Notes under the pieces: model-generated
The model's database searches: none
Seen by the model: only the letters and a program-made list of their open reading frames with translations
What the model was told of the DNA's origin: nothing
In this document: positions 1 to 64,000 of the stretch, piece by piece
Position numbering within the stretch: position 1 is the first letter of the stretch
Layout of the letters: the number at the start of each line of letters is the position of its first letter
Source: Escherichia phage JM17
Sequence record: PP400779
DNA length: 64,000 bases
Reading direction: 5' to 3' (one strand)
Program-made: the position numbers and the translations under genes

Positions 1-12
1 TCATAAAACCAG

Positions 13-41
13 TTTACATCCTCGATAGATATGTTAAGATT
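13..41 (+). promoter_or_regulatory. early-type promoter candidate (GTTTAC -35, TAAGAT -10)
   Basis: gtttac at 13-18, 17-nt spacer, taagat; same tgttaagat -10 context recurs at 29691-29700; lies at window edge. Confidence 0.3.
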
Positions 42-252
42 AACACCATCTACTATAGAGGAAAATAAAATGACAATTGAAGATAAAGAAATTAAGGTTG
101 ACCAGTACTATTCGGTCAACGGTAATGCAGTACAGATAACCAAAGTTTCAAGCCTGGATGTTTGGTACCGTTCAATCAAATATCCAGAAATTGGTGAAAT
201 GATTTGTGACCGTGGTATCTTCTGTTCAATTGCGAAGGAAATTAAGTCATGA
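31..252 (+). CDS. hypothetical protein (73 aa)
   Basis: ORF in compact same-strand early gene array; no recognisable motif. Confidence 0.3.
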   Translation: MLRLTPSTIEENKMTIEDKEIKVDQYYSVNGNAVQITKVSSLDVWYRSIKYPEIGEMICDRGIFCSIAKEIKS

Positions 253-497
253 TTAGTTTAGATTCAAAGAAAGTTGTTCTAACCCTTAAAGTTAATGACG
301 AACGTCCGGTATTCGTTACCATTTCCGATTTGCATGTTGAAATTGCTAATGACGTTCGTACTTATCAAGCAAATAAAACTCATTGGGATTATATCCCGAT
401 GTTGACGCTTACTCAGCGTTTAGAATCAATCGGTCTTAAAGACCTTTCAGTAAGTGAAGTGAATTTTATCAAACGCGTTGTATCAATCAACCTCTGA
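249..497 (+). CDS. hypothetical protein (82 aa)
   Basis: ORF overlapping upstream stop (ATGA), typical T4-like translational coupling. Confidence 0.3.
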   Translation: MISLDSKKVVLTLKVNDERPVFVTISDLHVEIANDVRTYQANKTHWDYIPMLTLTQRLESIGLKDLSVSEVNFIKRVVSINL

Positions 498-504
498 GGT
501 ACTT

Positions 505-798
505 ATGGGTAAAACATATCGTCGTAAAGATTTGAAAGTTCGCGATTACGACTATTTTGGTAAGCGTAAAGCTCCTGACGGTGTTAGCCACAAAGACATG
601 GTTGAAAACATTTTCCGCTCAGATAAATGGAAACGTATGAAAGGCATTGATTCTGAAGTCAAGAATGAAATGAATCGACAACTCCGCAAAGAAGTTCGTA
701 AGTTGAAAAAAGATGTTTACAGTAAAGAAGAGTATGATTATAATACTTCTCATACTGAAGCCAAACGTAAAGCTAACGAATGTTATCGTTACAGTTGA
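505..798 (+). CDS. hypothetical basic protein (98 aa)
   Basis: ATG at 505 preceded by gaggt RBS; K/R-rich product. Confidence 0.35.
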   Translation: MGKTYRRKDLKVRDYDYFGKRKAPDGVSHKDMVENIFRSDKWKRMKGIDSEVKNEMNRQLRKEVRKLKKDVYSKEEYDYNTSHTEAKRKANECYRYS

Positions 799-805
799 GG
801 AAATT

Positions 806-940
806 ATGAATATCAAACGAATGCTTTTTAAGCAGGGATTATATACTTTAAATGTTAATCCAAAGGGTGATACAACTAAATGGTCTGTAAATGACTGGAT
901 TAAGTTCATCGATGAAAATGGGGCGTGGAACACAAAATGA
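806..940 (+). CDS. hypothetical small protein (44 aa)
   Basis: ATG 806 with gagg RBS 6 nt upstream; short. Confidence 0.25.
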   Translation: MNIKRMLFKQGLYTLNVNPKGDTTKWSVNDWIKFIDENGAWNTK

Positions 941-1137
941 ATCCTGAAAATATTGTGTCATGGCAACTTCGTGAAGAACGTGCCGAATTCTTTGCCAATA
1001 TGAAACTCAACGGCGTTGAGGATGAAGACTTCTTACGCTGGTTCTGGATTTACAAATACAAAGAATGCCAGTACGCTGTACTACTGACTTGTGCAGTTAT
1101 GTACGAAGGCTGGAAAGGCGCTAAAAAGTTCGGATAA
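937..1137 (+). CDS. hypothetical protein (66 aa)
   Basis: ATG 937 overlaps upstream stop (ATGA). Confidence 0.3.
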   Translation: MNPENIVSWQLREERAEFFANMKLNGVEDEDFLRWFWIYKYKECQYAVLLTCAVMYEGWKGAKKFG

Positions 1138-1138
1138 C

Positions 1139-1177
1139 GATTTACAAACTCTTGAGAGCAGAGTATAATGCTCTCAT
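1139..1177 (+). promoter_or_regulatory. early-type promoter with -10 embedded in an 8-bp inverted repeat
   Basis: atttac -35, tataat 1164-1169; arms tgagagca/tgctctca flank -10; 34-nt core identical to 46602-46635. Confidence 0.45.
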
Positions 1178-1206
1178 TGGATAATAAAATAACCGAGGAA
1201 AATAAT

Positions 1207-1539
1207 ATGTCTACTAAAATCAAAAACGTAGTTAATTCTTTCGCTTTCGATAAAGTTGTTGCTCTTCTGGAATCCGGCAATATTGTTACTCCTCAAGTTC
1301 TTGACGCATGGGAATTCCGTCTTTATGAAATCATGCAAAAACACGACCAGAAAATTGGACGTAATTCTATTCGCGAAATTCTAGTACAATATATTCTTTC
1401 TGAATTTGACGTTGCTGCATTTGGTGTTGAATCTAAAGCTTATCAGAAACATGAAATCTCTGAAAAGACTATCCGTCGTATGAAAAATCAGCGTAAGAAA
1501 AAATTCGTTGACCTGAAAATTGTTAAGGCGGCAAAATGA
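1207..1539 (+). CDS. hypothetical protein (110 aa)
   Basis: ATG 1207 with gaggaaaataat RBS context. Confidence 0.4.
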   Translation: MSTKIKNVVNSFAFDKVVALLESGNIVTPQVLDAWEFRLYEIMQKHDQKIGRNSIREILVQYILSEFDVAAFGVESKAYQKHEISEKTIRRMKNQRKKKFVDLKIVKAAK

Positions 1540-1763
1540 GCGTATTAACAGAAACCTTTATTAATGACCTGCGTCTAGCTGGTTACGAAGTTGGTACAAA
1601 TAGCCTAGGTCTTCCTCAGATTGAAGGTCCTGGATTTATTCTAGAATACGAATTCAAACAATGGTGGTTATATGCTACGGTTGACGATGCGTTAAATATT
1701 GATTTTGTTGACCAATTTGATTCGTTGGATGCCGCCTTATTTGCAGCAAAGGAAATAGAATGA
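1536..1763 (+). CDS. hypothetical acidic protein (75 aa)
   Basis: start overlaps upstream stop. Confidence 0.35.
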   Translation: MSVLTETFINDLRLAGYEVGTNSLGLPQIEGPGFILEYEFKQWWLYATVDDALNIDFVDQFDSLDAALFAAKEIE

Positions 1764-1850
1764 AACTATCTTGAATCGCTATAACCGAAGAAAAGTTTGG
1801 TGAATTTTAAGTCGATAACTTTATGAAAGTTACGTATCTTTGATAGTATC

Positions 1851-1889
1851 TCGTGCTTTAAGATAGGTCTCTAAATATTATGATATAAT
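1851..1889 (+). promoter_or_regulatory. middle-type promoter candidate (MotA-box-like TGCTTTA + -10)
   Basis: tcgtgcttta 1851-1860, about 15 nt, tattat 1876-1881, then tataat 1884-1889; upstream of gene 55. Confidence 0.35.
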
Positions 1890-1918
1890 AGACCTATGAA
1901 TTGAGCCAAGAGGTACTT

Positions 1919-2476
1919 ATGACTGAACAAAAACCTAAAAATAACTATGTGAATAATAAAGAGCTTCTCGCCGCTATAATCGAGTGGAAAAAGGAGCTCT
2001 TAAATAATAAAGACCCAAACAAAATTATTCGTCAGAATGATACCATCGGTTTAGCAATTATGCTTATCGCCGAAGGCCTGTCCAAACGTTTCAACTTTTC
2101 AGGATATACCCAGTCTTGGAAGCAGGAGATGATTGCAGATGGGATTGAAGCCTCTATTAAGGGACTTCATAATTTCGACGAAACTAAGTACAATAACCCA
2201 CATGCATACATAACTCGAGCTTGTTTTAATGCTTTTGTCCAACGTATCAAAAAAGAACGTAAGGAAGTTGCAAAGAAATATAGTTACTTCGTTCATAATG
2301 TCTATGACAGTCATGACGATGATATGGTAGCGTTGGTAGATGAAACGTTTATTCAAGACATCTACGATAAAATGACGCATTATGAAGAATCCGCTTATAA
2401 AGCTCCTGGGGCTGAAAAGAAGGAAGTTGTTAGCGATTCGCCTAGTTTGGATTTTTTATATGAGGATGACAATTGA
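1919..2476 (+). CDS. 55: late-transcription sigma factor gp55
   Basis: 185 aa from ATG 1919 ([17 protein letters not shown]...); close match to remembered T4 gp55 sequence and length. Confidence 0.9.
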
Positions 2477-2675
2477 CATCTCTAACTACTTAGAAGAACC
2501 TTTTGACGAAGCAATCCCTTATTTGGTAAAACTGTTGGGTCGTGAATTTAAAATTAATTTTGACATCGACCCTTTGAACCCACATGACGTGTCATTTTCG
2601 ATAAATGGGACTCCGGTTGAGTATGAGTTCTGTATTGAAGAGGGTGGACGTTTTTATTTTAATTTAATGAGATAA
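2460..2675 (+). CDS. hypothetical protein (about 71 aa)
   Basis: ATG 2460 or 2466 overlapping gene 55 end; start uncertain. Confidence 0.35.
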
Positions 2676-2676
2676 T

Positions 2677-3000
2677 ATGACTACCGAGATTATTGAAAAT
2701 AAAGAAGCAGAAGATGCAGTAGCTAAAATGCTACAAGAAATCCAAAAGAAAAATGAAGCTGAAGCACGTAAAAAATCAGAAAAGATTCTTAAAAAGAATC
2801 GTTTTGAACTAAACCGTCTTTATGCTCATGCTCAAGAAGCAGCAATTCAAAACAACTTCGAAGCTTACGAATATGCTATTAAGAAATCTCGGGATATTCT
2901 ACGACAACCATATAATGACAAGTTAATTAAAATCCAGTGGGTTACTACTCGTCAGGCTATTGAGGACATCATTAATGGCGCTAGTTCAAACAAAGTTTAA
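2677..3000 (+). CDS. hypothetical coiled-coil protein (107 aa)
   Basis: ORF begins 2 nt after upstream stop; charged helical composition. Confidence 0.4.
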   Translation: MTTEIIENKEAEDAVAKMLQEIQKKNEAEARKKSEKILKKNRFELNRLYAHAQEAAIQNNFEAYEYAIKKSRDILRQPYNDKLIKIQWVTTRQAIEDIINGASSNKV

Positions 3001-3181
3001 ACGTCTGAAGCTGAACGCAGGGTTCACCCTTAAATTGGGAGGTCCTCTTTGTGTTAAAATTTCTGAAAAGGAATATCACGACGGTTCTATTACAGAAATT
3101 TGTCCGCCTATTGTAAAGGCAGACCCAAAACAACTCGTGTGGGCTGATTCATTTCAAGTTAAGAAATGGTGGAAACGATGA
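2975..3181 (+). CDS. hypothetical protein (68 aa)
   Basis: ATG 2975 with gagga RBS about 8 nt upstream. Confidence 0.3.
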   Translation: MALVQTKFKRLKLNAGFTLKLGGPLCVKISEKEYHDGSITEICPPIVKADPKQLVWADSFQVKKWWKR

Positions 3182-3220
3182 GAGAAATCGGTTTAGGTAT
3201 TTTCTGAGAGATGATTATGC

Positions 3221-3394
3221 ATGACGAACGACCTGACCTCTGAAAATTTCGATAAAATCCGTAAAGGCAAAGCAGAAAGAATGAGACGTTTTAAAGAGTC
3301 TTACGATAAAGCTAAAGCCGAAGGAACTATTACATACAAGCCCATTCGATTTAAAAGTTCAAATGAGCCTCTGTACGGTGTACTATGTGGATAG
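3221..3394 (+). CDS. hypothetical small protein (57 aa)
   Basis: ORF below track cutoff; ends exactly at a UUCG hairpin terminator. Confidence 0.3.
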   Translation: MTNDLTSENFDKIRKGKAERMRRFKESYDKAKAEGTITYKPIRFKSSNEPLYGVLCG

Positions 3395-3418
3395 GAACTC
3401 TTCGGAGTTCCTTTTTTG
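3394..3418 (+). terminator. intrinsic terminator (UUCG tetraloop hairpin + T-run)
   Basis: ggaactc-ttcg-gagttcc followed by tttttt. Confidence 0.6.
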
Positions 3419-3463
3419 CTTTATAAACGGATGATAGAATGAATTAACTAATGAGGAAATAAT

Positions 3464-4483
3464 ATGAAAATTTTGCACTTAGGCGACTTCCATATCGGAG
3501 TCAAACAAGACGACCCATGGGTTCAAGATATTCAACGTGATGGTATTCGTCAAGCAATTGAATACTCTAAGAAACACGGGATTAAAACTTGGATTCAGTA
3601 CGGTGATTGGTTTGACGTCCGTAAAGCAATAACACATCGTACAATGGAATTCAATCGTGAAATCGTTGATATGATTTCTAAAGCAGGCATTCACGTTCAT
3701 GTCACGATAGGAAACCATGACATGGCGTTTAAGAATACAATAACACCTAACACTGTTTCTGAATTGTTAACTCAATTTGAAAACTTTACTATTTACGAGC
3801 ATCCGACTACTGTAGATTTTGACGGATGTCTGATTGATATCGTTCCATGGATGTGTGAAGAAAATACAGGTGAAATCTTAGAGCACATCAAGACTTCTTC
3901 TGCCGCGTATTGTGTTGGGCACTGGGAACTGAACGGCTTTTATTTCTATAAAGGGATGAAGTCTCATGGGCTTGAACCTGATTTCTTAAAGACCTATAAA
4001 CAAGTCTGGTCTGGCCACTTCCACACAATCTCTGAAGCTGCTAACGTCAAATATATTGGGACACCATGGACCCTTACTGCAGGTGATGAGAACGACCCGC
4101 GCGGATTCTGGGTATTTGACACTGATGTTGAACGTATGGAATTTATTCCTAATGAAACAACATGGCATCGACGAATCACTTATCCATTTAAAGGCAAAAT
4201 CAATTATTCTGATTATACTAATCTAGCCGTACGTGTTATAGTATCAGAAATTGATTCAGAGTTGACTAAGTTTGAATCTGAACTTGAAAAAGTAGTTCAC
4301 TCTCTTCGTATGGTTTCTAAAGTTGATAACAGTGTTGAATCTGATGACGACCAGGAAATCGAGATTAAATCACTTCAAGATATCATTAAAGAATATATTG
4401 ACGCGATTCCAGATATCTCAGACGAAGACAGAGAAGCGCTGGTCAAATATTCCAACGAACTTTATATTGAGGCGACACAATGA
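3464..4483 (+). CDS. 47: recombination/repair nuclease subunit gp47 (Mre11/SbcD-like)
   Basis: 339 aa; N-terminal LHLGDFHIG and later GNHD phosphoesterase motifs; synteny 55-47-46. Confidence 0.9.
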   Translation: MKILHLGDFHIGVKQDDPWVQDIQRDGIRQAIEYSKKHGIKTWIQYGDWFDVRKAITHRTMEFNREIVDMISKAGIHVHVTIGNHDMAFKNTITPNTVSELLTQFENFTIYEHPTTVDFDGCLIDIVPWMCEENTGEILEHIKTSSAAYCVGHWELNGFYFYKGMKSHGLEPDFLKTYKQVWSGHFHTISEAANVKYIGTPWTLTAGDENDPRGFWVFDTDVERMEFIPNETTWHRRITYPFKGKINYSDYTNLAVRVIVSEIDSELTKFESELEKVVHSLRMVSKVDNSVESDDDQEIEIKSLQDIIKEYIDAIPDISDEDREALVKYSNELYIEATQ

Positions 4484-4737
4484 CTTTAGATGAATTTAAT
4501 AATGCTGGTCTTGGGCTTGAAGTTGAAATAGACGTTAAAGATGATGATGGATTCGAGAACACTATCAAGTATTGGATTGAACCATTACGTGTTGAAGGCA
4601 ATGAAGTTAAAGCAGTTCATGTCTGCACCGACTGGGCTATTGAATTTAGCTTTAATATAATGGACAACGATACTCCCGGCTCTATTCTTAAAATGGCTGA
4701 AGCGTGTATTGAGGATGCGTATAATGACGAAGACTGA
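4480..4737 (+). CDS. hypothetical acidic protein (85 aa)
   Basis: occupies the interval where T4 carries alpha-gt. Confidence 0.4.
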   Translation: MTLDEFNNAGLGLEVEIDVKDDDGFENTIKYWIEPLRVEGNEVKAVHVCTDWAIEFSFNIMDNDTPGSILKMAEACIEDAYNDED

Positions 4738-4963
4738 TTATGAAATCCATCGTCATGAATTTAGTATTGGTGACGGTTATATTGGTATCGTTGAATGGAC
4801 TGAGAATTACGAGGAATCAACTCCTCGTTTCTTTGGAACAATGTATGTTACCTGTGAGTACGCACCAGGTGTTGTTATGTATGCAGAACTAGATGAATAT
4901 TTTGCTGATAGGGATGACATGTTAAAATATGTAGAGGACTTCATTCGAAGAGAATACATATGA
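4724..4963 (+). CDS. hypothetical protein (79 aa)
   Basis: ATG 4724 with gagga RBS; ends overlapping gene 46 start. Confidence 0.4.
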   Translation: MTKTDYEIHRHEFSIGDGYIGIVEWTENYEESTPRFFGTMYVTCEYAPGVVMYAELDEYFADRDDMLKYVEDFIRREYI

Positions 4964-6648
4964 AATCATTTAAATTAAATCGTGTTCGTTATCAAAACAT
5001 CATGTCGGTAGGTGGGAATCCTATTGATATCCAATTAGATAAAGTCCAAAAGACATTAATCACTGGTAAAAATGGTGGCGGTAAATCTACGATGTTAGAA
5101 GCCATTACTTTCGGACTTTTCGGTAAACCATTTCGTGATGTTAAGAAAGGACAAATCATTAATAGCACGAACAAGAAAGAGCTCTTAGTTGAGCTTTGGA
5201 TGGAATTCGATGATAAAAAATACTTCATTAAACGTGGCCAAAAGCCCAATATTTTCGAAATCTCCGTTGACGGTGTTCGTCTTGATGAATCTGCCAGCAG
5301 TCGCGACTTCCAAGAAGAATTTGAACGTAGCATCGGAATGTCATACGCGTCTTTTAAACAAATCGTTGTGCTTGGGACGGCAGGATATACCCCTTTCATG
5401 GCTCTTAGCACCCCTGCTCGTAGAAAACTTGTCGAAGACCTTTTAGAAGTCGGCACACTCGCTGAAATGGATAAAATCAATAAGTCTCAAGTTCGCGAAC
5501 TTAATTCTCAGGGACAAGTTCTTGATGCCAAGAAAGATGGTGTTATCCAACAAATTAAGATTTATAACGAGAATATCGAACGTCAAAAGAAATTATCTGG
5601 TGATAATGTAGCGCGTCTACAGAATATGTATGACGACCTAGCCAAAGAAGCTCGTTCATTAAAAGCAGAAATTGAAGAAGCTAATGAGCGACTACTTAAT
5701 ATCGTTCTTGATGAAGACCCTACTGAGGCATTCAACAAGATAGGACAAGAAGCATTCTTGATTAAATCTAAAATCGACTCATATAACAAAGTTATTAAGA
5801 TGTATCATGATGGCGGTACATGTCCTACTTGTGCATCACAGTTGCACCAGGGTGACCCTATTGTCTCTAAGATTACCGATAAGCTTCATGAATGTAATCA
5901 CTCATTCGAGCAACTTACCTGTCACAGAGATAATCTGAGTGTCCTAGTGGACGAATATCGAGCTAATGTTAAGACTAAACAGGACCTTGCATCCGATATT
6001 CGTACCAAGAAACAAGCAATGATTGCCACTATTGATAAAGCTAAGAAAGTTAAAGCTGCAATAGAACAAGCCTCGGCGGAATTTATCGACCATGCTGATG
6101 AGATAGCTTTGCTTCAAAAAGAACTTGATAAAATCATTAAAACAAAATCAGATATCGTTCTTGAAAAATATCATCGTGGTATTATCACAGATATGTTAAA
6201 AGATTCTGGTATTAAAGGTGCTATCATTAAAAAATATGTGCCTCTGTTTAATAAGCAGATTAACCATTATCTTAAAATCATGGAAGCCGATTACGTGTTT
6301 TCTATTGACGAAGAATTCAATGAATCTATAAAATCACGTGGCCGTGAAGAGTTCAGTTATGCTTCATTTAGTCAAGGTGAAAAGGCACGTATCGATATCG
6401 CATTGTTGTTTACATGGCGAGATATTGCTGAAAAGGTTTCTGGTGTTAAAATCAACACTCTAATTCTTGATGAGGTTTTTGATGGTGCTGTCGATTCTGA
6501 GGCTGTTAAGGCTATAGATACCATCCTTGGTAGTTTACAAAATACTAACGTGTTCATTATCTCTCATCGAGACCATGACCCTCAACGTTATGGACAACAT
6601 CTTCAAATGAGCAAAGTTGGACGATTTACTGTGATGACTGTCTCATAA
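4960..6648 (+). CDS. 46: recombination/repair ATPase gp46 (Rad50/SbcC-like)
   Basis: 562 aa; Walker A GKNGGGKST, long coiled coil with CPTC zinc hook, C-terminal LILDEVFDG. Confidence 0.9.
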   Translation: MKSFKLNRVRYQNIMSVGGNPIDIQLDKVQKTLITGKNGGGKSTMLEAITFGLFGKPFRDVKKGQIINSTNKKELLVELWMEFDDKKYFIKRGQKPNIFEISVDGVRLDESASSRDFQEEFERSIGMSYASFKQIVVLGTAGYTPFMALSTPARRKLVEDLLEVGTLAEMDKINKSQVRELNSQGQVLDAKKDGVIQQIKIYNENIERQKKLSGDNVARLQNMYDDLAKEARSLKAEIEEANERLLNIVLDEDPTEAFNKIGQEAFLIKSKIDSYNKVIKMYHDGGTCPTCASQLHQGDPIVSKITDKLHECNHSFEQLTCHRDNLSVLVDEYRANVKTKQDLASDIRTKKQAMIATIDKAKKVKAAIEQASAEFIDHADEIALLQKELDKIIKTKSDIVLEKYHRGIITDMLKDSGIKGAIIKKYVPLFNKQINHYLKIMEADYVFSIDEEFNESIKSRGREEFSYASFSQGEKARIDIALLFTWRDIAEKVSGVKINTLILDEVFDGAVDSEAVKAIDTILGSLQNTNVFIISHRDHDPQRYGQHLQMSKVGRFTVMTVS

Positions 6649-6649
6649 A

Positions 6650-6684
6650 CGCTTTAACATGATGTGGTTATAATGACCACATCA
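6650..6684 (+). promoter_or_regulatory. promoter candidate with TATAAT inside a 9-bp perfect inverted repeat
   Basis: cgctttaa box-like element, then tgatgtggt-tataatg-accacatca (6660-6684). Confidence 0.35.
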
Positions 6685-6702
6685 AATTAAATGGAGAACA
6701 AC

Positions 6703-6891
6703 ATGGAGTATTCAACCGGTCAACATCTTCTTGTTGTCCCTGAAATTAAAAAATATGTTTTGACCAATACGTTTTCAGGTGAAGAACATATTGTTACTGA
6801 ACAAATGCTCAAATCTGCTTTTAAAGATGAGTATAATAAAATAATGTCTAATCGCAATTCCGCATGGACAGTTACCGACTTCTACGAATAA
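6703..6891 (+). CDS. hypothetical protein (62 aa; T4 45.2 position)
   Basis: ATG 6703 with ggaga RBS; position between 46 and rpbA. Confidence 0.4.
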   Translation: MEYSTGQHLLVVPEIKKYVLTNTFSGEEHIVTEQMLKSAFKDEYNKIMSNRNSAWTVTDFYE

Positions 6892-6903
6892 GAGAGAAAT
6901 AAT

Positions 6904-7320
6904 ATGTTTACTACTGTTAAAGGTTTCACTGCTGCTGATCTGAAAGTTACTTCTATCCGTACTGACGCTAACCCACATAACCATAATCGTGTTCGTAAAG
7001 CATGGGTCCTGCATTGTGATGAAGCAAGTGCTAAAAAACTCCAATCTTTGCCACAAGAAACTCGTTTTATGATTTATGGTTTTATTGATAACGATGTATC
7101 TGATATGTGGATTCATCTGATGCGTAAGCACTATAAAGATTCTATCGAAGCAGGTGCTAAAATCGTTCTTGATAAAGACGGTTCTGAGCGTCTGGAAGAT
7201 TTCTACTGTGTTGATGCCGACGAACAACTAATTGCAGCTGGCGAAATTGTTGCTTCTAAAATTCCAGAATATATTGAATCACTGCCTGAAGCTATTAAAA
7301 AGCAGATGGTTGCTGCTTGA
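6904..7320 (+). CDS. rpbA: RNA polymerase-binding protein RpbA-like (138 aa)
   Basis: size and position immediately upstream of the gene 45 region as in T4; sequence only weakly recognised. Confidence 0.5.
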   Translation: MFTTVKGFTAADLKVTSIRTDANPHNHNRVRKAWVLHCDEASAKKLQSLPQETRFMIYGFIDNDVSDMWIHLMRKHYKDSIEAGAKIVLDKDGSERLEDFYCVDADEQLIAAGEIVASKIPEYIESLPEAIKKQMVAA

Positions 7321-7325
7321 TAATT

Positions 7326-7850
7326 ATGAATTTAATATATCTTATAACCTTTTATAATCGTGAGATTAAAAATGAATACCCGTGTTATTATATAGGTTCT
7401 AAAGTTTCGTGTCATTTTAATGGAAAGGATATTATTGAAGATTCTACCGGTAAAATATATACCGGTAGTGTTAATTCCTCGTATTCTCCTTTATATAACA
7501 GATTAATAGACCAAGGCGAATATTCTGTAAAAATTTTAGGCGAAACCACATTAGACCCTAGAAGAATAGAAAGACTATTCCAACTCAATGTTAAAGCCGT
7601 TTCAAATGAAAAATATTTTAATAAGGCTTATGCTAACGAGAAGTCTAGAATATCAGCTAAAGGATATGCACCGTATAAAAATTTAAAAACAGGCAAAATA
7701 GTAAAACTTTCTAAAAACGAAATAAACGAAGATTACGTCGGTGTTAGAAAAAATTGCAAATTGTCGGAGAATCATTTAAACGCAATTAGAGAATTTCAAA
7801 AAAACATATTGGACCAAAGAACGAAGAGAGAAAGTTTCTATTCGTTCTAA
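7326..7850 (+). CDS. GIY-YIG homing endonuclease, N-terminal catalytic part (seg-like)
   Basis: IYLITFYNREIKNEYPCYYIGSK matches GIY-(x10)-YIG; AT-rich codon usage unlike flanking genes. Confidence 0.55.
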   Translation: MNLIYLITFYNREIKNEYPCYYIGSKVSCHFNGKDIIEDSTGKIYTGSVNSSYSPLYNRLIDQGEYSVKILGETTLDPRRIERLFQLNVKAVSNEKYFNKAYANEKSRISAKGYAPYKNLKTGKIVKLSKNEINEDYVGVRKNCKLSENHLNAIREFQKNILDQRTKRESFYSF

Positions 7851-7854
7851 AAAA

Positions 7855-8217
7855 ATGTTTAACGATAGAGATTTTGCTTTAAAATTTAAAGATATAATGA
7901 ATTCTCCTAATGTTAAAGATAAAATAAAAATATCTAAAACATTGTATTGGTCTAAACCTGAAAATAGAGCAAAGGCCTCTATCGCAGCTTCGAAAAGAAA
8001 TGCAACCAAAGAATTTAAGGATAAATTCAGAAAATCTAAAGCTAGAGGTACATGGATATTTCATGAACAAAAATTAAAGGAATTGTGGATTGCTTTAGGA
8101 AAACCAAGTTATATTACATTTAGAAAACATGCAATTCAGCATGGTTTTAATGATGAATCATACCAAGGTGCTATCCGGTCTTGGACAAATTATTATGCTA
8201 ATAGGAAACCTAAATGA
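7855..8217 (+). CDS. basic protein, possibly the detached C-terminal DNA-binding part of the GIY-YIG endonuclease
   Basis: starts 4 nt after upstream stop in another frame; same AT-rich codon usage; K/R-rich. Confidence 0.35.
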   Translation: MFNDRDFALKFKDIMNSPNVKDKIKISKTLYWSKPENRAKASIAASKRNATKEFKDKFRKSKARGTWIFHEQKLKELWIALGKPSYITFRKHAIQHGFNDESYQGAIRSWTNYYANRKPK

Positions 8218-8900
8218 AACTTAGCCGTGAAACCGTAAATATTCTGAAAAACTTCGCTTCTATTAACTCTGGCATTCTGCTGAGTCAAGGTAAATTTATT
8301 ATGACTCGTGCAGTTAATGGCACCACTTATGCGGAAGCAAATATCTCTGATGAAATTGATTTTGACGTAGCACTTTATGATTTGAATAGCTTCTTAAGCA
8401 TTTTGAGTCTAGTGTCTGATGATGCTGAAATTTCAATGCACACTGATGGCAATATTAAAATTGCAGATACACGTTCCACAGTTTATTGGCCTGCCGCTGA
8501 CAAGAGCACCATTGTTTTTCCTAATAAGCCAATTCAATTCCCAGTGGCTTCTGTGATTACTGAAATTAAAGCTGAAGACCTTCAACAATTGCTTCGAGTT
8601 TCACGTGGACTTCAGATTGATACAATTGCTATTACAAATAAAGATGGTAAAATTGTTATCAATGGCTATAATAAAGTTGAAGATTCCGGACTAACTCGTC
8701 CTAAGTATTCTTTGACTCTTACTGATTATGACGGTTCTAATAACTTTAACTTCGTAATCAATATGGCTAATATGAAAATCCAGCCAGGTAACTATAAAGT
8801 AATGTTGTGGGGAGCTGGTGATAAAGTTGCAGCTAAGTTTGAAAGCTCTCAAGTAAGTTATGTTATTGCGATGGAAGCCGATTCTACTCACGACTTCTAA
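8214..8900 (+). CDS. 45: sliding clamp gp45
   Basis: 228 aa, same length as T4 gp45; synteny 45-44-62. Confidence 0.9.
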   Translation: MKLSRETVNILKNFASINSGILLSQGKFIMTRAVNGTTYAEANISDEIDFDVALYDLNSFLSILSLVSDDAEISMHTDGNIKIADTRSTVYWPAADKSTIVFPNKPIQFPVASVITEIKAEDLQQLLRVSRGLQIDTIAITNKDGKIVINGYNKVEDSGLTRPKYSLTLTDYDGSNNFNFVINMANMKIQPGNYKVMLWGAGDKVAAKFESSQVSYVIAMEADSTHDF

Positions 8901-8932
8901 GTCAAAGCTTTACGTTTATTGTGATACGATTA

Positions 8933-8950
8933 TGGAGGAGAAATCCTCCA
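8933..8950 (+). promoter_or_regulatory. stem-loop with GAAA tetraloop in 45-44 intergenic region
   Basis: tggagga-gaaa-tcctcca; no T-run; possible translational control or processing element. Confidence 0.35.
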
Positions 8951-8975
8951 GTTTAATGATAATGAGGAAAATTAC

Positions 8976-9938
8976 ATGATTACTATCAATTCCAAAGAAC
9001 ACATTCTAGAACAGAAATATCGTCCTTCTTCCATTGACGAATGTATTCTGCCTGCGTATGACCATGAAACATTCAAGTCTTTAGTATCTAAAGGAAAACT
9101 TCCTCATATTATTTTGCACTCTCCATCTCCTGGTACCGGTAAAACAACCGTAGCAAAAGCATTATGTAATGATATCAATGCCGAAATGATGTTCGTCAAC
9201 GGTTCTGATTGTAAGATTGATTTTGTGCGTGGTCCATTAACTGCATTCGCTCGTTCAGTCTCAATGGAAGGCAAGCCTAAAGTTATTGTTATTGATGAAT
9301 TTGACCGTAGTGGCCTCGCCGAATCACAACGGCACCTTCGTACATTCATGGAAGAATTCTCTAGTAACTGTTCTATTATTATTACTGCCAACAACATCGA
9401 TGGAATTATCGAACCGTTACGTAGTCGTTGTCGAGTTATCGAATTCGGACGTCCAACCGAAGAAGATAAAATCTCGATGATGAAGAAAATGATTCATCGT
9501 ATGGTTGAAATCTGTAAGAATGAAAATATCGAAATCGCGGATATGAAAGTTGTTGCAGCTCTGGTTAAAAAGAACTTCCCAGACTTTCGTCGTACAATTG
9601 GTCAATTAGACCAGTACTCGTCTAAAGGTGTTCTTGATGCGGGTATTTTGTCTATCGTAACTAATGACCGTGGCACAGTCTCTGATGTTATCGAAGCAAT
9701 GAAGAACAAAGATATCAAACAGCTTCGTGCATTAGCTCCAAAATATGCCGCTGATTATTCATGGTTCATCGATAAATTAGTTTCAGAATGTTATGACCAA
9801 GTTGCACCTGGTAAAAGTATTATTTCGCTTTACGAAATTGCAGGTGAAAATAATAAGTTTCATGGACTAGCTAGTAATATTGAATTACATGTTATGTATA
9901 TGCTTCTTCAACTGACTTGTGAATTGACTTGGAAATAA
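8976..9938 (+). CDS. 44: clamp-loader large subunit gp44 (AAA+)
   Basis: 320 aa; Walker [15 protein letters not shown] Walker B, SRC motif. Confidence 0.9.
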
Positions 9939-9939
9939 T

Positions 9940-10503
9940 ATGAACTTATTTGATGATGACGTCCAGCTTAACGAGCACCAAATTGCATGGAAGTCTAACG
10001 ACGCTGATGCGATTCAAAAATGTGCTGACATGTTTAAAGAAAAACCTGAGAATGAATTCTTTAAAATCATTAATGCTATTAATGAAAAGAAATCTATGTC
10101 AATTGCTCAGGTCGACTACTCAAAATTTATGGTTGAGAACTCATTATCCCAGTTCCCAGAATGTATGCCAGCCGTTTACATGATGAACTTAGTCGGTTCT
10201 GAATTAAGTGATGAAGCGCACTTCAACTATATGATGGCGGCAATTCCACGTGGTCGTCGATTCTCTAAATGGGCTAAACTAGTCGAAGACACTTCAGAGT
10301 TACTAGTTATCAAACTGTTGATGAAACATTACACAATCAACATGAATGATGCTACCGAGTATAAGCGGCTCCTTGAAAAAAATAACAAGTTGCCAATAGT
10401 CCTTAAAGAACTGAAGGCCATGGTCACTGATGAGTTTCTCAAAGAAGTTACAAAAAATGTGAAAGAACAAAAACAATTTAAAAAATTAGCATTGGAATGG
10501 TAA
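9940..10503 (+). CDS. 62: clamp-loader small subunit gp62
   Basis: 187 aa as in T4; starts 2 nt after gene 44. Confidence 0.8.
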
Positions 10504-10505
10504 AA

Positions 10506-10874
10506 ATGATCGAAATTAAATTGAAGAACCCCGAAGATTTTCTGAAAGTCAAAGAGACTCTGACCCGTATGGGCATCGCTAATAACAAGGATAAAGTTCT
10601 TTATCAGTCCTGTCATATCCTCCAAAAGCAAGGTAAATATTACATCGTCCACTTTAAAGAAATGCTGCGTATGGACGGACGTCAGGTTGATATTGATGGT
10701 GAAGACTATCAGCGACGTGATTCGATTGCTCAGTTGCTTGAAGACTGGGGCTTGATTGTTATTGAAGACTCTGCTCGTGAAGATCTGTTTGGCCTGACTA
10801 ATAACTTCCGTGTTATCTCTTTTAAACAGAAAGATGACTGGACTTTGAAAGCAAAATATACAATTGGTAATTAA
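10506..10874 (+). CDS. regA: translational repressor RegA
   Basis: 122 aa from ATG 10506 (MIEIKLKNPEDFLKVKETLTRMGIANNKDKVLYQSCHILQK...) nearly identical to remembered T4 RegA. Confidence 0.85.
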   Translation: MIEIKLKNPEDFLKVKETLTRMGIANNKDKVLYQSCHILQKQGKYYIVHFKEMLRMDGRQVDIDGEDYQRRDSIAQLLEDWGLIVIEDSAREDLFGLTNNFRVISFKQKDDWTLKAKYTIGN

Positions 10875-10877
10875 AGC

Positions 10878-10897
10878 AATGGGACTTCGGTCCCATT
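10878..10897 (+). promoter_or_regulatory. UUCG-tetraloop hairpin between regA and gene 43
   Basis: aatgggac-ttcg-gtcccatt, no T-run; terminator or gene 43 translational-operator-like element. Confidence 0.4.
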
Positions 10898-10955
10898 TGG
10901 AGTATAATAAGTTCATCAACAAACAAAAGACAATAACTCGTCTAAAGGAAATTAA

Positions 10956-13667
10956 ATGAAAGAATTTTACTTAACGGTTGAACAGATTGGTGATTCAATT
11001 TTTGAACGTTACATCGATTCTAATGGCCGTGAACGTACTCGTGAAGTAGAATATAAACCATCACTGTTTGCTCATTGTCCAGAAAGTCAGGCTACGAAAT
11101 ATTTCGATATCTACGGTAAGCCGTGTACTCGTAAGTTGTTCGCTAATATGCGTGATGCCTCCCAATGGATTAAACGCATGGAAGATATCGGACTTGAAGC
11201 ACTTGGCATGGACGATTTCAAATTGGCGTATTTGTCTGACACTTATAACTATGAAATCAAATACGACCATACAAAAATTCGTGTGGCTAACTTCGACATC
11301 GAAGTAACATCTCCGGATGGGTTCCCTGAGCCATCACAAGCAAAACATCCGATTGATGCTATCACCCATTATGACTCAATTGACGACAGGTTCTACGTAT
11401 TTGATCTATTGAATTCTCCATATGGTAATGTAGAAGAATGGTCTATTGAAATCGCTGCTAAGCTTCAAGAACAAGGCGGTGATGAAGTTCCATCTGAAAT
11501 TATCGATAAAATCATTTATATGCCGTTCGATAACGAAAAAGAATTGTTGATGGAATATCTCAACTTCTGGCAACAGAAAACTCCTGTCATTTTGACTGGA
11601 TGGAACGTTGAGTCATTCGATATTCCATATGTGTATAACCGAATCAAGAATATTTTTGGCGAATCTACTGCGAAACGTTTATCACCACATCGTAAAACTC
11701 GTGTTAAAGTTATCGAAAACATGTATGGTTCTCGTGAAATCATTACATTGTTCGGTATCTCTGTTCTTGATTACATTGACCTTTACAAAAAATTCTCTTT
11801 TACCAATCAACCGTCGTATTCTCTGGATTACATTTCAGAATTTGAATTGAACGTTGGTAAACTGAAATATGATGGCCCTATTTCTAAGCTTCGTGAAAGC
11901 AATCACCAACGATATATTTCTTATAACATTATCGACGTGTATCGTGTATTGCAAATTGATGCTAAGCGTCAGTTCATCAACTTGAGCTTGGACATGGGTT
12001 ATTATGCTAAGATACAGATTCAATCTGTGTTTAGCCCAATTAAAACATGGGATGCTATTATTTTTAATAGCCTTAAAGAGCAGAACAAGGTGATTCCACA
12101 AGGTCGTTCTCACCCGGTTCAACCTTATCCCGGCGCTTTTGTTAAGGAACCTATTCCAAATCGATACAAATATGTAATGAGTTTCGACCTTACATCTCTG
12201 TATCCAAGTATTATTCGCCAAGTGAATATTAGCCCGGAAACAATAGCAGGAACGTTTAAAGTAGCTCCATTGCATGATTATATTAACGCAATCGCTGAAC
12301 GTCCTTCAGATGTGTACAGTTGCTCTCCTAACGGCATGATGTATTATAAAGACCGTGATGGTGTAGTTCCAACTGAAATCACTAAGGTCTTTAATCAACG
12401 TAAAGAACATAAAGGTTACATGCTTGCAGCTCAACGTAATGGTGAAATAATTAAAGAGGCATTGCATAATCCTAATCTTTCTGTTGACGAACCATTAGAT
12501 GTTGATTATCGTTTCGACTTCAGTGATGAGATTAAAGAAAAGATTAAAAAGTTGTCTGCTAAATCTCTTAATGAAATGTTGTTTAGAGCTCAACGTACTG
12601 AAGTTGCAGGTATGACCGCACAAATTAACCGTAAATTGCTCATCAACTCACTTTATGGTGCACTTGGAAACGTTTGGTTCCGTTATTATGATTTGCGTAA
12701 TGCTACTGCAATCACAACATTCGGGCAAATGGCTTTACAGTGGATTGAACGTAAAGTTAATGAATATCTGAATGAAGTTTGTGGTACAGAAGGTGAAGCT
12801 TTCGTTCTTTATGGTGATACGGACTCTATTTACGTATCTGCTGATAAAATTATCGATAAGGTTGGTGAATCTAAATTCCGTGATACTAACCATTGGGTAG
12901 ACTTCTTAGATAAGTTTGCACGTGAACGTATGGAACCTGCTATTGATAGAGGTTTCCGTGAAATGTGCGAATACATGAACAATAAACAACACTTAATGTT
13001 CATGGACCGAGAAGCTATCGCTGGGCCTCCGCTTGGTTCTAAAGGTATTGGCGGATTTTGGACTGGTAAGAAACGTTATGCATTAAACGTGTGGGATATG
13101 GAAGGTACTCGTTACGCTGAGCCTAAACTCAAAATCATGGGTCTAGAAACTCAGAAATCTTCGACCCCTAAAGCAGTACAGAAAGCTCTTAAAGAATGTA
13201 TTCGTCGTATGCTTCAAGAAGGTGAAGAATCATTACAAGAATATTTTAAAGAGTTTGAAAAAGAATTCCGTCAATTGAATTATATTAGCATCGCGTCGGT
13301 ATCTTCTGCGAATAACATTGCTAAATATGACGTCGGTGGATTCCCTGGTCCTAAATGCCCGTTCCATATTCGTGGAATTCTGACATATAACCGAGCTATC
13401 AAAGGTAATATCGATGCACCACAAGTTGTAGAAGGTGAAAAAGTATATGTTCTGCCTTTACGTGAAGGAAACCCATTCGGTGATAAATGTATCGCATGGC
13501 CTTCTGGTACTGAAATCACAGATTTAATTAAAGACGATGTACTTCATTGGATGGACTACACTGTTCTCCTTGAGAAGACATTTATTAAACCACTTGAAGG
13601 ATTCACATCAGCAGCGAAACTCGATTATGAGAAGAAAGCATCTCTGTTCGATATGTTCGATTTTTGA
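10956..13667 (+). CDS. 43: DNA polymerase gp43 (family B), RB69-type
   Basis: 903 aa; N-terminus MKEFYLTVEQIGDSIFERYIDSNGRERTREVEYKPSLFAHCPESQ and exo/pol motifs (FDIE, YGDTDS) match remembered RB69 gp43. Confidence 0.97.
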   Translation: MKEFYLTVEQIGDSIFERYIDSNGRERTREVEYKPSLFAHCPESQATKYFDIYGKPCTRKLFANMRDASQWIKRMEDIGLEALGMDDFKLAYLSDTYNYEIKYDHTKIRVANFDIEVTSPDGFPEPSQAKHPIDAITHYDSIDDRFYVFDLLNSPYGNVEEWSIEIAAKLQEQGGDEVPSEIIDKIIYMPFDNEKELLMEYLNFWQQKTPVILTGWNVESFDIPYVYNRIKNIFGESTAKRLSPHRKTRVKVIENMYGSREIITLFGISVLDYIDLYKKFSFTNQPSYSLDYISEFELNVGKLKYDGPISKLRESNHQRYISYNIIDVYRVLQIDAKRQFINLSLDMGYYAKIQIQSVFSPIKTWDAIIFNSLKEQNKVIPQGRSHPVQPYPGAFVKEPIPNRYKYVMSFDLTSLYPSIIRQVNISPETIAGTFKVAPLHDYINAIAERPSDVYSCSPNGMMYYKDRDGVVPTEITKVFNQRKEHKGYMLAAQRNGEIIKEALHNPNLSVDEPLDVDYRFDFSDEIKEKIKKLSAKSLNEMLFRAQRTEVAGMTAQINRKLLINSLYGALGNVWFRYYDLRNATAITTFGQMALQWIERKVNEYLNEVCGTEGEAFVLYGDTDSIYVSADKIIDKVGESKFRDTNHWVDFLDKFARERMEPAIDRGFREMCEYMNNKQHLMFMDREAIAGPPLGSKGIGGFWTGKKRYALNVWDMEGTRYAEPKLKIMGLETQKSSTPKAVQKALKECIRRMLQEGEESLQEYFKEFEKEFRQLNYISIASVSSANNIAKYDVGGFPGPKCPFHIRGILTYNRAIKGNIDAPQVVEGEKVYVLPLREGNPFGDKCIAWPSGTEITDLIKDDVLHWMDYTVLLEKTFIKPLEGFTSAAKLDYEKKASLFDMFDF

Positions 13668-13707
13668 TATAATGTCATGGACGGTAAACTAATTAAATGA
13701 GAGAAAT

Positions 13708-14343
13708 ATGAAAACTACTCCTATTACTATCGCTATTGACGCAATCATAAAACAAGCTTCTTCTTTGGCCGCTATGGCCAAAGTAATTAGTCAAAACCCT
13801 GCTCGTTATAATGCTATTCTAGAAACTCTTCGACGCCCTGGACTTAGTAATTATGAAAGCCGGGTAATTATTACAGGTGTTGGTAAGAATGCTAATATCG
13901 CAACTAAAGCTTCCGAGACATTTGCTTCACTAGGTATTCCTAGCATGTATTTGAACACTGGGCATTATTCTCACGGTGATGCAGGATTCATTGCGCCTAA
14001 TGATGTGTTGATTCATATTAGTCGTTCTGGTAAGACTGAAGAAATGATAGGTGTTGCTAAACATCTTCGTATGATTCGTCCTCAGGTTAAACAGATTCTG
14101 TTACATTGTAACCCAGACATTCCACAAGAATACGAAGCTCTTTTTGATTATACGTTCTGTACTGGCATCGCGGTAGAGGTTGATGAGAATTCTCTGGCTC
14201 CGACTATGTCCACTACATTGTTGTTAGCGCTTATCGATACGTTTGCTATCAACCTTTCGTCTGAACGTGGATTTACCTCTAATGATTTCCTTAAGTTCCA
14301 TCCAGGCGGTGCACTAGGTGCCATGTTACGAGGCGAACAATGA
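13708..14343 (+). CDS. SIS-domain sugar-phosphate isomerase (KdsD/GutQ-like; candidate D-arabinose-5-phosphate isomerase)
   Basis: 211 aa; VIITGVGKN...SLGIPSMYLN...HGD...HISRSGKTEE...FLKFHPGGALGAMLRG parallels KdsD SIS core; no CBS domains. Confidence 0.75.
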   Translation: MKTTPITIAIDAIIKQASSLAAMAKVISQNPARYNAILETLRRPGLSNYESRVIITGVGKNANIATKASETFASLGIPSMYLNTGHYSHGDAGFIAPNDVLIHISRSGKTEEMIGVAKHLRMIRPQVKQILLHCNPDIPQEYEALFDYTFCTGIAVEVDENSLAPTMSTTLLLALIDTFAINLSSERGFTSNDFLKFHPGGALGAMLRGEQ

Positions 14344-14483
14344 AAGCAATAACAATAGGACTTTTACTATTGATGCTTGTCATGACTATCTACTGGAGCT
14401 TAACGGCTCCGGTAATGATTCCAACACTTGTAATTGGATGGATTATGATTGGACTACAAGCAAAGTATGAATGCTTTAACTAG
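14340..14483 (+). CDS. small hydrophobic protein (47 aa, two predicted TM segments)
   Basis: ATG overlaps upstream stop (ATGA); below ORF-track cutoff; lies where T4 has imm. Confidence 0.3.
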   Translation: MKAITIGLLLLMLVMTIYWSLTAPVMIPTLVIGWIMIGLQAKYECFN

Positions 14484-14524
14484 AATAGTGTACAATACTC
14501 CTACTTACCAATGAGGACTTTAAC

Positions 14525-16210
14525 ATGAAAAAAGCTGTTATTCTTGGTGCTGGACTGGCAACTCGTTTGTATCCAATAACGCATCATATTCCTAAGGTGC
14601 TTGTTAACTATAAACAAGATACTATTCTGAGCAATTTGTATACAATTTATTCTGACCTTGGCGCAGATGAAATTATTGTAGTAGTTCATTCAAAATTTGC
14701 TGAAACTGTTCGAGCTTATTGTGAACAAGAAGGGTTCAATGTGACTATTCGTACAGTTGATGAAGCGTATGGTTCTGCTTATGCTCTTGCTAAATTACAC
14801 AAAGATTTAGACGGCCATAATGTAATTGTTAACTGGTGTGATATTATTCCTGATTTTGGTTCATGGTCTTGGAATGTTAACGCAATCTATGTTAAGGGTG
14901 ACGAATGTCGATATAATTTCGACGGTGAAAATATCACTAACGTAGGTTCAACAGGTGGTAATGTTGTAGGAATTTATCAGTTCAAAGACTGGGAATTCTA
15001 TATGGGTTCTACTGATGAGGAAATTCATGAATACTGCAAAGGACGTGATTTCGTAGAATTCCTTTACGGCAGCGCATTCAATAAATCAGAGCTTATGAAT
15101 CTAATTGATTTAGGTGATATGCCTAAACTTGAAAAAGCTCATGAAGTTCGTGAACTTAATCGTAGTTTTAATGCAGTTGAAATTGGTGAAGAAACTGTAA
15201 CTAAATTCGCATTAACCGAACAGGGTCGAGCTCTTCAGAAAGATGAGATTTCGTGGTATCTTAAAGTGAAATCAGATTCAGTTCCTCAGTTAGTTTCTGT
15301 TAATGAAAATAACTTTGAAATGGAACGCATTAAAGGTAAGCCTGCATTTGAATATATTAAATCCAAATCAAGTCTTGCTCGTCCACAAATTGTTGATGCA
15401 ATTTTAGATGCACTGAAATTCAGCACAGACACTTATTTTGTAAGTCCTGAAACTGTTCGTCGTGATTTCACTAAAGAATTCTATACGAAAGTTATTGATC
15501 GTTGTGAAAGCATTCAACCATTGATTGATTCATTTGGTAAAATCACACATGTGAACTACACTAAGATTGGACGTCTGAAGCCAATGCTGAAACAAGCTTT
15601 AGAACACCTCATTCGTTATCATAACCGTTCTCAGGGACAGTACTCTGTTATTCACGGTGACCCGAACTTCAGTAATACTATGATTACTGATAATGGCGAA
15701 GTCAAGTTTATCGACCCTCGTGGATATTTTGGTGAAACCAAGATTTACGGGCCAAAATTGTACGATGAAGCTAAAGTGCTTTACGCTGTTTCAGGTTATG
15801 ATGAATTCAATGCTAATCCGACTTGGGGACAGTTTACTATTGATGAAACAACTTGTAATGTGACTATTAACATCAATCCATTAGTTTACAAATATGGAAA
15901 GATGAGTTCGTTTAACGAGTATCATCATTTGGCAGTGGCAATTATCTGGATTGCATTAGGTGGTTATTTCAAGAATAATCCACTTAAAGCGGTAGCCGCA
16001 TATTATAAAGGTATGGAACTTCTGACTAAGCAATTACGTAACATGGGCCGTGTACTTCAGGACGGCTCTATTAGTTATGACGTAGCAGAACCTGTAACGG
16101 CTACTCTGATTACAAAAAATCCTGGTAAATGGGTACTAACTGATAAAGAAACTGGTGTTTCCTATCGTCCAATCGGTGGCGATATCACTCATCAATGGGA
16201 ACGAATTTGA
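14525..16210 (+). CDS. bifunctional sugar-1-phosphate nucleotidyltransferase / APH-fold sugar kinase
   Basis: 561 aa; N-term AVILGAGLATRLYPIT...PKVLV (NTP-transferase G-loop); C-term VIHGDPNFSN...FIDPRG (Brenner HGDxxxxN and DxxG kinase motifs). Confidence 0.7.
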   Translation: MKKAVILGAGLATRLYPITHHIPKVLVNYKQDTILSNLYTIYSDLGADEIIVVVHSKFAETVRAYCEQEGFNVTIRTVDEAYGSAYALAKLHKDLDGHNVIVNWCDIIPDFGSWSWNVNAIYVKGDECRYNFDGENITNVGSTGGNVVGIYQFKDWEFYMGSTDEEIHEYCKGRDFVEFLYGSAFNKSELMNLIDLGDMPKLEKAHEVRELNRSFNAVEIGEETVTKFALTEQGRALQKDEISWYLKVKSDSVPQLVSVNENNFEMERIKGKPAFEYIKSKSSLARPQIVDAILDALKFSTDTYFVSPETVRRDFTKEFYTKVIDRCESIQPLIDSFGKITHVNYTKIGRLKPMLKQALEHLIRYHNRSQGQYSVIHGDPNFSNTMITDNGEVKFIDPRGYFGETKIYGPKLYDEAKVLYAVSGYDEFNANPTWGQFTIDETTCNVTININPLVYKYGKMSSFNEYHHLAVAIIWIALGGYFKNNPLKAVAAYYKGMELLTKQLRNMGRVLQDGSISYDVAEPVTATLITKNPGKWVLTDKETGVSYRPIGGDITHQWERI

Positions 16211-16956
16211 TACATTATCTCTACAAAACTACTAATCTTATAAACGGTAAAGTTTATTTAGGAATGCACTCGGCTGAAGAAGCCGAGCCTTTAGATTTAT
16301 ATAAAGGTTCTGGTAAATTATATAAAAAGGCTGAAAGGAAATATGGGAAGGAAAATTTTCTTAAAGAAATCATTTCCTACCATAGCTCAAGAGAAGAATT
16401 AAAAATAGCTGAAAAGGCTCTAATAACATTAGACATAGTTAAAGACCCAAATTATTACAATCTTAAAACTGGTGGCGAAGGTGGTTCTGACGGGTTATCC
16501 CAAAGGTCCAAGGATAAAATTTCTAAGGCAAATAAAGGACGTTTAGTTGGTGATAAAAACCCAAGATGGGGTAAAACTTTGTCAGCTGAATCTATAGCTA
16601 GGGGTAAAGAAAAGCACAGGAGGTATGGTAAACCTGCATTACATGGTCTAAAGATTAATGTAGATGGCAAATATTATGAATCCTGTCGGGAAGCGGCTAA
16701 AGATTTAGGTATATCTTCTGCCACGATTCAAAAGAGAGTAAAATCGCCTAAATATCTTAATTATCGGTATCAGGACGAAAGCAAAAATGCTCACAAGTCT
16801 CAAAAATTTGTTAAAATAAACGAAAATTACTATGAATCTCTTAGGATAGCTGAAAAGAAAACGGGTATTCCTAGAAAGCGTATAGCTGATAATATTAAAA
16901 ATTCTATTGAAGGATATTGCTATGAAACCATTACATCTTTGCGTGGACGTCGATGA
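16195..16956 (+). CDS. GIY-YIG homing endonuclease (freestanding, seg-like)
   Basis: 253 aa; HYLYKTTNLINGKVYLGMH = GIY-YIG module; AT-rich codons; overlaps both flanking genes. Confidence 0.7.
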   Translation: MGTNLIHYLYKTTNLINGKVYLGMHSAEEAEPLDLYKGSGKLYKKAERKYGKENFLKEIISYHSSREELKIAEKALITLDIVKDPNYYNLKTGGEGGSDGLSQRSKDKISKANKGRLVGDKNPRWGKTLSAESIARGKEKHRRYGKPALHGLKINVDGKYYESCREAAKDLGISSATIQKRVKSPKYLNYRYQDESKNAHKSQKFVKINENYYESLRIAEKKTGIPRKRIADNIKNSIEGYCYETITSLRGRR

Positions 16957-17296
16957 TTGTATAACAGAGTGGAATAACAATCGTGATTACGTGAACTTCA
17001 AACCAGACGTCGAAATGGTGTCTGCCATTAATGCCCTGTATGATGCAGGGCATACAATAACGCTTTACACTGCTCGAGGTATGAAGTCAGTAGGTCCTGG
17101 TCGTATAGCAATTGACATTCTCCCAAGTCTGATTCAGAACTTGGCAAACATTGGCTTGAAGTACCATAATTTGCTAACACATAAACCAGTATATGATTGG
17201 ATTATCGACGACAAAGCTATGCGTCCTGACGAATTCAAAGCTCTTATGAATAAAGGCGAATTCGAAACATTTAAATCATATAAACCGAATCTATAA
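16922..17296 (+). CDS. HAD-like phosphatase (candidate sugar-phosphate phosphatase)
   Basis: 124 aa from ATG 16922; N-terminal hhhhDxDx motif-like LCVDVDDCIT; small size typical of capless HAD. Confidence 0.45.
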   Translation: MKPLHLCVDVDDCITEWNNNRDYVNFKPDVEMVSAINALYDAGHTITLYTARGMKSVGPGRIAIDILPSLIQNLANIGLKYHNLLTHKPVYDWIIDDKAMRPDEFKALMNKGEFETFKSYKPNL

Positions 17297-17353
17297 TAAT
17301 TTAAGTAAGACCTGCAAAAACCATCGCATCAATTAACGTGAGATGCAAAAAAA

Positions 17354-18514
17354 ATGAATACTTTTAAAATTGGAACGAATTTTGATTTAGCTCTTCTTGA
17401 TAAAATCGTAGAGCTCAATAAAACTTATCCTAATAGCTTGATAAACGAAGTATACGGCTCTACAAGAGAAATGGCTTTTGTAGCAGCCAGACCTGATTTT
17501 AGGCTTCCTGACGTTGACAAAAAGATGTTAGAAGATTACGTTAAACGTTGTAACGAATTAGGTATTTGCTTTAACTATACACTCAACACGATAAATCCTG
17601 GTTCAAAAAGAGAACTAGTTGAGTGGAAGAAGAAAGCTATTCAGGATTATGTTCAGTATCTTTGGTCAATAGGCGTATGGCGTATTACTATCGCTAACCC
17701 TGTTGTTATGGAAATTGTTCGTGAAGTCAATAAAGACATTGAGATTGAAGTTTCAACAATTCTACATGTCGATGCTGTAACTCAAATCAAATACTTGCAT
17801 GACCAGTATAATATCAAAAAGGTCTGCTGTGGAATTCATAAGAACCGTTCAGTTTCTTTCCTGAAGCGTGCAGCAGAGTTTTGCAATAAGAACAATATAA
17901 TATTTGAAGTTCTTGTAAATGAGTTCTGTTCTAATGCCGGTAAAGGGTATACAACACATTGTAGCTATCGTGACTCTTGCTATATTTTCCATAGTACTGA
18001 TGTTACAGCTGATGATGCTAAATCCTTAAACGGATATCCTATGCAGCACTGTATTAAAGCTCGTGATACAGACCCATTTAACTGGTTGAGAACTCGTTTT
18101 GTTCGTCCTCAAGATTTGAAACTTTATAATGATATTGGTATCACTCAATTCAAAGTTTCAGGACGTACAGGTAGCACAGACTACATTTTGAAAGTTCTTG
18201 AAGCATACGCTTCTGAAAAGTTTGAAGGTAATTTGTTAGAACTGTGGAAGCCTTTAGAGACTATTTTCACTCTTGAAAATGAGACCGAGTTTTCACATAC
18301 GGTAAATATTGAAACCTCTTTGTTAGATGGCTTTTTAGAAAAAAGGTGGTTCAGACATCCAGATTTCGATTGTGCTAATGAGATCTGCGGGACGACGTGT
18401 ACATATTGTGAAAGATATTATAAACGTCAGTTATCTAAAAATGGGTTAGCAGAAAACTCTATATCTATTATTGATATAACTAACTCTGATGACGCTTTGA
18501 GGTACCCGGAATGA
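17354..18514 (+). CDS. peptidase-U32-family-like protein (PrtC/RlhA/UbiU-like fold), function unknown
   Basis: 386 aa; IGTNFD...VYGS...CFNYTLNT...IEIEVSTILHV...FEVLVNEFCSNAGKGYTTHCSYRDSCYIFHS resembles U32 core incl. Cys cluster; extra CxxxCxxxCxxC near C-terminus. Confidence 0.45.
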   Translation: MNTFKIGTNFDLALLDKIVELNKTYPNSLINEVYGSTREMAFVAARPDFRLPDVDKKMLEDYVKRCNELGICFNYTLNTINPGSKRELVEWKKKAIQDYVQYLWSIGVWRITIANPVVMEIVREVNKDIEIEVSTILHVDAVTQIKYLHDQYNIKKVCCGIHKNRSVSFLKRAAEFCNKNNIIFEVLVNEFCSNAGKGYTTHCSYRDSCYIFHSTDVTADDAKSLNGYPMQHCIKARDTDPFNWLRTRFVRPQDLKLYNDIGITQFKVSGRTGSTDYILKVLEAYASEKFEGNLLELWKPLETIFTLENETEFSHTVNIETSLLDGFLEKRWFRHPDFDCANEICGTTCTYCERYYKRQLSKNGLAENSISIIDITNSDDALRYPE

Positions 18515-18750
18515 TTTCTAGAAAAACTTTTAATCACCAACTTAATGAAGAGATTTTGACTACGAAACTGAACACTAACGAACAAATTCTTAAAAAGGCC
18601 CTTATGGGCCTGTTTGAAACCAAAGCGGCTAAAGTGATTAAAGGACCTGTTCAATTAGAATATTACGCTGATACATTTCTTCATAGTGTTCTTGGAAGTA
18701 TCGATGCTGAAGCTTTACGTTATATCAACATTGCCAAGAAATTCAAATAA
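18511..18750 (+). CDS. hypothetical protein (79 aa)
   Basis: ORF overlapping upstream stop; contains internal hairpin aggccc-ttat-gggcct (18597-18612). Confidence 0.3.
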   Translation: MISRKTFNHQLNEEILTTKLNTNEQILKKALMGLFETKAAKVIKGPVQLEYYADTFLHSVLGSIDAEALRYINIAKKFK

Positions 18751-18792
18751 GCTTTACGAATTGAGTATATAATAAATTGTATTGAGGTAAAC

Positions 18793-19509
18793 ATGGGAAA
18801 ACATAACACAATGAAATATATCAAAGCCGCAGATTTTCAAACCGCATTTAAAGCAGTCAATCGTGAAATTTTAGAAAACCCGGAATTCGTAACTGATTCT
18901 CGTATTGGACGTTGTAATGAAATTGGGTCTATGACAGTAGTTGTTGACACTCCATCATCATTCAAAATGACTGACCCACGTATTAACCGCATCTCTTATG
19001 AATATGCCGAAGACTTCTGGAAGTTTATGATTTCTGGTGGTACCAACGCAGAAGAAGCGTTTAAGGCATATCCTAATGTCGCTAAATTTATTTCTAAACC
19101 AAAATCAGATGTTTTGCCGGCGAACTTCAATACTTTCTATGGTCCTCGCATTGCGGCCCAATTACCAGCTCTTCTAAAAGAACTTAAAGAGAAGCCTAAC
19201 TCTCGAAGAGTTGTGTTCCAAATTCTAGAAAGTTCTGATCAGGCTTTGCTTGATTCGGATGAAACGCTTGAATATCCATGTACTGACTCAGTGACTTATT
19301 ATATTCGTGATGGTAAGCTTTATACCCACTGTCATATGCGTTCTCAGAACTGTGCTGTTGTTATGCAGTTGGATTTTTATCTCCAAGGAAAATTACTTCA
19401 TTATATCGCTAACGAATGCGGTGTAGAAGTTGGTGATTATACTCATACCATGGTAAGTGCCCATGTGTTTGAACGTGATTTTGATTATGTTAAAGGATTC
19501 CTTGACTAA
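18793..19509 (+). CDS. 42: dCMP hydroxymethylase gp42 (thymidylate-synthase fold)
   Basis: 238 aa; TS-family core (NSRRVVFQI, PCTDSVTYYIRDGKLY..MRSQN....LD...GV.VGDY) with Asp at the base-specificity position; synteny 43..42..uvsX. Confidence 0.75.
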   Translation: MGKHNTMKYIKAADFQTAFKAVNREILENPEFVTDSRIGRCNEIGSMTVVVDTPSSFKMTDPRINRISYEYAEDFWKFMISGGTNAEEAFKAYPNVAKFISKPKSDVLPANFNTFYGPRIAAQLPALLKELKEKPNSRRVVFQILESSDQALLDSDETLEYPCTDSVTYYIRDGKLYTHCHMRSQNCAVVMQLDFYLQGKLLHYIANECGVEVGDYTHTMVSAHVFERDFDYVKGFLD

Positions 19510-20408
19510 TGGCTATTTTCCGCGTACCAATCTTGAGTATGCGGTCTTATGAAACTGGACAGTATGCTATCCTTAAGGATGGCAACTTCCAACTTCATTT
19601 GCACCGTGCTAATCCGGGTGATGTGATTACATATCCACGTAATGCATCTGATATTAAAGAATGCGAACGTCTTTTCCCAGAATTTAAGTTTGTTCCATTA
19701 TGGTATAAAGATAACGCTTATAACACTCGTAAATATTTCTGGTCTGAAAATGAATTTGTGGTTGATTCATTAATTGCTTATTATGATTGCGATTTTCTAA
19801 TCACAGATATAACTGGATATGACGGCGCTTTTGATGTAGAATTCAATTTCAATATCACTGCAGACCCTAATAAACCACGTTTTTATATTGACGAATTCTT
19901 AAAAACCGACATGTTGTCGGTTAATCGTTCAATCCAAACAACTGTGTTGAATGAACGTCAAAAAGAAGTGCTGGTTAACGCAGGTGCAGATGGTAATAAG
20001 ATTATCGTAACGCAGAAAGTTATACGTCCTTCCATCATGCAGCGTCTTGTAGGTGATTTGGCTCCTATTTATCTAGATGGTATTTTTCATCCATTTCGAA
20101 TTAGTGACCCGTGCTATCGTTTTGAACAAGTGGTTGAATGTGCAATTCAATTAGGTCAACCGCTTTATATAACCGATCCAAATAATAGCTTTGACAGAAA
20201 TAAGTATCCTGAAGAAGCGTTGATTCGAATTTTTAAACCAACTAAAACTGAGTACTATCAAATTCTTAAAGGACGTCCGAAGATTCAATATTTCGAAAAT
20301 CCTGAAGAAGTATTTCATCCAGGTCTTGGTGAGTTCATCTACTTTAATGCTTTAATTTCTTCACCGTATAATATACCTAAATATGAAGATGTCGTAATCG
20401 AGGAATAA
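19509..20408 (+). CDS. hypothetical protein in the T4 beta-gt slot (candidate DNA-modification transferase)
   Basis: 299 aa; start overlaps gene 42 stop (TAATG); not recognisable as T4 beta-glucosyltransferase. Confidence 0.4.
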   Translation: MAIFRVPILSMRSYETGQYAILKDGNFQLHLHRANPGDVITYPRNASDIKECERLFPEFKFVPLWYKDNAYNTRKYFWSENEFVVDSLIAYYDCDFLITDITGYDGAFDVEFNFNITADPNKPRFYIDEFLKTDMLSVNRSIQTTVLNERQKEVLVNAGADGNKIIVTQKVIRPSIMQRLVGDLAPIYLDGIFHPFRISDPCYRFEQVVECAIQLGQPLYITDPNNSFDRNKYPEEALIRIFKPTKTEYYQILKGRPKIQYFENPEEVFHPGLGEFIYFNALISSPYNIPKYEDVVIEE

Positions 20409-20409
20409 A

Positions 20410-20958
20410 ATGGCTAAAATTATTTTAGTAGATGGCCCGGATAATGCTGGTAAAACAACTTTCATTAATGACATAATGGAAATTAGTGAAAGATATGTAA
20501 AAATTGATTTCCCTAAACGAACAGTTGATGGACGTTTCGATGTTAAGTCTCGAAATGAAGTTGGCTGTTTTGAAACGATGTTGAATTATTTAGACCCTAC
20601 TAAGATTTATCTGTTAGACCGTGGATATATTAGTAACTGGGTTTACGGACGTATTCGACAAGATGCGGACTCGGTTCTTGACGTTTATGAACAGGATTAT
20701 ATTCGTCTTTGCCAAAACCATGATGTGTTCACAATTATTTTAACACGTAACGAAATGACTGAAAGTTTTGAAGATGACCTTATTACTTTGTCTTCATTAG
20801 GTTTTAATACAGTCATTTCACATTTTGAAGAGTTTGCAATTCATAACAAAATCCAAACGTATCAATTACTTAATCATGATGGTGCTAACAAAGTTATAGG
20901 ATTTAATGCAAGCGAACGTAATGATTTGATTACAGAAATCATCAAATGGGCTCGTTAA
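20410..20958 (+). CDS. P-loop kinase, thymidylate-kinase-like
   Basis: 182 aa; Walker A VDGPDNAGKTT and DRGYISNWVYG (DR-Y/F motif of dNMP kinases). Confidence 0.55.
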   Translation: MAKIILVDGPDNAGKTTFINDIMEISERYVKIDFPKRTVDGRFDVKSRNEVGCFETMLNYLDPTKIYLLDRGYISNWVYGRIRQDADSVLDVYEQDYIRLCQNHDVFTIILTRNEMTESFEDDLITLSSLGFNTVISHFEEFAIHNKIQTYQLLNHDGANKVIGFNASERNDLITEIIKWAR

Positions 20959-20978
20959 GAGCCATTTAAAGTTTTAAA

Positions 20979-21003
20979 TGCTGTATAACCCTTAGTATAT
21001 AAT
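20979..21003 (+). promoter_or_regulatory. middle-type promoter candidate upstream of uvsX
   Basis: tgctgta (MotA-box-like, one mismatch), 12-nt spacer, tataat 20998-21003. Confidence 0.3.
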
Positions 21004-21056
21004 CATTTTATCTTTTAAACATGAGTAAAATATAATGATGCCTATGGAAAAATACA

Positions 21057-22229
21057 ATGTCTGATTTAAAATCTCGTCTGATTAAAGCTTCTACTTCTAA
21101 AATGACTGCAGACTTGACTAAGTCTAAGCTGTTTAATAATCGTGATGAAGTCCCTACTCGTATTCCGATGTTGAATATTGCACTAGGTGGTGCTCTGAAT
21201 GCAGGATTGCAATCAGGCTTGACTATTTTTGCTGCACCTTCTAAACATTTTAAAACATTGTTTGGACTAACTATGGTCGCAGCGTATATGAAGAAATATA
21301 AAGATGCAATCTGTTTGTTTTATGACTCAGAATTCGGTGCTTCAGAATCTTACTTCCGTTCGATGGGTGTTGATTTAGACCGTGTAGTTCATACTCCGAT
21401 TCAATCTGTCGAACAACTTAAAGTCGATATGACTAATCAGCTTGACGCTATTGAACGCGGTGATAAAGTTATTATCTTTATCGATTCAATCGGTAATACT
21501 GCATCTAAGAAAGAAACCGAAGATGCATTGAACGAGAAAGTTGTAGGTGATATGTCTCGTGCTAAGGCACTTAAATCTCTTTTCCGTATTGTGACTCCTT
21601 ATCTGACTATTAAAGATATTCCATGTGTTGCAATCAACCATACCGCAATGGAAATTGGCGGATTGTACCCTAAAGAGATTATGGGCGGCGGTACAGGTAT
21701 TCTTTATTCTGCTAACACTGTATTCTTTATCTCTAAACGTCAGGTTAAAGAAGGTACAGAATTGACCGGTTATGACTTCACGTTGAAAGCAGAAAAATCT
21801 CGCACAGTTAAAGAGAAATCTACTTTCCCGATCACGGTTAATTTTGATGGCGGTATTGACCCATTCAGTGGCTTGTTAGAAATGGCAACTGAAATTGGTT
21901 TTGTAGTTAAGCCTAAAGCCGGTTGGTATGCTCGCGAATTCCTTGACGAAGAAACAGGTGAAATGATTCGTGAAGAAAAATCATGGCGTGCTAAAGCTAC
22001 TGATTGTGTAGAATTCTGGGGGCCGTTGTTTAAACATAAGCCTTTCCGAGATGCAATTGAAACTAAATATAAACTAGGTGCTATCTCTTCTATTAAAGAA
22101 GTTGATGACGCTGTTAACGACCTTATTAATTGCAAAGCAACAACTAAAGTTCCGGTTAAAACTTCTGATGCTCCGTCTGCAGCAGATATAGAAAACGACC
22201 TTGACGAAATGGAAGATTTCGATGAATAA
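21057..22229 (+). CDS. uvsX: recombinase UvsX (RecA-like)
   Basis: 390 aa; MSDLKSRLIKASTSKMTADL..., Walker A GPSKHFKT; close to remembered T4 UvsX. Confidence 0.9.
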   Translation: MSDLKSRLIKASTSKMTADLTKSKLFNNRDEVPTRIPMLNIALGGALNAGLQSGLTIFAAPSKHFKTLFGLTMVAAYMKKYKDAICLFYDSEFGASESYFRSMGVDLDRVVHTPIQSVEQLKVDMTNQLDAIERGDKVIIFIDSIGNTASKKETEDALNEKVVGDMSRAKALKSLFRIVTPYLTIKDIPCVAINHTAMEIGGLYPKEIMGGGTGILYSANTVFFISKRQVKEGTELTGYDFTLKAEKSRTVKEKSTFPITVNFDGGIDPFSGLLEMATEIGFVVKPKAGWYAREFLDEETGEMIREEKSWRAKATDCVEFWGPLFKHKPFRDAIETKYKLGAISSIKEVDDAVNDLINCKATTKVPVKTSDAPSAADIENDLDEMEDFDE

Positions 22230-22563
22230 TCTCGATGATTTAAATCTAGAAATCGTTGATGAATCCCCTTCTTCGGAAGGGGAAGACATTCGCAAAGAAC
22301 GAGTGTTTAATGAATCTCTTAAAATTATCCGTTCAGCAATGGAAAATGTCATTCAAGAGATTCTGATTACACTTGAAGACGGTTCCCATCATATAGTCTA
22401 TATTACAAAACTAGACTGGGTTGATGGTAAAATCGTAATGGACTTTGCAGTTCTTGACCAGGACAGAAAAGCAGAACTTGCACCACATGTTGAAAAATGT
22501 GTTACAATGCAAGTACAACAAGCTTTTAATGAACGAACCAAGAAAAAATTTAAATTCTTTTAA
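22222..22563 (+). CDS. 40: gp40-like protein (head vertex assembly, by position)
   Basis: 113 aa from ATG 22222; lies between uvsX and 41 as T4 gene 40. Confidence 0.5.
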   Translation: MNNLDDLNLEIVDESPSSEGEDIRKERVFNESLKIIRSAMENVIQEILITLEDGSHHIVYITKLDWVDGKIVMDFAVLDQDRKAELAPHVEKCVTMQVQQAFNERTKKKFKFF

Positions 22564-22572
22564 GGAGTTATC

Positions 22573-24015
22573 GTGGTAGAAATTATTTTGTCTCATCTCG
22601 TATATGACCAGGCTTATTTTTCTAAGGTCTGGCCTTATATGGATTCTGAGTATTTTGAGCGTGGACCGGCAAAAAATGTCTTTAAAATTATAAAGAGCCA
22701 TGTTAACGAATATAATGCAATGCCATCTATCAATGCGTTAAAGGTGGCTTTAGATAACAGTTCTTTAACTGAAGCCGAATATAAAGGAACTTCAGACCTA
22801 ATTGAAAAATTGGCTGATACTCCTGAAGACCATGAATGGTTGGTTAAAGAAACTGAGAAATATGTCCAGCAAAAAGCGATGTATAATGCTACGTCCAAAA
22901 TCATTGAGATTCAGTCTAATGCTGAACTACCTCCAGAACAACGTAACAAGAAAATGCCTGACGTAGGAGCTATTCCTGATATTATGCGTCAAGCACTTTC
23001 AATTTCGTTCGATAGTTATGTTGGACATGACTGGATGGAAGACTACGAAGCACGCTGGCTTTCTTATCTAAATAAAGCACGTAAGGTCCCGTTCAAATTA
23101 AACATTTTGAATAAAATAACCAAAGGCGGTGCAGAAACAGGTACACTAAACGTTTTAATGGCTGGTGTTAACGTCGGTAAATCTTTAGGCCTTTGTTCAC
23201 TTGCTGCAGATTATCTTCAAACAGGTCATAACGTTCTTTATATTTCTATGGAAATGGCTGAAGAAGTTTGCGCTAAGCGTATAGATGCAAACATGCTTGA
23301 CGTATCACTTGATGATATCGATGATGGTAACGTATCTTATGCTGAATATAAAGCCAAGATGGAAAAATGGCGTTCAAAAACAACATTAGGACGTTTAGTA
23401 GTTAAACAGTATCCTACTGGTGGAGCTAATGCTAATACATTTCGTGCATTGCTTAATGAGTTAAAACTTAAGAAGAACTTTGTGCCATCTGTAATCATGG
23501 TTGATTACTTAGGTATTTGTGGGTCTTGTCGTATCAGAGTTTACACTGAAAATAGCTACACATTAGTTAAAGCTATCGCAGAAGAACTTCGTGCATTAGC
23601 AGTAGAATCTGAAACAGTTCTATGGACTGCAGCTCAAGTGGGACGTGCAGCATGGGATGCTTCAGACATGAACATGAGTGATATCGCAGAATCAGCAGGT
23701 TTACCAGCAACGGCAGATTTCATGTTGGCTGTAATTGAAACCGAAGAACTTGCACAAGCTGAACAACAACTTATCAAACAAATCAAATCACGATACGGCG
23801 ATAAGAATAAGTGGAATAAATTCCTGATGGGTGTACGTAAAGGCAATCAGAAATGGGTTGAGATTGAGCAAGAAGGCATGAACACACCTAACACAGTAAA
23901 TGAAAACGCAGGTGCTCAGATGCGTCAGGCAGAGGTGAATCGTACGGAACGCGTAGGTAAAGCCAAAGCAACACGTGCTGACCTAGATAGCTTAGCCAAT
24001 GAGTTAAAATTTTAA
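22573..24015 (+). CDS. 41: replicative DNA helicase gp41 (DnaB-like)
   Basis: 480 aa, GTG start; MVEIILSHL..., Walker A GVNVGKSLG; close to remembered T4 gp41. Confidence 0.9.
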   Translation: MVEIILSHLVYDQAYFSKVWPYMDSEYFERGPAKNVFKIIKSHVNEYNAMPSINALKVALDNSSLTEAEYKGTSDLIEKLADTPEDHEWLVKETEKYVQQKAMYNATSKIIEIQSNAELPPEQRNKKMPDVGAIPDIMRQALSISFDSYVGHDWMEDYEARWLSYLNKARKVPFKLNILNKITKGGAETGTLNVLMAGVNVGKSLGLCSLAADYLQTGHNVLYISMEMAEEVCAKRIDANMLDVSLDDIDDGNVSYAEYKAKMEKWRSKTTLGRLVVKQYPTGGANANTFRALLNELKLKKNFVPSVIMVDYLGICGSCRIRVYTENSYTLVKAIAEELRALAVESETVLWTAAQVGRAAWDASDMNMSDIAESAGLPATADFMLAVIETEELAQAEQQLIKQIKSRYGDKNKWNKFLMGVRKGNQKWVEIEQEGMNTPNTVNENAGAQMRQAEVNRTERVGKAKATRADLDSLANELKF

Positions 24016-24020
24016 TAAAA

Positions 24021-24041
24021 AGGAGACTTCGGTCTCCTTTC
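24021..24041 (+). terminator. UUCG-tetraloop hairpin after gene 41
   Basis: aggagac-ttcg-gtctcct then ttcgggg (weak U-tract). Confidence 0.45.
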
Positions 24042-24044
24042 GGG

Positions 24045-24074
24045 GTTTACATCTTCCTCTAGGCATGATATGAT
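24045..24074 (+). promoter_or_regulatory. early-type promoter
   Basis: gtttac 24045-24050, spacer about 18, tatgat. Confidence 0.45.
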
Positions 24075-24103
24075 GTACTTACACAAACCAAGAGGAAAAC
24101 ATT

Positions 24104-24478
24104 ATGAATATGTCTCAAGCAATTTTTACTGCAATCACCGAAAACACAACTGTTGAAGTAGTTTCTCCGCTGGCAACCTACGTTATTCTTGCTCCTAAAA
24201 CTATTGTATCTCGTATGGAAAACATGGGCAAACGTATCGTACAAATTGTTGGAGCTGGAAATCAAAAACTTGATTATCTACGAACCATCAAAGCTTATGA
24301 ACATTTCCAACTCGAAAAAGGTTCTCCTATCCAGGTAGAACTCGTAAATGGTGATATCGTTCGAGCAATGTTCCATCATTTCTATGCATTGAATGACCCA
24401 TCTAAAGCGGTTCGTTTAATTGCATATGACGCAAACCAAAACGAAATCAACGCAGATGTATCTAAATTACGTTTTTAA
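24104..24478 (+). CDS. hypothetical protein (124 aa)
   Basis: ORF with aagaggaaaacattATG RBS context downstream of early promoter. Confidence 0.4.
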   Translation: MNMSQAIFTAITENTTVEVVSPLATYVILAPKTIVSRMENMGKRIVQIVGAGNQKLDYLRTIKAYEHFQLEKGSPIQVELVNGDIVRAMFHHFYALNDPSKAVRLIAYDANQNEINADVSKLRF

Positions 24479-24507
24479 GTTTACTTCTCCAGTAGTTGTG
24501 TTATTAT
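24479..24507 (+). promoter_or_regulatory. early-type promoter
   Basis: gtttac 24479-24484, 17-nt spacer, tattat 24502-24507. Confidence 0.45.
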
Positions 24508-24533
24508 AGATCTATCAACTACCGGAGAACAAA

Positions 24534-24851
24534 ATGAAAACCATCGATTGTAAAGCAGAATTTAAGATTTTTTATCATGGTTCAAGTAGTTCAGCTAACA
24601 TCGAAAACATGCTTTGTCCTCCTGAAGAAACAGGAGTTCTGTCTGAAACTGGACGTAAGAAAAACTTGGATCGTGTATTCTTTACTGAAGATATCGGTTT
24701 AGCAAAGATTTATGCAGGACGAGCAGCACGCTCTTATGGAGGTGAACCACGTCTCTATCGAGTAATTTCTCCGGTAGATGTAGTTCAAATGAATGATACT
24801 AAAGGTGCTACAGTTTATCACGCTGAATGGGCATTTTGCGAGGAAATATGA
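24534..24851 (+). CDS. hypothetical protein (105 aa)
   Basis: ORF with ggagaacaaaATG RBS; contains YHGSS...Y...E pattern (weak ART-like hint). Confidence 0.4.
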   Translation: MKTIDCKAEFKIFYHGSSSSANIENMLCPPEETGVLSETGRKKNLDRVFFTEDIGLAKIYAGRAARSYGGEPRLYRVISPVDVVQMNDTKGATVYHAEWAFCEEI

Positions 24852-25036
24852 GCAAATTAACTAAAGTTACTTTTATCGGTTGGTTTAAAAGCGGTGAGAT
24901 GTTCACTAAAGATATCATGTTATCAGGTGATCGCGAAGAAATCGAGTGGGTTACGGTACAACTTGCTGAAGTGAACAACGCATTAGTTAAAGCATTTGTT
25001 AATGACGAGAAAGTTTTCGAAGCAGATTTTCGATAA
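24848..25036 (+). CDS. hypothetical protein (62 aa)
   Basis: ATG 24848 with gaggaaat RBS, overlapping upstream stop. Confidence 0.35.
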   Translation: MSKLTKVTFIGWFKSGEMFTKDIMLSGDREEIEWVTVQLAEVNNALVKAFVNDEKVFEADFR

Positions 25037-25049
25037 TTTTAAAATAACT

Positions 25050-25079
25050 GTTTACAAGCCCCACATACTGTGTTACTAT
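25050..25079 (+). promoter_or_regulatory. early-type promoter
   Basis: gtttac 25050-25055, spacer 18, tgttactat extended -10. Confidence 0.45.
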
Positions 25080-25107
25080 CTTTCTATCAACTACAGAGGA
25101 AATTGAA

Positions 25108-25476
25108 ATGAAAAAATTAATCGCTTTAGCAATGGTATTTGGATTAACCGGATGTGGTGCTCATGGCTTTATCCCTAATAACGTCGGCCAACTGATTTAC
25201 AATCCGAATGTTAAACAATATGAACAACCTAAAGTTGAAGTGGAAGACCCGGTTACTGTAGGTAATCGAATGATTCAAGCTGATGCCCATGCTCAACGTT
25301 ATCGTGACTCTGATACCGTAGCATTGTCAAAAGAACAACGCGTTAAAGAACATTGTCTACAGGCTACTGAAATCGCATTCATTCGCTATGTTGAAACAAC
25401 TGGTAAAGAGCCTACCCAGAAACAAATCGCGAATAACTACGTCCAGTGTATTGAACGTTTAAACAAATTTAATTAA
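25108..25476 (+). CDS. predicted lipoprotein (122 aa)
   Basis: signal peptide MKKLIALAMVFGLTGC with lipobox LTGC. Confidence 0.5.
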   Translation: MKKLIALAMVFGLTGCGAHGFIPNNVGQLIYNPNVKQYEQPKVEVEDPVTVGNRMIQADAHAQRYRDSDTVALSKEQRVKEHCLQATEIAFIRYVETTGKEPTQKQIANNYVQCIERLNKFN

Positions 25477-25479
25477 TTG

Positions 25480-25509
25480 GTTTACACCAAAGTTAAAACA
25501 AGATACTAT
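25480..25509 (+). promoter_or_regulatory. early-type promoter
   Basis: gtttac 25480-25485, spacer 18, tactat (gatactata context). Confidence 0.45.
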
Positions 25510-25537
25510 AAACATAACAAATCAAGAGGAAATTAAC

Positions 25538-25786
25538 ATGGAATTATTCGTAGCTAGTTCAGTAGCAGTTTTAATCGCAGGTATTGGTTCAATCATCATT
25601 TACATGTTGCCTTGGGTAATAGCACTTATTCGTGGCACAAAAAGCACAACAGCAATCTTCTTTGTATCTTTACTCTTTAACTGGACGATGATTGGTTGGA
25701 TTGGAACTTTAATTTGGTCTATCGTTGCCGAAAAGAAATCTGCTCAGCAGCCTCAACAAGTAATTATTATTCGCGAAAAAGAATAA
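25538..25786 (+). CDS. small membrane protein (82 aa, two TM segments)
   Basis: hydrophobic stretches AVLIAGIGSIIIYMLPWVIALI and FFVSLLFNWTMIGWIGTLIWSIV. Confidence 0.45.
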   Translation: MELFVASSVAVLIAGIGSIIIYMLPWVIALIRGTKSTTAIFFVSLLFNWTMIGWIGTLIWSIVAEKKSAQQPQQVIIIREKE

Positions 25787-25790
25787 ACTT

Positions 25791-25822
25791 GTTTACATTA
25801 TAGATGGACTATAGTAGTCCTA
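25791..25822 (+). promoter_or_regulatory. promoter/stem-loop cassette (GTTTAC + ggacta-tag-tagtcc hairpin)
   Basis: gtttac 25791-25796; tatagtagtcct module shared with 45849-45860 and 46361-46372. Confidence 0.35.
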
Positions 25823-25844
25823 TCAAATCAACTAAGGAGTTAAA

Positions 25845-26138
25845 ATGAAAAAGTTATCATTGGCAGCAATCTTACTTGCAGTATCATGTGCACCGTCTCC
25901 AGTTACGGCAGGTTATGATAAAGACCTCTGTGAGTGGTCAATGACTGCAAATCAAGAAGATGTTGAACAACAAATCTTCTCTGATATCATGAACATCACT
26001 AAACGAGACCGTCCTAATATGGTTAATAAAGTTGTTGAACAACTTAAGTCTGGCGGTATCATGCAGTACAATTATGTTTTGTATTGTGACCCTAATTTCG
26101 ATAACAAAGATATCGTAACCGAAATCACAGGTGAATAA
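25845..26138 (+). CDS. predicted lipoprotein (97 aa)
   Basis: MKKLSLAAILLAVSC signal peptide with lipobox. Confidence 0.45.
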   Translation: MKKLSLAAILLAVSCAPSPVTAGYDKDLCEWSMTANQEDVEQQIFSDIMNITKRDRPNMVNKVVEQLKSGGIMQYNYVLYCDPNFDNKDIVTEITGE

Positions 26139-26139
26139 T

Positions 26140-26790
26140 ATGATTTATTATATGCACAAAAATGCGCCATTTAAATATGGTAAATTTCCTAATGCACAAT
26201 GTTATAATATAACGCCGAATGAAAATAATAACGGATACCATCTCGGTGTAATTTTTGTAATTGTTAAAGATAACGAAATCGTTGCCTGGGCAGATTTTAA
26301 AGGTACAACATATGATGTTAATCCTGTGCCTTTCACATATTACAATATAATGGATTTGGCATATGATTATAATTGGTTTACTCATGACACGTTGGCTCAT
26401 ATTGAAGGTGTAGGATTTGACATCTCTTATTCTAGCTATTCATTATGTCCTATGAGCCGATCTCACGGTAAAGATGTATCATATCTTTCAATTCGGAAAC
26501 GTGTAAACTTCAAACGTAGTACAGAGTATGTTGGTGGACTCTTTGTTAAAGATAATAAAATAACCCGTATTAGTTATCCTTTAAGTGTAGGTCAAAAAGA
26601 TGTTGATGTTGATTTAGACTTAACTGAAAGTAACATTAATCGTATTGCTTCTGTATATTTTGATATCGATGAAAAAATTGTAGTGTGTGGATACGAATTA
26701 CCACCTGAAGAAAAGGCTGAAACAATTGAAGTCGAATTAGAAATTTCTGTTGATGACCAAATATTTAACGCATTTATGAATCGAGGTTAA
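26140..26790 (+). CDS. hypothetical protein (216 aa), AT-rich foreign-looking gene
   Basis: ATG 26140; markedly AT-rich codon usage versus neighbours. Confidence 0.4.
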   Translation: MIYYMHKNAPFKYGKFPNAQCYNITPNENNNGYHLGVIFVIVKDNEIVAWADFKGTTYDVNPVPFTYYNIMDLAYDYNWFTHDTLAHIEGVGFDISYSSYSLCPMSRSHGKDVSYLSIRKRVNFKRSTEYVGGLFVKDNKITRISYPLSVGQKDVDVDLDLTESNINRIASVYFDIDEKIVVCGYELPPEEKAETIEVELEISVDDQIFNAFMNRG

Positions 26791-26791
26791 A

Positions 26792-26989
26792 ATGACTACT
26801 GCAATTTGCACTGGTTCTAAAATTAGTGTTTTTACAAGTTTTGAAGATTATGAAGTTGTTTCAAAACACCAATGCCATATTAGCGTAAAAGCTAATGATG
26901 GTGTAATTTGGAATATTCCACACTATGAAGACACTACATATGAAGTCACAGATGCGAACGGTGATAAAGCGATCTTTGTGATTGATTAA
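26792..26989 (+). CDS. hypothetical protein (65 aa)
   Basis: ORF starting 2 nt after upstream stop. Confidence 0.3.
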   Translation: MTTAICTGSKISVFTSFEDYEVVSKHQCHISVKANDGVIWNIPHYEDTTYEVTDANGDKAIFVID

Positions 26990-27008
26990 ATATACTCAGG
27001 AGGTACCT

Positions 27009-27476
27009 ATGGGTATTATTAACACTGCAATAGATTCTGTTTATGCATATAAGTTTATTCGACTAATGCAAAAACCTTTTACCGAATGGAAAGCATACGA
27101 AGCCAAAATCATCGATGAACGTGGAAGTGTTCTTAAACGTCCTTCTACTCCAGAAGAGAAAGCGGCTTATACACCTTTTCATGCTTCAGTTCGTTCAATG
27201 AAGCGAATGATGAGCACTGTTCCAGGTCTTAATGGAATGGCCTCAATGATGTCTGCCTGGAGTGCTGTAGCTTCACGCTATAACATTACAGAAGAACAAC
27301 AGAAAGAAATATTTAAAGAACTCCCTTTATTTGAGGATATGGTTGCTGGTGATTCAGGTGGCAGCCCTCAAGCTATTGCATCAGGAACAACTACAGGTGC
27401 AGTCGTAAATAAAGGCCCCGAACAAATTCCTTCCAAGAAAAGAAAGCGAATTAAAGTAAATATTAATAAGTTGTGA
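27009..27476 (+). CDS. hypothetical protein (155 aa)
   Basis: ATG 27009 with caggaggtacct RBS. Confidence 0.4.
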   Translation: MGIINTAIDSVYAYKFIRLMQKPFTEWKAYEAKIIDERGSVLKRPSTPEEKAAYTPFHASVRSMKRMMSTVPGLNGMASMMSAWSAVASRYNITEEQQKEIFKELPLFEDMVAGDSGGSPQAIASGTTTGAVVNKGPEQIPSKKRKRIKVNINKL

Positions 27477-27515
27477 TAAGATGGCCTTATTAATTTAAGG
27501 CCTCTGGAGAATACT

Positions 27516-28538
27516 ATGGCTGAATGGATAGATAATGAATTTGCTTATCGTGCGTTTTCTCACCTACCTCGTTTTAGACAAATCAATAATTCAAGCACAT
27601 TTAAATTAACATTTCGATGTCCAGTTTGTGGCGACTCCCAGACAGATGCAATGAAAGCTCGCGGATGGTATTACGGTGGTACTCCTGGTAATGTACATTG
27701 CTATAACTGTCAATACCACAATACAATTTCCGGATACTTAAAAGAGTACGATGAAGAGCTTTATCGCGAATATCTAATGGAAGTTCGTAAAGAAAAAGCT
27801 AGAATGGAACCAAAGATTGAAAAGGTTCCTGAAGCTAAGCCGGAGCCAGAGAAAAAGACTATAAATTCTTTGCCGTCTTGTTCTCGTCTGGACAAGTTGC
27901 CTGAAGAGCATCCTATTGTGAAATATGTTAAGTCTCGGTGTATTCCTAAAGAATCATGGAACAGATTATGGTTCACATTAGAATGGCCCAAATTGGTCAA
28001 CAAGATTCAACCTGGTACGTATAAGAAAGAGATTCCCGAACCACGTTTAGTGATTCCTATTTTTAATAAAGACGGGAAGGCCGAGTCATTCCAAGGACGT
28101 GCACTTCGTAAAGATGCTCCTCAGAAATATATCACTATTAAAGCATTTGAGTCTGCAACAAAAATTTATGGTGTTGAACGTGTTAAGGAAGGAGACGTCT
28201 GGGTAATGGAAGGCCCTATTGATAGTTTATTCATACCCAATGCAATCGCTATTACAGGCGGCTCAATAGATTTAGATGTGGTACCATTTAAAGAACGTCG
28301 GGTATGGGTAATGGATAATGAACCTAGGCATCCGGATACTATAGCTCGCATGAAGCGATTAGTTGATGCAGGCGAACGTGTCATGTTCTGGGACCGAGCT
28401 CCATGGAGTTCAAAGGATGTGAATGATATGGTAATGAAAGAAAATGCAACACCACAAGAAATTTTAGAATATATGAAACAGAATATTTCAAGTGGGTTGC
28501 ATGCTAAAATGAGATTATCTCGTTATTCGAAGATTTAA
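27516..28538 (+). CDS. 61: DNA primase gp61
   Basis: 340 aa; N-terminal zinc ribbon CPVCGDS...HCYNCQYH; Toprim-like core; position after 41. Confidence 0.85.
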   Translation: MAEWIDNEFAYRAFSHLPRFRQINNSSTFKLTFRCPVCGDSQTDAMKARGWYYGGTPGNVHCYNCQYHNTISGYLKEYDEELYREYLMEVRKEKARMEPKIEKVPEAKPEPEKKTINSLPSCSRLDKLPEEHPIVKYVKSRCIPKESWNRLWFTLEWPKLVNKIQPGTYKKEIPEPRLVIPIFNKDGKAESFQGRALRKDAPQKYITIKAFESATKIYGVERVKEGDVWVMEGPIDSLFIPNAIAITGGSIDLDVVPFKERRVWVMDNEPRHPDTIARMKRLVDAGERVMFWDRAPWSSKDVNDMVMKENATPQEILEYMKQNISSGLHAKMRLSRYSKI

Positions 28539-28732
28539 ACCAGACCTATAATAGCAAAGGCCAAATCAACTACAGTATCCAATGGAACAGAAGGAACTAT
28601 AATACCATGGGCAACTAACAATGGTGCAATCCCGAAGTTCCATGAAATAATGCCACCTACAACTATTGCAGCGATAGCAGTTTTCTTTTTATTGCCTTTA
28701 ATAGCGTTGATTAACGATGGAAGTTTAAACAT
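28535..28732 (-). CDS. small membrane protein (65 aa) encoded antisense to the early array
   Basis: minus-strand ORF with aaggag RBS 6 nt before ATG; two hydrophobic segments. Confidence 0.45.
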   Translation of the reverse strand: MFKLPSLINAIKGNKKKTAIAAIVVGGIISWNFGIAPLLVAHGIIVPSVPLDTVVDLAFAIIGLV

Positions 28733-28821
28733 AATATCTCCTTAGTTACCTTATTATTTATTACGCTTTATAAAATTAATGTTAGAATTAACTCTCTTAT
28801 ACTGAATTGAAAGGAAAAATA

Positions 28822-29343
28822 ATGGCACACTTTAACGAATGTTCACAACTTATTTCTGGTGTTGATAAAGCAGAAGAAGCTTATTTTAATGCTCTGATTC
28901 ACGAAGATAAAGACCCACTGCAGGTAATGCTTGATATGCAGAAATCTTTACAGGTTCGTCTGGCAAATGACAAGCCTGAACATAACAAACATCCTGATGA
29001 ATTGGCTACTGCTGGTGATGTTGTTGATTGGCTGCGTAATCAGAAAGATTATATTGATGATGAATTTCGTGAACTGCTGACTTCACTTGGCGGTATGAGC
29101 AATGGTGAAAAAGCTGCCAGCAGTGTATGGAAGCCGTGGAAGGCACAACACGCTGAATATCGAAATCGTCGTATCGATGAACTGTCTCCTGAAGACCAGC
29201 TTGAAATTAAATTTGAAATGATTGATATTCTGCATTTCGTTCTAAATATGTTCCAAGGTCTAGGACTTTCTGCTGAAGAAATCTTCAAACTGTATTATCT
29301 GAAAAACCAACACAACTTTGAACGTCAGGATAATGGTTACTGA
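28822..29343 (+). CDS. 56: dCTP pyrophosphatase gp56 (MazG-like)
   Basis: 173 aa from ATG 28822 (MAHFNECSQLISGVDKAEEAY...); all-helical MazG-like composition; position 61..56..soc. Confidence 0.7.
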   Translation: MAHFNECSQLISGVDKAEEAYFNALIHEDKDPLQVMLDMQKSLQVRLANDKPEHNKHPDELATAGDVVDWLRNQKDYIDDEFRELLTSLGGMSNGEKAASSVWKPWKAQHAEYRNRRIDELSPEDQLEIKFEMIDILHFVLNMFQGLGLSAEEIFKLYYLKNQHNFERQDNGY

Positions 29344-29349
29344 TTAAGT

Positions 29350-29357
29350 TATAAATA
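29350..29357 (+). promoter_or_regulatory. late promoter (TATAAATA)
   Basis: exact TATAAATA 32 nt upstream of soc start. Confidence 0.65.
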
Positions 29358-29388
29358 CACCTGTAATTAAACAACAAAGGAGTTAATT

Positions 29389-29625
29389 ATGGGTGGTTAT
29401 GTAAACATCAAAACCTTTACGCATCCTGCTGGTGAAGGTAAAGAAGTTAAAGGTATGGAAGTTTCTGTGCCGTTTGAGATTTATTCAAACGAACATCGGA
29501 TTGCAGATTCTCATTACCAAATCTTTCCATCAGAAAAGGCAGCTTATTCTACTGTAGTTTCTGATGCAGCTGACTGGAAAACTAAGAACGCTGCAATGTT
29601 TACCCCTACACCAGTAAGCGGTTAA
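29389..29625 (+). CDS. soc: small outer capsid protein Soc
   Basis: 78 aa; GYVNIKTF...HYQIFPSEKAAYSTV closely matches remembered T4 Soc; late promoter upstream. Confidence 0.85.
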   Translation: MGGYVNIKTFTHPAGEGKEVKGMEVSVPFEIYSNEHRIADSHYQIFPSEKAAYSTVVSDAADWKTKNAAMFTPTPVSG

Positions 29626-29634
29626 ATAATTTAA

Positions 29635-29661
29635 GGAATCCTTCGGGATTCCTTTTTTTTT
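29635..29661 (+). terminator. intrinsic terminator (UUCG hairpin + T9)
   Basis: ggaatcc-ttcg-ggattcc followed by ttttttttt. Confidence 0.7.
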
Positions 29662-29670
29662 GTTTCTACA

Positions 29671-29700
29671 GTTTACAACCACTAAAAACTGTGTTAAGAT
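29671..29700 (+). promoter_or_regulatory. early-type promoter
   Basis: gtttac 29671-29676, spacer 18, tgtgttaagat. Confidence 0.4.
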
Positions 29701-29728
29701 ATTTTTACTTACTCAAGAGGAGAACAAT

Positions 29729-29956
29729 ATGTTAAATCGTTGGATTAAACCTAATAACACATTAGGTGCTTTGATTGCTCAAGAAGTTTCGTTGAAATAC
29801 GGTCTTGGATATTACGATGATGTGGTCGTACACTCATTCATGATGGATGGTGAAGACGTCAAATTTAATGCCGAAATCCGTTGGGATGATGGTGGTGTTC
29901 GTTTTGTTCGAGGAACAATTAATGCTTACGATACTGAAGAAGTTGTTTGCTGTTAA
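29729..29956 (+). CDS. hypothetical protein (75 aa)
   Basis: ATG 29729 with caagaggagaacaat RBS. Confidence 0.35.
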   Translation: MLNRWIKPNNTLGALIAQEVSLKYGLGYYDDVVVHSFMMDGEDVKFNAEIRWDDGGVRFVRGTINAYDTEEVVCC

Positions 29957-29969
29957 ACCAGGCGAAGGT

Positions 29970-30158
29970 ATGATGCCTATTCCTGATACACACGAAAAAA
30001 GTTGGGAATATATCGGTGACGGAATGATGGAAGAAGTTGTTCGTCCTAAGTCTGCTTCAAGCTCTTCAAGTTATAATCATTCATACGTATCGTCTTGGCC
30101 TGGTGATTCTGGGTCAAGTTATTCTGATTGTGGTTCAAGCTCAGGGAGCTGCGAATGA
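29970..30158 (+). CDS. hypothetical protein with Ser-rich C-terminal tail (62 aa)
   Basis: ATG 29970 with gaagg RBS; C-terminus SASSSSSYNHSYVSSWPGDSGSSYSDCGSSSGSCE. Confidence 0.3.
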   Translation: MMPIPDTHEKSWEYIGDGMMEEVVRPKSASSSSSYNHSYVSSWPGDSGSSYSDCGSSSGSCE

Positions 30159-30334
30159 ACAGATTGGTAAGATGGTTTAAAAGCTGGGACGATGGTGTCG
30201 GTCCAGAAGATTGGCTGGATGTTCTTGAAGAGAATATGGCTAAAGAATTCCAGAAACACGAAGAAAAGCTCGTCGAAGATGAAGGCGAACGTATTGTAAA
30301 ACTTTATATGGGTGAACCATCGAGGAAATTATAA
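30155..30334 (+). CDS. hypothetical protein (59 aa)
   Basis: ATG 30155 overlapping upstream stop. Confidence 0.35.
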   Translation: MNRLVRWFKSWDDGVGPEDWLDVLEENMAKEFQKHEEKLVEDEGERIVKLYMGEPSRKL

Positions 30335-30798
30335 TGGATGCTATGTTATTTAAAATGTATTTGCTTGAAGCCAAGTCGTTTAAACATATACCAGTAGAAG
30401 ATAAGACTCCACTAGAAATAGCTATTCTCATTAACAAAAGTCTAAATAATCCGCAATATATCGTAGAAGAATTCTGCAAATTGCAGATTCCTAAAGGTTA
30501 CAAAATTCGTGTAGATCGAGTTGGAGCTATTACTCATTCTAAAAATTCTCCGTTTAGTCTTGAAGAAGGCATAAAGGACTTAGGTTATGAATCTACGGAA
30601 AATGCCGTTTATGTGAATCCTGAAAAGCGTTTAGACTTGTTTGAAAAGCGAGACCATAAGTATTTTGCCAAAAAATACTTTATTACATCATTAGCAGATT
30701 TAATCCATTTGCAACGAGCTATTTGGAAATTTTTTAAGACAAAAGGTGTAGCACTAGAAACATTCTCTGAACCTGCTAGTTTTTATTTAGGTGAATAA
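30334..30798 (+). CDS. hypothetical protein (154 aa; T4 mrh position)
   Basis: ORF; position between soc and Mod-like genes. Confidence 0.4.
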   Translation: MDAMLFKMYLLEAKSFKHIPVEDKTPLEIAILINKSLNNPQYIVEEFCKLQIPKGYKIRVDRVGAITHSKNSPFSLEEGIKDLGYESTENAVYVNPEKRLDLFEKRDHKYFAKKYFITSLADLIHLQRAIWKFFKTKGVALETFSEPASFYLGE

Positions 30799-30799
30799 T

Positions 30800-30988
30800 A
30801 TGGACCTTATGAGTATGTTTGACGAGCCTGAAGTTGAGGCTCCTAAAGTGCATCGTAGTGAACTTGTTGATGAACTAGATAGTATTATACAGCGTCATGG
30901 CTTTAGTTTACCATTAGATGTCCTGAAAGACCTCGCCTCTTATTATGATGACCCTCCACCATGGAGTCCTTGGAGTCCTTGGAAATGA
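30800..30988 (+). CDS. hypothetical acidic protein (62 aa) ending PPPWSPWSPWK
   Basis: ATG 30800; C-terminus encoded by 9-nt tandem repeat. Confidence 0.35.
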   Translation: MDLMSMFDEPEVEAPKVHRSELVDELDSIIQRHGFSLPLDVLKDLASYYDDPPPWSPWSPWK

Positions 30989-31148
30989 AAGAGAAATTGA
31001 AAGAGAAATTCTTACTAGAAATCAAGGAAAAAGACTTTGAGACATGGTATCGAATGGTGAAAGGGTTGACATTGCTTTTTAAAACATCCTTATTCATGTT
31101 AGAACAACCTGGTCCTGATGGACCTTTAGTAGGAAAGCTTAAAAAGTA

Positions 31149-31177
31149 GTTTACATTCCCTCCTCTCGTGTTATGAT
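31149..31177 (+). promoter_or_regulatory. early-type promoter
   Basis: gtttac 31149-31154, 17-nt spacer, tatgat 31172-31177. Confidence 0.5.
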
Positions 31178-31204
31178 AGGCTTATCTTTAAATGGAGGTC
31201 TATC

Positions 31205-31786
31205 ATGACATGTCAATCTGAACTTCAAGAACGTGAATACCTAACAAATCTGATTGATAGCAAATTCACCCGCCAAGAACAAAACATTCTCTGGGCTTGC
31301 ACCGATTCTAAGGAAGACCCGGATTTTCACTATGAATTAGACCATCTTGTTCGTAAGCATATGACTTCTACAGTACCAGTAGAACTCTACCGCGGTGTAA
31401 CTCCAGAAGAAGTAGAACGTCTTTCCCTTCTTTCTGTTGGATGCCATTGGTCTCCTGGACGAGTAACATCGTTCACAACTGATTTCAGTACAGCTCGTCA
31501 ATTCTCTGGGAGATGGGAATATCAGACGTACACTATTCTTAGTCTCAGGAATGCTCCATTCATTTTTGATTACTACCAAAACATGATTAACATTGTACTC
31601 GCCGGAAAGAACCCTAAGCATGTTATGGAAGAAACGCGTGTTGACGTCCTAGATATGATTGAATCTGAACAAGAGTACATGGTCTCAAGTATCTCTAGAT
31701 TTGAGATTGTGGAAATTGAAGAGTTAGAGTATGACCCTTTGTCTCGAGTATACAAAATCATTCATTTGAAAATGTTGAATTTTTAG
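31205..31786 (+). CDS. modB: ADP-ribosyltransferase, ModB-like
   Basis: 193 aa; R-S-ExE signature (LYRGV, SFTT, ESEQEYMV); paralogous to next gene; position as T4 modB. Confidence 0.6.
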   Translation: MTCQSELQEREYLTNLIDSKFTRQEQNILWACTDSKEDPDFHYELDHLVRKHMTSTVPVELYRGVTPEEVERLSLLSVGCHWSPGRVTSFTTDFSTARQFSGRWEYQTYTILSLRNAPFIFDYYQNMINIVLAGKNPKHVMEETRVDVLDMIESEQEYMVSSISRFEIVEIEELEYDPLSRVYKIIHLKMLNF

Positions 31787-31815
31787 TGTACAAACTCTAC
31801 AGACGATGATACTAT
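31786..31815 (+). promoter_or_regulatory. early-type promoter
   Basis: gtgtac(a) -35 variant, spacer 18, gatactata. Confidence 0.4.
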
Positions 31816-31843
31816 ACCTTTATCAACCAGAGGAGAAACCAAA

Positions 31844-32452
31844 ATGTTTATGCCGTATAACGAGTGTGAAATTGAAGAAATGGTTCGTCGTGCTCAAAAC
31901 CCTGAATATCAAGATGAATTGCAGTATGAAATTGATAGTCAATTCAGCGACATTGAACAAAGTGTCCTGTGGCAGTGTATGGAAAACAAGCCAGACTGTA
32001 TTCAACAGGAGTTAAGTTCAATCGTTCGTAGAAATTGGACGTCTTCTGTTCCTGAGACAATGTATCGTGGAATCTCTAAGAAAACTATGGCCACACTTGA
32101 TGATAAAGGCATTGGTAGTATTATTAAATTTGACAGAGTAATGAGCTTCAGCCCAGTGTTCGGTGTAGCACGTAACTTTGCTTCGTATAATTTTTACGGA
32201 ACATTTAATATGTTCTGCATCAAAGATGCACCATTTGCTTTCAACTTCCGTGAACATATGCTTAACATGATTCTGGCTGCGCCATCTTGTGAGTTCAATG
32301 GAGCTTTCCCTGAAGCGACAAGACGGTCTAATGCCAGACTTATATCCGACGAATGTGAATTTATGCTCCCTATAGGGACTACACTGCGTGTAGATTCTAT
32401 TATTCAAGATGGACGGTATACAATCTGGAATCTGTCTATTCTCGGTTACTGA
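31844..32452 (+). CDS. modA: ADP-ribosyltransferase, ModA-like
   Basis: 202 aa; MYRGI, SFSP, DECEFML (R-S-ExE); tandem paralog of 31205-31786. Confidence 0.6.
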   Translation: MFMPYNECEIEEMVRRAQNPEYQDELQYEIDSQFSDIEQSVLWQCMENKPDCIQQELSSIVRRNWTSSVPETMYRGISKKTMATLDDKGIGSIIKFDRVMSFSPVFGVARNFASYNFYGTFNMFCIKDAPFAFNFREHMLNMILAAPSCEFNGAFPEATRRSNARLISDECEFMLPIGTTLRVDSIIQDGRYTIWNLSILGY

Positions 32453-32605
32453 CTGAATTGGAATAACCGGATGGAACTCAGAACCATTATAACACATAAA
32501 AAATTAAAGCATTTTACGAAAAAAGAGTGTACACTACCTGAGGGCATGTTATTATAAGCTTATCAGCTAAATGACCTTAACGTCCGTAAGACAGAGGAAA
32601 ATATT

Positions 32606-33343
32606 ATGTTATCAAATAACAAAATCAATCGTCGTCTTGACCACACCAGAGCTTCTGCGAAGAGACGCTCTAAGGATTTTAACTTAGACTTTAATTACCT
32701 TAAAAACATTCTTGATCAAAAGGTCTGCGCTTACTCAGGTGAATCTTTTAATAACTCTGTTGAAGGTGAGAAATTATCCTTAGAACGTTTTAATAATGAT
32801 ATAGGCTACATTAAAGGTAATGTTATCCCAGTTAAGAAAAAATATAACACGGCTCGTTCTGATTTAACATTAGAAGAACTTATTGAGAAACGTGATGCCA
32901 TTGCAAGACGTATCGCTAATCCTTCTGCCCGTAAAGTAGAGAAACTTAATCTCGACGAGAAGAAATGGGCCCAAATTAAAAAGGTTTATGGTACTATTTT
33001 AAAAATCCGAGCAAAACGTGAAAATCGTGTTAAGCATATGGCGAACATGATGAAAAATCAACCTTTATCTAACGAATCTAAACTTAGAATTGTTGCTTTG
33101 AAAGCACGCATTAATGGCTCACATCAAGCAGAAGGCCATGAACTTACTAAACTCAACGTTCTTCTTAAAGGCTCTGACTGGAAAACTAAAACTAAATTAA
33201 CTGACGCTGAATCGCTTTTCGATACATATGATAAAGTTATCCAAGGTCTGCAACGTTTTGAAAAGATTAGTTTCATTGGTAAATTAAAATTGAAACGTGG
33301 CTTACCACTTAGCGCATCATTATTCCAACTGATTAAAGGTTAA
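32606..33343 (+). CDS. HNH_3-like domain protein (T4 srd position); endonuclease activity uncertain
   Basis: 245 aa; CAYSGESF...LSLERFNNDIGYIKGNVIPV resembles HNH_3 core but D-H replaced by E-R; K/R-rich C-term; native-like codon usage. Confidence 0.4.
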   Translation: MLSNNKINRRLDHTRASAKRRSKDFNLDFNYLKNILDQKVCAYSGESFNNSVEGEKLSLERFNNDIGYIKGNVIPVKKKYNTARSDLTLEELIEKRDAIARRIANPSARKVEKLNLDEKKWAQIKKVYGTILKIRAKRENRVKHMANMMKNQPLSNESKLRIVALKARINGSHQAEGHELTKLNVLLKGSDWKTKTKLTDAESLFDTYDKVIQGLQRFEKISFIGKLKLKRGLPLSASLFQLIKG

Positions 33344-33345
33344 TT

Positions 33346-33657
33346 ATGGTTTATGTATATGCAATAGTTTATCGAGATATGGAAGGATTTACTGTCCCGG
33401 TTCCACTTGATGAGCATCGTCCTGCAGTATTTTTTAGAAAGGATATTGCAGATAAAGTTTTCGATACTTTGAAAACACAGTATAAAACAGATTTAAAAAT
33501 GGGAGTTCTAAGAATGGTCGAAACTCCGCGTAAGTTCTGGTTTAATAAGCTTGAAATGAAACACGTTAAACTAGATGCGGAGACGCAAAGATTGTATCAA
33601 CGAATCCTGGACACAGGCCGTATTGTTAGTATTCCAATTGCAGGGACTTTACGATGA
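33346..33657 (+). CDS. hypothetical protein (103 aa)
   Basis: ORF immediately upstream of dda, overlapping its start. Confidence 0.4.
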   Translation: MVYVYAIVYRDMEGFTVPVPLDEHRPAVFFRKDIADKVFDTLKTQYKTDLKMGVLRMVETPRKFWFNKLEMKHVKLDAETQRLYQRILDTGRIVSIPIAGTLR

Positions 33658-34967
33658 CATTTGATGATTTGACTGAAGGCCAGAAAAACGCCTTCAACGT
33701 TGTTATGAACGCTATTAAAGAAAAGAAACATCACGTAACTATTAATGGGCCTGCTGGTACAGGTAAAACAACCCTTACTAGATTCATCGTTGAAGCCCTT
33801 ATTTCTTCCGGAGAATCAGGTATTATTTTAGCAGCCCCTACACATGCTGCTAAAAAGGTTCTAAGCAAACTTGCTGGTCAAGAAGCATCGACTATTCATA
33901 GCATTCTTAAAATCAACCCAACTACATACGAAGAAAATGTATTGTTTGAACAGAAAAAGGTTCCCGACTTAGCCTTGTGTCGTGTACTGTTATTTGATGA
34001 AGCGTCAATGTGCGACCGTTCTCTGTTTAAAATAATGTTAGCTAGTATCCCTAAATGGTGCACAGTAATTGGAATCGGCGACCGATGCCAGATTCGTCCG
34101 GTAGACCCAGGCGAATCAACTGCGTATCTAAGTCCTTTCTTCACTCACAAAGACTTCGTGCAATGCAACCTTACAGAAGTTAAACGTAGCAATGCACCAA
34201 TTATTGATGTTGCGACTGACATTCGTAATGGCAAATGGATTTACGATAAAGTAGTTGACGGGCATGGTGTTCATGGATATACAGACCTTAAATCGTATAT
34301 GACGAACTATTTTAACGTCGTTAAAACTCCTGAAGACCTTTTTGAAAATCGAATGATGGCATTCACAAATAAGTCGGTGGACAAGTTAAATTCAATTATT
34401 CGCCGAAAACTTCTTGAAACAGAAAAACCATTTATTAAAGACGAAGTCATTGTTCTACAAGAGCCATTTACTAAGACATATAAGCTAGATGGTAAAAATA
34501 TGACCGAAATGCTTTTCAATAACGGGCAATTCGTTCGTATTCGAGATGCTGTAGAAACGTCTACATTCGTTAAAGCACGTGGTGTTTCAGGCGAATATAT
34601 GATACGATACTGGAATCTTACAGTAGAAACATATGGGGATGATGAAGAATACATCCGCGAAGATATAAAGGTTATTTCTTCTGAAGAAGAGCTTTATAAA
34701 TTCAATTTGTTTTTGGCTAAGACCGCAGAAACATACAAATTTTGGAATAAAGGTGGTAAAGCTCCGTGGAGCGAATTCTGGGATGCTAAACGTATGTTCA
34801 CTAAGGTGAAGGCACTACCGGTATCAACCTTCCATAAGGCCCAGGGTATGTCTGTTGACACGGCCTTTGTTTATACACCGTGTATCCATTATGCTGATTC
34901 AGAATTAGCTAAACAGTTATTGTATGTCGGCACGACTCGTGGTCGGTTTGACGTCCATTTTATTTGA
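33654..34967 (+). CDS. dda: Dda DNA helicase (SF1B)
   Basis: 437 aa; Walker A GPAGTGKTT, LLFDEASM Walker B; length as T4 Dda. Confidence 0.85.
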   Translation: MTFDDLTEGQKNAFNVVMNAIKEKKHHVTINGPAGTGKTTLTRFIVEALISSGESGIILAAPTHAAKKVLSKLAGQEASTIHSILKINPTTYEENVLFEQKKVPDLALCRVLLFDEASMCDRSLFKIMLASIPKWCTVIGIGDRCQIRPVDPGESTAYLSPFFTHKDFVQCNLTEVKRSNAPIIDVATDIRNGKWIYDKVVDGHGVHGYTDLKSYMTNYFNVVKTPEDLFENRMMAFTNKSVDKLNSIIRRKLLETEKPFIKDEVIVLQEPFTKTYKLDGKNMTEMLFNNGQFVRIRDAVETSTFVKARGVSGEYMIRYWNLTVETYGDDEEYIREDIKVISSEEELYKFNLFLAKTAETYKFWNKGGKAPWSEFWDAKRMFTKVKALPVSTFHKAQGMSVDTAFVYTPCIHYADSELAKQLLYVGTTRGRFDVHFI

Positions 34968-34976
34968 GAGAAAATT

Positions 34977-35654
34977 ATGAGCACTGATGTTATTATAGAT
35001 TTTGAAACATTCGGCAATACATCAAAAGCGGCTGTTATTGACCTTGCGGTTATTGCATATAATTCCGACCCTGAAGTTGTTGAATCATTTGAAGAACTTG
35101 TTCAACGAGGTAAGCGAATTAAATTTAATTTAGCTTCTCAGAAAGGGAAGCGAGTTTTCGCTAAATCCACTATGAAATGGTGGAAAGAACAATCGGCTGA
35201 AGCGCGTAAAAACCTGGCTCCGTCTGAAGACGATGTCACTACGCTTGAAGGCATTAAAATCTTTTTAGATTATTGTCGAGCTAATAAAGTTGACCAATGG
35301 AAATCACAGATGTGGTGCCGTGGTATGAGCTTTGACTTCCCGATCTTGGTCGATTTGATTCGTGACCTCTATCGTGATGAAGGTGTTCTTGAACCAGATA
35401 TTGATACTGATAAATTAGAACCTGTTAAATTCTGGGCTCAACGTGATATTCGTACGGCAATCGAAGCTTACTCGTTGACACGAGGATTAAGTATGTGTCC
35501 ATTACCGATGGGTACGCTAAAAGGATTCGTTGCCCATGATAGTATTCATGATTGTGCTAAAGATATTTTGATGTTAAAATATGCTCAGCGTTATGCGCTT
35601 GGCCTTGAAGATGTCCCTGAGAATCCTGACCCGTTAAGTGTAAAACAGCGATAA
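34977..35654 (+). CDS. dexA: exonuclease A DexA (DEDD family)
   Basis: 225 aa; N-terminal IIDFETFG exo I motif; position after dda. Confidence 0.8.
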   Translation: MSTDVIIDFETFGNTSKAAVIDLAVIAYNSDPEVVESFEELVQRGKRIKFNLASQKGKRVFAKSTMKWWKEQSAEARKNLAPSEDDVTTLEGIKIFLDYCRANKVDQWKSQMWCRGMSFDFPILVDLIRDLYRDEGVLEPDIDTDKLEPVKFWAQRDIRTAIEAYSLTRGLSMCPLPMGTLKGFVAHDSIHDCAKDILMLKYAQRYALGLEDVPENPDPLSVKQR

Positions 35655-35659
35655 AACCA

Positions 35660-35689
35660 GTTTACAACCAAGGATGGTTGGAGTATAAT
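35660..35689 (+). promoter_or_regulatory. early-type promoter
   Basis: gtttac 35660-35665, spacer 18, tataat 35684-35689. Confidence 0.5.
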
Positions 35690-35719
35690 GAATCTATCTT
35701 AAACAAAGAGAGAAAAAAT

Positions 35720-36184
35720 ATGATTAATATTGGTGAAATTAAACGTGTATCGACAGCGTCTCGTTCTAAAGCTGCAGGAAAGCTGGTTGAAGTAGTAGGA
35801 CTTCGTACTAATGGCATGGGCCGTATTAAAGAAGTTAAAGTTCGAATCATTCCTAGTTCTGGAAAAACTGAAACTCAGTTCGCCTATGTAAGTCCTAAAT
35901 TCTTGGAAACTCGTGTACGTGTCCAATTTGCTTCAAGCGATATCGTTGAGCCTACTACACAGTTCAAATGGGCCCTTTGCAAAGGCGTTGAATTTATAAC
36001 CGATAAAGAATTTGATTACATCGACGAATACGGTTATCCAAGCAAAACTGATACTATGTGCGGCTTCATCAGCGACCAATGGGTTGAAGATGGTAAAAAG
36101 CTATACAATATTGTATTCTTAGGTGACTTCCGAGTTGTTGAAGAATCTGAAATCACTCGCTATGTGTCTCCTCGTAAAGCTTAA
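35720..36184 (+). CDS. hypothetical protein, paralog A of a tandem pair (MotB position)
   Basis: 154 aa from ATG 35720; shares SRSKAAGKLVEV..VKVR..G..YV...F.E...QFKW.LC..V core with next ORF. Confidence 0.45.
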   Translation: MINIGEIKRVSTASRSKAAGKLVEVVGLRTNGMGRIKEVKVRIIPSSGKTETQFAYVSPKFLETRVRVQFASSDIVEPTTQFKWALCKGVEFITDKEFDYIDEYGYPSKTDTMCGFISDQWVEDGKKLYNIVFLGDFRVVEESEITRYVSPRKA

Positions 36185-36193
36185 GGAATTATT

Positions 36194-36613
36194 ATGAATA
36201 TTGCAAATCTCTCTATTGGTGATTATGTACACGTATCGGATGCTTCTCGCTCTAAAGTTGCTGGGAAGTTGGTTGAAGTTCTTTCTGTGAGTGATCCGGT
36301 TTTTGGACGTAACGAAGTTAAAGTTCGTGACTCCGATGGTAACATTGGTTACGTTAAAAGCCAATTCATTGAACCAGAAGAAAAAGCGTTCAAATGGGGA
36401 CTATGCAGATCAGTTTCTGTTGAAAAAGACCATGAATTCACTATTGCTGCGGCAACTGATGGAACACCGTGGAAAACTAAGCAAATCGCCGGATTTATTA
36501 GCGACCGTTGGGTAGAAGATGGTGTTAAGCTTTATAACATCGTTTTCGCTGGTCAGTTCATGGTAGTTCCTGAATTCCAAATTAAAAAATATAGCCCAGC
36601 TGCTTTCGCATAA
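36194..36613 (+). CDS. hypothetical protein, paralog B of tandem pair
   Basis: 139 aa; DASRSKVAGKLVEV...FKWGLC...GFISDRWVEDGVKLYNIVF parallels paralog A. Confidence 0.45.
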   Translation: MNIANLSIGDYVHVSDASRSKVAGKLVEVLSVSDPVFGRNEVKVRDSDGNIGYVKSQFIEPEEKAFKWGLCRSVSVEKDHEFTIAAATDGTPWKTKQIAGFISDRWVEDGVKLYNIVFAGQFMVVPEFQIKKYSPAAFA

Positions 36614-36617
36614 AATT

Positions 36618-36646
36618 GTTTACTTCTCCTCTGGTTTTGATATTAT
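36618..36646 (+). promoter_or_regulatory. early-type promoter
   Basis: gtttac 36618-36623, 17-nt spacer, tattat. Confidence 0.45.
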
Positions 36647-36672
36647 AACCATATCAACCAGAGGAGAATAAT

Positions 36673-37197
36673 ATGTTAGTTTACCGCGTAGAACGTAGTT
36701 TTTGTACTCAACGTGAATCATTACCAGGAATTGCTATCGAAGACGGTAAAGCCGTCAGAATTTGGGAAACCTCTTGGAATAAAGAACCTCGCTCGCCATA
36801 CGGTTGGTCGGGCACCGACAACTCTGAAGAAACATGGGAGTTCCTTGATAAGCATGGAATACTCTCAGGTAACTTCTACCATCACGGCGACAACTATAAT
36901 GTCCCTAATCGTCCTACAGTAAATGAAGACAAACTCCTTGAACAAAATATCTTAAGATACTATAGAATTGAGCACGCATTTGAATTGAGTGAAGATTGGG
37001 CTCAAGGGTTCTATTTTGGATTTGAAAGTGTTGACGCGGTTTATGCATGGTTTGATGACCAGGTGGATGTTGAACTCTTGAAAGCTAAAGGATACTACAT
37101 CGCGGTCTATGAAGCACCTGATTTCATCCTCGGAAGTTGTCAATTAATGTTTAGACGTTCATTGGCAGAACAAGTTGATTTTATTTTGCTAAAATGA
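36673..37197 (+). CDS. hypothetical protein (174 aa)
   Basis: ORF with accagaggagaataat RBS. Confidence 0.4.
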   Translation: MLVYRVERSFCTQRESLPGIAIEDGKAVRIWETSWNKEPRSPYGWSGTDNSEETWEFLDKHGILSGNFYHHGDNYNVPNRPTVNEDKLLEQNILRYYRIEHAFELSEDWAQGFYFGFESVDAVYAWFDDQVDVELLKAKGYYIAVYEAPDFILGSCQLMFRRSLAEQVDFILLK

Positions 37198-37226
37198 TGT
37201 ACAACAACTATGGTCTATGATACTAT
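37198..37226 (+). promoter_or_regulatory. early-type promoter
   Basis: tgtaca -35 variant, 17-nt spacer, gatactata. Confidence 0.4.
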
Positions 37227-37254
37227 AGATCTATCAAAACAAGAGGAGAATATT

Positions 37255-37482
37255 ATGAAACGTCAAATCATTAAAAACGTAACTACTGATTCAAACATCG
37301 ATGAGTTTGAAGATGTTCTGTTTAATCCTGATTTAGTTGTTGTACAGAAAAACTGGACCGAATTTTTATGCTACACCGAAGTGGTTTACGTTTACGAAAA
37401 ACTCGGCGATGAAATGCCTATCTATGGTATCTTCCGTGAAATCACTGAAAATGGTACAACTTATTGGAAGGAAACTTACTAA
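37255..37482 (+). CDS. hypothetical protein (75 aa)
   Basis: ATG 37255 with aagaggagaatatt RBS. Confidence 0.35.
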
Positions 37483-37892
37483 TGGCTAATAAATTCCGCG
37501 TTAACTCATGGTACCAATTTATAGATAAACGTGCCCAAGAAGAGTTTATTAAAGACCACACTGATAATGGGATTTATGCACGACGTCTTGGCATGGAACC
37601 ATTTAAAGTATTAGATGTTGACCATCTTGGACGTCCTACTAAAATTGTGACATCTGCTGGCACGGTTGGATATGCATCAGGCGGTGATATCCTTGATGAA
37701 AACTTTATCTGGCTTTCCACGAATGAAGCAGAGTTCTTTGACGAAGTTGAAAATCCGTATCAAGCGTCCGAAGAGCAAGATTCTGGTGAACTTGATGAAT
37801 TGTCTGAATTTCCGGCGATGACGATTACTATCGAAAATAACGACCAGGCATGGTCTTTGTATCAAATGTTGAAAGCACATTTTAAGGAATAA
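37482..37892 (+). CDS. hypothetical acidic protein (136 aa)
   Basis: ATG overlaps upstream stop (TAATG). Confidence 0.4.
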
Positions 37893-37894
37893 TA

Positions 37895-38074
37895 ATGCCG
37901 TTATACGACTATAAATGCCAATCTGAAGATTGTGGACATGAATATGAAAAAATTAAAAGGATTTCTGAACGAGAAAACGATGTTTGCCCTGAATGTCATC
38001 GTCTGTCTACTCGTCGGGTTTCTGCTCCTAAACATGTGAACGGTGGTTTTTACGACTTACTTAAGAAGGGTTAA
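37895..38074 (+). CDS. small zinc-ribbon protein (59 aa, FmdB-like CxxC...CxxC)
   Basis: MPLYDYKCQSEDCGHEYEK...DVCPECHRLSTRR; below ORF-track cutoff. Confidence 0.4.
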   Translation: MPLYDYKCQSEDCGHEYEKIKRISERENDVCPECHRLSTRRVSAPKHVNGGFYDLLKKG

Positions 38075-38076
38075 TT

Positions 38077-38502
38077 ATGGCTTTTAAAGGTTTTGAAGTT
38101 GGTAAGAAATATCGTATTATCAAAGGACAGGAAGATAATTTCTTGAGAATTCTTAATACGACTGGTAAACGTCTTAATACTAATCTGCATACTACTTTAT
38201 TGTCCAAAGATTTTATTGTGGAAGAGATGATTGGTTACGGTGTTTCGGTTATTGCTGTAGAAGCCGTAGGCGATTATGGCCGAACTATTCATAGTATGCA
38301 AGGTGATATTCTGCTTTATGGTGCAGAATTTAAATTCTTTGAAGAAGTTCCGGAACCAGATACAGCTGTCGATTTCAAAAAAGGCTCTATAGAATTTGTT
38401 GATGGTTCGGTGATCGTATCAGGCGATGTGGTCATTACAGTTAAAAGTGAACAAGGGCGTTTGGCTGCAATCGATACACTTCAGAAAATTAAATTTAAAT
38501 AA
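38077..38502 (+). CDS. hypothetical protein (141 aa)
   Basis: ORF followed directly by intrinsic terminator. Confidence 0.4.
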   Translation: MAFKGFEVGKKYRIIKGQEDNFLRILNTTGKRLNTNLHTTLLSKDFIVEEMIGYGVSVIAVEAVGDYGRTIHSMQGDILLYGAEFKFFEEVPEPDTAVDFKKGSIEFVDGSVIVSGDVVITVKSEQGRLAAIDTLQKIKFK

Positions 38503-38520
38503 GGGCTTCGGCCCTTTTTG
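38502..38520 (+). terminator. intrinsic terminator (UUCG hairpin + T-run)
   Basis: agggc-ttcg-gccct followed by ttttt. Confidence 0.6.
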
Positions 38521-38565
38521 CTTTAGATTTCGGATGATAGAATACCTTCATAACGAGGAGACAAC

Positions 38566-40383
38566 ATGATTAAAAATGAAATTAAGGTATTGACAGATGT
38601 AGAACATATTAAGAAACGTAGTGGTATGTATATTGGTTCTTCGGCTAAAGAAGCACATGAGCGTTTTTTGTTTGGTAAATATCAACAAGTTGAATATGTT
38701 CCTGGTCTGGTTAAATTAATCGATGAGATTATTGACAACTCGGTTGATGAAGCTATTCGTACATCATTTAAGTTTGCAAATAAAATTGATGTGCAAATTA
38801 AAAATAATCAAGTTTCGGTGGAAGATAACGGACGCGGTATTCCTCAAGGTTTAGTTACTGACCAAACAGGTGAACAAATTCCTGGTCCTGTAGCGGCCTG
38901 GACTATTCCAAAGGCTGGTGGTAACTTTGGTGATGATTCTGAACGCAAGACTGGTGGTATGAACGGCGTCGGGAGTAGTTTAACTAATATCTTCTCTACG
39001 TTGTTTACAGGCATCACGTCAGATGGCGAAAACGAAATCACTGTTAACTGTTCAAACGGAATGGAAAACAAATCATGGTCTTCTAAGAAATCTAAAGGTA
39101 AAGGCACTAAAGTAATCTTCACTCCTGATTTCTCTTCATTTGAAGAGCATAATTTATCTCAAATTTATTTAGATATTACTTTAGACCGACTTCAAACATT
39201 GGCAGTCGTTTATCCTGATATCAAGTTCACATTTAATGGTAAAAAGGTTGATGGTAATTTTAAACGATTTGCTAAACAATTTGGTGAAGATAACATCATT
39301 CAAGAAAATGATAAAGTCTCTATAGCATTCACAACATCACCAGATGGCTTCCGTCATTTAACTTATGTGAATAACATCCATACTAAAAATGGTGGTCATC
39401 ATGTTGAATGCGTAATGGATGATATCTGCGAACATCTTTTGCCGGGTATTAAAAAGAAATATAAGGGTATTGAAGTCACTAAAGCTCGTGTTAAAGAATG
39501 CCTCACAATGTTGATGTTTATTAGAGACATGAGCAACATGCGTTTTGATTCTCAGACTAAAGAACGTTTAACGTCAACGTATGGTGATATTCGTAATCAT
39601 ATCCAATTAGATGCTAAGAAAATTGCTCAGGCACTTCTTAAAAACGAAGCCTTGATTATGCCTATTGTTGAAGCAGCATTAGCTCGTAAATTGGCAGCAG
39701 AAAAGGCTGCAGAAACTAAAGCAGCTAAAAAGGCAACTAAAGCTAAGGTTCATAAGCATATTAAAGCTAACCAATGTGGTAAAGATGCAGATACGACATT
39801 GTTTTTAACAGAAGGTGATTCGGCAATTGGTTATCTCATTGATGTTCGTGACCGTGAACTACACGGCGGATTCCCATTACGTGGTAAGGTGATGAATAGC
39901 TGGGGTATGTCATATGCTGATATGATGAAGAACAAAGAGCTCTTTGATATCTGTGCTATCACAGGTCTTATTCTTGGTGAAAAGGCAGAGAATACGAACT
40001 ATCGTAATATTGCAATTATGACCGATGCCGATCACGACGGTCTTGGAAGTATTTATCCTGCTTTGCTTGCTTTCTTTAGTAATTGGCCCGAATTGTTTGA
40101 ACAAGGACGTATTCGCTTTGTTAAAACACCTGTAATTATTGCACAAATTGGCAAAACTCAAAAATGGTTTTATACTGTAGCTGAGTATGAAGAAGTTAAA
40201 GATACACTGCCTAAGCATAGTATTCGATACATCAAGGGATTGGGCTCACTTCAGCGGGATGAATATAAAGAAATGATTCAAAACCCTGTGTACGACGTAG
40301 TTAAACTTCCTGAAAATTGGAAAGAACTCTTTGAAATGTTGTTGGGTGATGATTCAGAACTTCGTAAAGAATGGATGTCCTAA
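38566..40383 (+). CDS. 39: DNA topoisomerase II large subunit gp39 (GyrB-like), fused 39+60 form
   Basis: 605 aa; GHKL ATPase motifs (DNSVDEAI, EDNGRGIP), Toprim region; length equals T4 gp39+gp60. Confidence 0.9.
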   Translation: MIKNEIKVLTDVEHIKKRSGMYIGSSAKEAHERFLFGKYQQVEYVPGLVKLIDEIIDNSVDEAIRTSFKFANKIDVQIKNNQVSVEDNGRGIPQGLVTDQTGEQIPGPVAAWTIPKAGGNFGDDSERKTGGMNGVGSSLTNIFSTLFTGITSDGENEITVNCSNGMENKSWSSKKSKGKGTKVIFTPDFSSFEEHNLSQIYLDITLDRLQTLAVVYPDIKFTFNGKKVDGNFKRFAKQFGEDNIIQENDKVSIAFTTSPDGFRHLTYVNNIHTKNGGHHVECVMDDICEHLLPGIKKKYKGIEVTKARVKECLTMLMFIRDMSNMRFDSQTKERLTSTYGDIRNHIQLDAKKIAQALLKNEALIMPIVEAALARKLAAEKAAETKAAKKATKAKVHKHIKANQCGKDADTTLFLTEGDSAIGYLIDVRDRELHGGFPLRGKVMNSWGMSYADMMKNKELFDICAITGLILGEKAENTNYRNIAIMTDADHDGLGSIYPALLAFFSNWPELFEQGRIRFVKTPVIIAQIGKTQKWFYTVAEYEEVKDTLPKHSIRYIKGLGSLQRDEYKEMIQNPVYDVVKLPENWKELFEMLLGDDSELRKEWMS

Positions 40384-40404
40384 GCTCCTTCGGGAGCTTC
40401 ATTT
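40383..40404 (+). terminator. UUCG hairpin after gene 39 (weak terminator)
   Basis: agctcc-ttcg-ggagct then tcatttt. Confidence 0.4.
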
Positions 40405-40425
40405 TAATTTTAATAAGGCTTAATT

Positions 40426-41526
40426 ATGAAAGTTATGTTTATCCCATCTCGCGCAGTCCCATTTAACCCAGAACGTGTACAAGGTGGTCTTGAAGCAGTA
40501 CATTTAAATGTGTTGAAATATCTTGTGTCCATCGGTGCTGATATTGATTATATCGGCTTTGATAATGACACGTTTGGTGACTGGAAGGTTAATCATCATC
40601 CTGTTGGTCATCTGACTAAATTCAGTCTAGGTATGAGTTATACTATGGCTCGTAAGATTGTTGAACTAGCCGGCATTAATGAGTACGATTTCGTTGTTAC
40701 AATGGAACCGACCAAACTAACCGTTCAGGCAATTAAAGACGCAGGTCTCTCTAAAGTTCATAAGAATTTTATGGCAACACCATTTGAACCAGTATCTCGT
40801 GGCATTGTTCAAATTTGGGACCAGACTATTCAAATTCGTAAGAATGGTGGTAAGAGTTATGCTCCTACTAAAGCCTTCCGTGAATTTGAACGCAAATATT
40901 GTTATATGACTTCAGGTCTGACTGACAAAATTGATTATGATTATTGGCGAGCAAATCCGTTGTTTGAAGCCGAAGATTATCCGGTTATTTGTTTGAATGA
41001 GAAACCTGAAGTTCTTCCGGCGACGGATCTGATTATTAGTGCACAACGTTATGACACTAAAATGCGTCGTACTGATGTTGCTCTTGAAGCGATTAAAGCA
41101 CTAGGCGAAAATGGTGTAGGATACTGTCCTAGTAAATGGGCACCACCGGCTAAGTATCCTGTTATTATTGATGCTCCACACAGTGAAATCATGGAACGTC
41201 TTAAAACAGCTAAAGCACTTATCAATACGTGTCCTGACACGGGTACGGTAGAGAATAGTTCTATTGAAGCCATCTCTAAAGGTGTCCCTGTGATTCAGTT
41301 AGTTTTTAAGGATTATCCGCACGCGACATTCGAATATGACCCAGATACTGTGCGTGTAGAAATTGATTCCTCTACTCCTAAGAAAGAAGTAGTTGCGCTT
41401 TACACAAAAGCTGTATTAGAATTCACTGACACATACGAAGCTCGAGTTAAACGTGCTGAAGCAGTATGGAAGAAGTATAATCGAGATGCAGTTGTTGCGA
41501 TGTGGGATAAAATCTTCACAGCGTAA
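40426..41526 (+). CDS. GT-B-like glycosyltransferase (candidate hmC-DNA glycosyl/arabinosyl-transferase)
   Basis: 366 aa; C-terminal TGTVENSSIEAISKGVPVI resembles GT4 ExnE donor-binding motif; location between 39 and rIIA. Confidence 0.5.
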   Translation: MKVMFIPSRAVPFNPERVQGGLEAVHLNVLKYLVSIGADIDYIGFDNDTFGDWKVNHHPVGHLTKFSLGMSYTMARKIVELAGINEYDFVVTMEPTKLTVQAIKDAGLSKVHKNFMATPFEPVSRGIVQIWDQTIQIRKNGGKSYAPTKAFREFERKYCYMTSGLTDKIDYDYWRANPLFEAEDYPVICLNEKPEVLPATDLIISAQRYDTKMRRTDVALEAIKALGENGVGYCPSKWAPPAKYPVIIDAPHSEIMERLKTAKALINTCPDTGTVENSSIEAISKGVPVIQLVFKDYPHATFEYDPDTVRVEIDSSTPKKEVVALYTKAVLEFTDTYEARVKRAEAVWKKYNRDAVVAMWDKIFTA

Positions 41527-41618
41527 ATCCTGAATAGCCTGAGGCACTATTACACATAAGATGATAGATTATATGGTCTTTAGTAATAGTGCCCTAGGAA
41601 TCTACTGAAGAGAATATT

Positions 41619-41819
41619 ATGAGAACATATAACGTGGACTTGGAACTTTTTGATAAAGCAGTGCTCCGGGAATTCCGGCTTATCCAAAGATTTTTTGATA
41701 TCGAGTCAGCAGAGTCCTTTAAAGAACGCTTTAAAGAAATTCGATATAAAATACAAACCGATACAGCTACTAAAGAAGAACTTCTCGAAGTGGCAGAAAT
41801 TTTTAAACGTAACTTGTGA
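41619..41819 (+). CDS. hypothetical protein (66 aa; rIIA.1 position)
   Basis: ORF immediately upstream of rIIA. Confidence 0.35.
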   Translation: MRTYNVDLELFDKAVLREFRLIQRFFDIESAESFKERFKEIRYKIQTDTATKEELLEVAEIFKRNL

Positions 41820-41831
41820 TGAGAGAAAAAT

Positions 41832-44045
41832 ATGATTATTGAAACGGCTAAAGAAACGATTATTGGTTCTGGTGGTAAAAGCACAGCATTTACTATTCAA
41901 GGCAATAGCAAAGTTTATAAGATTTTGTCTAATGACCTTTATACAAACAAAGAATTGGCTTGTGTACGTGAATTAATCACAAACTGTATCGATGGACAAA
42001 TTCTTAATGGTTGCACTGATAAGTTTATTGTTCAGGCTCCAGGTCGTTTAGACCCACGTTTTGTAGTTCGAGACTTTGGTCCTGGTATGAGTGATTTCAC
42101 CATTCGAGGTAATGACGAAGAGCCAGGAATCTATAACTCATATTTTGCTTCAACTAAAACATCGAGTAACGATTTCATTGGTGGATTCGGACTCGGTTCT
42201 AAAGCTCCACTAGCATATACCGATACGTTTAACCTTACGTCTTATCACAACGGTGAAGTTCGTGGTTACGTAATCTACCAAGATGACACGGGTCCACAAA
42301 TTAAGCCAACCTTTGTAGATAAGATGGGCCCCGATGACCGTACGGGTGTAGAAGTAGTTGTACCGGTTAACCCAGAAGATTTTGAAAAGTTCGCATCTGA
42401 AATTGCATATGTTATGCGTCCTCTAGGTGATATTGCAGAAGTTCGTGGTGTTAAAGATATTAAATACTTCCCTGAATTTGACGATGTATATTTGGCCAAG
42501 GAAGCTCCATGGGGTGAACGCGGTAATATCATGGCTGTTTACGGTGGTATTGTATATCCAATCGGAAGTGTTATTAAAGAACAAACATGGATGATGACGC
42601 GATGCACTACAGCTTATATTAAATTCCCTATGGGTGAACTAGATGTAGCCCCGTCTCGTGAAGCATTGTCATTTGATAAACGTACAGTAGCAAATATCCA
42701 TAAACGTGTTGCAGAAATCGATGCTAAATTGTTCGCTGAAGATTCTAAGAAATGGATTGATTGTAAATACCCACGTCATGTGTTCCGTGAAATTGATTCT
42801 CTTGGCTATACCGCTCGTAAATACATGGAAAAGGCCGGGTCTAATATTGAATCACTGAAATACTCTAAAGAACAACTAACTTATTCCGAGTTGTACAAAC
42901 GTTTTAAAATGGGGCCTGAGTGGTGTAATCTTGGCGTCGTATACGATATCGTTGAATCCCCTCGTCTTCGTCGTATTCGTGAAAGTGGTAGCTCATCAAC
43001 AACCATTTCAATTAATAGCCTGATTGGCATTAACATTAAAAACGTTGAAATTGTTATTGACGACGTTAAGGGACGCGTTCCATTAATGCGAGCTCTTAAT
43101 TCAATTGAAATGTCTAAAGACGAGGTTAAATTAACCGGTAAAGTTCCACGCGGTTTTGGTAAAAGCGTACTATTCGTTGACCCTACAGACGAAGATGCAA
43201 TGAAACTTCTGGAACGCCTTAAAGTTATCTTTGATGGCGACAACATTAACATGTACAAGACTTCAGAGCTTTTACAAATCGTTAAGCCATGGATTGAAGT
43301 CAAGACTCGTTCTAATGGGCCTCGCCCTAAATCACCGAGTGCCCATCGTTTCTTCAAGAACGAAAACGATGTTTGGGTATCGGAAGATCTCTTTATTCCG
43401 GCAAGTGAAGCAGATGAAATCCAAGGTTATGCTATAGTTCGTAATCGTTCTAATGCTGAATGTCTTGACTCAGATAAAGGTTGGTTGAACTATGACTCCA
43501 ATTTCTTGACCCGTATTGCTGATTTGTCAGGTATTAAAGAGTTCACTGTAGTCCGTCCACAGATTGCTAAGAAAGTTCGTAAACTTGGTGAAGTAGAATG
43601 CTTGTTCGAAAAATCAATTAATGACTATATTACGCTAATTGATAAAGTGGATTATGATGAGTATGTATCACCAAGTCGTAGAGCACAGCCTTATTTGAAT
43701 CATATTACTCGTAATGAAGAGCTTAACTTCCTTAGTAAGTATTTTAGCTCTAAGAACAAAGAAATCAGTAAAGATTTTGCAAAACTTTCAACAGTAAATA
43801 ATCGTTGGGGATGGAATCGATTCGCAGGTGCTGATAACAGAGACCTGAACACGAAGTTAGAATTGTGTGCTAAAATTTTCGATAAGCTTAAAGATAATGC
43901 TTACGATAATGATGATAAAATGGTTATTGAATTCGAAACCAATTATCATATTGTGTCAGAATACATGGGACGACGTGGTACTCTTTCCAAAGAACAGGTC
44001 GCTCAAATCGTTAAATTCATGAAGGCCGTGGAAGCGGCCAAATAA
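41832..44045 (+). CDS. rIIA: rIIA protein
   Basis: 737 aa; MIIETAKETIIGSGGKSTAFTI...ELITNCIDG...GFGLGSK close to remembered T4 rIIA. Confidence 0.85.
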   Translation: MIIETAKETIIGSGGKSTAFTIQGNSKVYKILSNDLYTNKELACVRELITNCIDGQILNGCTDKFIVQAPGRLDPRFVVRDFGPGMSDFTIRGNDEEPGIYNSYFASTKTSSNDFIGGFGLGSKAPLAYTDTFNLTSYHNGEVRGYVIYQDDTGPQIKPTFVDKMGPDDRTGVEVVVPVNPEDFEKFASEIAYVMRPLGDIAEVRGVKDIKYFPEFDDVYLAKEAPWGERGNIMAVYGGIVYPIGSVIKEQTWMMTRCTTAYIKFPMGELDVAPSREALSFDKRTVANIHKRVAEIDAKLFAEDSKKWIDCKYPRHVFREIDSLGYTARKYMEKAGSNIESLKYSKEQLTYSELYKRFKMGPEWCNLGVVYDIVESPRLRRIRESGSSSTTISINSLIGINIKNVEIVIDDVKGRVPLMRALNSIEMSKDEVKLTGKVPRGFGKSVLFVDPTDEDAMKLLERLKVIFDGDNINMYKTSELLQIVKPWIEVKTRSNGPRPKSPSAHRFFKNENDVWVSEDLFIPASEADEIQGYAIVRNRSNAECLDSDKGWLNYDSNFLTRIADLSGIKEFTVVRPQIAKKVRKLGEVECLFEKSINDYITLIDKVDYDEYVSPSRRAQPYLNHITRNEELNFLSKYFSSKNKEISKDFAKLSTVNNRWGWNRFAGADNRDLNTKLELCAKIFDKLKDNAYDNDDKMVIEFETNYHIVSEYMGRRGTLSKEQVAQIVKFMKAVEAAK

Positions 44046-44054
44046 GGAAACATT

Positions 44055-44990
44055 ATGTACAATATCAAATGCTTGTCCCAAGAAGAACAGTTAGAAGCTT
44101 ACGGCCTGGTTGAATCAGGCAAATGGACTCGTAAAGAAATTGCCGATTACTTCGACATTTCAACAGATACTCTTCGTAAGATTGTTAAGAATTTTAAAGC
44201 AGAAGAGAAAGCAGCTGAATTTGAAGATGAAGAACAGGTTCCAGAAAATGATGAACCTATTATCGGCGGACATCGTCCTGAAATCGTATGGAACGCGTCA
44301 TCTAAATTTATTTCAATTATTGAAGGACGCGTAGCATACAATGCGACTCCATCAAGTCATGCAAATTTTGAAGAAATTAAAGCTAATCTGGTCGCAGGAA
44401 ACCTTAGTAAAGCTGTCGAACTTATTAACATCAAGAAAGCTATTACTAAGTTTGTTGATGGTAATGTTACTATTGAAGGTGGTAGTTTATTTTATCAAGG
44501 TATAGAGATTCGTTCAGGGCTGGTTAACCGTATTATTGATTCTATGGAAAAAGGTGAAGACTTTAAATTCTATCTGCCATTCCTTGAAAACCTGTTAGAA
44601 AACCCAAGTGAAAAAGCTGTACAACGTTTATTCGACTTCTTGGTTGCAAACGATATTGAAATCACTGAAGATGGTCATTTCTATGCGTGGAAAGTAGTTC
44701 GTAAGGACTATTTAGACTGCTATAGTGGTACATTTGATAACTCGCCTGGTAAAGTTGTTTCAATGCCTCGTACTCGTGTTAACGATGATGATACTCAAAC
44801 CTGCTCCCGTGGTCTACATGTTTGTGCTAAATCATATATTCGTTACTTTGGTTCAAGCTCAGATAAAGTTGTTAAAGTTAAAGTTCATCCACGTGATGTT
44901 GTATCTATCCCAGTTGACTATGGCGATGCTAAGATGCGTACTTGTCGTTACGAAGTAATTTCAGACGTTACTGAATTATTTGCAGAATAA
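44055..44990 (+). CDS. rIIB: rIIB protein
   Basis: 311 aa; MYNIKCLSQEEQ...FLVANDIEITEDGHFYAWKVV...TCSRGLHVC close to remembered T4 rIIB. Confidence 0.85.
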   Translation: MYNIKCLSQEEQLEAYGLVESGKWTRKEIADYFDISTDTLRKIVKNFKAEEKAAEFEDEEQVPENDEPIIGGHRPEIVWNASSKFISIIEGRVAYNATPSSHANFEEIKANLVAGNLSKAVELINIKKAITKFVDGNVTIEGGSLFYQGIEIRSGLVNRIIDSMEKGEDFKFYLPFLENLLENPSEKAVQRLFDFLVANDIEITEDGHFYAWKVVRKDYLDCYSGTFDNSPGKVVSMPRTRVNDDDTQTCSRGLHVCAKSYIRYFGSSSDKVVKVKVHPRDVVSIPVDYGDAKMRTCRYEVISDVTELFAE

Positions 44991-44995
44991 TAATT

Positions 44996-45018
44996 GGGGA
45001 CTTCGGTCCCCTTTTTTC
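44996..45018 (+). terminator. intrinsic terminator (UUCG hairpin + T-run)
   Basis: ggggac-ttcg-gtcccc followed by tttttt. Confidence 0.7.
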
Positions 45019-45031
45019 TTTAGGGGTAATT

Positions 45032-45319
45032 ATGATTCATCCATTTGACGTATCAGAATCCAAAATTGCTAATCTTCGTGGTCATCATAAGTGTAAATCA
45101 GTTTATTGCGCTAAATTGGTAAAACATCCTGGTGATGCACACTACGGCTGGTTAGAATGCGACGAAGTTGTTATTGAAATCCCACCGGTAGATGCAGAAT
45201 ATCTTGAAGAAGGTGACCGCATTTATTTTGGCGAACTACACATCAGAGGTATCTATGGTAAAGACGAACTTGGGGCTGTTGAGGCTGAAGAGTCTTCCGA
45301 CATTTATCCTGTCGAATGA
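45032..45319 (+). CDS. hypothetical protein (95 aa)
   Basis: ORF downstream of rIIB terminator. Confidence 0.35.
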   Translation: MIHPFDVSESKIANLRGHHKCKSVYCAKLVKHPGDAHYGWLECDEVVIEIPPVDAEYLEEGDRIYFGELHIRGIYGKDELGAVEAEESSDIYPVE

Positions 45320-45335
45320 GTTTTTGACTAGCGAA

Positions 45336-45812
45336 ATGAAGGTTAAGATCGCTGATACTGCTCGGTACTCGTTGAAACAAGATCCAGGTCAAATAAAAGA
45401 AGACGTTGTTCGACGTTGTAAGGTTGCAGTCTTTGCAGAGTATGTAGTAGCAAATTGGCTAGACGGATATGTTAATAAAGGTAATGAAGACGTAGAAGAC
45501 CCGTACACGTATGCATGGGACGTTTTAGCTCATCCTAAGTACTGTGGTCTACGCGTAGAAGTAAAGACCCATCAGATGGATTCGAAATGGATTTCGGTTA
45601 CCACAGGATACAGTGGTGATTATCCGGGTGGCAACGGAATCAACATAGGGCCCTTCCTTAATCATCGAGTCGCTGACTGTATTATTATATTGAATGTCAA
45701 AGAAACCTCACCTGACGTCTTCTCTTATTCTATAAAGTTCGTGGGAGACCATGAAGACCTAAAGAAAATCGTCCGCAAGAGCAACTACAACGGGTGGTAT
45801 CTTCATCTTTAA
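45336..45812 (+). CDS. hypothetical protein (about 158 aa)
   Basis: first in-frame ATG after upstream stop; start uncertain. Confidence 0.35.
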   Translation: MKVKIADTARYSLKQDPGQIKEDVVRRCKVAVFAEYVVANWLDGYVNKGNEDVEDPYTYAWDVLAHPKYCGLRVEVKTHQMDSKWISVTTGYSGDYPGGNGINIGPFLNHRVADCIIILNVKETSPDVFSYSIKFVGDHEDLKKIVRKSNYNGWYLHL

Positions 45813-45824
45813 TTTCATAAAAGT

Positions 45825-45860
45825 GTTTACAACTAAGTAGGACTATGATATAGTAGTCCT
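45825..45860 (+). promoter_or_regulatory. promoter/stem-loop cassette (early promoter + IR aggacta/tagtcct)
   Basis: gtttac 45825-45830, spacer 18, tatagt 45849-45854; 7-bp inverted repeat spans the -10. Confidence 0.45.
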
Positions 45861-45880
45861 ATCTAAAAGAGGATAACATC

Positions 45881-46144
45881 ATGAAATTTAAATTTTTCTA
45901 CGCAAAACATAAAGTAACAGGCGAATTTGTTTCAATGTACAACACCGCAGATGACGAAGGGATGATTTATACCCATTTGGGACTATCTCATTGGGACTCA
46001 GACGTGCCTTATATGTCATCTGAAGCCGAAATAACTCGTTTAGTTAATGGACATATGAACGACCATTTTGGTGTTATTCTTTCTAAAGACCTTAAAGAGG
46101 TTATCAACAAAGGATATATGGAACTCGCGGAAGTTGAGATATGA
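45881..46144 (+). CDS. hypothetical protein (87 aa)
   Basis: ORF with aagaggataacatc RBS after promoter cassette. Confidence 0.35.
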   Translation: MKFKFFYAKHKVTGEFVSMYNTADDEGMIYTHLGLSHWDSDVPYMSSEAEITRLVNGHMNDHFGVILSKDLKEVINKGYMELAEVEI

Positions 46145-46336
46145 GCTCTAAAATGTGGATAGGAATATGGTTGCTTAGTATCCCAATGATTTGTATAATA
46201 TTTTCAATTGTGATGAGGTACTTATGAAAAATGCACTTCTTATTGTACTAAGAACAATTTGTGATGCGTGGTTTTACATCGCATGTTCGTTCACTGGAAC
46301 ATGGTTGGCTTTAACATATTTTAATGTAATTTAATT

Positions 46337-46372
46337 GTTTACATCACGGTAGGATTATGGTATAGTAGTCCT
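46337..46372 (+). promoter_or_regulatory. promoter/stem-loop cassette
   Basis: gtttac 46337-46342, spacer 18, tatagt 46361-46366; tatagtagtcct module. Confidence 0.45.
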
Positions 46373-46394
46373 ACTGAAACATGAGGAACACAAA

Positions 46395-46595
46395 ATGGCT
46401 AAGCTTTTTAAAGATGTTGAAATTGGTGAAAAATTTGTTCTGAATAACGGTCAGCAGCTTATTCGTGTAGCTTCTATCGCCGGACAAACTCATAACTGTA
46501 TCGCCCCAACGTGTTGGACTCGATTCTTTATTGAAGATGACACTGAATGTTTAACTGTTGAAGAGCTTTTTGAACGTTCTGATATGGCCGAATAA
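46395..46595 (+). CDS. hypothetical protein (66 aa)
   Basis: ORF downstream of promoter cassette. Confidence 0.35.
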   Translation: MAKLFKDVEIGEKFVLNNGQQLIRVASIAGQTHNCIAPTCWTRFFIEDDTECLTVEELFERSDMAE

Positions 46596-46597
46596 AA

Positions 46598-46635
46598 TTG
46601 TACAAACTCTTGAGAGCAGAGTATAATGCTCTCAT
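46598..46635 (+). promoter_or_regulatory. early-type promoter with palindromic -10 (duplicate of 1139-1177 element)
   Basis: ttgtac -35, tataat 46622-46627; 34-nt identity with 1144-1177. Confidence 0.45.
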
Positions 46636-46671
46636 GGATTACAAAAACATTAATCAATTGAGGAAATTAGC

Positions 46672-47118
46672 ATGTCCAAATATTTAACTCGTAAAGACCT
46701 TCTGGCAGTTGGCGGTGAAGTTGTTGCAGTAGTTCGTAATGGCGAATACGGTTCTGAAGTTTCTAAAGAGTTTCGTTCTCGTGAAGGTTTTTACTTCTTC
46801 GTTAAAGGTTCATCTGATTGGCGACAAGTAGCAGCACGATTCTTTGTAGGACGTCAACGTTCTAAACAAGGGTTGGATGCAATTCTTTCTCACATTCGTC
46901 AAGGCCGTTCACAACTAGCCCGTACCATGGGCACTAACAATATTGAATATGATGTAATCTTTGTTGCAGCTAAGAACATGAAACCACTGACCACTGGTTA
47001 TGGTAAAGGTCAATTGGCTCTGGCATTCACTCGCAACCATACATCAGAATATCAAACACTCACTGAAATGAACCGTCTTCTGGCAGATAATTTCAAATTC
47101 ATTCTGCAGAGTTACTAA
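46672..47118 (+). CDS. ndd: Ndd-like protein (nucleoid disruption), tentative
   Basis: 148 aa; size and position between rIIB and 52; sequence recollection of T4 Ndd is weak. Confidence 0.4.
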
Positions 47119-47170
47119 TTTATACAGGCCTATTAAGTTGGGCCTTTAATTTATTTTTGAGGTAATTAAA

Positions 47171-47317
47171 ATGGTAGCATGGATTATTGCATTGCTGTGT
47201 TGGTCGTTTTTATTCGTTAACACTTTAGTTACAGGCGAAACAACAGTATTTCAACAGGCCGTATCACAAGGTACCTTAGCGGTCTTAGCTCTTCTTAACG
47301 TGTTAAAAGGCGAGTAA
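47171..47317 (+). CDS. small hydrophobic protein (48 aa)
   Basis: gaggt RBS then ATG 47171; below ORF-track cutoff. Confidence 0.3.
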   Translation: MVAWIIALLCWSFLFVNTLVTGETTVFQQAVSQGTLAVLALLNVLKGE

Positions 47318-47457
47318 TGATTAAGAAAATCTTAGCAGGAGCCTTCGGGCTCTTGTTGTTGCTTACGGTTCTGTACTACGGTGTGATGTTTGGACTAATC
47401 CAAGTAGTGCTTTTCATTTCAGATGTTATAATGGTTATTAGTTCATTAATATGGTGA
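47317..47457 (+). CDS. small hydrophobic protein (46 aa)
   Basis: ATG overlaps upstream stop (TAATG); single TM-like segment. Confidence 0.3.
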   Translation: MIKKILAGAFGLLLLLTVLYYGVMFGLIQVVLFISDVIMVISSLIW

Positions 47458-47461
47458 AAAT

Positions 47462-48787
47462 ATGCAATTGAATTCTCGTAATCTAAAAAGTATTATTGAT
47501 AACGAAGCCTTAGCATATGCGATGTACACCGTTGAAAACCGTGCAATCCCAAACATGATTGATGGATTTAAGCCGGTTCAACGTTTTGTGGTTCATCGTG
47601 CGTTAGATTTGGCTCGTGGTAATAAAGAAAAATTTCATAAACTTGCGTCAATTGCAGGCGGTGTTGCAGATTTAGGTTATCACCATGGTGAATCTTCTGC
47701 ACAAGATGCAGGTGCATTGATGGCTAACACATGGAACAACAACTATCCACTGTTAGATGGCCAAGGCAACTTTGGTTCTCGAACAGTCCAAAAAGCTGCA
47801 GCATCTCGTTATATTTTTGCTCGTGTAAGTAAAAATTTCTATAACGTATATAAAGATACTGAATATGCTCCAGCTCATGAAGATAAAGAACACATTCCAC
47901 CAAAATTCTATCTTCCTATTATTCCGACAGTTCTTTTGAATGGTGTCTCTGGTATTGCAACCGGTTACGCAACAAATATTCTGCCTCATAGTTTTAAATC
48001 AGTCAAAAAGGCTGTATTACAAGCTCTTCAAGGTAAAAATGTCACTAAGCCAAAAGTTGAATTCCCGGAATTCCGTGGTGAAGTACATGAAGTTGATGGG
48101 CGTTATGAGATCCACGGAACATATAAGTTCACATCTCGCACTCAAATGCAGATAACTGAAATCCCATATAAATTCGACCGTGAAACGTATGTGAGTAAGG
48201 TTCTTGACCCGTTGGAAGACAAAGGTCTAATCTCATGGGAAGATGATTGTGGTGAACACGGCTTTGGGTTTAAGGTGAAGTTCCGTAAAGAGTACTCGCT
48301 TCCTGATGATGAAGAGCTACGTCATGAAAAAATCATGAAAGATTTTAGTCTCATCGAACGTCGTTCACAAAACATCACAGTGATTAATGAAAAGGGTAAA
48401 TTAGCTGTCTACGATAACGTAGTGGACTTAATCAAAGATTTTGTTGAAGTCCGTAAGACTTACGTTCAGAAACGTATTGACAACAAAATCCTTGAATCTG
48501 AAAAAGCATTTAAACTGGCTTTTGCTAAGGCACACTTCATCAAAAAAGTTATCAACGGTGAAATTGTGATTCAGGGCAAGACTCGTAAAGCTTTGACTGA
48601 AGAGCTAGCACAAATCGAAATGTATAAAGAACATGTCGATAAACTGGTAGGTCTTAACATCTTCCATATCACTTCCGATGAAGCACGTAAACTAGCAGAA
48701 GAAGCTAAAGCTAAGAAAGAAGAAAATGAGTATTGGAAGTCTACTGATGTTGTGACAGAGTACACTAAAGACTTGGAGGCACTTTGA
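47462..48787 (+). CDS. 52: DNA topoisomerase II medium subunit gp52 (GyrA-like)
   Basis: 441 aa; MQLNSRNLKSIIDNEALAYAMYTVENRAIPNMIDGFKPVQR close to remembered T4 gp52. Confidence 0.9.
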   Translation: MQLNSRNLKSIIDNEALAYAMYTVENRAIPNMIDGFKPVQRFVVHRALDLARGNKEKFHKLASIAGGVADLGYHHGESSAQDAGALMANTWNNNYPLLDGQGNFGSRTVQKAAASRYIFARVSKNFYNVYKDTEYAPAHEDKEHIPPKFYLPIIPTVLLNGVSGIATGYATNILPHSFKSVKKAVLQALQGKNVTKPKVEFPEFRGEVHEVDGRYEIHGTYKFTSRTQMQITEIPYKFDRETYVSKVLDPLEDKGLISWEDDCGEHGFGFKVKFRKEYSLPDDEELRHEKIMKDFSLIERRSQNITVINEKGKLAVYDNVVDLIKDFVEVRKTYVQKRIDNKILESEKAFKLAFAKAHFIKKVINGEIVIQGKTRKALTEELAQIEMYKEHVDKLVGLNIFHITSDEARKLAEEAKAKKEENEYWKSTDVVTEYTKDLEAL

Positions 48788-48864
48788 GTGCCCTAGCCTT
48801 AGGATTTCTCAGTGCAATAGCTGCACTAGTGATTTGGCTGTATTGGTTGGACAAACATGATTAG

Positions 48865-48884
48865 GGAGCTTCGGCTCCTTTTTG
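48865..48884 (+). terminator. intrinsic terminator (UUCG hairpin + T-run)
   Basis: ggagc-ttcg-gctcc followed by ttttt. Confidence 0.6.
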
Positions 48885-48904
48885 TGCATTTTTCTCACAA
48901 AACA

Positions 48905-48933
48905 GTTTACACGTGCTTCAAACATGATATTAT
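48905..48933 (+). promoter_or_regulatory. early-type promoter upstream of motA
   Basis: gtttac 48905-48910, 17-nt spacer, tattat. Confidence 0.5.
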
Positions 48934-48972
48934 AAACCTATCAAAACAAAACAACCGAATTGGAGAAATAAA

Positions 48973-49605
48973 ATGTCTAAAGTTACTTACATCATCAAAG
49001 CTTCTGAAAACGCTCTGAATGAAAAAACTGCTGCAATAATGGTTTATATCATTAAGAACAACTTCACCACTGTTGCCAATGTCCGTGAAGCTCTGGAAGC
49101 AGAATACAGTGCATCAGTTGTTAACTCTAACATTGGTGTATTGATTAAGAAAGGTTTAGTCGAAAAATCTGGTGATGGACTTATAGCAACAGGCGAAGCA
49201 ATGGATATTATCCAAAAAGCTGCAGACCTCTTTGCCCAAGAAAATGCTCCAGAACTTCTTCAGAAACGTAACACCAGAAAAGCACGTGGAGTTACTCCTG
49301 AAATGCATGAATTAGCAAACTTTGTTTTTGAAAATATTAAAGATAAAGTTGAAGTTAAAGAAATTGGTGAAAACCGTAGTAACTTAGAAGTTCGATTTGC
49401 AAAACGAGTTCTAGGTATTCGTCAGATCGAAATTCGTCGAGATGGCGCTCTTAGAATCTTTGCATACAACATGTCAGAAACTGAATCAAAGCTGTTTACT
49501 TCTCTTGAAAATGATGTTAAGATTAAAATCGGTGGTAAATATACTTACATTGACTTCCCTAATGTGTCCAAAGAAATCATTACCCTTGTAACTAATGTAC
49601 TGTGA
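48973..49605 (+). CDS. motA: middle-transcription activator MotA
   Basis: 210 aa; MSKVTYIIKAS...VNSNIGVLIKKGLVEKSGDGLI..GEA close to remembered T4 MotA. Confidence 0.85.
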   Translation: MSKVTYIIKASENALNEKTAAIMVYIIKNNFTTVANVREALEAEYSASVVNSNIGVLIKKGLVEKSGDGLIATGEAMDIIQKAADLFAQENAPELLQKRNTRKARGVTPEMHELANFVFENIKDKVEVKEIGENRSNLEVRFAKRVLGIRQIEIRRDGALRIFAYNMSETESKLFTSLENDVKIKIGGKYTYIDFPNVSKEIITLVTNVL

Positions 49606-49615
49606 GGAATACATA

Positions 49616-49960
49616 ATGAATAAGCTGAATATTATTAACGAACTTCGTAAATGTGCAGAACCTACTCAGGAAGGATGGGATATTTGGTACCATGGAGCTT
49701 ATCTTGGAACTATCGTTAAAGTTAGAGCTGGGTTATATTTAATTATTCGCGAAAATTCTGAATTCCATAATGGAGTAGCTCCTGGTGGTATACGTAAAAA
49801 CTTTATGGCAGCGATCAGTTCATTTGTTGATGCAGCTTACGAAATCTATAAAGAAGATTATAAAGAATATCAGCAGTCACAACCGGTTATTCGTTCAATT
49901 GGTGTTAACAAAGCTCAGCAGAAAACTTTGTGGCAACGTATTAAAGGATGGTTTAAATGA
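49616..49960 (+). CDS. hypothetical protein (114 aa)
   Basis: ATG 49616 with gagga RBS 8 nt upstream. Confidence 0.4.
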
Positions 49961-50418
49961 AAACTTTTAAAGAACGTTTAGCTCTGTTAGATAAAGCTTT
50001 GTCGCGTGAGACTCCGGAAAGTCTGGCTGCTAAATTAGCTTCTTACGGTGGTGAATATACAGAACAAAATGTTTTAGATGAAGTTCCTGAAATCTGTTGG
50101 CAGACTCTGTATTGGGATGAAAACCAAAAGTATCAACGACGAATTGTCTGCGCAGCCAACCGTTTTAAATTAAAAGATGGACGAACTCTTATTATTCCAG
50201 GTGCTCGTCATTATTCTAAAGATATGGCAGAAGTTTTAGATGTAGTTAAACCTCAATTAGTTACTCAACAAGTTTGTGATGATGACCAAGGGTTTATTGA
50301 CCAATATAGTAATTATTGGACACGTGAAGAAGCAATGATTATTGCAACTTACGCTGGACAAGTACGTATTGAACGTGGTGGTAATGAAAAAGAACTTTAC
50401 TCTGAGGACCTTTACTAA
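49957..50418 (+). CDS. hypothetical protein (153 aa)
   Basis: ORF overlapping upstream stop. Confidence 0.4.
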
Positions 50419-50699
50419 TGAATCTTAAACAACTCCAGATTGATGCTATTGAATCACGTATCCAAGATATCAAACGCCTTAATCATATGATGGAAGAAAA
50501 CTATGGTATGTATGCTAATCAGCCTGGTTGGGATGCTTTAGACCATCCTTATTTGGTTAATTTATGTAAAGGTGATACGTTAGCAATTATTCGTGATGGG
50601 TTAAAACCTTTCTTGCGTGACATGTATATTAAAATGAACGAAGAAATTATTAGCTCGTTGCAATATCAATTAAGGAAATTAGATGATGAGAATAATTGA
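50418..50699 (+). CDS. hypothetical protein (93 aa)
   Basis: ORF overlapping upstream stop. Confidence 0.4.
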   Translation: MNLKQLQIDAIESRIQDIKRLNHMMEENYGMYANQPGWDALDHPYLVNLCKGDTLAIIRDGLKPFLRDMYIKMNEEIISSLQYQLRKLDDENN

Positions 50700-50901
50700 T
50701 TCTAAAGCAGATTATTTTAATTCTGTTAATGATAAGAATAAAGCTTTAATTCGCCACTTTATTACTGAGATGGGATATACCGACTCTAAAGATTTGAAAG
50801 AGCACATTGTCGAATGTTCTGTGGCTAAAAAGTTTTCTTTCACAGACAAATGTTTAAACGAGGTTATAAATCATTATGAACAATCTTGTAGCAAAACATG
50901 A
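50683..50901 (+). CDS. hypothetical protein (72 aa)
   Basis: ORF overlapping upstream gene end. Confidence 0.3.
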   Translation: MMRIIDSKADYFNSVNDKNKALIRHFITEMGYTDSKDLKEHIVECSVAKKFSFTDKCLNEVINHYEQSCSKT

Positions 50902-50984
50902 TTTCAATAAGGCTTCCGTCCATAAGGACAAGAAGAAATCAGAACTTCAATCTAAACGTAAACAAAAACATAAGGGTAAAGACT

Positions 50985-51284
50985 ATGCTTACTAAAATCA
51001 AAGAAAATCCTGCCACTGAACTTGTTATTCGATGTGAAGAACTTGCAGAGCTTTATCAGGTTAACCGAGAAGTGTGTCGTAGTGTTATCATAGATATGGC
51101 AGACGAAGTATGTTCTCGTATTCCTTTTAGTGTCGATTTCAATCATATGAAGCCTGGTGAAATCACCATCGTCTTTGGTTCTGACTATACTGAAGAACGG
51201 GCTCTTAATGTCCTAGAATATGAAATGTCATTCTTTGACATACAGGACTACATTGATAGTTATAAGGAACAATATGAGTCATAA
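50985..51284 (+). CDS. hypothetical protein (about 100 aa)
   Basis: ATG 50985 after aaggg RBS; alternative start at 50898. Confidence 0.35.
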   Translation: MLTKIKENPATELVIRCEELAELYQVNREVCRSVIIDMADEVCSRIPFSVDFNHMKPGEITIVFGSDYTEERALNVLEYEMSFFDIQDYIDSYKEQYES

Positions 51285-51435
51285 TCTTCAGAACGTAGTA
51301 GAGGCCGAACGTGAGCGTGAGGCTTTAATCTATAATGAACTATTGGCCTCGTTCTTAGCCTTACACTCGTACGAACAGGAAGACTACATTGATTACGTTA
51401 AAAGCGTAGAAAAAGCCGTTTACAATCAACACTGA
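51274..51435 (+). CDS. hypothetical protein (53 aa)
   Basis: ATG 51274 with taaggaacaat RBS; below ORF-track cutoff. Confidence 0.3.
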   Translation: MSHNLQNVVEAEREREALIYNELLASFLALHSYEQEDYIDYVKSVEKAVYNQH

Positions 51436-51481
51436 TAATGGTACTATACTCCTATCAATTAAGTGGAATGAATAAAACGTT

Positions 51482-51754
51482 ATGAATAAAGACATTGAAA
51501 TCGTACGTGAAATTATTACTATTGCTTCTATTTTGATTAAATTCTCGAGGGAAGATATTGTTGAAGACAGAGCAAGTTTCATCGGATTCTTGAATGAGAT
51601 TGGAATTAAAAAAGATGGTCGGCAGCTAAATCAGAATTCGTTCAGAAAACTAATTACAAATTTAACTGCCGAAGAAAAGAAAACACTGATTAGTGAATTC
51701 AATGAAGGTTTTGAAAATATTTATCGTCATTTAGCGATGTATTCTAACAACTAA
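51482..51754 (+). CDS. asiA: anti-sigma-70 factor AsiA
   Basis: 90 aa; MNKDIEIVREIITIASILIKFSREDIVE...NQNSFRK closely matches remembered T4 AsiA. Confidence 0.9.
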   Translation: MNKDIEIVREIITIASILIKFSREDIVEDRASFIGFLNEIGIKKDGRQLNQNSFRKLITNLTAEEKKTLISEFNEGFENIYRHLAMYSNN

Positions 51755-52414
51755 TTATTTAGCCCTTCCTAGTATTCGGATCGCTTGGTTGCATATAGCC
51801 GCTAAGCGATCTTCCTCAAGTATATTATTCCCCTTATACCAATACATCGTCACAGTTCCAGCATAGATGTTATCCAAATTAAAATATGGACAACTATACA
51901 TATAAGAAAGTTCGGCAGTCTTAGATTTTGTAGGCAAAAATGCAAATTCTGTTTTAGATGAGAAATGACGGCCACTTAAATGAATTATATATTCATTAGC
52001 CGTTTTATCCACTGGGAATCCGCCAAGGGACTTTTCAGAAATTGTGCTAGGTAGTTTGCCTTCATAAGCTATAAGGTCGACAAAATAATTTAAGTTTTTA
52101 GGTCTGAAAGAATACACAGCACTAAAATCTGCACCAGATGAGATATGAACTATTTGCAGTTGTTCTAGAGCCGCAGATTCAAAACGTAAAGCTCGTTCTT
52201 TTTGGATTATTTCAGTATAAGTATCATACTTAGCTCTTACATAATAATCCAGCAAAATACTTCCTTTGTACCATATTAGTGCCATTAGGAACAAAAGAAT
52301 AATTACCGCTACTCGGGACATTAAAACCTTTCCAGTAGCGTTATCTTTGAAAATACGATCTAGCAACCCAAATAGAATATCACTAGGCGAAAATGATACT
52401 TTTGGTGTTGCCAT
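51755..52414 (-). CDS. t: holin T
   Basis: 219 aa; MATPKVSFSPSDILFGLLDRIFKDNATGKVL...CPYFNLDNIYAGT closely matches remembered T4 holin. Confidence 0.9.
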   Translation of the reverse strand: MATPKVSFSPSDILFGLLDRIFKDNATGKVLMSRVAVIILLFLMALIWYKGSILLDYYVRAKYDTYTEIIQKERALRFESAALEQLQIVHISSGADFSAVYSFRPKNLNYFVDLIAYEGKLPSTISEKSLGGFPVDKTANEYIIHLSGRHFSSKTEFAFLPTKSKTAELSYMYSCPYFNLDNIYAGTVTMYWYKGNNILEEDRLAAICNQAIRILGRAK

Positions 52415-52423
52415 AATACCTCC

Positions 52424-52975
52424 TTACTTAAAGATATTTATAATCGCTTTGATAATAGATTTGTTTTCAAGGTCAGGGAATTTAGGGAATTCGCCGCCAA
52501 GATGTTCATGTTTTTCTAAAAGGGCAAAGAATTTTTTGAGCTCTTTAAATTTTCGTTTTTCTTCTCTATTAGCAACCTCTGCGTCAATAAGAGAACTTAA
52601 AACACTGAATAATTTATAGAGTTCATGAATTTTCTTATCACGTTGAACTACGCGTTTATATGCTTCATCTTCCTTCCACCCGTCGTCGGTCCAAATGTCA
52701 AATTCACCAGGTTCTTCTGTAGTAACATTTTGAAGAGCACCTGGAGTGTCAATAACAATTTTTTGCTTATCATAAGTCCATACTGTTTTTCCACGATGGT
52801 CTTCAACATATACCCATTCTTTTTCGCGTTCATCAAATACAACAGCATAGCCTTCTTTAGGGTCTAAAGGTTTTTTAGATGTCGAGTGAGCCGGAAGACC
52901 GAGGCCTTTAACCGGTTTGTAATTTTCTTCTTTGTAAAATTCTTTAGTGTCAAAATAATAATGATATATTTTCAT
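52424..52975 (-). CDS. 38: gp38 (T4-type tail-fibre assembly protein)
   Basis: 183 aa, same length as T4 gp38; follows gene 37; split-SD hairpin in its initiation region. Confidence 0.7.
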   Translation of the reverse strand: MKIYHYYFDTKEFYKEENYKPVKGLGLPAHSTSKKPLDPKEGYAVVFDEREKEWVYVEDHRGKTVWTYDKQKIVIDTPGALQNVTTEEPGEFDIWTDDGWKEDEAYKRVVQRDKKIHELYKLFSVLSSLIDAEVANREEKRKFKELKKFFALLEKHEHLGGEFPKFPDLENKSIIKAIINIFK

Positions 52976-53005
52976 ATTTAGAAGGGGCCGAAGCCCCTCT
53001 CCTTA
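52976..53005 (-). promoter_or_regulatory. translation initiation region of gene 38 with UUCG hairpin between SD and AUG
   Basis: minus strand reads taaggaga-ggggc-ttcg-gcccc-ttctaaat-ATG; SD about 23 nt from AUG unless hairpin forms. Confidence 0.55.
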
Positions 53006-56000
53006 TGCTAAACGAACGATATAGTTAAAAGCAATGTTTTTAACCGTGTTTTCTGTATTACCTGTACTATTTACAGTGATAGTATGACCATGCGAGCCAA
53101 TTGCTACCGAGTGAGTATGAGCACCAATACCTACAGTATGTGTATGGGCACCAATACCTACAGTATGCGCGTGGTTACCCGTAGAGCTAGTAGTACCAGA
53201 CCAAGAGTGTGTATGGTTACCTTCTGTAGATGACTTTGCAATATATTGGCTTGAACCAGGCACGACACCGTTGCTTAGGCCAAAACCAACAACCTGGTTT
53301 CCACTAATTAGAGTAGACCCATTAGGAAATATCCCTGTTGGTTGATTATTAGGACCCCTTGGACCGGTTTGTGAGTGCTGGTGGTTACCTGCTGCACCAG
53401 TAGTACCGCTTACTGTATGGTTATGGTTACCTGTTGTATTGCTAGTCTTCGTACCATAATCAAAGCTTGAAGAGGTTTTAGTACCATAATCAAAACTTGA
53501 TGTGTTTTTAGTACCCAAATCTGTGCTTGATGCACTTGCACTATGGCTATGTGACTTAACACCATCTGCTTCTGTACTTAATACAGCACGCCCAGATGGT
53601 TTACCCTTGATAGTTTGACCACGCATATCCGGAATAGTACCAGTAGGATATGCAACAGCCAATTTTGGGTATGCAGACTTATCAAAAGTCTGTCCTTCCA
53701 TAATAGCGTAACCTTCAGGAGGTGTATCAGTAGGCCAAGGAATCGGAGCACCAATTGGGTAACTCGACACAATATCTGTCTTAAGGTTATTTATTGTGGT
53801 ATTCAAGTTAGCAAAATTACCAGTGCCGCCAGTGATGTTACCATCAGTACCGAATTGAGCATTACCAACTTTTAATGGTTTTGAAAAAAGAACATCGTCG
53901 GTTCTAAATGCAACCCCATGACCTAATGCATTACTATATAAGTTAAGTTCATCTGAACTACCACTCCCATTACCAACGAACCATTTAACCGTATTAGCTT
54001 TTTTACCCTGAATATAAACAGGGTTGGTCGATGAAACCGAGTTAATAATAAGCGCGGCGTTATTAGCGTTAATTGTGATAGCTTGCCCTGATGTTGTTCT
54101 ACTAGTTTCTACTTTAAATCTTCCACCGCCGATATCAACATCATGATCCATGGAAACTTTACCATCACTTAATGTAATATAGAACGGACGTAAATTAGAA
54201 ATACCACCTGATTCACCAGCATTCTGTGGAGTTGGAATAATATAAAGCTTATCTTCAGAACGACGGAAAATAGCCCCGTATTCAGCATTCCAAATTCTTA
54301 ATGCATCAGCTGTTCCGCCGATTTTAACTTGCCCGGTAATAGAAGAACCACCTTGGACAAACAAACCGTTAGACATAGTAACATTGCCACCAAAAGAACC
54401 TGTACCGGAGGCACTTATATTACCAAGGCCTATGATATGGCCTGTTTCGACAGTTCCGTTAAATTTAAAGTTAACCGGACCTACTGTTTCACCAGAAGCC
54501 GGGTTGGTACGTTGAGCATAAAAATAATAACCATGCCCGTCAGCTAATTCAAAAACTGTTTCACGAGTACGATCGCCAGATGCGTTAAATGAATTACCCC
54601 ACGCTTTAATAGATACATAACTTTTATTCTGACCTGCGCGAGTACCACCAGCCCACAGTATAGTTTTAGTGCCATCTGTTGTTGTAGGAGCGTCAAGTTG
54701 AATACCGTCGGGTCTAGCACCAGTAAGAACTAATCCATTATCAAATTTAATTCTTTGTATTGAAGATACTGTTCCGTCGGCATAAAACTGTACATTATTA
54801 GAACCAGTTACCAGTTTCAAAATACCCGGGTTAACTTCCATACCTTCTTGTGTATTAATGTTGGTTTGGCCTTTACCGCGGAAATAGTGGGACATTTTCC
54901 CGCCTGAGTTATAGCCAATATGCGTCTGGCCGTCTCCAGCAGTGTTTTCATCAGCTTGTGTTTGAACCGATAAAAACGCGGCGTTGGTTCCAGGCATAAT
55001 CCATGTTGTACCTTGGTCCTCGGAACGACCAAAAATCGCTTTACGGGTACTACGGAAACTATAAGGAGTAATAGATGCGACAGAATTCCCTGAACCAACT
55101 AAATCATAAACACCGGTTTTTTTGTATGATAGCCCCGTCCCGTTATCGCCTAGAGCTAAATAAACACCGAATCCTAAAGCGGCACCATTACCATAGTCGC
55201 TTGACGGGTATCCTGCAGTCACGGTCCCGATGGCTATGCTATTGCGGACGATCATTCGGCCGTCATTACGAATACCATATAATTTAAATGATGGTGTATT
55301 ACCAGTCCACCAAGAAACTTCATCAGCCTGGTCTGTTTGTGCAGTAACAATTTCATGATACATTGTACCACCGGATTTAGCTCGCACTTTACGAAGATAG
55401 TTTACACCATTCGTTTCACCGGTTCCAGGATAAACATAGTTAACCAAAGATTGTGAATCATATTGTCCAAATGATTTAGAATCATGATTAATTAAATTAA
55501 CACTAATAGTTGGTGTACTAATAGAAGTTAAAGCAGTTAATTTGCGTGCCTGGAAGATACCGCCATCAGTAGAAATGAAATGAAATTCTGAATTTTGAGC
55601 TTCCGCAGCGGTTCCTTGACGAACACGCATTGTAATTACGCCTTCATTTTCAGACTGCGGGTTTGAATATAAAACGCCACGTTCTGAGCCATTTGTATTT
55701 TCAAACCAAAGATGGGCCTTTGCAGTATCATTTATTGCTCTTGTATAAAATGAACCGGATGTTGATCTGAATACTGTAGCAGAAACAATATTACTTGCCG
55801 TAATAGTACCACTTGTAGAAAAATTTCCAAAGTTGTTTATTGGTCCATTGACGCGTAAAGTTCCATCAATAGTTACATTTCCATCAATTTGACCGCCTTT
55901 AGCAATACCTAGATCAATGATATTTCCTGTATCATCTTTAGTAAAAATTGTTCTATCTTTTAAGTTTATAGCCAATTCACCTTCGGCTAATACTGAAGCA

Positions 56001-56059
56001 GCAGGACGTGCACCTGCGGTTTTGCTTCTTTTAAATTGTATTTGTTTTAAAGTAGCCAT
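53003..56059 (-). CDS. 37: distal long tail fibre subunit gp37 (receptor-binding)
   Basis: 1018 aa; Gly/Ser/Thr-rich beta composition; C-terminal His-box repeats (GAHTHT); synteny 34-35-36-37-38. Confidence 0.85.
53093..53174 (-). repeat. tandem 27-nt repeats encoding His-box units near the gp37 C-terminus
   Basis: units gcaccaatacctacagtatgtgtatgg / gcaccaatacctacagtatgcgcgtgg plus a degenerate copy; encode VGIGAHTHT-type repeats. Confidence 0.7.
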
Positions 56060-56067
56060 AAGTCCTC

Positions 56068-56733
56068 TTAATAATAGCCGAAATCTTGAACAGAATCCTT
56101 AATTACGATTTGGTCGAAACGAGGAACGTGATTAGCCTCAGACGCCGGATTCTGTGAGAAAAAGTTTGGTGCTGTTAAAGTACCAGTCATGGTATCGCCT
56201 TTACGCAATACACGGGAATTTGCGTTATCCGTAACAATATTTATTCGTCCATCAACATAGTCCTTTCTAGTAAGGTCATTCGCTGCTATAGGAGCAGACA
56301 TATCGCTTCTTACTTGTCCTGAAGCAGATACAACGCCTTTTGTATTAATATCACCATTACGTGTATTGATTACTACAGTTCTACCCGCTGTTCCTTGTGA
56401 TGATTTAAAACCAATACCATACCATGAAACAATATCAATATTTGCTGTAACAAAAGTAGCTGCATCACCATTACCTGGATAAATACCAGATTGATTTGTA
56501 TTGTTTATAGCATATGGTATTTGAACACCGCCGTTAAATGTTACCTTTGATGCATAAGTACCACCATTAGCTTTAGAAACGAAATCGTTATCAGCAGCTT
56601 GTGGTTTATTATATTCTGAATAGAGTTTAAACGTTTTATACAGGACGTCATCACCTGCTGGCATTAAAGGGAAATTACCTTGATGCCATATAACAGCACC
56701 GCCAGTTGTACTACCAGCTTTTAAATCGGCCAT
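56068..56733 (-). CDS. 36: tail fibre protein gp36
   Basis: 221 aa, same length as T4 gp36; late promoter upstream. Confidence 0.75.
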
Positions 56734-56757
56734 AGTTGTCTCCTTATATGTATACCA

Positions 56758-56765
56758 TATTTATA
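56758..56765 (-). promoter_or_regulatory. late promoter (TATAAATA) for gene 36
   Basis: plus-strand tatttata = minus TATAAATA about 25 nt upstream of gene 36 ATG. Confidence 0.6.
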
Positions 56766-56772
56766 CAAAAAT

Positions 56773-56790
56773 GGGAGACCGAAGTCTCCC
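56773..56790 (-). terminator. UUCG hairpin terminator after gene 35
   Basis: minus strand gggagac-ttcg-gtctccc followed by auuuuug. Confidence 0.55.
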
Positions 56791-56795
56791 TAAAT

Positions 56796-57923
56796 TTATT
56801 CTGATGCTTCTTTAAATTCTTGTCCAAATACCTTACCAGTATCAGTTGAAGATTGAGTAGGTAGTGTCATTATGTCTGGAGTATTTAAAGATTCTGAAAC
56901 ATAATTTACACGAATACCATTTATACCAAACTCAGCAGGTTTTGAAACGCTTCCATTACATGATACTTCAGTGAATATAACGTTTCTTAATCCGCCTTGC
57001 CCGACTGGGGCCGTACGATAACAATAAATCGTGAACCCGTCAGCACCGGCAGGAATTTCTATGTAGTCTTCATATATCTTCCATTCACCTGCAGCCCCAT
57101 CAAAGTTTGTATCCTTAAATGAAATAGGTGAAGTAGAAGGAGATTTAAAGAAACGAATAGAAAGTCGTGTCGTCCCTTGTGCTAACAAATCGGCATCGGC
57201 CATTAGTTGGAATTTCATATAAAGGAAATCTCCAGGCTTCAATTTATACCCAGCGAGAGGTGTAATAACGGACGTTGTAGGCATCCTTTTAATTTCATTA
57301 TTAGTACCTCCAACAACAGATAAAAATGTGTCTGTCGATTCGTACGTACGACTAGGGAAGCCGGTAGCACCAATATCATCGATCGTGTCGTACACAACAT
57401 CAAGTGGTGTACTATAGTCGGTTGAAGTTTTCTTATTACTATACTTAATATGTTCTAGTGCTATAGCATTCTTACCAGAAATATAAAATGCCGAATAAGA
57501 AATGTCCACTATATTTAAAACTTGTTGAGCTAATGGAATAGAAGAACTTCCGGCTTTATTAAACCATGCAAGAACTTCTGGCGGAAAGTTTGTTTTAGCG
57601 TTAGTAACAAGAGCAAATATAAAATTTGAAGCATATGTGTCCATGAAAGTAACAAATGCACTTGACGTGGCGTCGTTTTCAGTAGAGAAATTATATGTCT
57701 TAGATTCAACTACTGCACCCGTTGTAGGATTTATTACACGAACGTTTAATCCAACGGAAAAAACCTGGGACCCAAGTGGATTATCCTGGAACTTAATATA
57801 AGCAGGAGATGTTGATAGCGGGCAAGAGCCCGCTATGCTTAATTTAAATCGTACTGAATTGCTTTCCGATAAAAATGGCGTTTGGACGTATCCTTGTCCA
57901 AACTTAGCCATAAATTTTTCCAT
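56796..57923 (-). CDS. 35: tail fibre hinge protein gp35
   Basis: 375 aa (T4 gp35 is about 372 aa); position between 34 and 36. Confidence 0.75.
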   Translation of the reverse strand: MEKFMAKFGQGYVQTPFLSESNSVRFKLSIAGSCPLSTSPAYIKFQDNPLGSQVFSVGLNVRVINPTTGAVVESKTYNFSTENDATSSAFVTFMDTYASNFIFALVTNAKTNFPPEVLAWFNKAGSSSIPLAQQVLNIVDISYSAFYISGKNAIALEHIKYSNKKTSTDYSTPLDVVYDTIDDIGATGFPSRTYESTDTFLSVVGGTNNEIKRMPTTSVITPLAGYKLKPGDFLYMKFQLMADADLLAQGTTRLSIRFFKSPSTSPISFKDTNFDGAAGEWKIYEDYIEIPAGADGFTIYCYRTAPVGQGGLRNVIFTEVSCNGSVSKPAEFGINGIRVNYVSESLNTPDIMTLPTQSSTDTGKVFGQEFKEASE

Positions 57924-57931
57924 AATACCTC

Positions 57932-60900
57932 TTATTCAATCCACTCGAATTTAACAGATTTATTCACAGGGTCTGGAATAATGCGGACATTACCAATCCT
58001 TAAGAAATCCCTTATTGTCAAGTTTCCGATTGTTGCATTATCAGAAGGTAAAGCACCAATATCAGATGGCTGAGGAGGGTTACCCCCATCAAATACTTGA
58101 ACAAAACTTGACCAAGAATTTTTAGTTTTCTGCCATGTACGAGTCCAACGGGTTGTACGTGCTTCTGGAGTTGTTGGATAAGTAATCCAATCTTGGTAAA
58201 GTGAATCAAGTGTGTTACCAAACTGAGTCAATGTACCAGGAGATTTAACTTCTTCGCCACGTTCTAAGTATGGAAGCCCAGTCACTTCATTAGTTTTTTC
58301 AACCATTTTAAAATAACCTGGGAACTGGTTATAAGTGGCTGAATCGTTAATATCAATTGACCAGAATCCTACATTATCAGATGTTGGCGCACGGGTATAT
58401 AAATCGGATGTTTTAGTACCCTGAGAACGAATTCTCGAGTTAACAGTCAAACCGCCAGAATTTATAGTAGCACCATTGGCAATGATTAAGCCTTCACCAA
58501 TTGTAATCTGACCGGATTGGTTATTAATTGATAATGGACGTAATCCATTAAATCCACCGGTCTGATCACCTGATGCAGTAAGCATAAAATATGTGCTGCC
58601 TCCATCATTGCGAATAAAGAATCCGTAATCACCACTAATTGCTCTGAAAGCATTTGCAGACTTGCTAATGAATTCGCCATTGGCTGTAACTGAACGACCA
58701 AATGTTGCAACGCCATTCGCATTTAACGTGCCTGAAGCGTTAACATTTATTGGCATCACAGTACCATTGATACTAAACGTTATATTCCCGGCTTTATTAC
58801 GTTGAGAATAAAAGTGATTAGATGTTTCATCGCCAACTTCAAATACAGTAGAACGTGTTGTATCTGAACCATCACCAAATTCATTTCCACAAACTCTGAT
58901 AGTCATCGTCTGTGCCGGGTTAGTTCCAGTTTGAGGTCCTTTCTCAAAAATCAGACGAGTTGCCGTTCCAGTATTAGAAATAGTTAATGTACTATTTGCC
59001 GAAACTGAACCACCAAACGTAGCAGTACTAGTTGATACAAGAGGGGCACTCAGATTCGTTTGTTGGGTTAAGGTTAGTGAACCATTAACCGTCTGTGCAA
59101 TGTCCCTACGAATGAACTGAGATGAATCTAGGCCATCTAATAAATTTGCGTCAGCAGCTTTTGCTTTTAATGGCAAATAGTTAGCAAGTACACGGTTTAA
59201 TTCATATGGAGAAATAGCATAACTATTTTTTTCATATGATTCTAAAGGTTGTGTTGAACCAACTGTATCATTACCAACGAATGTAATTGAACCAGATGAA
59301 GTTTTAACAAAACCTCTTATTGCAGTAGTAGCAGCCCATGTCGGTTCATTCTGGACAATCCATTTTAAATTCTTAGGAGATACAGCAGTATTAGCAGAAG
59401 TTCCTGTTACAGTTTCAGCCTGAGTAGCAACCTTAATTACGCCTTCAGACGTTTCAGTGGACTTAGTCCCTAAAAGCTTTTTAGGAGTAATAAGAACATC
59501 ATCTAAAGTTCCTGCATTAGATTCTGCTTGGGTCGCTACACGAAGTGTACCACGTTGTGTTTCATTTGCTTTAGAAATATCAAGAGTATAATGGTTCCAC
59601 AAGGTTCCTTCTTCAATAAGTCCGGAATCAGAATTAACACTGGTACGGTCAGAAGAATCAAAATGAGTTTTAATTTTCAGTGGAGTTGAGATACGAGTAT
59701 CGTCAGTTCCAGTATCAAATTCAACTTGCGTAGCAAGTTCGGCTATGCCGGATAATCCTTCCGTAGCTTTCCTATCATTTAACGTCTTAGGCGTTACTGC
59801 ACGTGTATAATCAGTCCCAGCATTAGTTTCTGTTTGCGTAGCAATTTCAATTAAACCAATACGTCCATCAGTAGAAGTTTTCTTATGTAGTGTTTCAGGA
59901 GTTACTACAGCGTGAGAATAACCTGCTTGTGATTGACCAGCAATTACTTCACTATCAACAGCTAAAATTACTGCACCTTGTTGAGCATAAGTTGCTTTAT
60001 ATTGGTCAAGGGCTTTAGGAGAAATAGTTAAATTATTTACGGTTTTATTATAAACGTTAGTGCCTGCAGCACCACGAGTTTCAGCAGGAGTAGCAGAAGT
60101 AGTTGATACATATTTAACTATACCTGATAGTGTTTCAGAACCCTGACGTGCCTGCAATTTCTTAGGTGTAATAATCGTTGTGTCATCAAGACCAGCATCG
60201 GTTTCGGCCTGAGTAGCAATTTCTGCAAGACCGCGACGAGTTTCAGTTGCTGTACGCTCATTTAGTTTTTTAGGCGTAACAATAGTATCGTCCACAAATG
60301 ATGCTGTGGAATTCTGGTTAACTTGTGCTGTTGTAGCAATTTTAGCGATACCACGTCGAGCTTCAGTTGCTGTACGATTTGCCAACGTTTCAGGAGTAAT
60401 AGCCACTTCTTTAGCTGGAGTATTCTCTAAATCAACATTTGCTTGCGCTTGAGTAGCAAGAGCAATAACACCTAAACGAGCTCGTGTAGCATCAGTTCCA
60501 GCATCAACACGTTCTACAGTTGGGACGTTTTGTTGAACAACCCAATAACGTGTACCAGCAACGGTGTCTTCGATATACGCTAATTCTAATACAGGAACAT
60601 ATGAAGTAGTGCCATTGAATTCTAGTTCAGTAACAGAGACCCATTGAGCATCAGGTGGATATTCAGAACGTTTAGGGAACTGAAGCAATGCAACAGAAGA
60701 AGCAATTGTATCACCTTCGGCAGCTTTAATTTTTACTGTTTGGCCTTTACGCATGTAGTTCATTGAAATTTTAACAGTGTCACCACTCAAAATTCCGGAA
60801 GGCAGCGTAAGATTAATAGTTCCGGCTGTACCGTTATTTGTGCCAAAAATAAGAACTTCTTCATTTGGTCGAATATTTGAATCCGCACGGATAATACGAA

Positions 60901-61807
60901 GACGCGATTTCTGGTCGCCTTCCCATATACGCCATAAACTATTTGCAGCATCAAAAACAAAAAACGCGTCAGAGTCATTTCTGCCTTCGGCAATATGAGT
61001 CCCGACTTCACCAATAGACGTTGTATCATCAAATGTTTTAACAATTGTATGATACAGTGGGTTTAATCTATCTAAATCGACTAGGCTGATTATATCACCA
61101 TTGTTAGCATTACGTGGAAGTGTAATGTTGATTGGTGCTGCACTAGTAAAACGACGAACGATAAAATCATTTGCTTGTGCTTGATATGGTGACGCAGGTG
61201 TAACAGTGATTGATTCTTTACCATAATCGGTAATATACATCTGCCACAAACGATTACTAAACACAAACAATAGTTGTGAACGCGGACGCGTCATTAAAAC
61301 CGTACGAACTTGTTCACCTCTAAAGTTTAAAATACTCTGTACAGACGCGTTAATCTGTACTTTAACTGTCCCGGTTCTTCCACCAATATCAGCCAAAACA
61401 ACAGTATCGCCATCAACCGGCGTATTCGGCAACGTGAAAACCATATCATTGCCGGCACCAGTGTTAACCGAAATCGATTCACCTGAAGAAAGTTGATAAG
61501 TCCCAGAAGCGACAGTTATCCATTGCGCGTCGGTACGAACTGCACGCCATTGTAAAAGGTTAAATGCCCCGGAAGGAGACACGATATCATTTATTGCTTG
61601 ATATAAACGGTTGTCATAAAGAACAACAAATCCTTTGTTATATCCACGTGTAGAATCATATACTTGAACGGTGTTTTCTTGTACCAGGAAGTCAACGTTT
61701 ACGCCATCAGTACCTACTGTACGGTCGGCTAATGCTACGTTAACAATCTTGTCGCCACCGGCGTCCAGACCGTCTTCGGCTCTGAACTTACGTTTGATGT
61801 CGGCCAT
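57932..61807 (-). CDS. 34: proximal long tail fibre subunit gp34
   Basis: 1291 aa; N-terminus MADIKRKFRAEDGLDAGGDKIVNVALADRTVGTDGVNVD close to remembered T4 gp34; internal TPKKL..ATE.RRG repeats. Confidence 0.9.
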   Translation of the reverse strand: MADIKRKFRAEDGLDAGGDKIVNVALADRTVGTDGVNVDFLVQENTVQVYDSTRGYNKGFVVLYDNRLYQAINDIVSPSGAFNLLQWRAVRTDAQWITVASGTYQLSSGESISVNTGAGNDMVFTLPNTPVDGDTVVLADIGGRTGTVKVQINASVQSILNFRGEQVRTVLMTRPRSQLLFVFSNRLWQMYITDYGKESITVTPASPYQAQANDFIVRRFTSAAPINITLPRNANNGDIISLVDLDRLNPLYHTIVKTFDDTTSIGEVGTHIAEGRNDSDAFFVFDAANSLWRIWEGDQKSRLRIIRADSNIRPNEEVLIFGTNNGTAGTINLTLPSGILSGDTVKISMNYMRKGQTVKIKAAEGDTIASSVALLQFPKRSEYPPDAQWVSVTELEFNGTTSYVPVLELAYIEDTVAGTRYWVVQQNVPTVERVDAGTDATRARLGVIALATQAQANVDLENTPAKEVAITPETLANRTATEARRGIAKIATTAQVNQNSTASFVDDTIVTPKKLNERTATETRRGLAEIATQAETDAGLDDTTIITPKKLQARQGSETLSGIVKYVSTTSATPAETRGAAGTNVYNKTVNNLTISPKALDQYKATYAQQGAVILAVDSEVIAGQSQAGYSHAVVTPETLHKKTSTDGRIGLIEIATQTETNAGTDYTRAVTPKTLNDRKATEGLSGIAELATQVEFDTGTDDTRISTPLKIKTHFDSSDRTSVNSDSGLIEEGTLWNHYTLDISKANETQRGTLRVATQAESNAGTLDDVLITPKKLLGTKSTETSEGVIKVATQAETVTGTSANTAVSPKNLKWIVQNEPTWAATTAIRGFVKTSSGSITFVGNDTVGSTQPLESYEKNSYAISPYELNRVLANYLPLKAKAADANLLDGLDSSQFIRRDIAQTVNGSLTLTQQTNLSAPLVSTSTATFGGSVSANSTLTISNTGTATRLIFEKGPQTGTNPAQTMTIRVCGNEFGDGSDTTRSTVFEVGDETSNHFYSQRNKAGNITFSINGTVMPINVNASGTLNANGVATFGRSVTANGEFISKSANAFRAISGDYGFFIRNDGGSTYFMLTASGDQTGGFNGLRPLSINNQSGQITIGEGLIIANGATINSGGLTVNSRIRSQGTKTSDLYTRAPTSDNVGFWSIDINDSATYNQFPGYFKMVEKTNEVTGLPYLERGEEVKSPGTLTQFGNTLDSLYQDWITYPTTPEARTTRWTRTWQKTKNSWSSFVQVFDGGNPPQPSDIGALPSDNATIGNLTIRDFLRIGNVRIIPDPVNKSVKFEWIE

Positions 61808-61837
61808 TCGTTTTTCCTTTATTGTTTCAATAATACT

Positions 61838-61845
61838 TATTTATA
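61838..61845 (-). promoter_or_regulatory. late promoter (TATAAATA) for gene 34
   Basis: plus tatttata = minus TATAAATA about 30 nt upstream of gene 34 ATG. Confidence 0.6.
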
Positions 61846-61847
61846 CC

Positions 61848-61878
61848 AGTTTACGCTTTCAAATGAGTGTGTTACTAT
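61848..61878 (+). promoter_or_regulatory. early-type promoter for rnh (divergent from gene 34 late promoter)
   Basis: gtttac 61848-61853, spacer about 19, tgtgttactat. Confidence 0.4.
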
Positions 61879-61910
61879 AGACAAGTTGACTAACTGAACA
61901 AGAGGTTCAT

Positions 61911-62828
61911 ATGGATTTAGAAATGATGTTGGATGAAGATTACAAAGAAGGTATTGCACTTGCTGACTTTAGTAACATTGCATTGGCAGCCGCATTAAAC
62001 AACTTTGAAGACGGCGATAAAATTACCGTTCCGATGGTTCGCCATGTAATCTTGAATTCAATTCGTAAAAACGTAGTGATGTTCCGTAAGCAAGGCTATA
62101 CAAAATTTGTATTGTGTATGGATAATGCTACTTCGGGTTATTGGCGTCGTGACTTTGCTTACTATTACAAGAAAAATCGTAAAACCGATCGTGAAGCTTC
62201 AAAGTGGGATTGGGAAGGATATTTTACTGCACTCCATCAAGTTGTTGATGAGATTAAGAAATACATGCCATACGTTGTAATGGATATTGACAAGTATGAA
62301 GCGGATGACCATATCGGTGTATTAACTAAATATTTGTCATTAGCTGGACATAAAGTATGTATTGTTGCATCGGATGGCGACTTTACACAATTACACAAAT
62401 ATCCTAACGTTAAACAGTGGTCGCCACCACAGAAAAAATGGGTTAAAATTAAGAATGGTTCTGCTGAAATTGATTGCATGACTAAAATTCTTAAAGGTGA
62501 CCGTAAGGATGGTGTTGCATCTGTTCGAGTTCGTGGCGACTTCTGGTTTACCAGAGTTGATGGTGAACGAACTCCGAGTATGAAAACATCGATTATTGAA
62601 GCAATTGCCAACGACCGTTCTCAAGCTGAAGTATTATTAAGTGCAGAAGAATATAAACGGTATCAAGAAAATTTGGTTCTCATTGATTTTGATTATATCC
62701 CTGATAATATTGCTTCAACCATTATAGAGTATTATAACTCATATAAACAACAACCTAAAGGCAAGATTTATTCATACTTTGTAAAATCTGGTCTTTCTAA
62801 ATTATCAAGTGTAATTAATGAATTCTGA
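61911..62828 (+). CDS. rnh: RNase H (5'-3' exonuclease, FEN-family)
   Basis: 305 aa; MDLEMMLDEDYKEG...YWRRDFAYYYKKNR...SDGDFTQL closely matches remembered T4 RNase H. Confidence 0.9.
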   Translation: MDLEMMLDEDYKEGIALADFSNIALAAALNNFEDGDKITVPMVRHVILNSIRKNVVMFRKQGYTKFVLCMDNATSGYWRRDFAYYYKKNRKTDREASKWDWEGYFTALHQVVDEIKKYMPYVVMDIDKYEADDHIGVLTKYLSLAGHKVCIVASDGDFTQLHKYPNVKQWSPPQKKWVKIKNGSAEIDCMTKILKGDRKDGVASVRVRGDFWFTRVDGERTPSMKTSIIEAIANDRSQAEVLLSAEEYKRYQENLVLIDFDYIPDNIASTIIEYYNSYKQQPKGKIYSYFVKSGLSKLSSVINEF

Positions 62829-62835
62829 GGTAAAC

Positions 62836-63105
62836 ATGGCTAAGAAAGAAGCAGTTGAATTTAATCAAGATGTGCACGGTGAAGAACTGGCTAAACTAGT
62901 CAAGGAAGCTTCCGATAACAAACTTAAAATTTCTGGTTATAATGAACTGATTAAAGACATTCGTACTCGTGCTAAAGAAGAGCTTGGTGTCGATGGAAAA
63001 ATGTTTAATCGTTTGTTAGCTCTTTATCATAAAGACGCTCGTGATCAATTTGAAGCTGAAAACGAAGAGGTAGTCGAGCTTTATGACACAGTTTTCACTA
63101 AGTGA
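62836..63105 (+). CDS. dsbA: late-transcription dsDNA-binding protein DsbA
   Basis: 89 aa from ATG 62836 (RBS ctgaggtaaac); position between rnh and 33. Confidence 0.7.
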   Translation: MAKKEAVEFNQDVHGEELAKLVKEASDNKLKISGYNELIKDIRTRAKEELGVDGKMFNRLLALYHKDARDQFEAENEEVVELYDTVFTK

Positions 63106-63421
63106 TATTAAACCGGTTGATGAGGCCGATTTATCTGAACAAGAATTAGCAGTAAAACACGATAAAGATGATATCGCTAAATTGCTTGACCGACAAGAAA
63201 ACGGATTCATTATCGAATCCATGGTTGAACAATTTGGTATGTCTTATTTAGAAGCAACAACTGCTTTCTTGGAAGAAAATTCTATTCCAGAAACACAATT
63301 TGCTAAATTTATTCCTACAGGAATTGTTGAAAAAATTACAAGCGAAGCAATTGACGAAAACATGCTTCGCCCATCAGTTGCTCGTGGTGAAAAAACTAAT
63401 ACGTTAGATTTCTTATTATGA
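63083..63421 (+). CDS. 33: late-transcription co-activator gp33
   Basis: 112 aa; MTQFSLSDIKPVDE...ETQFAKFIP...KTNTLDFLL closely matches remembered T4 gp33. Confidence 0.85.
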   Translation: MTQFSLSDIKPVDEADLSEQELAVKHDKDDIAKLLDRQENGFIIESMVEQFGMSYLEATTAFLEENSIPETQFAKFIPTGIVEKITSEAIDENMLRPSVARGEKTNTLDFLL

Positions 63422-64000
63422 TTAAAATACGCATGCCTCCTGATGGAGAACGTTATATTAACGGAAAATCGGTATACAAACTATACTTGATGTGCAAACA
63501 ACATTTTAATGGTCGGTATGACGTAATCAAATATAACTGGTGCATGCGTGTTTCGGATAATGCGTATCAAAAACGCCGAGATAAATATTTCTTTGAAAAA
63601 CTAGCAGAGAAATATAAATTGAAGGAACTCACCTTGATATTCATAAGCAACTTAGTTGCTAACCAAGACGCATGGATTGGTGAGATATCAGACGCTGATG
63701 CATTAGTTTTCTATAGGGAATATATTGGACGTCTCAAACAAGCCAAGGAGACGTTTGCTGAAGACGTACGTAACATCTACTATTTCAGTAAGAAAGTTGA
63801 AGTTAGTGCGCTTCAAGAGATATTTGATTATAATAACAACGTTCAGTCGAGCTACATATTTAAATTGCTACAAAGCAATATAATTTCATTTGAAACTTTC
63901 TTATTGTTGGACTCGTTTTTGAATATTATAGATAAGCACGACGAACTCACTGATAACTTAGTCTGGCAAAATTATTCTACCAAATTAAAGGCATATCGAA
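63418..64000 (+). CDS. 59: helicase loader gp59 (5' part; runs off window end)
   Basis: ATG 63418 overlapping gene 33 stop; MIKIRMPPDGERYINGKSVYKLYLMCKQHFNGRYDVIKYNWCMRV matches remembered T4 gp59. Confidence 0.85.
   Translation, partial: MIKIRMPPDGERYINGKSVYKLYLMCKQHFNGRYDVIKYNWCMRVSDNAYQKRRDKYFFEKLAEKYKLKELTLIFISNLVANQDAWIGEISDADALVFYREYIGRLKQAKETFAEDVRNIYYFSKKVEVSALQEIFDYNNNVQSSYIFKLLQSNIISFETFLLLDSFLNIIDKHDELTDNLVWQNYSTKLKAYR

Follow-up and report, generated by a model that had tools for sequence, protein, structure and literature searches.

The gene located between topoisomerase gene 39 and rIIA in Escherichia phage JM17 raises the question of which sugar its product attaches, and to which acceptor. 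In the 64,000-nt stretch of sequence record PP400779 that was analyzed (hereafter, the window), this interval holds a 366-aa ORF, which a sequence-only reading had taken for a GT-B-like glycosyltransferase and for the best candidate for the enzyme that decorates hmC in phage DNA, possibly with arabinose.

Locus and nearest relatives

The ATG-initiated ORF lies exactly where it had been placed between gene 39 and rIIA, at 40426..41526 (+) (an open reading frame of the window), and is a real gene. Its product matched PHROG 8302 over the full length (positions 1-366 of 366, E = 1e-221). A TAAGG ribosome-binding site precedes the start codon, and a hairpin located 27 nt upstream of the ATG (Table 1) resembles an RNA-stabilising or terminator-like element. 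A sigma-70 scan returned fewer promoter-like sites than were obtained in shuffled sequence.

The DNA of the locus was 98% identical to that of many RB69-like (Mosigvirus) coliphages, and the source of the window is a Mosigvirus, that is, an RB69-like phage. The 366-aa ORF was identical to RB69p003 (RB69ORF003c/gp3, NP_861693.1) at 361 of 366 positions (99%) and, over its full length, to the glycosyltransferase of phage HY126 at 357 of 366 positions (98%). Two structures of the HY126 protein, PDB 9IQZ (apo) and 9IR0 (with UDP), were recovered both by sequence (E = 8.5e-248) and by fold (E = 4e-47); they were released on 2025-07-16. The GenBank translation of the HY126 protein reads GVLGIQ, whereas the PDB sequence and the window both read GVPVIQ. 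The Bas46 ortholog, bas46_0103, is labelled 'putative hmC-arabinosyltransferase' in GenBank, and the Bas47 ortholog is labelled likewise. The arabinosyltransferase idea is not new: the prediction for RB69 ORF003c dates from 2018 (PMC6024577), and it also stands in the Bas46 GenBank annotation. The 366-aa gene is thus already known: its ortholog has a name and a solved structure, and it has been discussed repeatedly.

The family of the 366-aa ORF is tiny: clustering at 90% identity left 5 clusters, and a set of 1.84 billion proteins held 11 representatives at the 50% level. A scan of IMG/VR for homologs gave 7 loci, all of them in Mosigvirus or Acinetobacter-phage lineages. A 39%-identical member was found in an unrelated contig, where it is surrounded by tail and terminase genes and has no arabinose cluster in its vicinity, so that the family is not strictly bound to the arabinosylation pathway. 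Another relative adjoins DNA ligase and DsbA homologs, and one metagenomic homolog carries the source name 'glycosyltransferase involved in cell wall biosynthesis'. The family at large may serve further purposes.

Table 1. Features of the gene 39-rIIA locus and of the arabinosylation cluster in the window (positions in nt; a blank cell means that no entry was given).
Feature	Position	Strand	Remarks
SIS-domain sugar-phosphate isomerase	13708..14343	+	Pfam SIS; RB69 gp55 / DLP3 gp83 position (arabinose-5-phosphate isomerase)
Bifunctional NTP-transferase + kinase-like	14525..16210	+	Pfam NTP_transferase, weak kinase-family matches; RB69 gp52:53 / HY126 AfhE position
GIY-YIG/NUMOD homing-endonuclease-like ORF	16195..16956		Inserted
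Small HAD-phosphatase-like	16907..17296	+	59% identity to DLP3 gp81; RB69 gp51 / AfhF equivalent (role from PMC13326640)
Peptidase-U32-like	17354..18514	+	Pfam PF01136; RB69 gp50 position (Table 1 of PMC13326640)
Thymidylate-synthase (ThyA) homolog, gene-42-like	18793..19509	+	Pfam PF00303; 5-hydroxy-dCMP synthase signature
299-aa compact GT-B, putative base-proximal alpha-arabinosyltransferase	19509..20408	+	RB69 gp46:47 / DLP3 gp79 equivalent
182-aa ORF	20410..20958	+	Position only: RB69 gp45 / DLP3 gp78 (nucleotide-kinase-like); no Pfam match
Gene 39, topoisomerase large subunit	38566..40383		Upstream neighbour of the 366-aa ORF
UUCG-tetraloop hairpin AAGCTCC-TTCG-GGAGCTT	40382..40399	+	Directly after the gene 39 stop codon
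366-aa GT-B protein, putative second (chain-extending) DNA arabinosyltransferase	40426..41526	+	RB69 ORF003c/gp3 and HY126 glycosyltransferase ortholog
Motif TGTVENSSIEAISKGVPVI	41239..41295	+	Residues 272-290 of 366; C-terminal Rossmann domain, 76 residues before the C terminus
rIIA.1	41619..41819		Downstream of the 366-aa ORF
rIIA	41832..44045		Downstream of the 366-aa ORF

Fold and conserved motifs of the 366-aa protein

No family was assigned to the 366-aa protein by Pfam at E <= 10, and NCBIfam gave no match. Its relatives yielded only sub-threshold matches to GT4-conflict or Glycos_transf_1 (12-17 bits against cut-offs of 26-27), and the 366-aa protein itself did not reach the curated threshold of PF00534 for GT4 membership. 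In HMMER profile searches of PDB sequences, performed with two family alignments, the only significant match was 9iqz, with neither a GT4 enzyme nor a T4 enzyme among the significant matches.

The AF2 model of the protein was mediocre because the family is so small: the overall pLDDT was 61, and the N-domain was poor, with residues 109-187 below 50. The C-domain was modelled better, with means over 10-residue blocks mostly in the range of 80-90, but with a value of about 59 over residues 271-280, inside TGTVENSSIEAISKGVPVI. Owing to the poor N-domain, the reading of the fold leans on the near-identical solved HY126 structure. In the model, beta/alpha alternation was present in both halves, and the N-terminal MKVMFIPSRA, previously read as a beta strand, indeed forms one at residues 2-6. 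Comparison of the model with the PDB by Foldseek gave 177 matches at E <= 1e-3, the 50 listed being GT-B without exception; the HY126 structures were followed by PimA, BshA, WaaG, PglA and tll1591 (E from 1e-8 to 1e-6). Further matches were viral enzymes of the GT1 type, among them glycosyltransferases of rhizobiophages and a cyanophage 'DNA alpha-GT'. The glycosyltransferase fold that the sequence-only reading had left to structure comparison is therefore present, given the matches to PimA, BshA, WaaG and PglA, and the 366-aa protein is a GT-B, GT4-like nucleotide-sugar glycosyltransferase. The title of PDB 9ir0 ('with UDP') indicates that the 98%-identical HY126 protein binds a nucleotide-sugar donor.

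The motif TGTVENSSIEAISKGVPVI, with which the ORF had been said to end, stops well short of the C terminus (Table 1). Within it, the family shows no variation at G273, T274, E276, S279, E281, A282 and G286; the same holds for R208 and R214, and every full-length member has G20 and G21. By analogy with GT4 enzymes, the motif probably contributes to binding of the UDP-sugar. As for the claimed likeness to a GT4-type donor-binding region, the GT-B/GT4-like fold was borne out by Foldseek and by the HY126 structure, whereas the glutamate spacing was not: E276 and E281 form E-x4-E, which resembles a shortened version of the E-x7-E of canonical GT4 enzymes.

Modified base and the arabinosylation cluster

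Arabinose in RB69 DNA was described by Thomas et al. in 2018, when the base was named arabinosyl-hmC and ORF003c was proposed as the arabinosyltransferase on the grounds of HMM/HHpred similarity to T4 alpha-gt and GT4 enzymes (PMC6024577). According to NMR and MS data of 2026, the base in RB69 is beta-D-Araf-(1->3)-alpha-D-Araf-5-hydroxy-2'-deoxycytidine (PMC13326640), the arabinose being carried on 5-hydroxycytosine via a C5 ether link and not on hmC (PMC13326640, PMC13390438). The 5-hydroxy-dCMP precursor is made by RB69 gp48, a flavin-dependent ThyA homolog (PMC13326640). In an independent study of Mosigvirus NP, the base was likewise 5-hydroxycytosine, with mono- and di-arabinosyl-dC in a ratio of 1:4 (PMC13390438), and double arabinosylation was reported for Bas46 and Bas47 (PMC12923530).

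The ThyA homolog of the window has L143E, D169N and N177D (E. coli ThyA numbering), which is the signature of 5-hydroxy-dCMP synthase. The reference was what we take to be the E. coli ThyA sequence, and the numbering based on Cys146 was consistent with it. The alignment was anchored on this catalytic residue of E. coli ThyA, and the three-substitution criterion was that of PMC13326640. Based on this signature and on the published NMR/MS data, the acceptor base in RB69-type phage DNA is 5-hydroxycytosine, not 5-hydroxymethylcytosine, and the hmC named in the sequence-only reading has to be replaced accordingly.

A complete gene cluster for UDP-arabinose and 5-hydroxy-dCMP was found at 13.7-21 kb, between DNA polymerase and uvsX (Table 1); the genome of the 366-aa ORF thus also carries a 5-hydroxy-dCMP synthase, UDP-arabinose genes and a gp46:47-type transferase, all within this segment. 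The function of RB69 gp52:53 and AfhE is to make UDP-arabinofuranose (PMC13326640). The true start of the HAD-phosphatase-like ORF is probably downstream of the endonuclease ORF that overlaps it.

The beta-gt slot, between the ThyA homolog and uvsX, had been considered empty or occupied by an unrelated gene; in fact, it is filled by the 299-aa GT-B protein. No Pfam match and no PDB sequence match were obtained for this protein, which was modelled by AF2 as a compact GT-B with a pLDDT of 94.6; Foldseek matches of the model included MshA, UDP-GlcNAc 2-epimerases and also 9ir0. Its identity to DLP3 gp79 was 46%. Comparison of the 366-aa and 299-aa families by hhalign revealed no relationship (probability 0.3%), and since profile-profile similarity was not found, the two transferases are not recent paralogs.

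Candidate chain-extending role and comparison with known systems

In the hypothesis of 2018, the 366-aa protein would be the primary transferase, which places arabinose directly onto the modified cytosine. Such a role would suit the retaining character of GT4-like enzymes, as the base-proximal linkage is alpha. It is also in line with the GenBank labels of the Bas46 and Bas47 orthologs and with the HMM/HHpred similarity to T4 alpha-gt and GT4 enzymes (PMC6024577). However, the base is 5-hydroxycytosine and not hmC, and the phyletic pattern also makes this role unlikely. By tblastn, the 366-aa family was detected in 211 phage records at 267 places, namely in Mosigvirus-type Escherichia/Shigella phages, in Acinetobacter phages and in one Tegunavirus record, whereas the 299-aa gene was detected in 350 phage records, including Escherichia, Acinetobacter, Klebsiella, Serratia, Enterobacter, Proteus and Yersinia phages, Dhakavirus and others. 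Consequently, about 140 phage records (350 versus 211) have the 299-aa transferase and a ThyA-like gene without the 366-aa family. One of them is Serratia LC53, for which arabinosylated 5-hydroxy-dC has been reported; it has the 299-aa gene but no 366-aa homolog, there being no Serratia record among the 211. Similarly, the DNA of Thanatos is mono-arabinosylated, and this phage has a single arabinosyltransferase, of the 299-aa type and syntenic to gp46:47 (PMC13326640). The earlier claim that the 366-aa protein is the transferase decorating phage DNA therefore holds as regards its place in an arabinosylation system, but not as regards its being the sole transferase, the 299-aa enzyme being the commoner one.

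One copy of the 366-aa family was found per Mosigvirus record and two in every Acinetobacter record listed, which fits the 267 places in 211 records. This copy number matches the chain length, with one extra sugar in RB69, NP and Bas46/47 and two extra sugars in DLP3. In Acinetobacter phage DLP3, the full-length homologs gp77 and gp76 (42% and 40% identical to the 366-aa ORF, respectively) are tandem copies located inside the arabinosylation cluster, beside gp78-gp83. Their identity to each other was 58%, that is, higher than to the 366-aa ORF, which places the duplication inside the Acinetobacter-phage lineage. The 366-aa ORF was also considered as a specific ortholog of gp77; this was rejected, as gp76 and gp77 are mutually closer than either is to it. 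On these sequence identities, the ORF is co-orthologous to both.

DLP3 DNA is tri-arabinosylated (PMC13326640). Purified gp76 and gp77 together put a third arabinose on RB69 DNA from UDP-Araf in vitro, whereas gp76 or gp77 alone was inactive, and the product measured for the pair was tri-arabinose, not di-arabinose (PMC13326640). DNA with bare 5-hydroxycytosine was not modified by any single glycosyltransferase (PMC13326640); the DLP3 homologs thus extend arabinosylated DNA yet are inactive on the bare base, which further argues against a primary transferase. The mutual need of gp76 and gp77 and their tri-arabinose product suggest that the single-copy Mosigvirus enzyme may differ from them or need a partner. 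The 366-aa protein could accordingly be weak or inactive alone and serve as a specificity or processivity subunit in a complex for polyarabinosylation, either as a homo-oligomer or with the 299-aa transferase. The inactivity of each DLP3 protein by itself, together with the duplication that gave rise to the pair, is compatible with such a subunit, which is nevertheless improbable: the HY126 protein was crystallised with bound UDP, according to the 9ir0 title, the candidate donor-site residues R208, R214, E276 and E281 are family-invariant, as expected for an active enzyme, and di-arabinose is made by phages with a single Mosigvirus copy. A non-DNA target, such as a virion protein or a component of the host envelope, to which the 39% homolog amid tail and terminase genes and the 'cell wall biosynthesis' name of the metagenomic homolog could point, is highly improbable in view of the co-occurrence of the family with the arabinosylation cluster (in which it is embedded in Acinetobacter phages), the action of the DLP3 homologs on DNA in vitro and the early DNA-metabolism genes, gene 39 and rIIA, that flank the 366-aa ORF.

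Thus, the phyletic pattern, the copy number, the DLP3 gene neighbourhood and the DLP3 biochemistry favor chain extension rather than base attachment, and the 366-aa ORF most probably encodes a chain-extending second DNA arabinosyltransferase, a UDP-Araf-dependent GT-B enzyme. In PMC13326640, gp46:47 was proposed as the first transferase and RB69 gp3 as 'beta-arabinosyltransferase 2', responsible for the second sugar. In the accessible literature, we found no report in which the Mosigvirus protein itself was assayed directly. In the proposed sequence of events, cytosine would be replaced by 5-hydroxycytosine, the 5-hydroxy-dCMP being supplied by the ThyA homolog, while the products of the cluster at 13.7-17.3 kb would convert pentose phosphate into UDP-Araf. 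The 299-aa GT-B protein would then attach the first alpha-arabinofuranose to the C5 oxygen, and the 366-aa protein would add the second arabinofuranose to the first, in beta-(1->3) linkage in RB69. We infer both that the mono-to-di step belongs to the 366-aa enzyme specifically and that it has this stereochemistry. The product would be the di-arabinosylated cytosine that dominates Mosigvirus DNA, and it would give an extra shield against host nucleases and glycosylases. In a passage of PMC13216743 that cites Mahler et al., Bas46 lacking the arabinosyltransferase Aat is described as susceptible to plasmid-borne defence. This deletion phenotype fits an accessory role, and Aat may possibly be the product of the 366-aa gene.

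For this gene, the fold, the crystal structure and the proposed role are already present in the literature and databases, and the gain here is a corrected annotation: 5-hydroxycytosine instead of hmC, two transferases instead of one, and the 366-aa gene as the proposed second. Since arabinosylation of their DNA affects how sensitive phages are to restriction enzymes, CRISPR-Cas, DNA glycosylases and type IV systems, the assignment of enzymes to sugars matters, and it is relevant to phage therapy and phage engineering.

Among the known systems, the closest is RB69, in which ORF003c/gp3 is likewise located between gene 39 and rIIA.1; it differs from the 366-aa ORF by only five substitutions and is its ortholog in a sister Mosigvirus isolate. 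The HY126 structure, a few substitutions apart, is an experimental structure of essentially the 366-aa protein. The more distant DLP3 proteins gp76 and gp77 share the conserved motifs of the 366-aa protein.

The GT4 enzymes PimA, BshA, WaaG and PglA were the best non-phage structural matches. Like the 366-aa protein, they have a GG loop near the N terminus (G20-G21 in the 366-aa protein), two arginines spaced R-x5-R (R208 and R214) and, in the C-domain, a glutamate motif with GxPVI after it. The 366-aa protein is unlike them in the lack of a Pfam Glycos_transf_1 match, in the E-x4-E spacing and in the putative acceptor, which is a DNA-borne sugar. GT4 enzymes are retaining, whereas the putative product of the 366-aa protein is beta-linked; formation of a beta linkage from a UDP-alpha-D-Araf donor would require inversion, and the choice between retention and inversion would hinge on the donor anomer. 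It is rather doubtful that the protein is an inverting beta-(1->3)-Araf transferase on a GT4-like scaffold, acting alone on a sugar attached to dsDNA, unlike the gp76/gp77 pair, with divergent relatives in non-T4 phages that perhaps serve other glycosylation.

T4 alpha-gt (GT72) and beta-gt (GT63) are also GT-B enzymes; they act on phage DNA once it has been replicated and use a UDP-sugar to glycosylate its modified cytosine. ORF003c was matched to 1XV5 by HHpred with E = 1.9e-24 (Thomas 2018, PMC6024577), while the PDB profile searches performed here, which cover both T4 enzymes, revealed no sequence homology to either of them. The genomic location of the 366-aa ORF is unlike that of the T4 glucosyltransferase genes, and the substrates also differ: the T4 enzymes use UDP-Glc as the donor and the hydroxymethyl group on hmC as the acceptor, whereas the putative donor of the 366-aa protein is UDP-Araf and its putative acceptor is a sugar borne by 5-hydroxycytosine.

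Interruptions and neighbouring elements at the glycosyltransferase locus

In Shigella phage JK45, the ortholog of the 366-aa GT-B glycosyltransferase was found in two pieces over approximately 1.6 kb, annotated as two hypothetical proteins, and in Escherichia phage p000v, the 2-kb query region including the ortholog gave two matching pieces over approximately 2.8 kb, with a homing endonuclease annotated within the region of the split match. Based on these two phages, the locus appears to be an insertion site for mobile elements. Immediately 3' of the gene 39 stop codon, a UUCG tetraloop was identified on a perfect 7-bp stem, and a similar GC-rich TTCG hairpin was located upstream of gene 39. 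Two neighbouring ORFs of the window (168 and 139 aa) were clear paralogs, sharing, among others, the strings ASRSKAAGKLVEV and GFISD(Q/R)WVEDG(K/V)KLYNIVF.

Coordinates of the features in the window and in related sequences
Feature	Sequence	Position	Strand
GIY-YIG/NUMOD homing-endonuclease ORF	window	16195..16956	+
Thymidylate-synthase homolog	window	18793..19509	+
Paralogous ORF, 168 aa	window	35678..36184	+
Paralogous ORF, 139 aa	window	36194..36613	+
TTCG hairpin	window	38501..38516	
UUCG hairpin	window	40382..40399	+
HY126 ortholog	L003 (PP658200.1)	2501..3598	
JK45 ortholog, two pieces	NC_054940.1	2523..4123	
p000v split match	p000v	146029..148829	
Divergent family member	L011 (Logan SRR34261890_53613)	10001..11140	
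DLP3 gp77 and gp76	L001	7001..9296	

Arabinosylation cluster

The arabinosylation cluster is interrupted by an I-TevI/SegE-like homing-endonuclease ORF, which on one side overlaps the AfhE-like gene, at the 3' end of that gene, and on the other side the first part of the HAD-phosphatase-like ORF; comparison of the cluster gene order revealed no equivalent of this ORF at the corresponding place in phage DLP3. Three substitutions, L143E, D169N, and N177D in the numbering of the E. coli enzyme, are present in the thymidylate-synthase homolog; in the literature, this combination is the signature of 5-hydroxy-dCMP synthases that depend on flavin, and not of dCMP hydroxymethylases.

Relatives of the glycosyltransferase

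Inside the conserved motif, the GenBank translation of the HY126 ortholog reads SKGVLGIQ, but SKGVPVIQ is found at this place in both the window and the sequence of PDB 9IQZ; this mismatch could be a sequencing or construct difference. The family member in L011, a Logan contig, was 39% identical and was flanked by large tail and structural genes (Peptidase_M23, a T4 gp13-like gene, and DUF4815) and a terminase, with no arabinosylation genes within 10 kb. It may act on a different substrate.

The two DLP3 homologs, gp77 and gp76, had a mutual identity of 58%, whereas each was 40–42% identical to the Mosigvirus protein. Consequently, their duplication is later than the split from the Mosigvirus lineage, and the published one-to-one equivalence of gp3 and gp77 finds no support in the sequences.

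Follow-up and report, generated by a model that had tools for sequence, protein, structure and literature searches.

What are the two promoter-like repeats that stand 512 bp apart among very small genes of a T4-type phage, and why does each carry an inverted repeat over its −10 box? The DNA analysed here (the window) is a stretch of 64,000 nt from Escherichia phage JM17 (PP400779), numbered from its first letter. It is ~97–98% identical to Mosigvirus phages, which are RB69-like T4-type coliphages. The repeats, cassettes A1 and A2, sit in the rIIB–denB–ndd early region, where the local order is rIIA, rIIB, orf95, denB, (A1), orf87, orf28, orf36, (A2), ndd.1, (B2), ndd, ac, orf46, gp52 and motA.

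Paired promoter cassettes in the denB–ndd region

The first-pass annotation, made from the sequence alone, had described two cassettes (45825–45860 and 46337–46372), each consisting of GTTTAC, 18 nt and the 12-mer TATAGTAGTCCT, and both read exactly so. The window contains exactly three copies of the 12-mer (25810, 45849 and 46361), all on the + strand; with one mismatch at most allowed, chance would give 0.23 matches, and none of 100 shuffles reached three. A1 and A2 lie inside a longer, 54-nt direct repeat (45808–45861 and 46320–46373) with 80% identity and the same spacing. The very small ORFs reported next to them are also present: orf87, orf28 and orf36 lie between A1 and A2, and ndd.1 follows A2. 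The three ORFs of the interval are conserved phage ORFs without an assigned function, and orf28 resembles T4 ndd.6. The features of the locus are as follows.

45808–45880, + strand: cassette A1, in the denB/orf87 intergenic region
45826–45831, + strand: −35 box of A1, TTTACA (GTTTAC at 45825–45830), a consensus match
45849–45854, + strand: −10 box of A1, TATAGT, after a 17-nt spacer with TG at 45846–45847
45837–45846 and 45853–45862, + strand: hairpin arms of A1, folding in the sense RNA
45869–45872, + strand: Shine–Dalgarno motif GAGG of A1, with the ATG at 45881
45881–46334, + strand: A1–A2 module, with orf87 (45881–46144), orf28 (46141–46227) and orf36 (46224–46334)
46320–46394, + strand: cassette A2, in the orf36/ndd.1 intergenic region
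46338–46343 and 46361–46366, + strand: −35 box TTTACA and TG-extended −10 box TATAGT of A2
46347–46358 and 46365–46376, + strand: hairpin arms of A2, G·U pairs included
46395–46595, + strand: ndd.1 homologue of 66 aa, predicted from sequence to be driven by A2; ATG at 46395, Shine–Dalgarno motif GAGG in 'catgagg' a few nucleotides past the stem

Each cassette fills its intergenic gap with the same parts in the same order: a stop codon, an AT-rich stretch, GTTTACA, a 17-nt spacer with TGn, TATAGT, CCTATC, a Shine–Dalgarno motif and an ATG. The AT-rich stretch is 15/17 A/T in A1 (45808–45824, TTTAATTTCATAAAAGT; stop codon at 45810–45812) and 16/17 A/T in A2 (46320–46336; stop codon at 46332–46334). 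Both cassettes read TTTACA-N17-TATAGT with TGn, have arms of the type AGGA...TCCT and match the T4 early-promoter consensus, which Miller et al. (2003), as quoted in GenBank annotation, give as GTTTAC-N14-gtggTAttaT. When 44900–47600 was scanned neutrally for the consensus, the best three matches on the + strand were A1, A2 (both TG-extended) and a further cassette at 46599.

In RB69, 57 early promoters have been predicted and C was noted at −3 to −1 (Nolan et al. 2006, PMC1524935). The cassettes share with T4 early promoters the GTTTAC −35 box, the 17-nt spacing, the TGn, a −10 box of the form TAnnnT, the C-rich −3 to −1 positions and the siting before early genes; Nolan et al. make no mention of hairpins. 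Given the initiation motif CCTATC and the RB69 preference for C (PMC1524935), we place +1 at the A of this motif, which would be A 45861 in A1 and A 46373 in A2. No transcription-start-site map for T4-type coliphages turned up in a literature search on T4-type early promoters, and A1 and A2 are treated here as predicted promoters.

The first-pass annotation had also embedded the −10 box in an inverted repeat. This is borne out, as both copies fold as sense RNA: 45837–45846 pairs with 45853–45862 in A1 (−13.2 kcal/mol, z −3.3), and 46347–46358 pairs with 46365–46376 in A2 (−16.1 kcal/mol, z −4.8). The hairpins share with rho-independent terminators an intergenic position after a stop codon, and an A-type cassette of phage SA21RB is annotated as one, but the stems differ in being weak, AU-rich and devoid of a U-tract (tails TCTAAAAG and CTGAAACA). 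For these reasons, we do not regard the A hairpins as canonical intrinsic terminators; they also went uncalled as terminators on the + strand in the scan of 44900–47600. Canonical terminator-like hairpins followed by a T-run occur nearby, at 44996–45011 after rIIB (GGGGACTTCGGTCCCC) and at 47126–47145 after ndd (AGGCC...GGCCT), in contrast to the U-less hairpins of the cassettes. A search with Rfam covariance models returned only a sub-threshold chance match elsewhere in the region (S15 leader, E 0.13).

A third copy and the wider cassette families

A third copy of the module had been reported at 25806–25822. The 12-mer is indeed present at 25810, between imm and sp, but the promoter geometry around it differs, with GTTTAC only 13 nt from TATAGT.

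25791–25845, + strand: cassette A3, in the imm/sp intergenic region; GTTTAC at 25791–25796, TATAGT at 25810–25815, sp ATG at 25846
25803–25811 with 25815–25824, + strand: residual hairpin of A3

The two relatives fetched for this site (L005 and L006) have GTTTAC-18 nt-TATAGT with a tandem TATAG TATAG, of which the window (25798–25815) lacks one unit. All 152 of the 152 genus records fall within a 90–95% identity band at this copy, and for the 12 records listed the 94.0% match over 84 nt is accounted for by the 5-nt gap alone. The standard spacing in relatives, together with this identity band, therefore points to a 5-bp deletion of one TATAG unit that is private to the window phage; a sequencing error is the alternative. 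Because the spacer after TTTACA is 12 nt instead of 17, outside the 17-nt promoter spacing, and the TGn is lost, this isolate probably has a disabled sp (spackle) promoter. We also considered A3 as a recombination scar. A difference of ~211 bp to relatives lies nearby, but the indel is at about 25029 and not at the cassette. At that position, gene 61.4 (204 bp) of the compared relatives is missing, with ATTTC microhomology at the junction, ~20 nt 5′ of an early promoter at 25051.

The count of three copies thus stands for the 12-mer in the window, whereas the family itself is larger. The complete close relative LR027391.1 has ~nine A-type copies (5030, 25640, 26152, 45583, 114756, 118606, 121704, 123268 and 134033), all on the coding strand and 5′ of small ORFs, and five of these fall in the variable 112–137 kb region. 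The A consensus is found at 6–9 places per genome across the genus; Tequatrovirus, Dhakavirus, CC31 and Acinetobacter T4-like phages have single copies. The A sub-family is marked out by its −10 variant, TATAGT, and its discriminator, AGTCCT, and A1, A2 and A3 each lie directly 5′ of early-region genes.

At least two further repeated families, B and C, occur in the window. Family B (GAGAGC...TATAAT GCTCTC; ACAaactcttGAGAGCagagTATAATGCTCTCat) has four copies in LR027391.1 and two in the window (1141 and 46599), and these two share about 33 identical nucleotides (1141–1200 and 46599–46671). Family C, with the spacer CCAAGGATGG, has several copies, one of them in the window.

1141–1200, + strand: cassette B1, paralogue of B2; TTTACA at 1141–1146, TATAAT at 1164–1169, arms 1153–1160 and 1169–1176
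46599–46671, + strand: cassette B2, in the ndd.1/ndd intergenic region; TGTACA at 46599–46604, −10 box TATAAT at 46622–46627
46608–46618 and 46627–46638, + strand: arms of the B2 hairpin, GAGAGC...GCTCTC
35660–35723, + strand: family C cassette (TTTACAACCAAGGATGGTTGGAGTATAAT), a hybrid of the pair on either side of motB.1 in the relative

Relation to promoter–early-stem-loop elements

Promoter-early-stem-loop elements (PeSLs) have been described for RB49/phi1 (Arbiol et al. 2010, PMC2839356) and for T4/PST and KVP40/nt-1 (Comeau et al. 2014, PMC4122927). The T4/PST type has the promoter TTTACW-N17-TAYWAT and the stem AGNA-loop-TCNT, with the ndd region as an example (PMC4122927). The resemblance suggested by the first-pass annotation holds, as the published definition fits the cassettes. 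They have the AT-rich stretch, the sigma-70-like early promoter, the stem-loop between the boxes or over the −10 box (with G–T pairs), the Shine–Dalgarno motif and the ATG in the same order; they recur in intergenic DNA, chiefly among small non-essential ORFs; they are associated with indels and replacements whose crossovers lie at the −35 box, the −10 box or the leader; and denB–ndd is the very locus of the T4/PST example (fig. 6A of PMC4122927). One objection was that the legend of the T4/PST figure puts the stem-loop 5′ of the promoter (PMC4122927). We dropped it because the original definition takes in stem-loops that overlap the −35 or −10 box as well as those between the two (PMC2839356).

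The flagged repeats are therefore a further genus and sub-family of an element that is already known. The RB69 group was not analysed in the PeSL papers, and here one sub-family has grown to ~nine near-identical copies per genome. The stems also differ from those of RB49 (GGGG...CCCC) in being AU-rich (AGGA...TCCT, as in T4/PST) and without a U-tail, so that terminator strength cannot be assumed for them. The authors of the PeSL work proposed that the stem-loop insulates modules as an attenuator or 3′-end structure, and they showed this for one GC-rich stem-loop of RB49/phi1 (PMC2839356). Recombination between neighbouring PeSLs may also form mini-circles, for which A1 and A2, direct repeats 512 bp apart, are candidates. 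Taken together, we read the cassettes as composite, PeSL-type early promoters for sigma-70 in a T4-type phage, with a probability of about 0.8.

Sequence evidence for maintenance of the hairpin

We surveyed stems at the 51 early-type promoters with a downstream gene in LR027391.1. The left arm was taken from the spacer and the right arm from the sequence after the −10 box, and pairs were summed with each G·U counted as half. Seventeen of the 51 promoters have a stem score of at least 8, against 1.8 by shuffling and 3.9 by partner swapping, and 11 score at least 10 (0.13 by shuffling, 1.05 by partner swapping). Long stems that straddle the −10 box are about tenfold enriched over shuffles.

Arms also change together between copies. 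For example, GGACTA/TAGTCC in some copies corresponds to GGGTTA/TAGCCC in others, and GAGAGC/GCTCTC of family B corresponds to AGGAGC/GCTCCT in one LR027391.1 copy (two changes). A stepwise A:T, G·U, G:C series is seen among the copies. At the positional counterparts in T4 and JS98 the hairpin is kept with unrelated arms; the arms at the JS98 counterpart of B2, for instance, differ. Pairing also favours one strand: A2 folds at −16.1 kcal/mol as sense RNA versus −6.8 as antisense, and non-Watson–Crick cells on the sense strand are G·U in 28 cases versus A·C in 6. Counted by event, the strand test gives 6 versus 1 (p = 0.06) and is suggestive only. Together, the compensatory changes and the sense-strand G·U bias suggest upkeep as a single-strand structure.

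The complementarity could instead be functionless, a by-product of the promoter consensus (spacer against the CCTATC discriminator), of the common descent of duplicated cassettes and possibly of quasi-palindrome correction in replication. The promoter consensus itself does supply part of the complementarity, and many copies are paralogues. Fixed-register pairing at promoters with a 17-nt spacer is significant with all 81 cassettes, but the excess falls to p about 0.08 with 32 family representatives, and partner-shuffled cassettes pair at 58% versus 64% observed. We make no claim of family-independent covariation because the test with 32 representatives is not significant; IMG/VR loci around ndd numbered only three, near-identical and too few for covariation analysis. 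A by-product is nevertheless unlikely in view of the long stems, which stand at about four times the partner-swap level, the compensatory double changes, the unrelated arms of the hairpins at the counterparts in other genera and the finding that a PeSL stem-loop of RB49/phi1 lowered expression of a downstream reporter (PMC2839356).

The same data bear on a reading of the inverted repeat as a palindromic operator (TAGGACTA-N8-TAGTCCTA), at which a dimeric phage protein across the −10 box would shut off early promoters. An inverted repeat over the −10 box is typical of repressor operators, the half-sites are identical in the three window copies and the way in which T4 shuts off its early promoters is described as unknown (PMC3014915; PMC2988021). 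However, the arm sequences differ by cassette family, with compensatory changes; stem type and register vary, some stems straddling the −10 box and others reaching the Shine–Dalgarno motif; and the imperfect pairs are mostly G·T on one strand only, the antisense fold of A2 being poor. Arms that are variable, covarying and strand-asymmetric fit single-strand pairing rather than recognition of a duplex by one protein, and we therefore consider an operator very unlikely.

A third possibility has precedent in T4, where hairpins at e, soc, 49 and I-TevI gate translation: the ribosome site is sequestered in read-through RNA, and only transcripts from the internal promoter are translated. This mechanism is established for late promoters (PMC3014915). 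The flagged cassettes resemble these cases in having the promoter within the hairpin, with the complete structure only in RNA initiated upstream. The T4 examples, however, are late promoters with the Shine–Dalgarno motif or AUG in the helix, whereas the helix of the flagged cassettes stops short of it. The right arm in the A1, A2, A3 and B cassettes extends to about +2 to +4 and leaves a gap of 7 nt or more to the Shine–Dalgarno motif; the arms of A1 and A2 end at 45862 and 46376, with the motifs downstream of the helix. Because the helix ends before the Shine–Dalgarno motif, gating of translation is not applicable to the A and B cassettes, and for them we consider it extremely improbable. By sequence, it fits other early promoters of the window: those at 24480 and 36619 have arms of 11–14 bp with the Shine–Dalgarno motif as the right arm, those at 24046 and 31150 are similar, and T4 ndd.4 and JS98 ndd.4 have the same arrangement.

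These promoters with a spacer complementary to the Shine–Dalgarno motif are an observation in their own right. They lie at 24046–24125, 24480–24555, 31150–31215 and 36619–36690 of the window (for example, CTCCTCTGGTT...AACCAGAGGAG, 11 bp, at 36619), and the regB promoter of the relative has a 14-bp version of the complementary arm. Read-through RNA would hide the ribosome site, and the promoter's own RNA would not. We found no description in the literature of Shine–Dalgarno sequestering by a hairpin at early promoters; it is documented in T4 for late promoters.

Gene exchange at the cassettes

Elements of this kind have been proposed to shuffle gene modules, and a comparison with synteny breakpoints had been suggested for the cassettes. 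This expectation held for members of the family but, within the genus, not for the flagged pair. We took a census of the hyperplastic 112–137 kb region in five relatives, which yielded 40 unique breakpoints; cassettes make up 5% of the region. Thirteen of the 40 breakpoints fall inside a cassette, against 2.0 expected, and none of 5,000 permutations reached 13. Selection for viable recombinants alone would drive breakpoints into intergenic DNA; with a null restricted to non-coding DNA, 9 of 15 breakpoints are at cassettes against 4.8 (p about 0.02), a modest enrichment.

Junctions of the A family were read base by base. TH12 has an additional ORF module directly 3′ of the A copy at 114733, and the same copy immediately precedes a 3-kb replacement in O157 typing phage 3. 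Both TH12 and ESh27 lack the ORF before the A copy at 123245, with the junction at the −35 box. In one case, a module of promoter, 67-aa ORF and A cassette is ~90% identical between Tequatrovirus SA21RB (410–764 of L019) and LR027391.1 (122953–123307), with a handful of differences in the 67-aa ORF, and homology stops at the cassette. The module occupies different genomic sites in the two phages, and its flanks are 74–83% identical to genes 13 kb away.

Two of the indels between the window and LR027391.1 are cassette-to-cassette joins, at the B1 −35 box and at the −10 box of family C. In the first, the window lacks a 296-bp module of LR027391.1 (promoter core and 79-aa ORF), and the junction coincides exactly with the B1 −35 hexamer, T[T/G/A]TACA (1141–1147). 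In the second, at 35660 of the window, two family C cassettes are fused with the crossover at the −10 box, and motB.1 is lost. Similarly, the CEV1 contig KM389390.1 lacks 24102–24524 of the window (a 124-aa ORF between the promoters at 24046 and 24480), a cassette-to-cassette deletion with its crossover in GGA(G) of the Shine–Dalgarno region.

The remaining indels between the window and LR027391.1 are two homing-endonuclease insertions and two microhomology deletions. By PHROG match, each of the insertions (7324–8239 and 16207–16930) encodes a homing-endonuclease-like protein. One of them separates rpbA from gene 45, and the other follows a 561-aa ORF (14525–16210); a 120-aa ORF at 7855–8217 had no family match. 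A 184-bp deletion at 1841–1842 lies in a small ORF 5′ of gene 55, where there is no cassette. A divergent block at 53851–55871 (79% identity or unalignable) covers long-tail-fibre/adhesin genes, for which host-range variability is expected.

The flagged pair is invariant in 152 of 152 genus genomes: no A1 × A2 deletion was found in these records, all of which keep the orf87/orf28/orf36 interior, and none shows a rearrangement at A1, A2 or A3. Between genera, A1 and A2 bracket a slot that differs, with orf87, orf28 and orf36 in the window versus ndd.6,.5,.4,.3,.2a and.2 in T4; JS98 also differs. At the level of sequence, these comparisons show a role of the cassette family in recombination.

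Proposed role of the cassettes

As early promoters of the PeSL kind, the cassettes would be used by host RNA polymerase immediately after infection, starting at the A of CCTATC and giving each small-gene module an early transcript of its own. The left arm occupies about −24 to −15, within the spacer, and the right arm about −8 to +2/+4. Because the left arm is 5′ of the predicted +1, the complete hairpin would form only in read-through RNA from an upstream promoter and never in the cassette's own transcript. Most likely, the hairpin attenuates upstream transcription or marks its 3′ end, which would insulate the modules from one another. The same 30–50 nt, repeated ~nine times per genome in one orientation, also offer homology patches to the phage recombination system, so that the modules they bound are deleted, inserted, replaced and moved.

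About a third of the early promoters of this phage have the left arm 5′ of +1. A tentative and rather doubtful extension is that the promoter-nested hairpin is a general means of marking the start point of a transcript. If so, read-through RNA would carry a boundary structure at each module that the module's own transcript lacks. Read-through RNA of the A and B type would be attenuated or trimmed, and that of the Shine–Dalgarno type would be untranslatable and RegB-protected, as at the regB promoter itself. Early gene dosage in T4-type phages would then be set module by module, and the hairpins would be selected for that, beyond their roles as terminators or recombination linkers.

In the main, our analysis confirms and extends earlier work, in that the PeSL cassette system is also present in a large RB69-like genus to which many therapeutic and typing phages belong. 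It adds junctions at the level of single bases and a cassette-bounded module whose genomic site differs between two genera. In practical terms, the cassettes predict the places at which related phages vary in gene content, and they mark sites at which an engineered insertion will probably be tolerated and give early expression.

Follow-up and report, generated by a model that had tools for sequence, protein, structure and literature searches.

A putative hairpin-bridged ribosome-binding site of the T4 gene 38 type at the tail fibre junction of Escherichia phage JM17

How can ribosomes initiate on a gene whose only Shine-Dalgarno (SD) sequence lies 23 nt upstream of its start codon, with a stable hairpin in between? 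The question is raised by the junction of the homologues of T4 genes 37 and 38 in Escherichia phage JM17 (sequence record PP400779), of which we analysed a stretch of 64,000 nucleotides, hereafter the window. All positions refer to the window, and the features of the junction lie on its minus strand. A sequence-only reading of this DNA had proposed that folding of the hairpin brings SD and AUG to a normal spacing, and had named the arrangement as a known feature of T4 gene 38. Our analysis confirmed the observation as correct and supported the interpretation: the best explanation, and probably the right one, is a split ribosome-binding site (RBS) of the T4 gene 38 type that is bridged by a hairpin.

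Layout and predicted folding of the junction

The gene 37 homologue (53003–56059; ORF list), which matched phrog_1699 in PHROGs (E 8e-261), encodes a long tail fibre distal subunit of 1018 amino acids whose C-terminus reads NYIVRLA, with GCA-TAA as the last codons. It is followed by the gene 38 homologue (52424–52975; phrog_105, E 4e-50 in PHROGs), which encodes a Tfa-like tail fibre assembly chaperone of 183 amino acids and opens with the codons AUG AAA AUA; its AUG (52973–52975; ORF list) is identical to the start annotated in T4 and its relatives. The next ORF after gene 38 is the holin gene t (52414–51755; PHROGs), and the order 36-37-38-t in the window is the T4 order.

The UAA stop codon of gene 37 (53003–53005) provides the first three bases of the 7-nt SD UAAGGAG (52999–53005; UAAGGAGA), which can form seven contiguous base pairs with the 3′ end of 16S rRNA, a duplex worth −9.0 kcal/mol. 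The minus-strand sequence thereby bore out that the stop codon overlaps a strong SD, and the gap to the gene 38 AUG, which had been put at about 23 nt, measured 23 nt from GGAG. The hairpin said to occupy this gap was found exactly in place (52984–52997), with GGGGC as the 5′ arm (52997–52993), UUCG as the loop of the C(UUCG)G tetraloop (52992–52989) and GCCCC as the 3′ arm (52988–52984). Between the hairpin and the start codon lies a spacer rich in pyrimidines and A (UUCUAAAU; 52976–52983), which holds no alternative SD: in GCCCCUUCUAAAU we found no 4-nt SD core within 18 nt of the gene 38 AUG. This sets the gene apart within its own genome. Of the 94 greedy gene starts examined across the window, 60 are preceded by a 4-nt SD core no more than 18 nt away, at a spacing of 4–12 nt and mostly 5–8 nt; only at gene 38 does a strong core (AGGAG) stand 23 nt off, with none nearer.

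We then considered how firmly the hairpin is expected to fold. The 14-nt hairpin by itself had a predicted stability of −9.6 kcal/mol, and its five core pairs reached ensemble probabilities of 0.987–0.997 in a 171-nt context. Its UUCG loop, C-G closing pair and Watson–Crick stem are those of the extra-stable C(UUCG)G tetraloop. Replacement of the 3′ arm GCCCC by CAAAA was predicted to do away with the hairpin. The segment from the stop codon to the AUG folded at −13.8 kcal/mol (z −2.5), and 4 of 200 shuffled sequences were equally stable. The fold signal is local, since the 81-nt region as a whole was unexceptional (z −1.29). Beneath the core hairpin, the minimum free energy structures include a weak and heterogeneous lower-stem extension (52980–53002; ensemble probabilities 0.2–0.66), which partially overlaps the SD: the A52998–U52983 pair has a probability of 0.66, and alternative G-C, A-U and G-U pairs join GGAGA to UUCU. 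This lower stem would be worth about 4–6 kcal/mol (−13.8 to −16.2 versus −9.6 for the hairpin), and through it the SD and the AUG are predicted to be partly paired in naked RNA (unpaired probabilities 0.09–0.59), which would also fit a coupling of gene 38 to the translation of gene 37.

Hairpins of this type are common in the genome, and one in an intergenic gap is therefore not rare per se. Counted on both strands, CTTCGG occurs 32 times in the window, about twice the expected 16.8 ± 4.2, and none of 100 shuffles reached 32. There are 12 C(UUCG)G hairpins of at least 4 bp in the 64 kb, most of them at or just past gene ends and on the transcribed strand, and most of those other than the gene 38 hairpin have a T-run behind them or an SD downstream. 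No UUCG hairpin of the window other than that of gene 38 stands between an SD and the AUG it serves, and it is this placement, together with the conservation across relatives described below, that goes beyond chance. A search of a 601-nt stretch with the Rfam 15 covariance models assigned no family; its two chance matches (E 3.6 and 8.3) both lay outside the element.

One other hairpin was considered as a second split site. On the plus strand, AAAGGAGAC-UUCG-GUCUCCUUU (24019–24040) carries an SD-like AGGAG in its 5′ arm and lies just past an ORF stop at 24015. We rejected it and regard it as a gene-end hairpin, because the next ORF, at 24104, carries its own normally spaced SD (AAGAGGAAAACATT-ATG).

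A motif search located, on the minus strand, TATAAATA, the late promoter motif of the T4 type, ahead of gene 36 (56758–56765) and again within the last codons at the 3′ end of gene 38 (52435–52442), 21 nt upstream of the start of holin t, and detected no further exact TATAAATA between 56758–56765 and gene 38. Through the second of these motifs, holin t has a late promoter of its own, which lies inside gene 38. A candidate late promoter at the junction, TCTAAATA, which differs from TATAAATA by one mismatch, was rejected, as it would start transcription inside gene 38. At 56758–56790, after gene 35, a terminator-like UUCG hairpin (GGGAGAC-UUCG-GUCUCCC, then AUUUUUGU) immediately precedes the TATAAATA upstream of gene 36, and the two make up a compact terminator-promoter pair.

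Conservation of the split site and spread of the hairpin

The 101-nt junction is 100% identical to the T4 records OZ209023 and KP162263, and 68 records match it at 99% or more; the identical stretch covers the stop codon, the SD, the hairpin, the spacer and the first codons of T4 gene 38. The backbone of the window is that of a Mosigvirus, as the 24 kb around the site are 95–96% identical to APCEc01, mar005P1 and GADS24. The gp38 of the window is 98.9% identical to that of phage F2 and about 96% identical to those of Mosigvirus phages, and only 69% identical to T4 gp38. A binned comparison placed the T4-identical patch (100%) at about 53060–52901, with either flank (52901–53140 examined) closer to Mosigvirus phage G2469 (95–100%), whose junction differs and carries the variant hairpin AGGGAC/GUCCCU. 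The junction has evidently been exchanged through recombination as a cassette, which looks small, with breakpoints that would fall within the 3′ end of gene 37 and the first ~100 nt of gene 38.

To compare such junctions, we gathered them from 16 GenBank phages and six IMG/VR or metagenome contigs, which gave ten distinct T4-type variants from the genera Tequatrovirus, Mosigvirus, Dhakavirus and Gaprivervirus. The GenBank phages supplied most of the diversity; protein and DNA pattern scans of IMG/VR contributed two loci, and a metagenome scan eight, four of them T4-type. The survey as a whole sampled about 25 of roughly 2000 Straboviridae records. In all ten variants, UAAGGAG was invariant and the stop codon overlapped the SD. 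The stem took the forms GGGGC/GCCCC, (A)GGGAC/GUCCC(U) and GGGCC/GGCCC. The variation within the T4-type set is concentrated in one covarying pair, the other four core pairs being invariant: the pair 52994–52987 is G-C in seven sequences, A-U in five and C-G in one, with both sides changed each time. In a 13-sequence alignment of the ten T4-type variants plus Citrobacter phage Moon and Yersinia phage X1, 98.7% of cells were paired, and the covariation score of 0.201 compared with 0.067 for shuffled alignments, was reached by none of 500 shuffles and exceeded that of slid controls. The loops of the relatives read UUCG, UUCU or UUAU; the identity of the tetraloop is not strictly required, since some relatives have the latter two.

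The spacing proved more telling than the stem. Across the ten T4-type variants, the linear distance from GGAG to AUG ranged from 23 to 27 nt, and the folded distance, computed by removing the stem outside GGAG, was 7–9 nt in every one of them and 7 nt in JM17, as would be expected if, as the sequence-only reading had it, folding restores a normal spacing. The folded distance matches the 5–8 nt typical of the genome's own genes. This variable linear but constant folded spacing is the best new support for the bridging model. In the window, genes 37 and 38 share a reading frame, with TAA and nine sense codons (GEGLRPLLN) between them. Five of the ten variants are out of frame; the shared frame is therefore probably a coincidence, and we rejected a gp37-gp38 read-through fusion on the same ground.

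Salmonella phage Lv5cm (MZ150757, L032 440–560) showed an unusual arrangement, a 77-nt tandem duplication that runs from the hairpin through codon 18 of gene 38. The first copy, with SD, hairpin and AUG, opens an ORF of only 18 codons, whose TAG overlaps the second hairpin, and the annotated start of gene 38 follows this second hairpin, which has no SD. Either this duplication is a natural layout for reinitiation, or it arose as an artefact of assembly.

We also looked for the hairpin beyond the T4-type lineage. Nine other Straboviridae genera have a GC-rich tetraloop hairpin directly after the distal fibre gene, with UUCG as the loop in seven of the nine, and the hairpin was thus found in 13 genera, including the four with a T4-type junction. 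Only the T4-type lineage was seen to have its SD on the 5′ side of the hairpin. In all eight of the nine other genera in which a gene follows, and likewise in T2, a second Tequatrovirus case, the SD comes after the hairpin; in these downstream-SD phages, which include some with unrelated adhesin-type gp38, the SD stands 5–8 nt before the AUG. The T2 junction reads UAA-AAGAGGGC-UUCG-GCCCUCU-AAGGA-UUUUUA-AUG. The hairpin GGGGC-UUCG-GCCCC recurs in Klebsiella phage Clarke_MM3 (flanked by AU pairs and followed by CUUU, AAGGAG, AUAUC and AUG), in Erwinia phage Gravdalen and Kosakonia phage 305 (followed by UU, AAGGA, 6 nt and AUG), in Citrobacter phage Moon (followed by UCU, GAGG, AAACU and AUG) and in Klebsiella phage Roth23, where AAAGG lies 8 nt ahead of the AUG. 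Other stems are found in Proteus phage ABTNLPp2 (GGGCC-UUCU-GGCCC-U-GGAGG-UUAUU-AUG) and Aeromonas phage avDM1 (GGAGCCC-UUCA-GGGCUCC-UUU-GGAG-AAAUU-AUG). The downstream-SD loci, from T2 and seven other genera, are L033 651–680 (T2), L034 909–944, L035 269–299, L036 944–975, L027 369–400 (Moon), L039 961–1006, L040 688–716 and L038 140–175.

In Citrobacter phage Ursula (PQ589834, L031 690–730), a cassette that is nearly identical to the Moon 37/38 junction, GGGGCTTCGGCCCC-TCTGAGGAAAAT-ATG, sits between the unrelated hypothetical genes phrog_1582 and phrog_8920, which suggests that hairpin plus SD may serve as a reusable intercistronic module.

The hairpin was also encountered outside T4-like phages. 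Yersinia phage vB_Yen_X1 (MN617773, L006 330–380) has a 50 kb genome that is not T4-like, and one of its tail-protein genes ends in VRLA and the stop codon. This homologous fibre-gene end is followed by the identical GGGGCUUCGGCCCC / GGGGCTTCGGCCCC, by no SD and by the T-run TTTATTTTTTT, and the next gene is about 100 nt away. Read from its letters, the hairpin with its T-run is a classical terminator, and the C-terminus of the fibre and the hairpin seem to move together between unrelated phages. Acinetobacter phage PhT2 similarly has a hairpin and a T-run after its fibre gene, with no closely following gene. When 14 junction types were aligned on their loops, six of the seven stem pairs were changed on both sides; this alignment, which leans towards structure because it was built around hairpins, places a hairpin in every lineage, yet it is no independent proof of selection. 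The hairpin appears to be older and more widely spread than the split arrangement. Since its conservation extends far beyond that arrangement, bridging is probably neither its sole nor its original function.

Proposed route of initiation and competing explanations

The split-site explanation that we favour would work as follows. The late polycistronic message of genes 36, 37 and 38 most likely begins at the TATAAATA that precedes gene 36 (56765–56758), and gene 38 would be read from an internal site on it, since no late promoter motif lies between the 56758 region and the gene. The sole SD, UAAGGAG, would be too far from the AUG at 23 nt for normal initiation. With the C(UUCG)G hairpin predicted to be folded essentially always, 14–16 nt would be taken out of the path and some 7 nt would remain between SD and AUG, or 5 nt if the weak lower stem forms too. 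A 30S subunit binding to UAAGGAG could displace the weak lower-stem pairs (about 4–6 kcal/mol versus −9.0 kcal/mol for the SD duplex) and would then keep the SD paired with its anti-SD while the AUG, located 7 nt past the stem base, sits in the P site and the hairpin protrudes. The two ends of an A-form helix lie some 2 nm from each other, and the effective spacing would therefore be somewhat above the nucleotide count. That efficient initiation needs the folding would follow by analogy with the literature, where the proposal concerned gene 38 and the mutational tests gene 25.

Bridging may, however, be secondary. The hairpin needs no bridging role to be conserved, because eight other genera keep it with a downstream SD at normal spacing. 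It may accordingly be an old element that has been conserved where the distal fibre gene has its 3′ end, the T4 split site having arisen by a lineage-specific move of the SD to its 5′ side; its main job would then be another one, such as protection of the gene 37 mRNA, attenuation of read-through or gating of gene 38 to ribosomes arriving from gene 37. We take this to be a serious possibility, while leaning against it.

The main rival explanation, which strikes us as rather unlikely, leaves bridging tolerated but not selected. The hairpin would be mainly a 3′ element of the fibre gene, acting as an mRNA stabiliser, a processing barrier or an attenuator that sets the gp37:gp38 ratio, and the SD would merely have landed 5′ of it in the T4-type lineage; most translation of gene 38 would come from ribosomes that end at the UAA, are retained there by the SD and reinitiate 27 nt further on. 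The distribution described above is consistent with this, in that the hairpin stands after the fibre stop with a downstream SD in all eight phages named (T2, Clarke_MM3, Gravdalen, Kosakonia 305, Moon, Roth23, ABTNLPp2 and avDM1) and with a T-run, and without a gene close behind it, in Yersinia X1 and Acinetobacter PhT2, and in that six of seven stem pairs show double changes among the 14 junction types of the hairpin-anchored alignment. Reinitiation in particular would agree with the stop-SD overlap in every T4-type variant, with the partial pairing of SD and AUG in naked RNA and with the classical coupling of the homologous stf and tfa genes of phage lambda through an ATAATG overlap; in Lv5cm, the real start of gene 38 retains the hairpin, without an SD, after the 18-codon ORF, although that duplication may be an assembly artefact. 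However, the distance from hairpin to AUG is constrained in T4-type junctions so that the folded spacing stays at 7–9 nt, which a pure stabiliser would not require, and the SD is a perfect and invariant 7-mer. The bridging explanation and this one are not mutually exclusive.

We consider it very improbable that the hairpin is a partial rho-independent terminator between genes 37 and 38. Its stem-loop is GC-rich, with five G-C pairs and a tetraloop; in MK327934, the equivalent type-B hairpin, with UUUUUAUAAU (UUUUU) behind it, bears the annotation of a putative transcriptional terminator (−11.8); and GGGGCUUCGGCCCC followed by TTTATTTTTTT closes the fibre gene of Yersinia phage X1. In JM17, however, the tail UUCUAAAU is no U-tract, and a consensus scan (at least 5 T in 8) made no call here, while the same scan did call the UUCG hairpin after gene 35. 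Full termination would moreover silence an essential assembly gene, as no late promoter separates it from the hairpin.

That a chance UUCG hairpin fell into the gap, with gene 38 translated SD-less via the A/U-rich spacer, is scarcely credible: 12 such hairpins, mostly at gene ends, and a regional z-score of just −1.29 would allow for it, but the compensatory changes in the hairpin, the invariant SD and the constant folded spacing across variants speak against it, and both PMC3014915 and PMC7297116 treat the hairpin as functional. Cleavage by RegB at GGAG was also considered and rejected, given that a review describes every late transcript as resistant and secondary structure as protective.

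Relation to known systems

The T4 precedent named in the sequence-only reading proved correct. According to Uzan and Miller (PMC3014915), an intervening structure cuts the distance from SD to AUG from 22 to 5 nt at T4 gene 38, and from 27 to 11 nt at T4 gene 25. The count of 5 nt fits our predicted lower stem, in which G-C and A-U pairs between GGAGA and UUCU leave UAAAU unpaired. PMC7297116 credits Gold 1988 with the gene 38 case, as a proposal, and Nivinskas et al. 1999 with that of gene 25; it words the help of the hairpins to initiation as 'it was suggested' and terms the sites noncontiguous or split. For gene 25, the evidence reported comprises hairpin-destabilising mutations that lower translation and compensatory ones that bring it back, lacZ fusions and DMS probing (Nivinskas et al. 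1999; Malys and Nivinskas 2009; PMC3014915). For gene 38, no mutational, lacZ-fusion or DMS-probing data were found in the literature examined.

Judged by sequence, the element in JM17 is the already known split RBS of the T4 gene 38 type, identical to the original, and since it has been described since the 1980s, its rediscovery adds little. What we did not find in the literature examined are the conservation of the hairpin across the junctions, the lineage-specific relocation of the SD and the folded spacing of 7–9 nt. The element is of wider interest as a clean natural case of an mRNA hairpin inside an RBS that is thought to aid initiation rather than to block it, and it is useful for RBS design; for annotation, it means that gene finders expecting an SD within ~15 nt miss the RBS of gene 38.

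The initiation region of T4 gene 38 shares with that of JM17 the same sequence over at least 101 nt and the same gene order, 36-37-38-t. It differs in its setting: the JM17 genome is Mosigvirus-like, the body of its gp38 is 69% identical, and the T4-identical stretch is a short patch. The split translation initiation region of T4 gene 25, at the 26-25 junction, likewise has an SD that is too distant (27 nt) and a hairpin that brings it to 11 nt, and its split arrangement is likewise limited to close T-even phages, but it is another locus with an unrelated sequence, which is absent from the window.

In E. coli thrS and rpmE (Sacerdot et al. 1998; PMC7297116), a stable stem-loop is likewise tolerated within the RBS and arranges the elements contacted by the 30S subunit. 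There, however, the hairpin stands between a single-stranded enhancer upstream and an SD at normal spacing, and it is a protein operator, whereas that of JM17 parts the SD from the AUG and has no known regulator.

The tetraloop and closing pair of the gene 38 hairpin are those of the C(UUCG)G hairpins of T4 intercistronic regions, with which the enrichment of CTTCGG in the window also fits. Such hairpins were reportedly described in T4 intercistronic regions by Tuerk et al. (1988, PNAS 85:1364).

Finally, the stf-tfa pair of phage lambda is homologous to genes 37 and 38, in that a fibre gene ending in NYIVRLA and its stop codon is followed by a gene for a Tfa-like chaperone. In lambda, stop and start codons overlap as ATAATG, the arrangement of classical coupling, with the SD inside stf and without a hairpin; compared with this junction, the T4-type junction carries 27 extra nucleotides.

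Follow-up and report, generated by a model that had tools for sequence, protein, structure and literature searches.

The three 27-nt units near the C-terminus of gp37 of Escherichia phage JM17 very probably encode consecutive iron-binding structural rungs of the gp37 needle, which is an ordinary and already described feature. The iron-binding HxH rungs of the T4-type tip are textbook knowledge, and the form with eight motifs deduced here is already known from the TuIa and TuIb gene 37 records, from lambda Stf and from dozens of T-even phages that have been sequenced. In the window, i.e., the complete stretch of 64,000 nt analyzed from sequence record PP400779, which represents a Mosigvirus with about 97% nucleotide identity to the mar005P1 group across 20 kb, the following features are relevant, listed in the order of the minus strand from gene 37 to gene 38.

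53003..56059, minus strand: gene 37, distal subunit of the long tail fibre, 1018 aa, T4 type in which the C-terminus itself is the adhesin tip (open reading frame, Pfam)
53609..53752, minus strand: phage tail collar domain forming the tip module's base, aa 770-817 (PF07484, 2XGF alignment)
53543..53551, minus strand: HxH-1, KSHSHS, H837/H839, predicted first iron site of the outgoing strand, corresponding to T4 H883/H885 (2XGF alignment; invariant in the homologue alignment)
53438..53527, minus strand: outgoing-strand spacer of three 10-aa units compared to two in T4, the last two forming a 30-nt tandem repeat (Tandem Repeats Finder, 2XGF alignment)
53417..53425, minus strand: HxH-2, GNHNHT, H879/H881, corresponding to T4 H915/H917 (2XGF and homologue alignments)
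53375..53383, minus strand: HxH-3, GNHQHS, H893/H895, corresponding to T4 H929/H931 (2XGF alignment)
53216..53374, minus strand: variable head (receptor-contacting) segment, aa 896-948, between HxH-3 and HxH-4 (poor, gapped 2XGF alignment)
53207..53215, minus strand: HxH-4, GNHTHS, H949/H951, predicted first iron site of the returning strand, corresponding to T4 H966/H968 (2XGF alignment)
53165..53173, minus strand: HxH-5, GNHAHT, H963/H965, corresponding to T4 H980/H982 (2XGF alignment)
53081..53161, minus strand: whole 27-nt array of three in-frame units with HxH-6, HxH-7 and HxH-8, returning strand (Tandem Repeats Finder, translation, shuffles)
53135..53161, minus strand: unit U1, VGIGAHTHT, aa 967-975 (gene 37 translation)
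53108..53134, minus strand: unit U2, VGIGAHTHS, aa 976-984 (gene 37 translation)
53081..53107, minus strand: unit U3, VAIGSHGHT, aa 985-993 (gene 37 translation)
53006..53080, minus strand: conserved C-terminal tail, by T4 homology leading back to the collar (identical to T4 in the 2XGF alignment)
52424..52975, minus strand: gene 38, T4-type chaperone for assembly of the tail fibre, 183 aa (PF02413 Caudo_TAP)

Assignment of the large reading frame to gene 37, which had been made in an earlier note from the letters alone, is borne out by its C-terminal 265 aa matching the crystallized T4 gp37 tip (PDB 2XGF, T4 residues 785-1026) at a phmmer E-value of 5.3e-82, with query residues 2-265 aligned to chain residues 17-242 and collar, needle and head all covered. 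Moreover, the collar domain (PF07484, E = 3.9e-12, 46.4 bits versus a cutoff of 24) is located directly before the needle, a gp37_trimer domain (Pfam) was found at aa 669-744, and the gene following gene 37 encodes a gp38 chaperone whose match to PF02413 Caudo_TAP passes the threshold (E = 7.3e-5, 23.4 bits, cutoff 22.1). This directly downstream gene 38 product belongs to the Tfa/gp38 chaperone family and is not a T2-type adhesin; the next reading frame is the holin gene t. Folding of gp37 requires gp38 (PMC6957217; PMC3004832). Overall, gene 37 of the window is closest to that of the Mosigvirus JM10 (93.5% nucleotide identity), and its tip shows 97% protein identity to that of G2469. Over its whole length, gp37 is composed in mosaic fashion of segments resembling JM10 and segments resembling G2469, with aa 639-751 diverged from both. 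For the tip (aa 752-1018), identity to JM10 and G2469 stays between 90 and 100% in all windows of 40 residues.

The claim that three tandem units of 27 nt are located near the gp37 C-terminus is confirmed by Tandem Repeats Finder (TRF), which reports positions 53097-53167 with a period of 27, 2.6 copies, 84% matches and a score of 86. An array does exist where it had been placed before (53093-53174), but that span starts inside the preceding HAHT and misses the final 12 nt of U3. Likewise, the units had been listed in plus-strand order, whereas gene 37 is encoded on the minus strand and the order in the protein is VGIGAHTHT, VGIGAHTHS and VAIGSHGHT. Nucleotide identity amounts to 81% between U1 and U2, 70% between U1 and U3 and 63% between U2 and U3, and the longest exact repeat at an offset of 27 is CATACTGTAGGTATTGGTGC with 20 nt. 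At the same offset, the best 27-nt window shows 25 matches, equaled by none of 2000 codon shuffles of gene 37, the maxima of which averaged 15.8 and did not exceed 21. As the C-terminal region of gp37 is rich in glycine, threonine, serine and histidine, a compositional artefact might be suspected, i.e., a low-complexity Gly/His/Thr stretch without repeat structure. However, such a chance origin has practically no probability and was ruled out by codon shuffling, the TRF score and the spacing of exactly nine residues together with the invariance of the glycine and both histidines of every unit among 44 aligned homologues.

Besides the tandem units, all four further motifs proposed earlier (GNHNHT, GNHQHS, GNHTHS, and GNHAHT) were found in the translation, and an additional one that had been overlooked, KSHSHS with H837/H839, brings the total to eight HxH, all falling within the last 182 residues of gp37. 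According to the 2XGF alignment, each of the seven T4 motifs, which by counting along this alignment are H883/885, H915/917, H929/931, H966/968, H980/982, H989/991 and H998/1000, has a counterpart in the window, which adds one more. In T4, seven iron atoms are lined up along the needle and coordinated by HxH histidines, and H929 and H931, the two histidines tested, are essential (PMC6957217). The earlier idea that the boxes coordinate metal ions is supported by this motif-for-motif homology of the gp37 HxH boxes to the iron-coordinating histidines of T4, from which both iron binding and a trimeric fold can be predicted for the phage studied here.

Based on the T4 structure, each chain of the trimer would contribute one HxH to a site in which six histidines bind a single iron ion on the fibre axis, and with eight HxH, eight irons would be expected here compared to seven in T4. 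The needle would be a thin six-stranded beta shaft in the long tail fibre's tip, arising because the fibre chain doubles back at the head (PMC12609058). Leaving the collar, the chain would run to the receptor-binding head and return, with the tandem units on the way back forming three successive rungs. Opposite to them, the outgoing strand would be devoid of histidines and bear 10-aa xFDYGTKxxx units instead. The conserved C-terminal tail would finally reach the collar, in T4 the domain D10 that takes in residues 1010-1026 (PMC6957217). The 27-nt repeat would be of old origin and preserved on the level of the protein, and its role would be to hold the fibre together and not to recognize the receptor. 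The description of the units as lying at the receptor-binding tip applies insofar as they are part of the crystallized tip fragment, but they are not in the receptor-contacting head; this placement can be only loose because the units align to T4 H980-H1000, which are furthest from the head. Residues determining host range and receptor contact in T4 map to the head (PMC6957217). Judging from the alignment, the tandem units, situated on the returning strand within that half of the shaft which is next to the collar, would be structural rungs rather than receptor-contact residues. Modelling of aa 754-1018 as a monomer with AF2, based on the alignment of 44 sequences, gave a result too poor for assigning the strand register (mean pLDDT of 58.9), with block means between 44 and 59 across the needle and the collar, at 75 to 85, as the only well-predicted part.

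Outside the head, the alignment has two gaps in T4 relative to the window, comprising 9 aa on the returning strand (one VGIGAHTHT) and 10 aa on the outgoing strand (one SSFDYGTKT). The latter belongs to the second tandem array of the tip, detected by TRF at 53451-53515 with a period of 30, 2.2 copies and a score of 102 and encoding SSFDYGTKT twice; at an offset of 30, it shows 26 of 30 matches, again not reached in any of 2000 shuffles. Accordingly, successive HxH motifs are spaced by 42, 14, 56, 14, 9, 9 and 9 residues in the window, compared to 32, 14, 37, 14, 9 and 9 in T4. The T4 spacer of 32 residues can be written as 7+9+9+7, and the 46 residues between the first and the last site of the outgoing strand would fit the needle length of about 150 Å (PMC3004832). 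Homologues drawn from the protein database, IMG/VR and annotated phage records yielded 137 distinct needle modules. In 136 of them, the number of 9-residue steps on the returning strand matches the outgoing gap between the first two HxH, and the 137 modules are distributed as follows.

First gap of 31-32 residues, two 9-residue steps: 63 distinct needle modules
First gap of 41-42 residues, three 9-residue steps: 72 distinct needle modules
First gap of 52 residues, four 9-residue steps: 1 distinct needle module
First gap of 42 residues, two 9-residue steps: 1 module, the exception (metagenome contig L001)

The same pairing fits Felixounavirus Shy (gap of 34, two steps) and Henu12 (gap of 54, four steps), both bearing Ounavirinae fibres with a different C-terminus and lying outside the count of 137 modules. 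When counting the outgoing GxK units directly, 102 of 106 modules have as many of them as they have 9-aa steps, and three of the four mismatches are due to diverged motifs within a spacer of the right length. Similarly, the 14-residue HxH pairs beside the head are present on both strands or on neither, the latter being exemplified by Salmonella phage Lv5cm with spacings of 42, 34, 9, 9 and 9. From these sequence spacings, it can be inferred that each returning 9-aa His unit has a single 10-aa unit of the outgoing strand as its partner. In T4- and lambda-type needles, the half next to the collar might then be a stack of two-part rungs, each made of an outgoing 10-aa xFDYGTKxxx and a returning 9-aa xxIGxHxHx iron unit, with n = 2, 3 or 4 and with both arrays obliged to change together, a generalization put forward tentatively and with chances slightly short of even. 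With one extra unit of each kind relative to T4, the needle of the window would be one rung longer, corresponding to the form in TuIa, TuIb and lambda Stf. However, as no more than about 100 codons separate the arrays, linkage may account for part of the coupling. This pairing rule between the arrays is the only, and mildly, new point of the analysis; an explicit 10-aa/9-aa rule was not found stated in the literature surveyed.

Among characterized fibres, the T4 tip shares with the window the collar, all seven HxH, the C-terminal 26 residues and a gp38 chaperone gene downstream, whereas the window has one more 9-aa His unit, one more 10-aa FDYGTK unit and eight instead of seven HxH. Its head is longer than and unrelated to that of T4, with the distance between HxH-3 and HxH-4 being 56 versus 37 and the head segment exceeding the T4 one by 19 aa, and it is 95 to 100% identical to the heads of JM10 and G2469. 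In relatives having the 14-residue HxH pair, this distance ranges from 33 to 56. The needle architecture of the window is shared by TuIa (X55190) and TuIb (X55191), which show the spacing of 42, 14, X, 14, 9, 9 and 9, eight HxH, three returning units and two FDYGTK units. This architecture is also found in the Tequatrovirus and Mosigvirus strains teqhad, O157 typing phage 3, JK45, G2469 and JM10, and the window differs from the TuIa/TuIb group solely by its head segment and by a small number of Thr/Ser positions in the units. The side fibre protein Stf of lambda (orf-314) has an eight-HxH needle as well, with spacings of 42, 14, 48, 14, 9, 9 and 9 and about 64% identity to the tip of the window, and is likewise followed by an assembly protein of the Tfa family. 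In contrast, it is part of the side fibre of a siphovirus, the N-terminal shaft of which is unrelated, and there is more divergence among its units (VGIGAHQHP, VVIGAHAHS, and FSIGSHGHT; 67% nucleotide identity between U1 and U2). Collar, needle and a head with HxH rungs are also shared with Felixounavirus and other Ounavirinae tips, as known from cryo-EM of Bas63 (PMC12609058), though at 30 to 38% identity only; in these tips, the array is preceded and followed by an extra HxH, and the C-terminus differs. Eight HxH have also been described for the T-even-like fibre protein gp267 of CkP1 (PMC10175313), and it has been suggested that the number of HxH may scale with needle length (PMC12609058).

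The number of units among relatives is not invariant, with two returning-strand units in T4, three in the window, TuIa, TuIb and lambda Stf and four in a Salmonella prophage and Henu12, but it is constant among the close relatives examined. Three units are present in all of JM10, G2469 and mar009P5 as well as in teqhad, O157 typing phage 3, JK45 and ECCR664. In the family with a TuIa/teqhad-type head, all four members with examined sequence possess three units, and the tip span is 792 nt in each of about 58 cultured phages with this head type, which is 9 aa longer than in contig L001. The latter, the 10.5-kb metagenome contig IMGVR_UViG_3300030021_000020 with a TuIa head, three outgoing but two returning units, is the sole variant found, whereas no copy-number polymorphism was detected in JM10, G2469 and mar009P5. 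In L001, the unit left over combines U1 and U2 of the TuIb/teqhad sequence as a hybrid, which looks like the pattern expected of a one-unit deletion between direct repeats, with assembly collapse as the alternative. A protein search with the L001 tip revealed no further forms with a single-unit deletion among the matches listed, all of which were shorter than 470 aa, so that full-length T-even gp37 proteins lie outside this sample. As a side observation, metagenome assembly can at any rate yield a mismatched three/two form, which counts against a strict pairing of the arrays.

In the earlier note, the repeats had been regarded as substrates for slippage or recombination potentially varying repeat number and host range. 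What stands of this idea is that the in-frame units share a 20-nt exact direct repeat at a spacing of 27 nt, that natural forms with two, three and four units exist, and that L001 combines a TuIa head, one unit fewer and a hybrid unit as left after direct-repeat deletion, although assembly collapse could account for this contig as well. As summarized in PMC7002106, duplications in T4 gene 37 extend the host range to Yersinia (Tetart 1996), a precedent for the idea that a repeat-mediated change towards the C-terminus of gp37 affects the host range. A duplication of such a kind, with a variable segment bounded by GxHxH, is absent from the gp37 of the window, where the head segment is single-copy and the 27-nt and 30-nt structural units are the only tandem arrays at the tip. 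The T4 duplications are said to have their end points within GxHxH His boxes, reportedly first noticed on sequencing of the TuIa and TuIb genes, and to span a variable segment, not a single 9-aa unit. Frequent slippage is further opposed by the codons, as U1 and U2 share identical codons at six of nine positions versus 4.0 expected from gene 37 codon usage (P = 0.16) and the 30-nt repeat at five of nine versus 4.2 (P = 0.41), hence giving no significant excess indicative of a recent duplication of U1/U2. Within genomes, U1-U2 identity is 0.715 compared to 0.705 between genomes (permutation P = 0.14), and there is accordingly no significant concerted evolution by gene conversion of these two units. 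The rare codon ATA in both units of JK45 and GTG in both units of ECCR664 are anecdotal hints of conversion. Constancy of three units in JM10, G2469 and mar009P5 and of the tip length in the approximately 58 phages with TuIa/teqhad-type heads is at variance with frequent slipping, too, and so is the coupling to the other-strand repeat in 136 of 137 modules, since a slip in one array alone would bring the strands out of register. Receptors are OmpF for TuIa and OmpC for TuIb, T4 and lambda Stf. As TuIa and TuIb agree in the number of units but not in their heads, whereas the counts of T4 and lambda Stf differ despite their common use of OmpC, specificity would reside in the head and not in the number of rungs. 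Considering also that the units are far from the head, where the T4 host-range residues map (PMC6957217), a contingency repeat that often slips or recombines and thereby changes host range is quite improbable.

A somewhat better but still rather unlikely explanation is that the units are kept for recombination, with the conserved His-box DNA flanking the variable head mainly serving as homology for head swaps between phages and prophages and the tandem copies adding to this homology. The tip module is indeed common to Straboviridae, lambda, Ounavirinae and many prophages, being matched by 646 phage records and 2335 protein clusters at E ≤ 1e-10. In addition, heads with about 80% identity are found on needles of different length, i.e., with seven as well as eight HxH, the gp37 of the window is itself the mosaic described above, and a T4- and lambda-based family of receptor-binding proteins has been reported to diverge only in the specificity region (PMC9659904). 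However, no breakpoint was located at the units, identity of aa 752-1018 to JM10 and G2469 is continuously high, and recombination leaves unexplained the invariant histidines and the strict 9-residue spacing, both of which are explained by a structural role. Serving as a recombination anchor is compatible with the units being needle rungs and is to be considered a side effect of them, not a rival function.

For the needle rungs as the preferred explanation, the pairing of the two arrays is one useful by-product, spanning several phage families. If true, it would provide a simple design rule for needle length, according to which both repeats are to be added or removed together in engineered or predicted tips, and a change in the 27-nt array alone would be likelier to impair folding than to affect the host range. 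With two-part rungs, products of a slip in a single array such as L001 would be rare intermediates or tolerated variants with altered tip geometry. In GenBank records of the teqhad group, a repeat_region is annotated within gene 37, which in teqhad is located near the His units.

Gene 37 carries a second in-frame tandem repeat in addition to the 27-nt His units:

53451-53515, minus strand: tandem repeat of period 30 within gene 37, covering amino acids 854-872 and comprising two copies of SSFDYGTKT.

Compared to gene 37 of the window, T4 possesses one copy fewer of this 30-nt SSFDYGTKT repeat, and across relatives its copy number equals that of the 27-nt His units. Among the 137 distinct needle modules, the only mismatch between outgoing- and returning-strand unit numbers is found in the metagenome contig IMGVR_UViG_3300030021_000020 (L001, locus 1501-2265), which combines a TuIa-type head and three outgoing-strand units with only two returning-strand His units, a U1/U2 hybrid being the remaining His unit. 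Either this contig has lost one unit by natural deletion, or its assembly has collapsed here.

Four-rung needles are present in a Salmonella Infantis prophage (L095, STM4200-like) and in Shigella phage Henu12 (L097), in each of which the outgoing strand carries four FDxGxK units and the returning strand makes four 9-residue steps. This widens the natural rung range to n = 2-4. For teqhad, teqdroes and teqskov, the GenBank entries contain a repeat_region feature inside gene 37, in teqhad (MN895434.1, L084) at locus 932-994 and close to the His-unit array; hence, the repeat has already been flagged by annotation pipelines.

Further upstream in gene 37, amino acids 639-751 of gp37 (53807-54145, minus strand), overlapping the gp37_trimer domain, show only 25-68% identity to JM10 and to G2469, whereas the flanks are 93-100% identical to one or both of these relatives. 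This stretch is probably a swapped shaft module.

At the other end of the gene, the 27-nt gap separating the stop codon of gene 37 from the start codon of gene 38 is filled by a hairpin:

52980-53002, minus strand: GC-rich hairpin GGGGC-TTCG-GCCCC in the gap between genes 37 and 38.

At the equivalent site, a putative terminator is annotated in the G2469 record.
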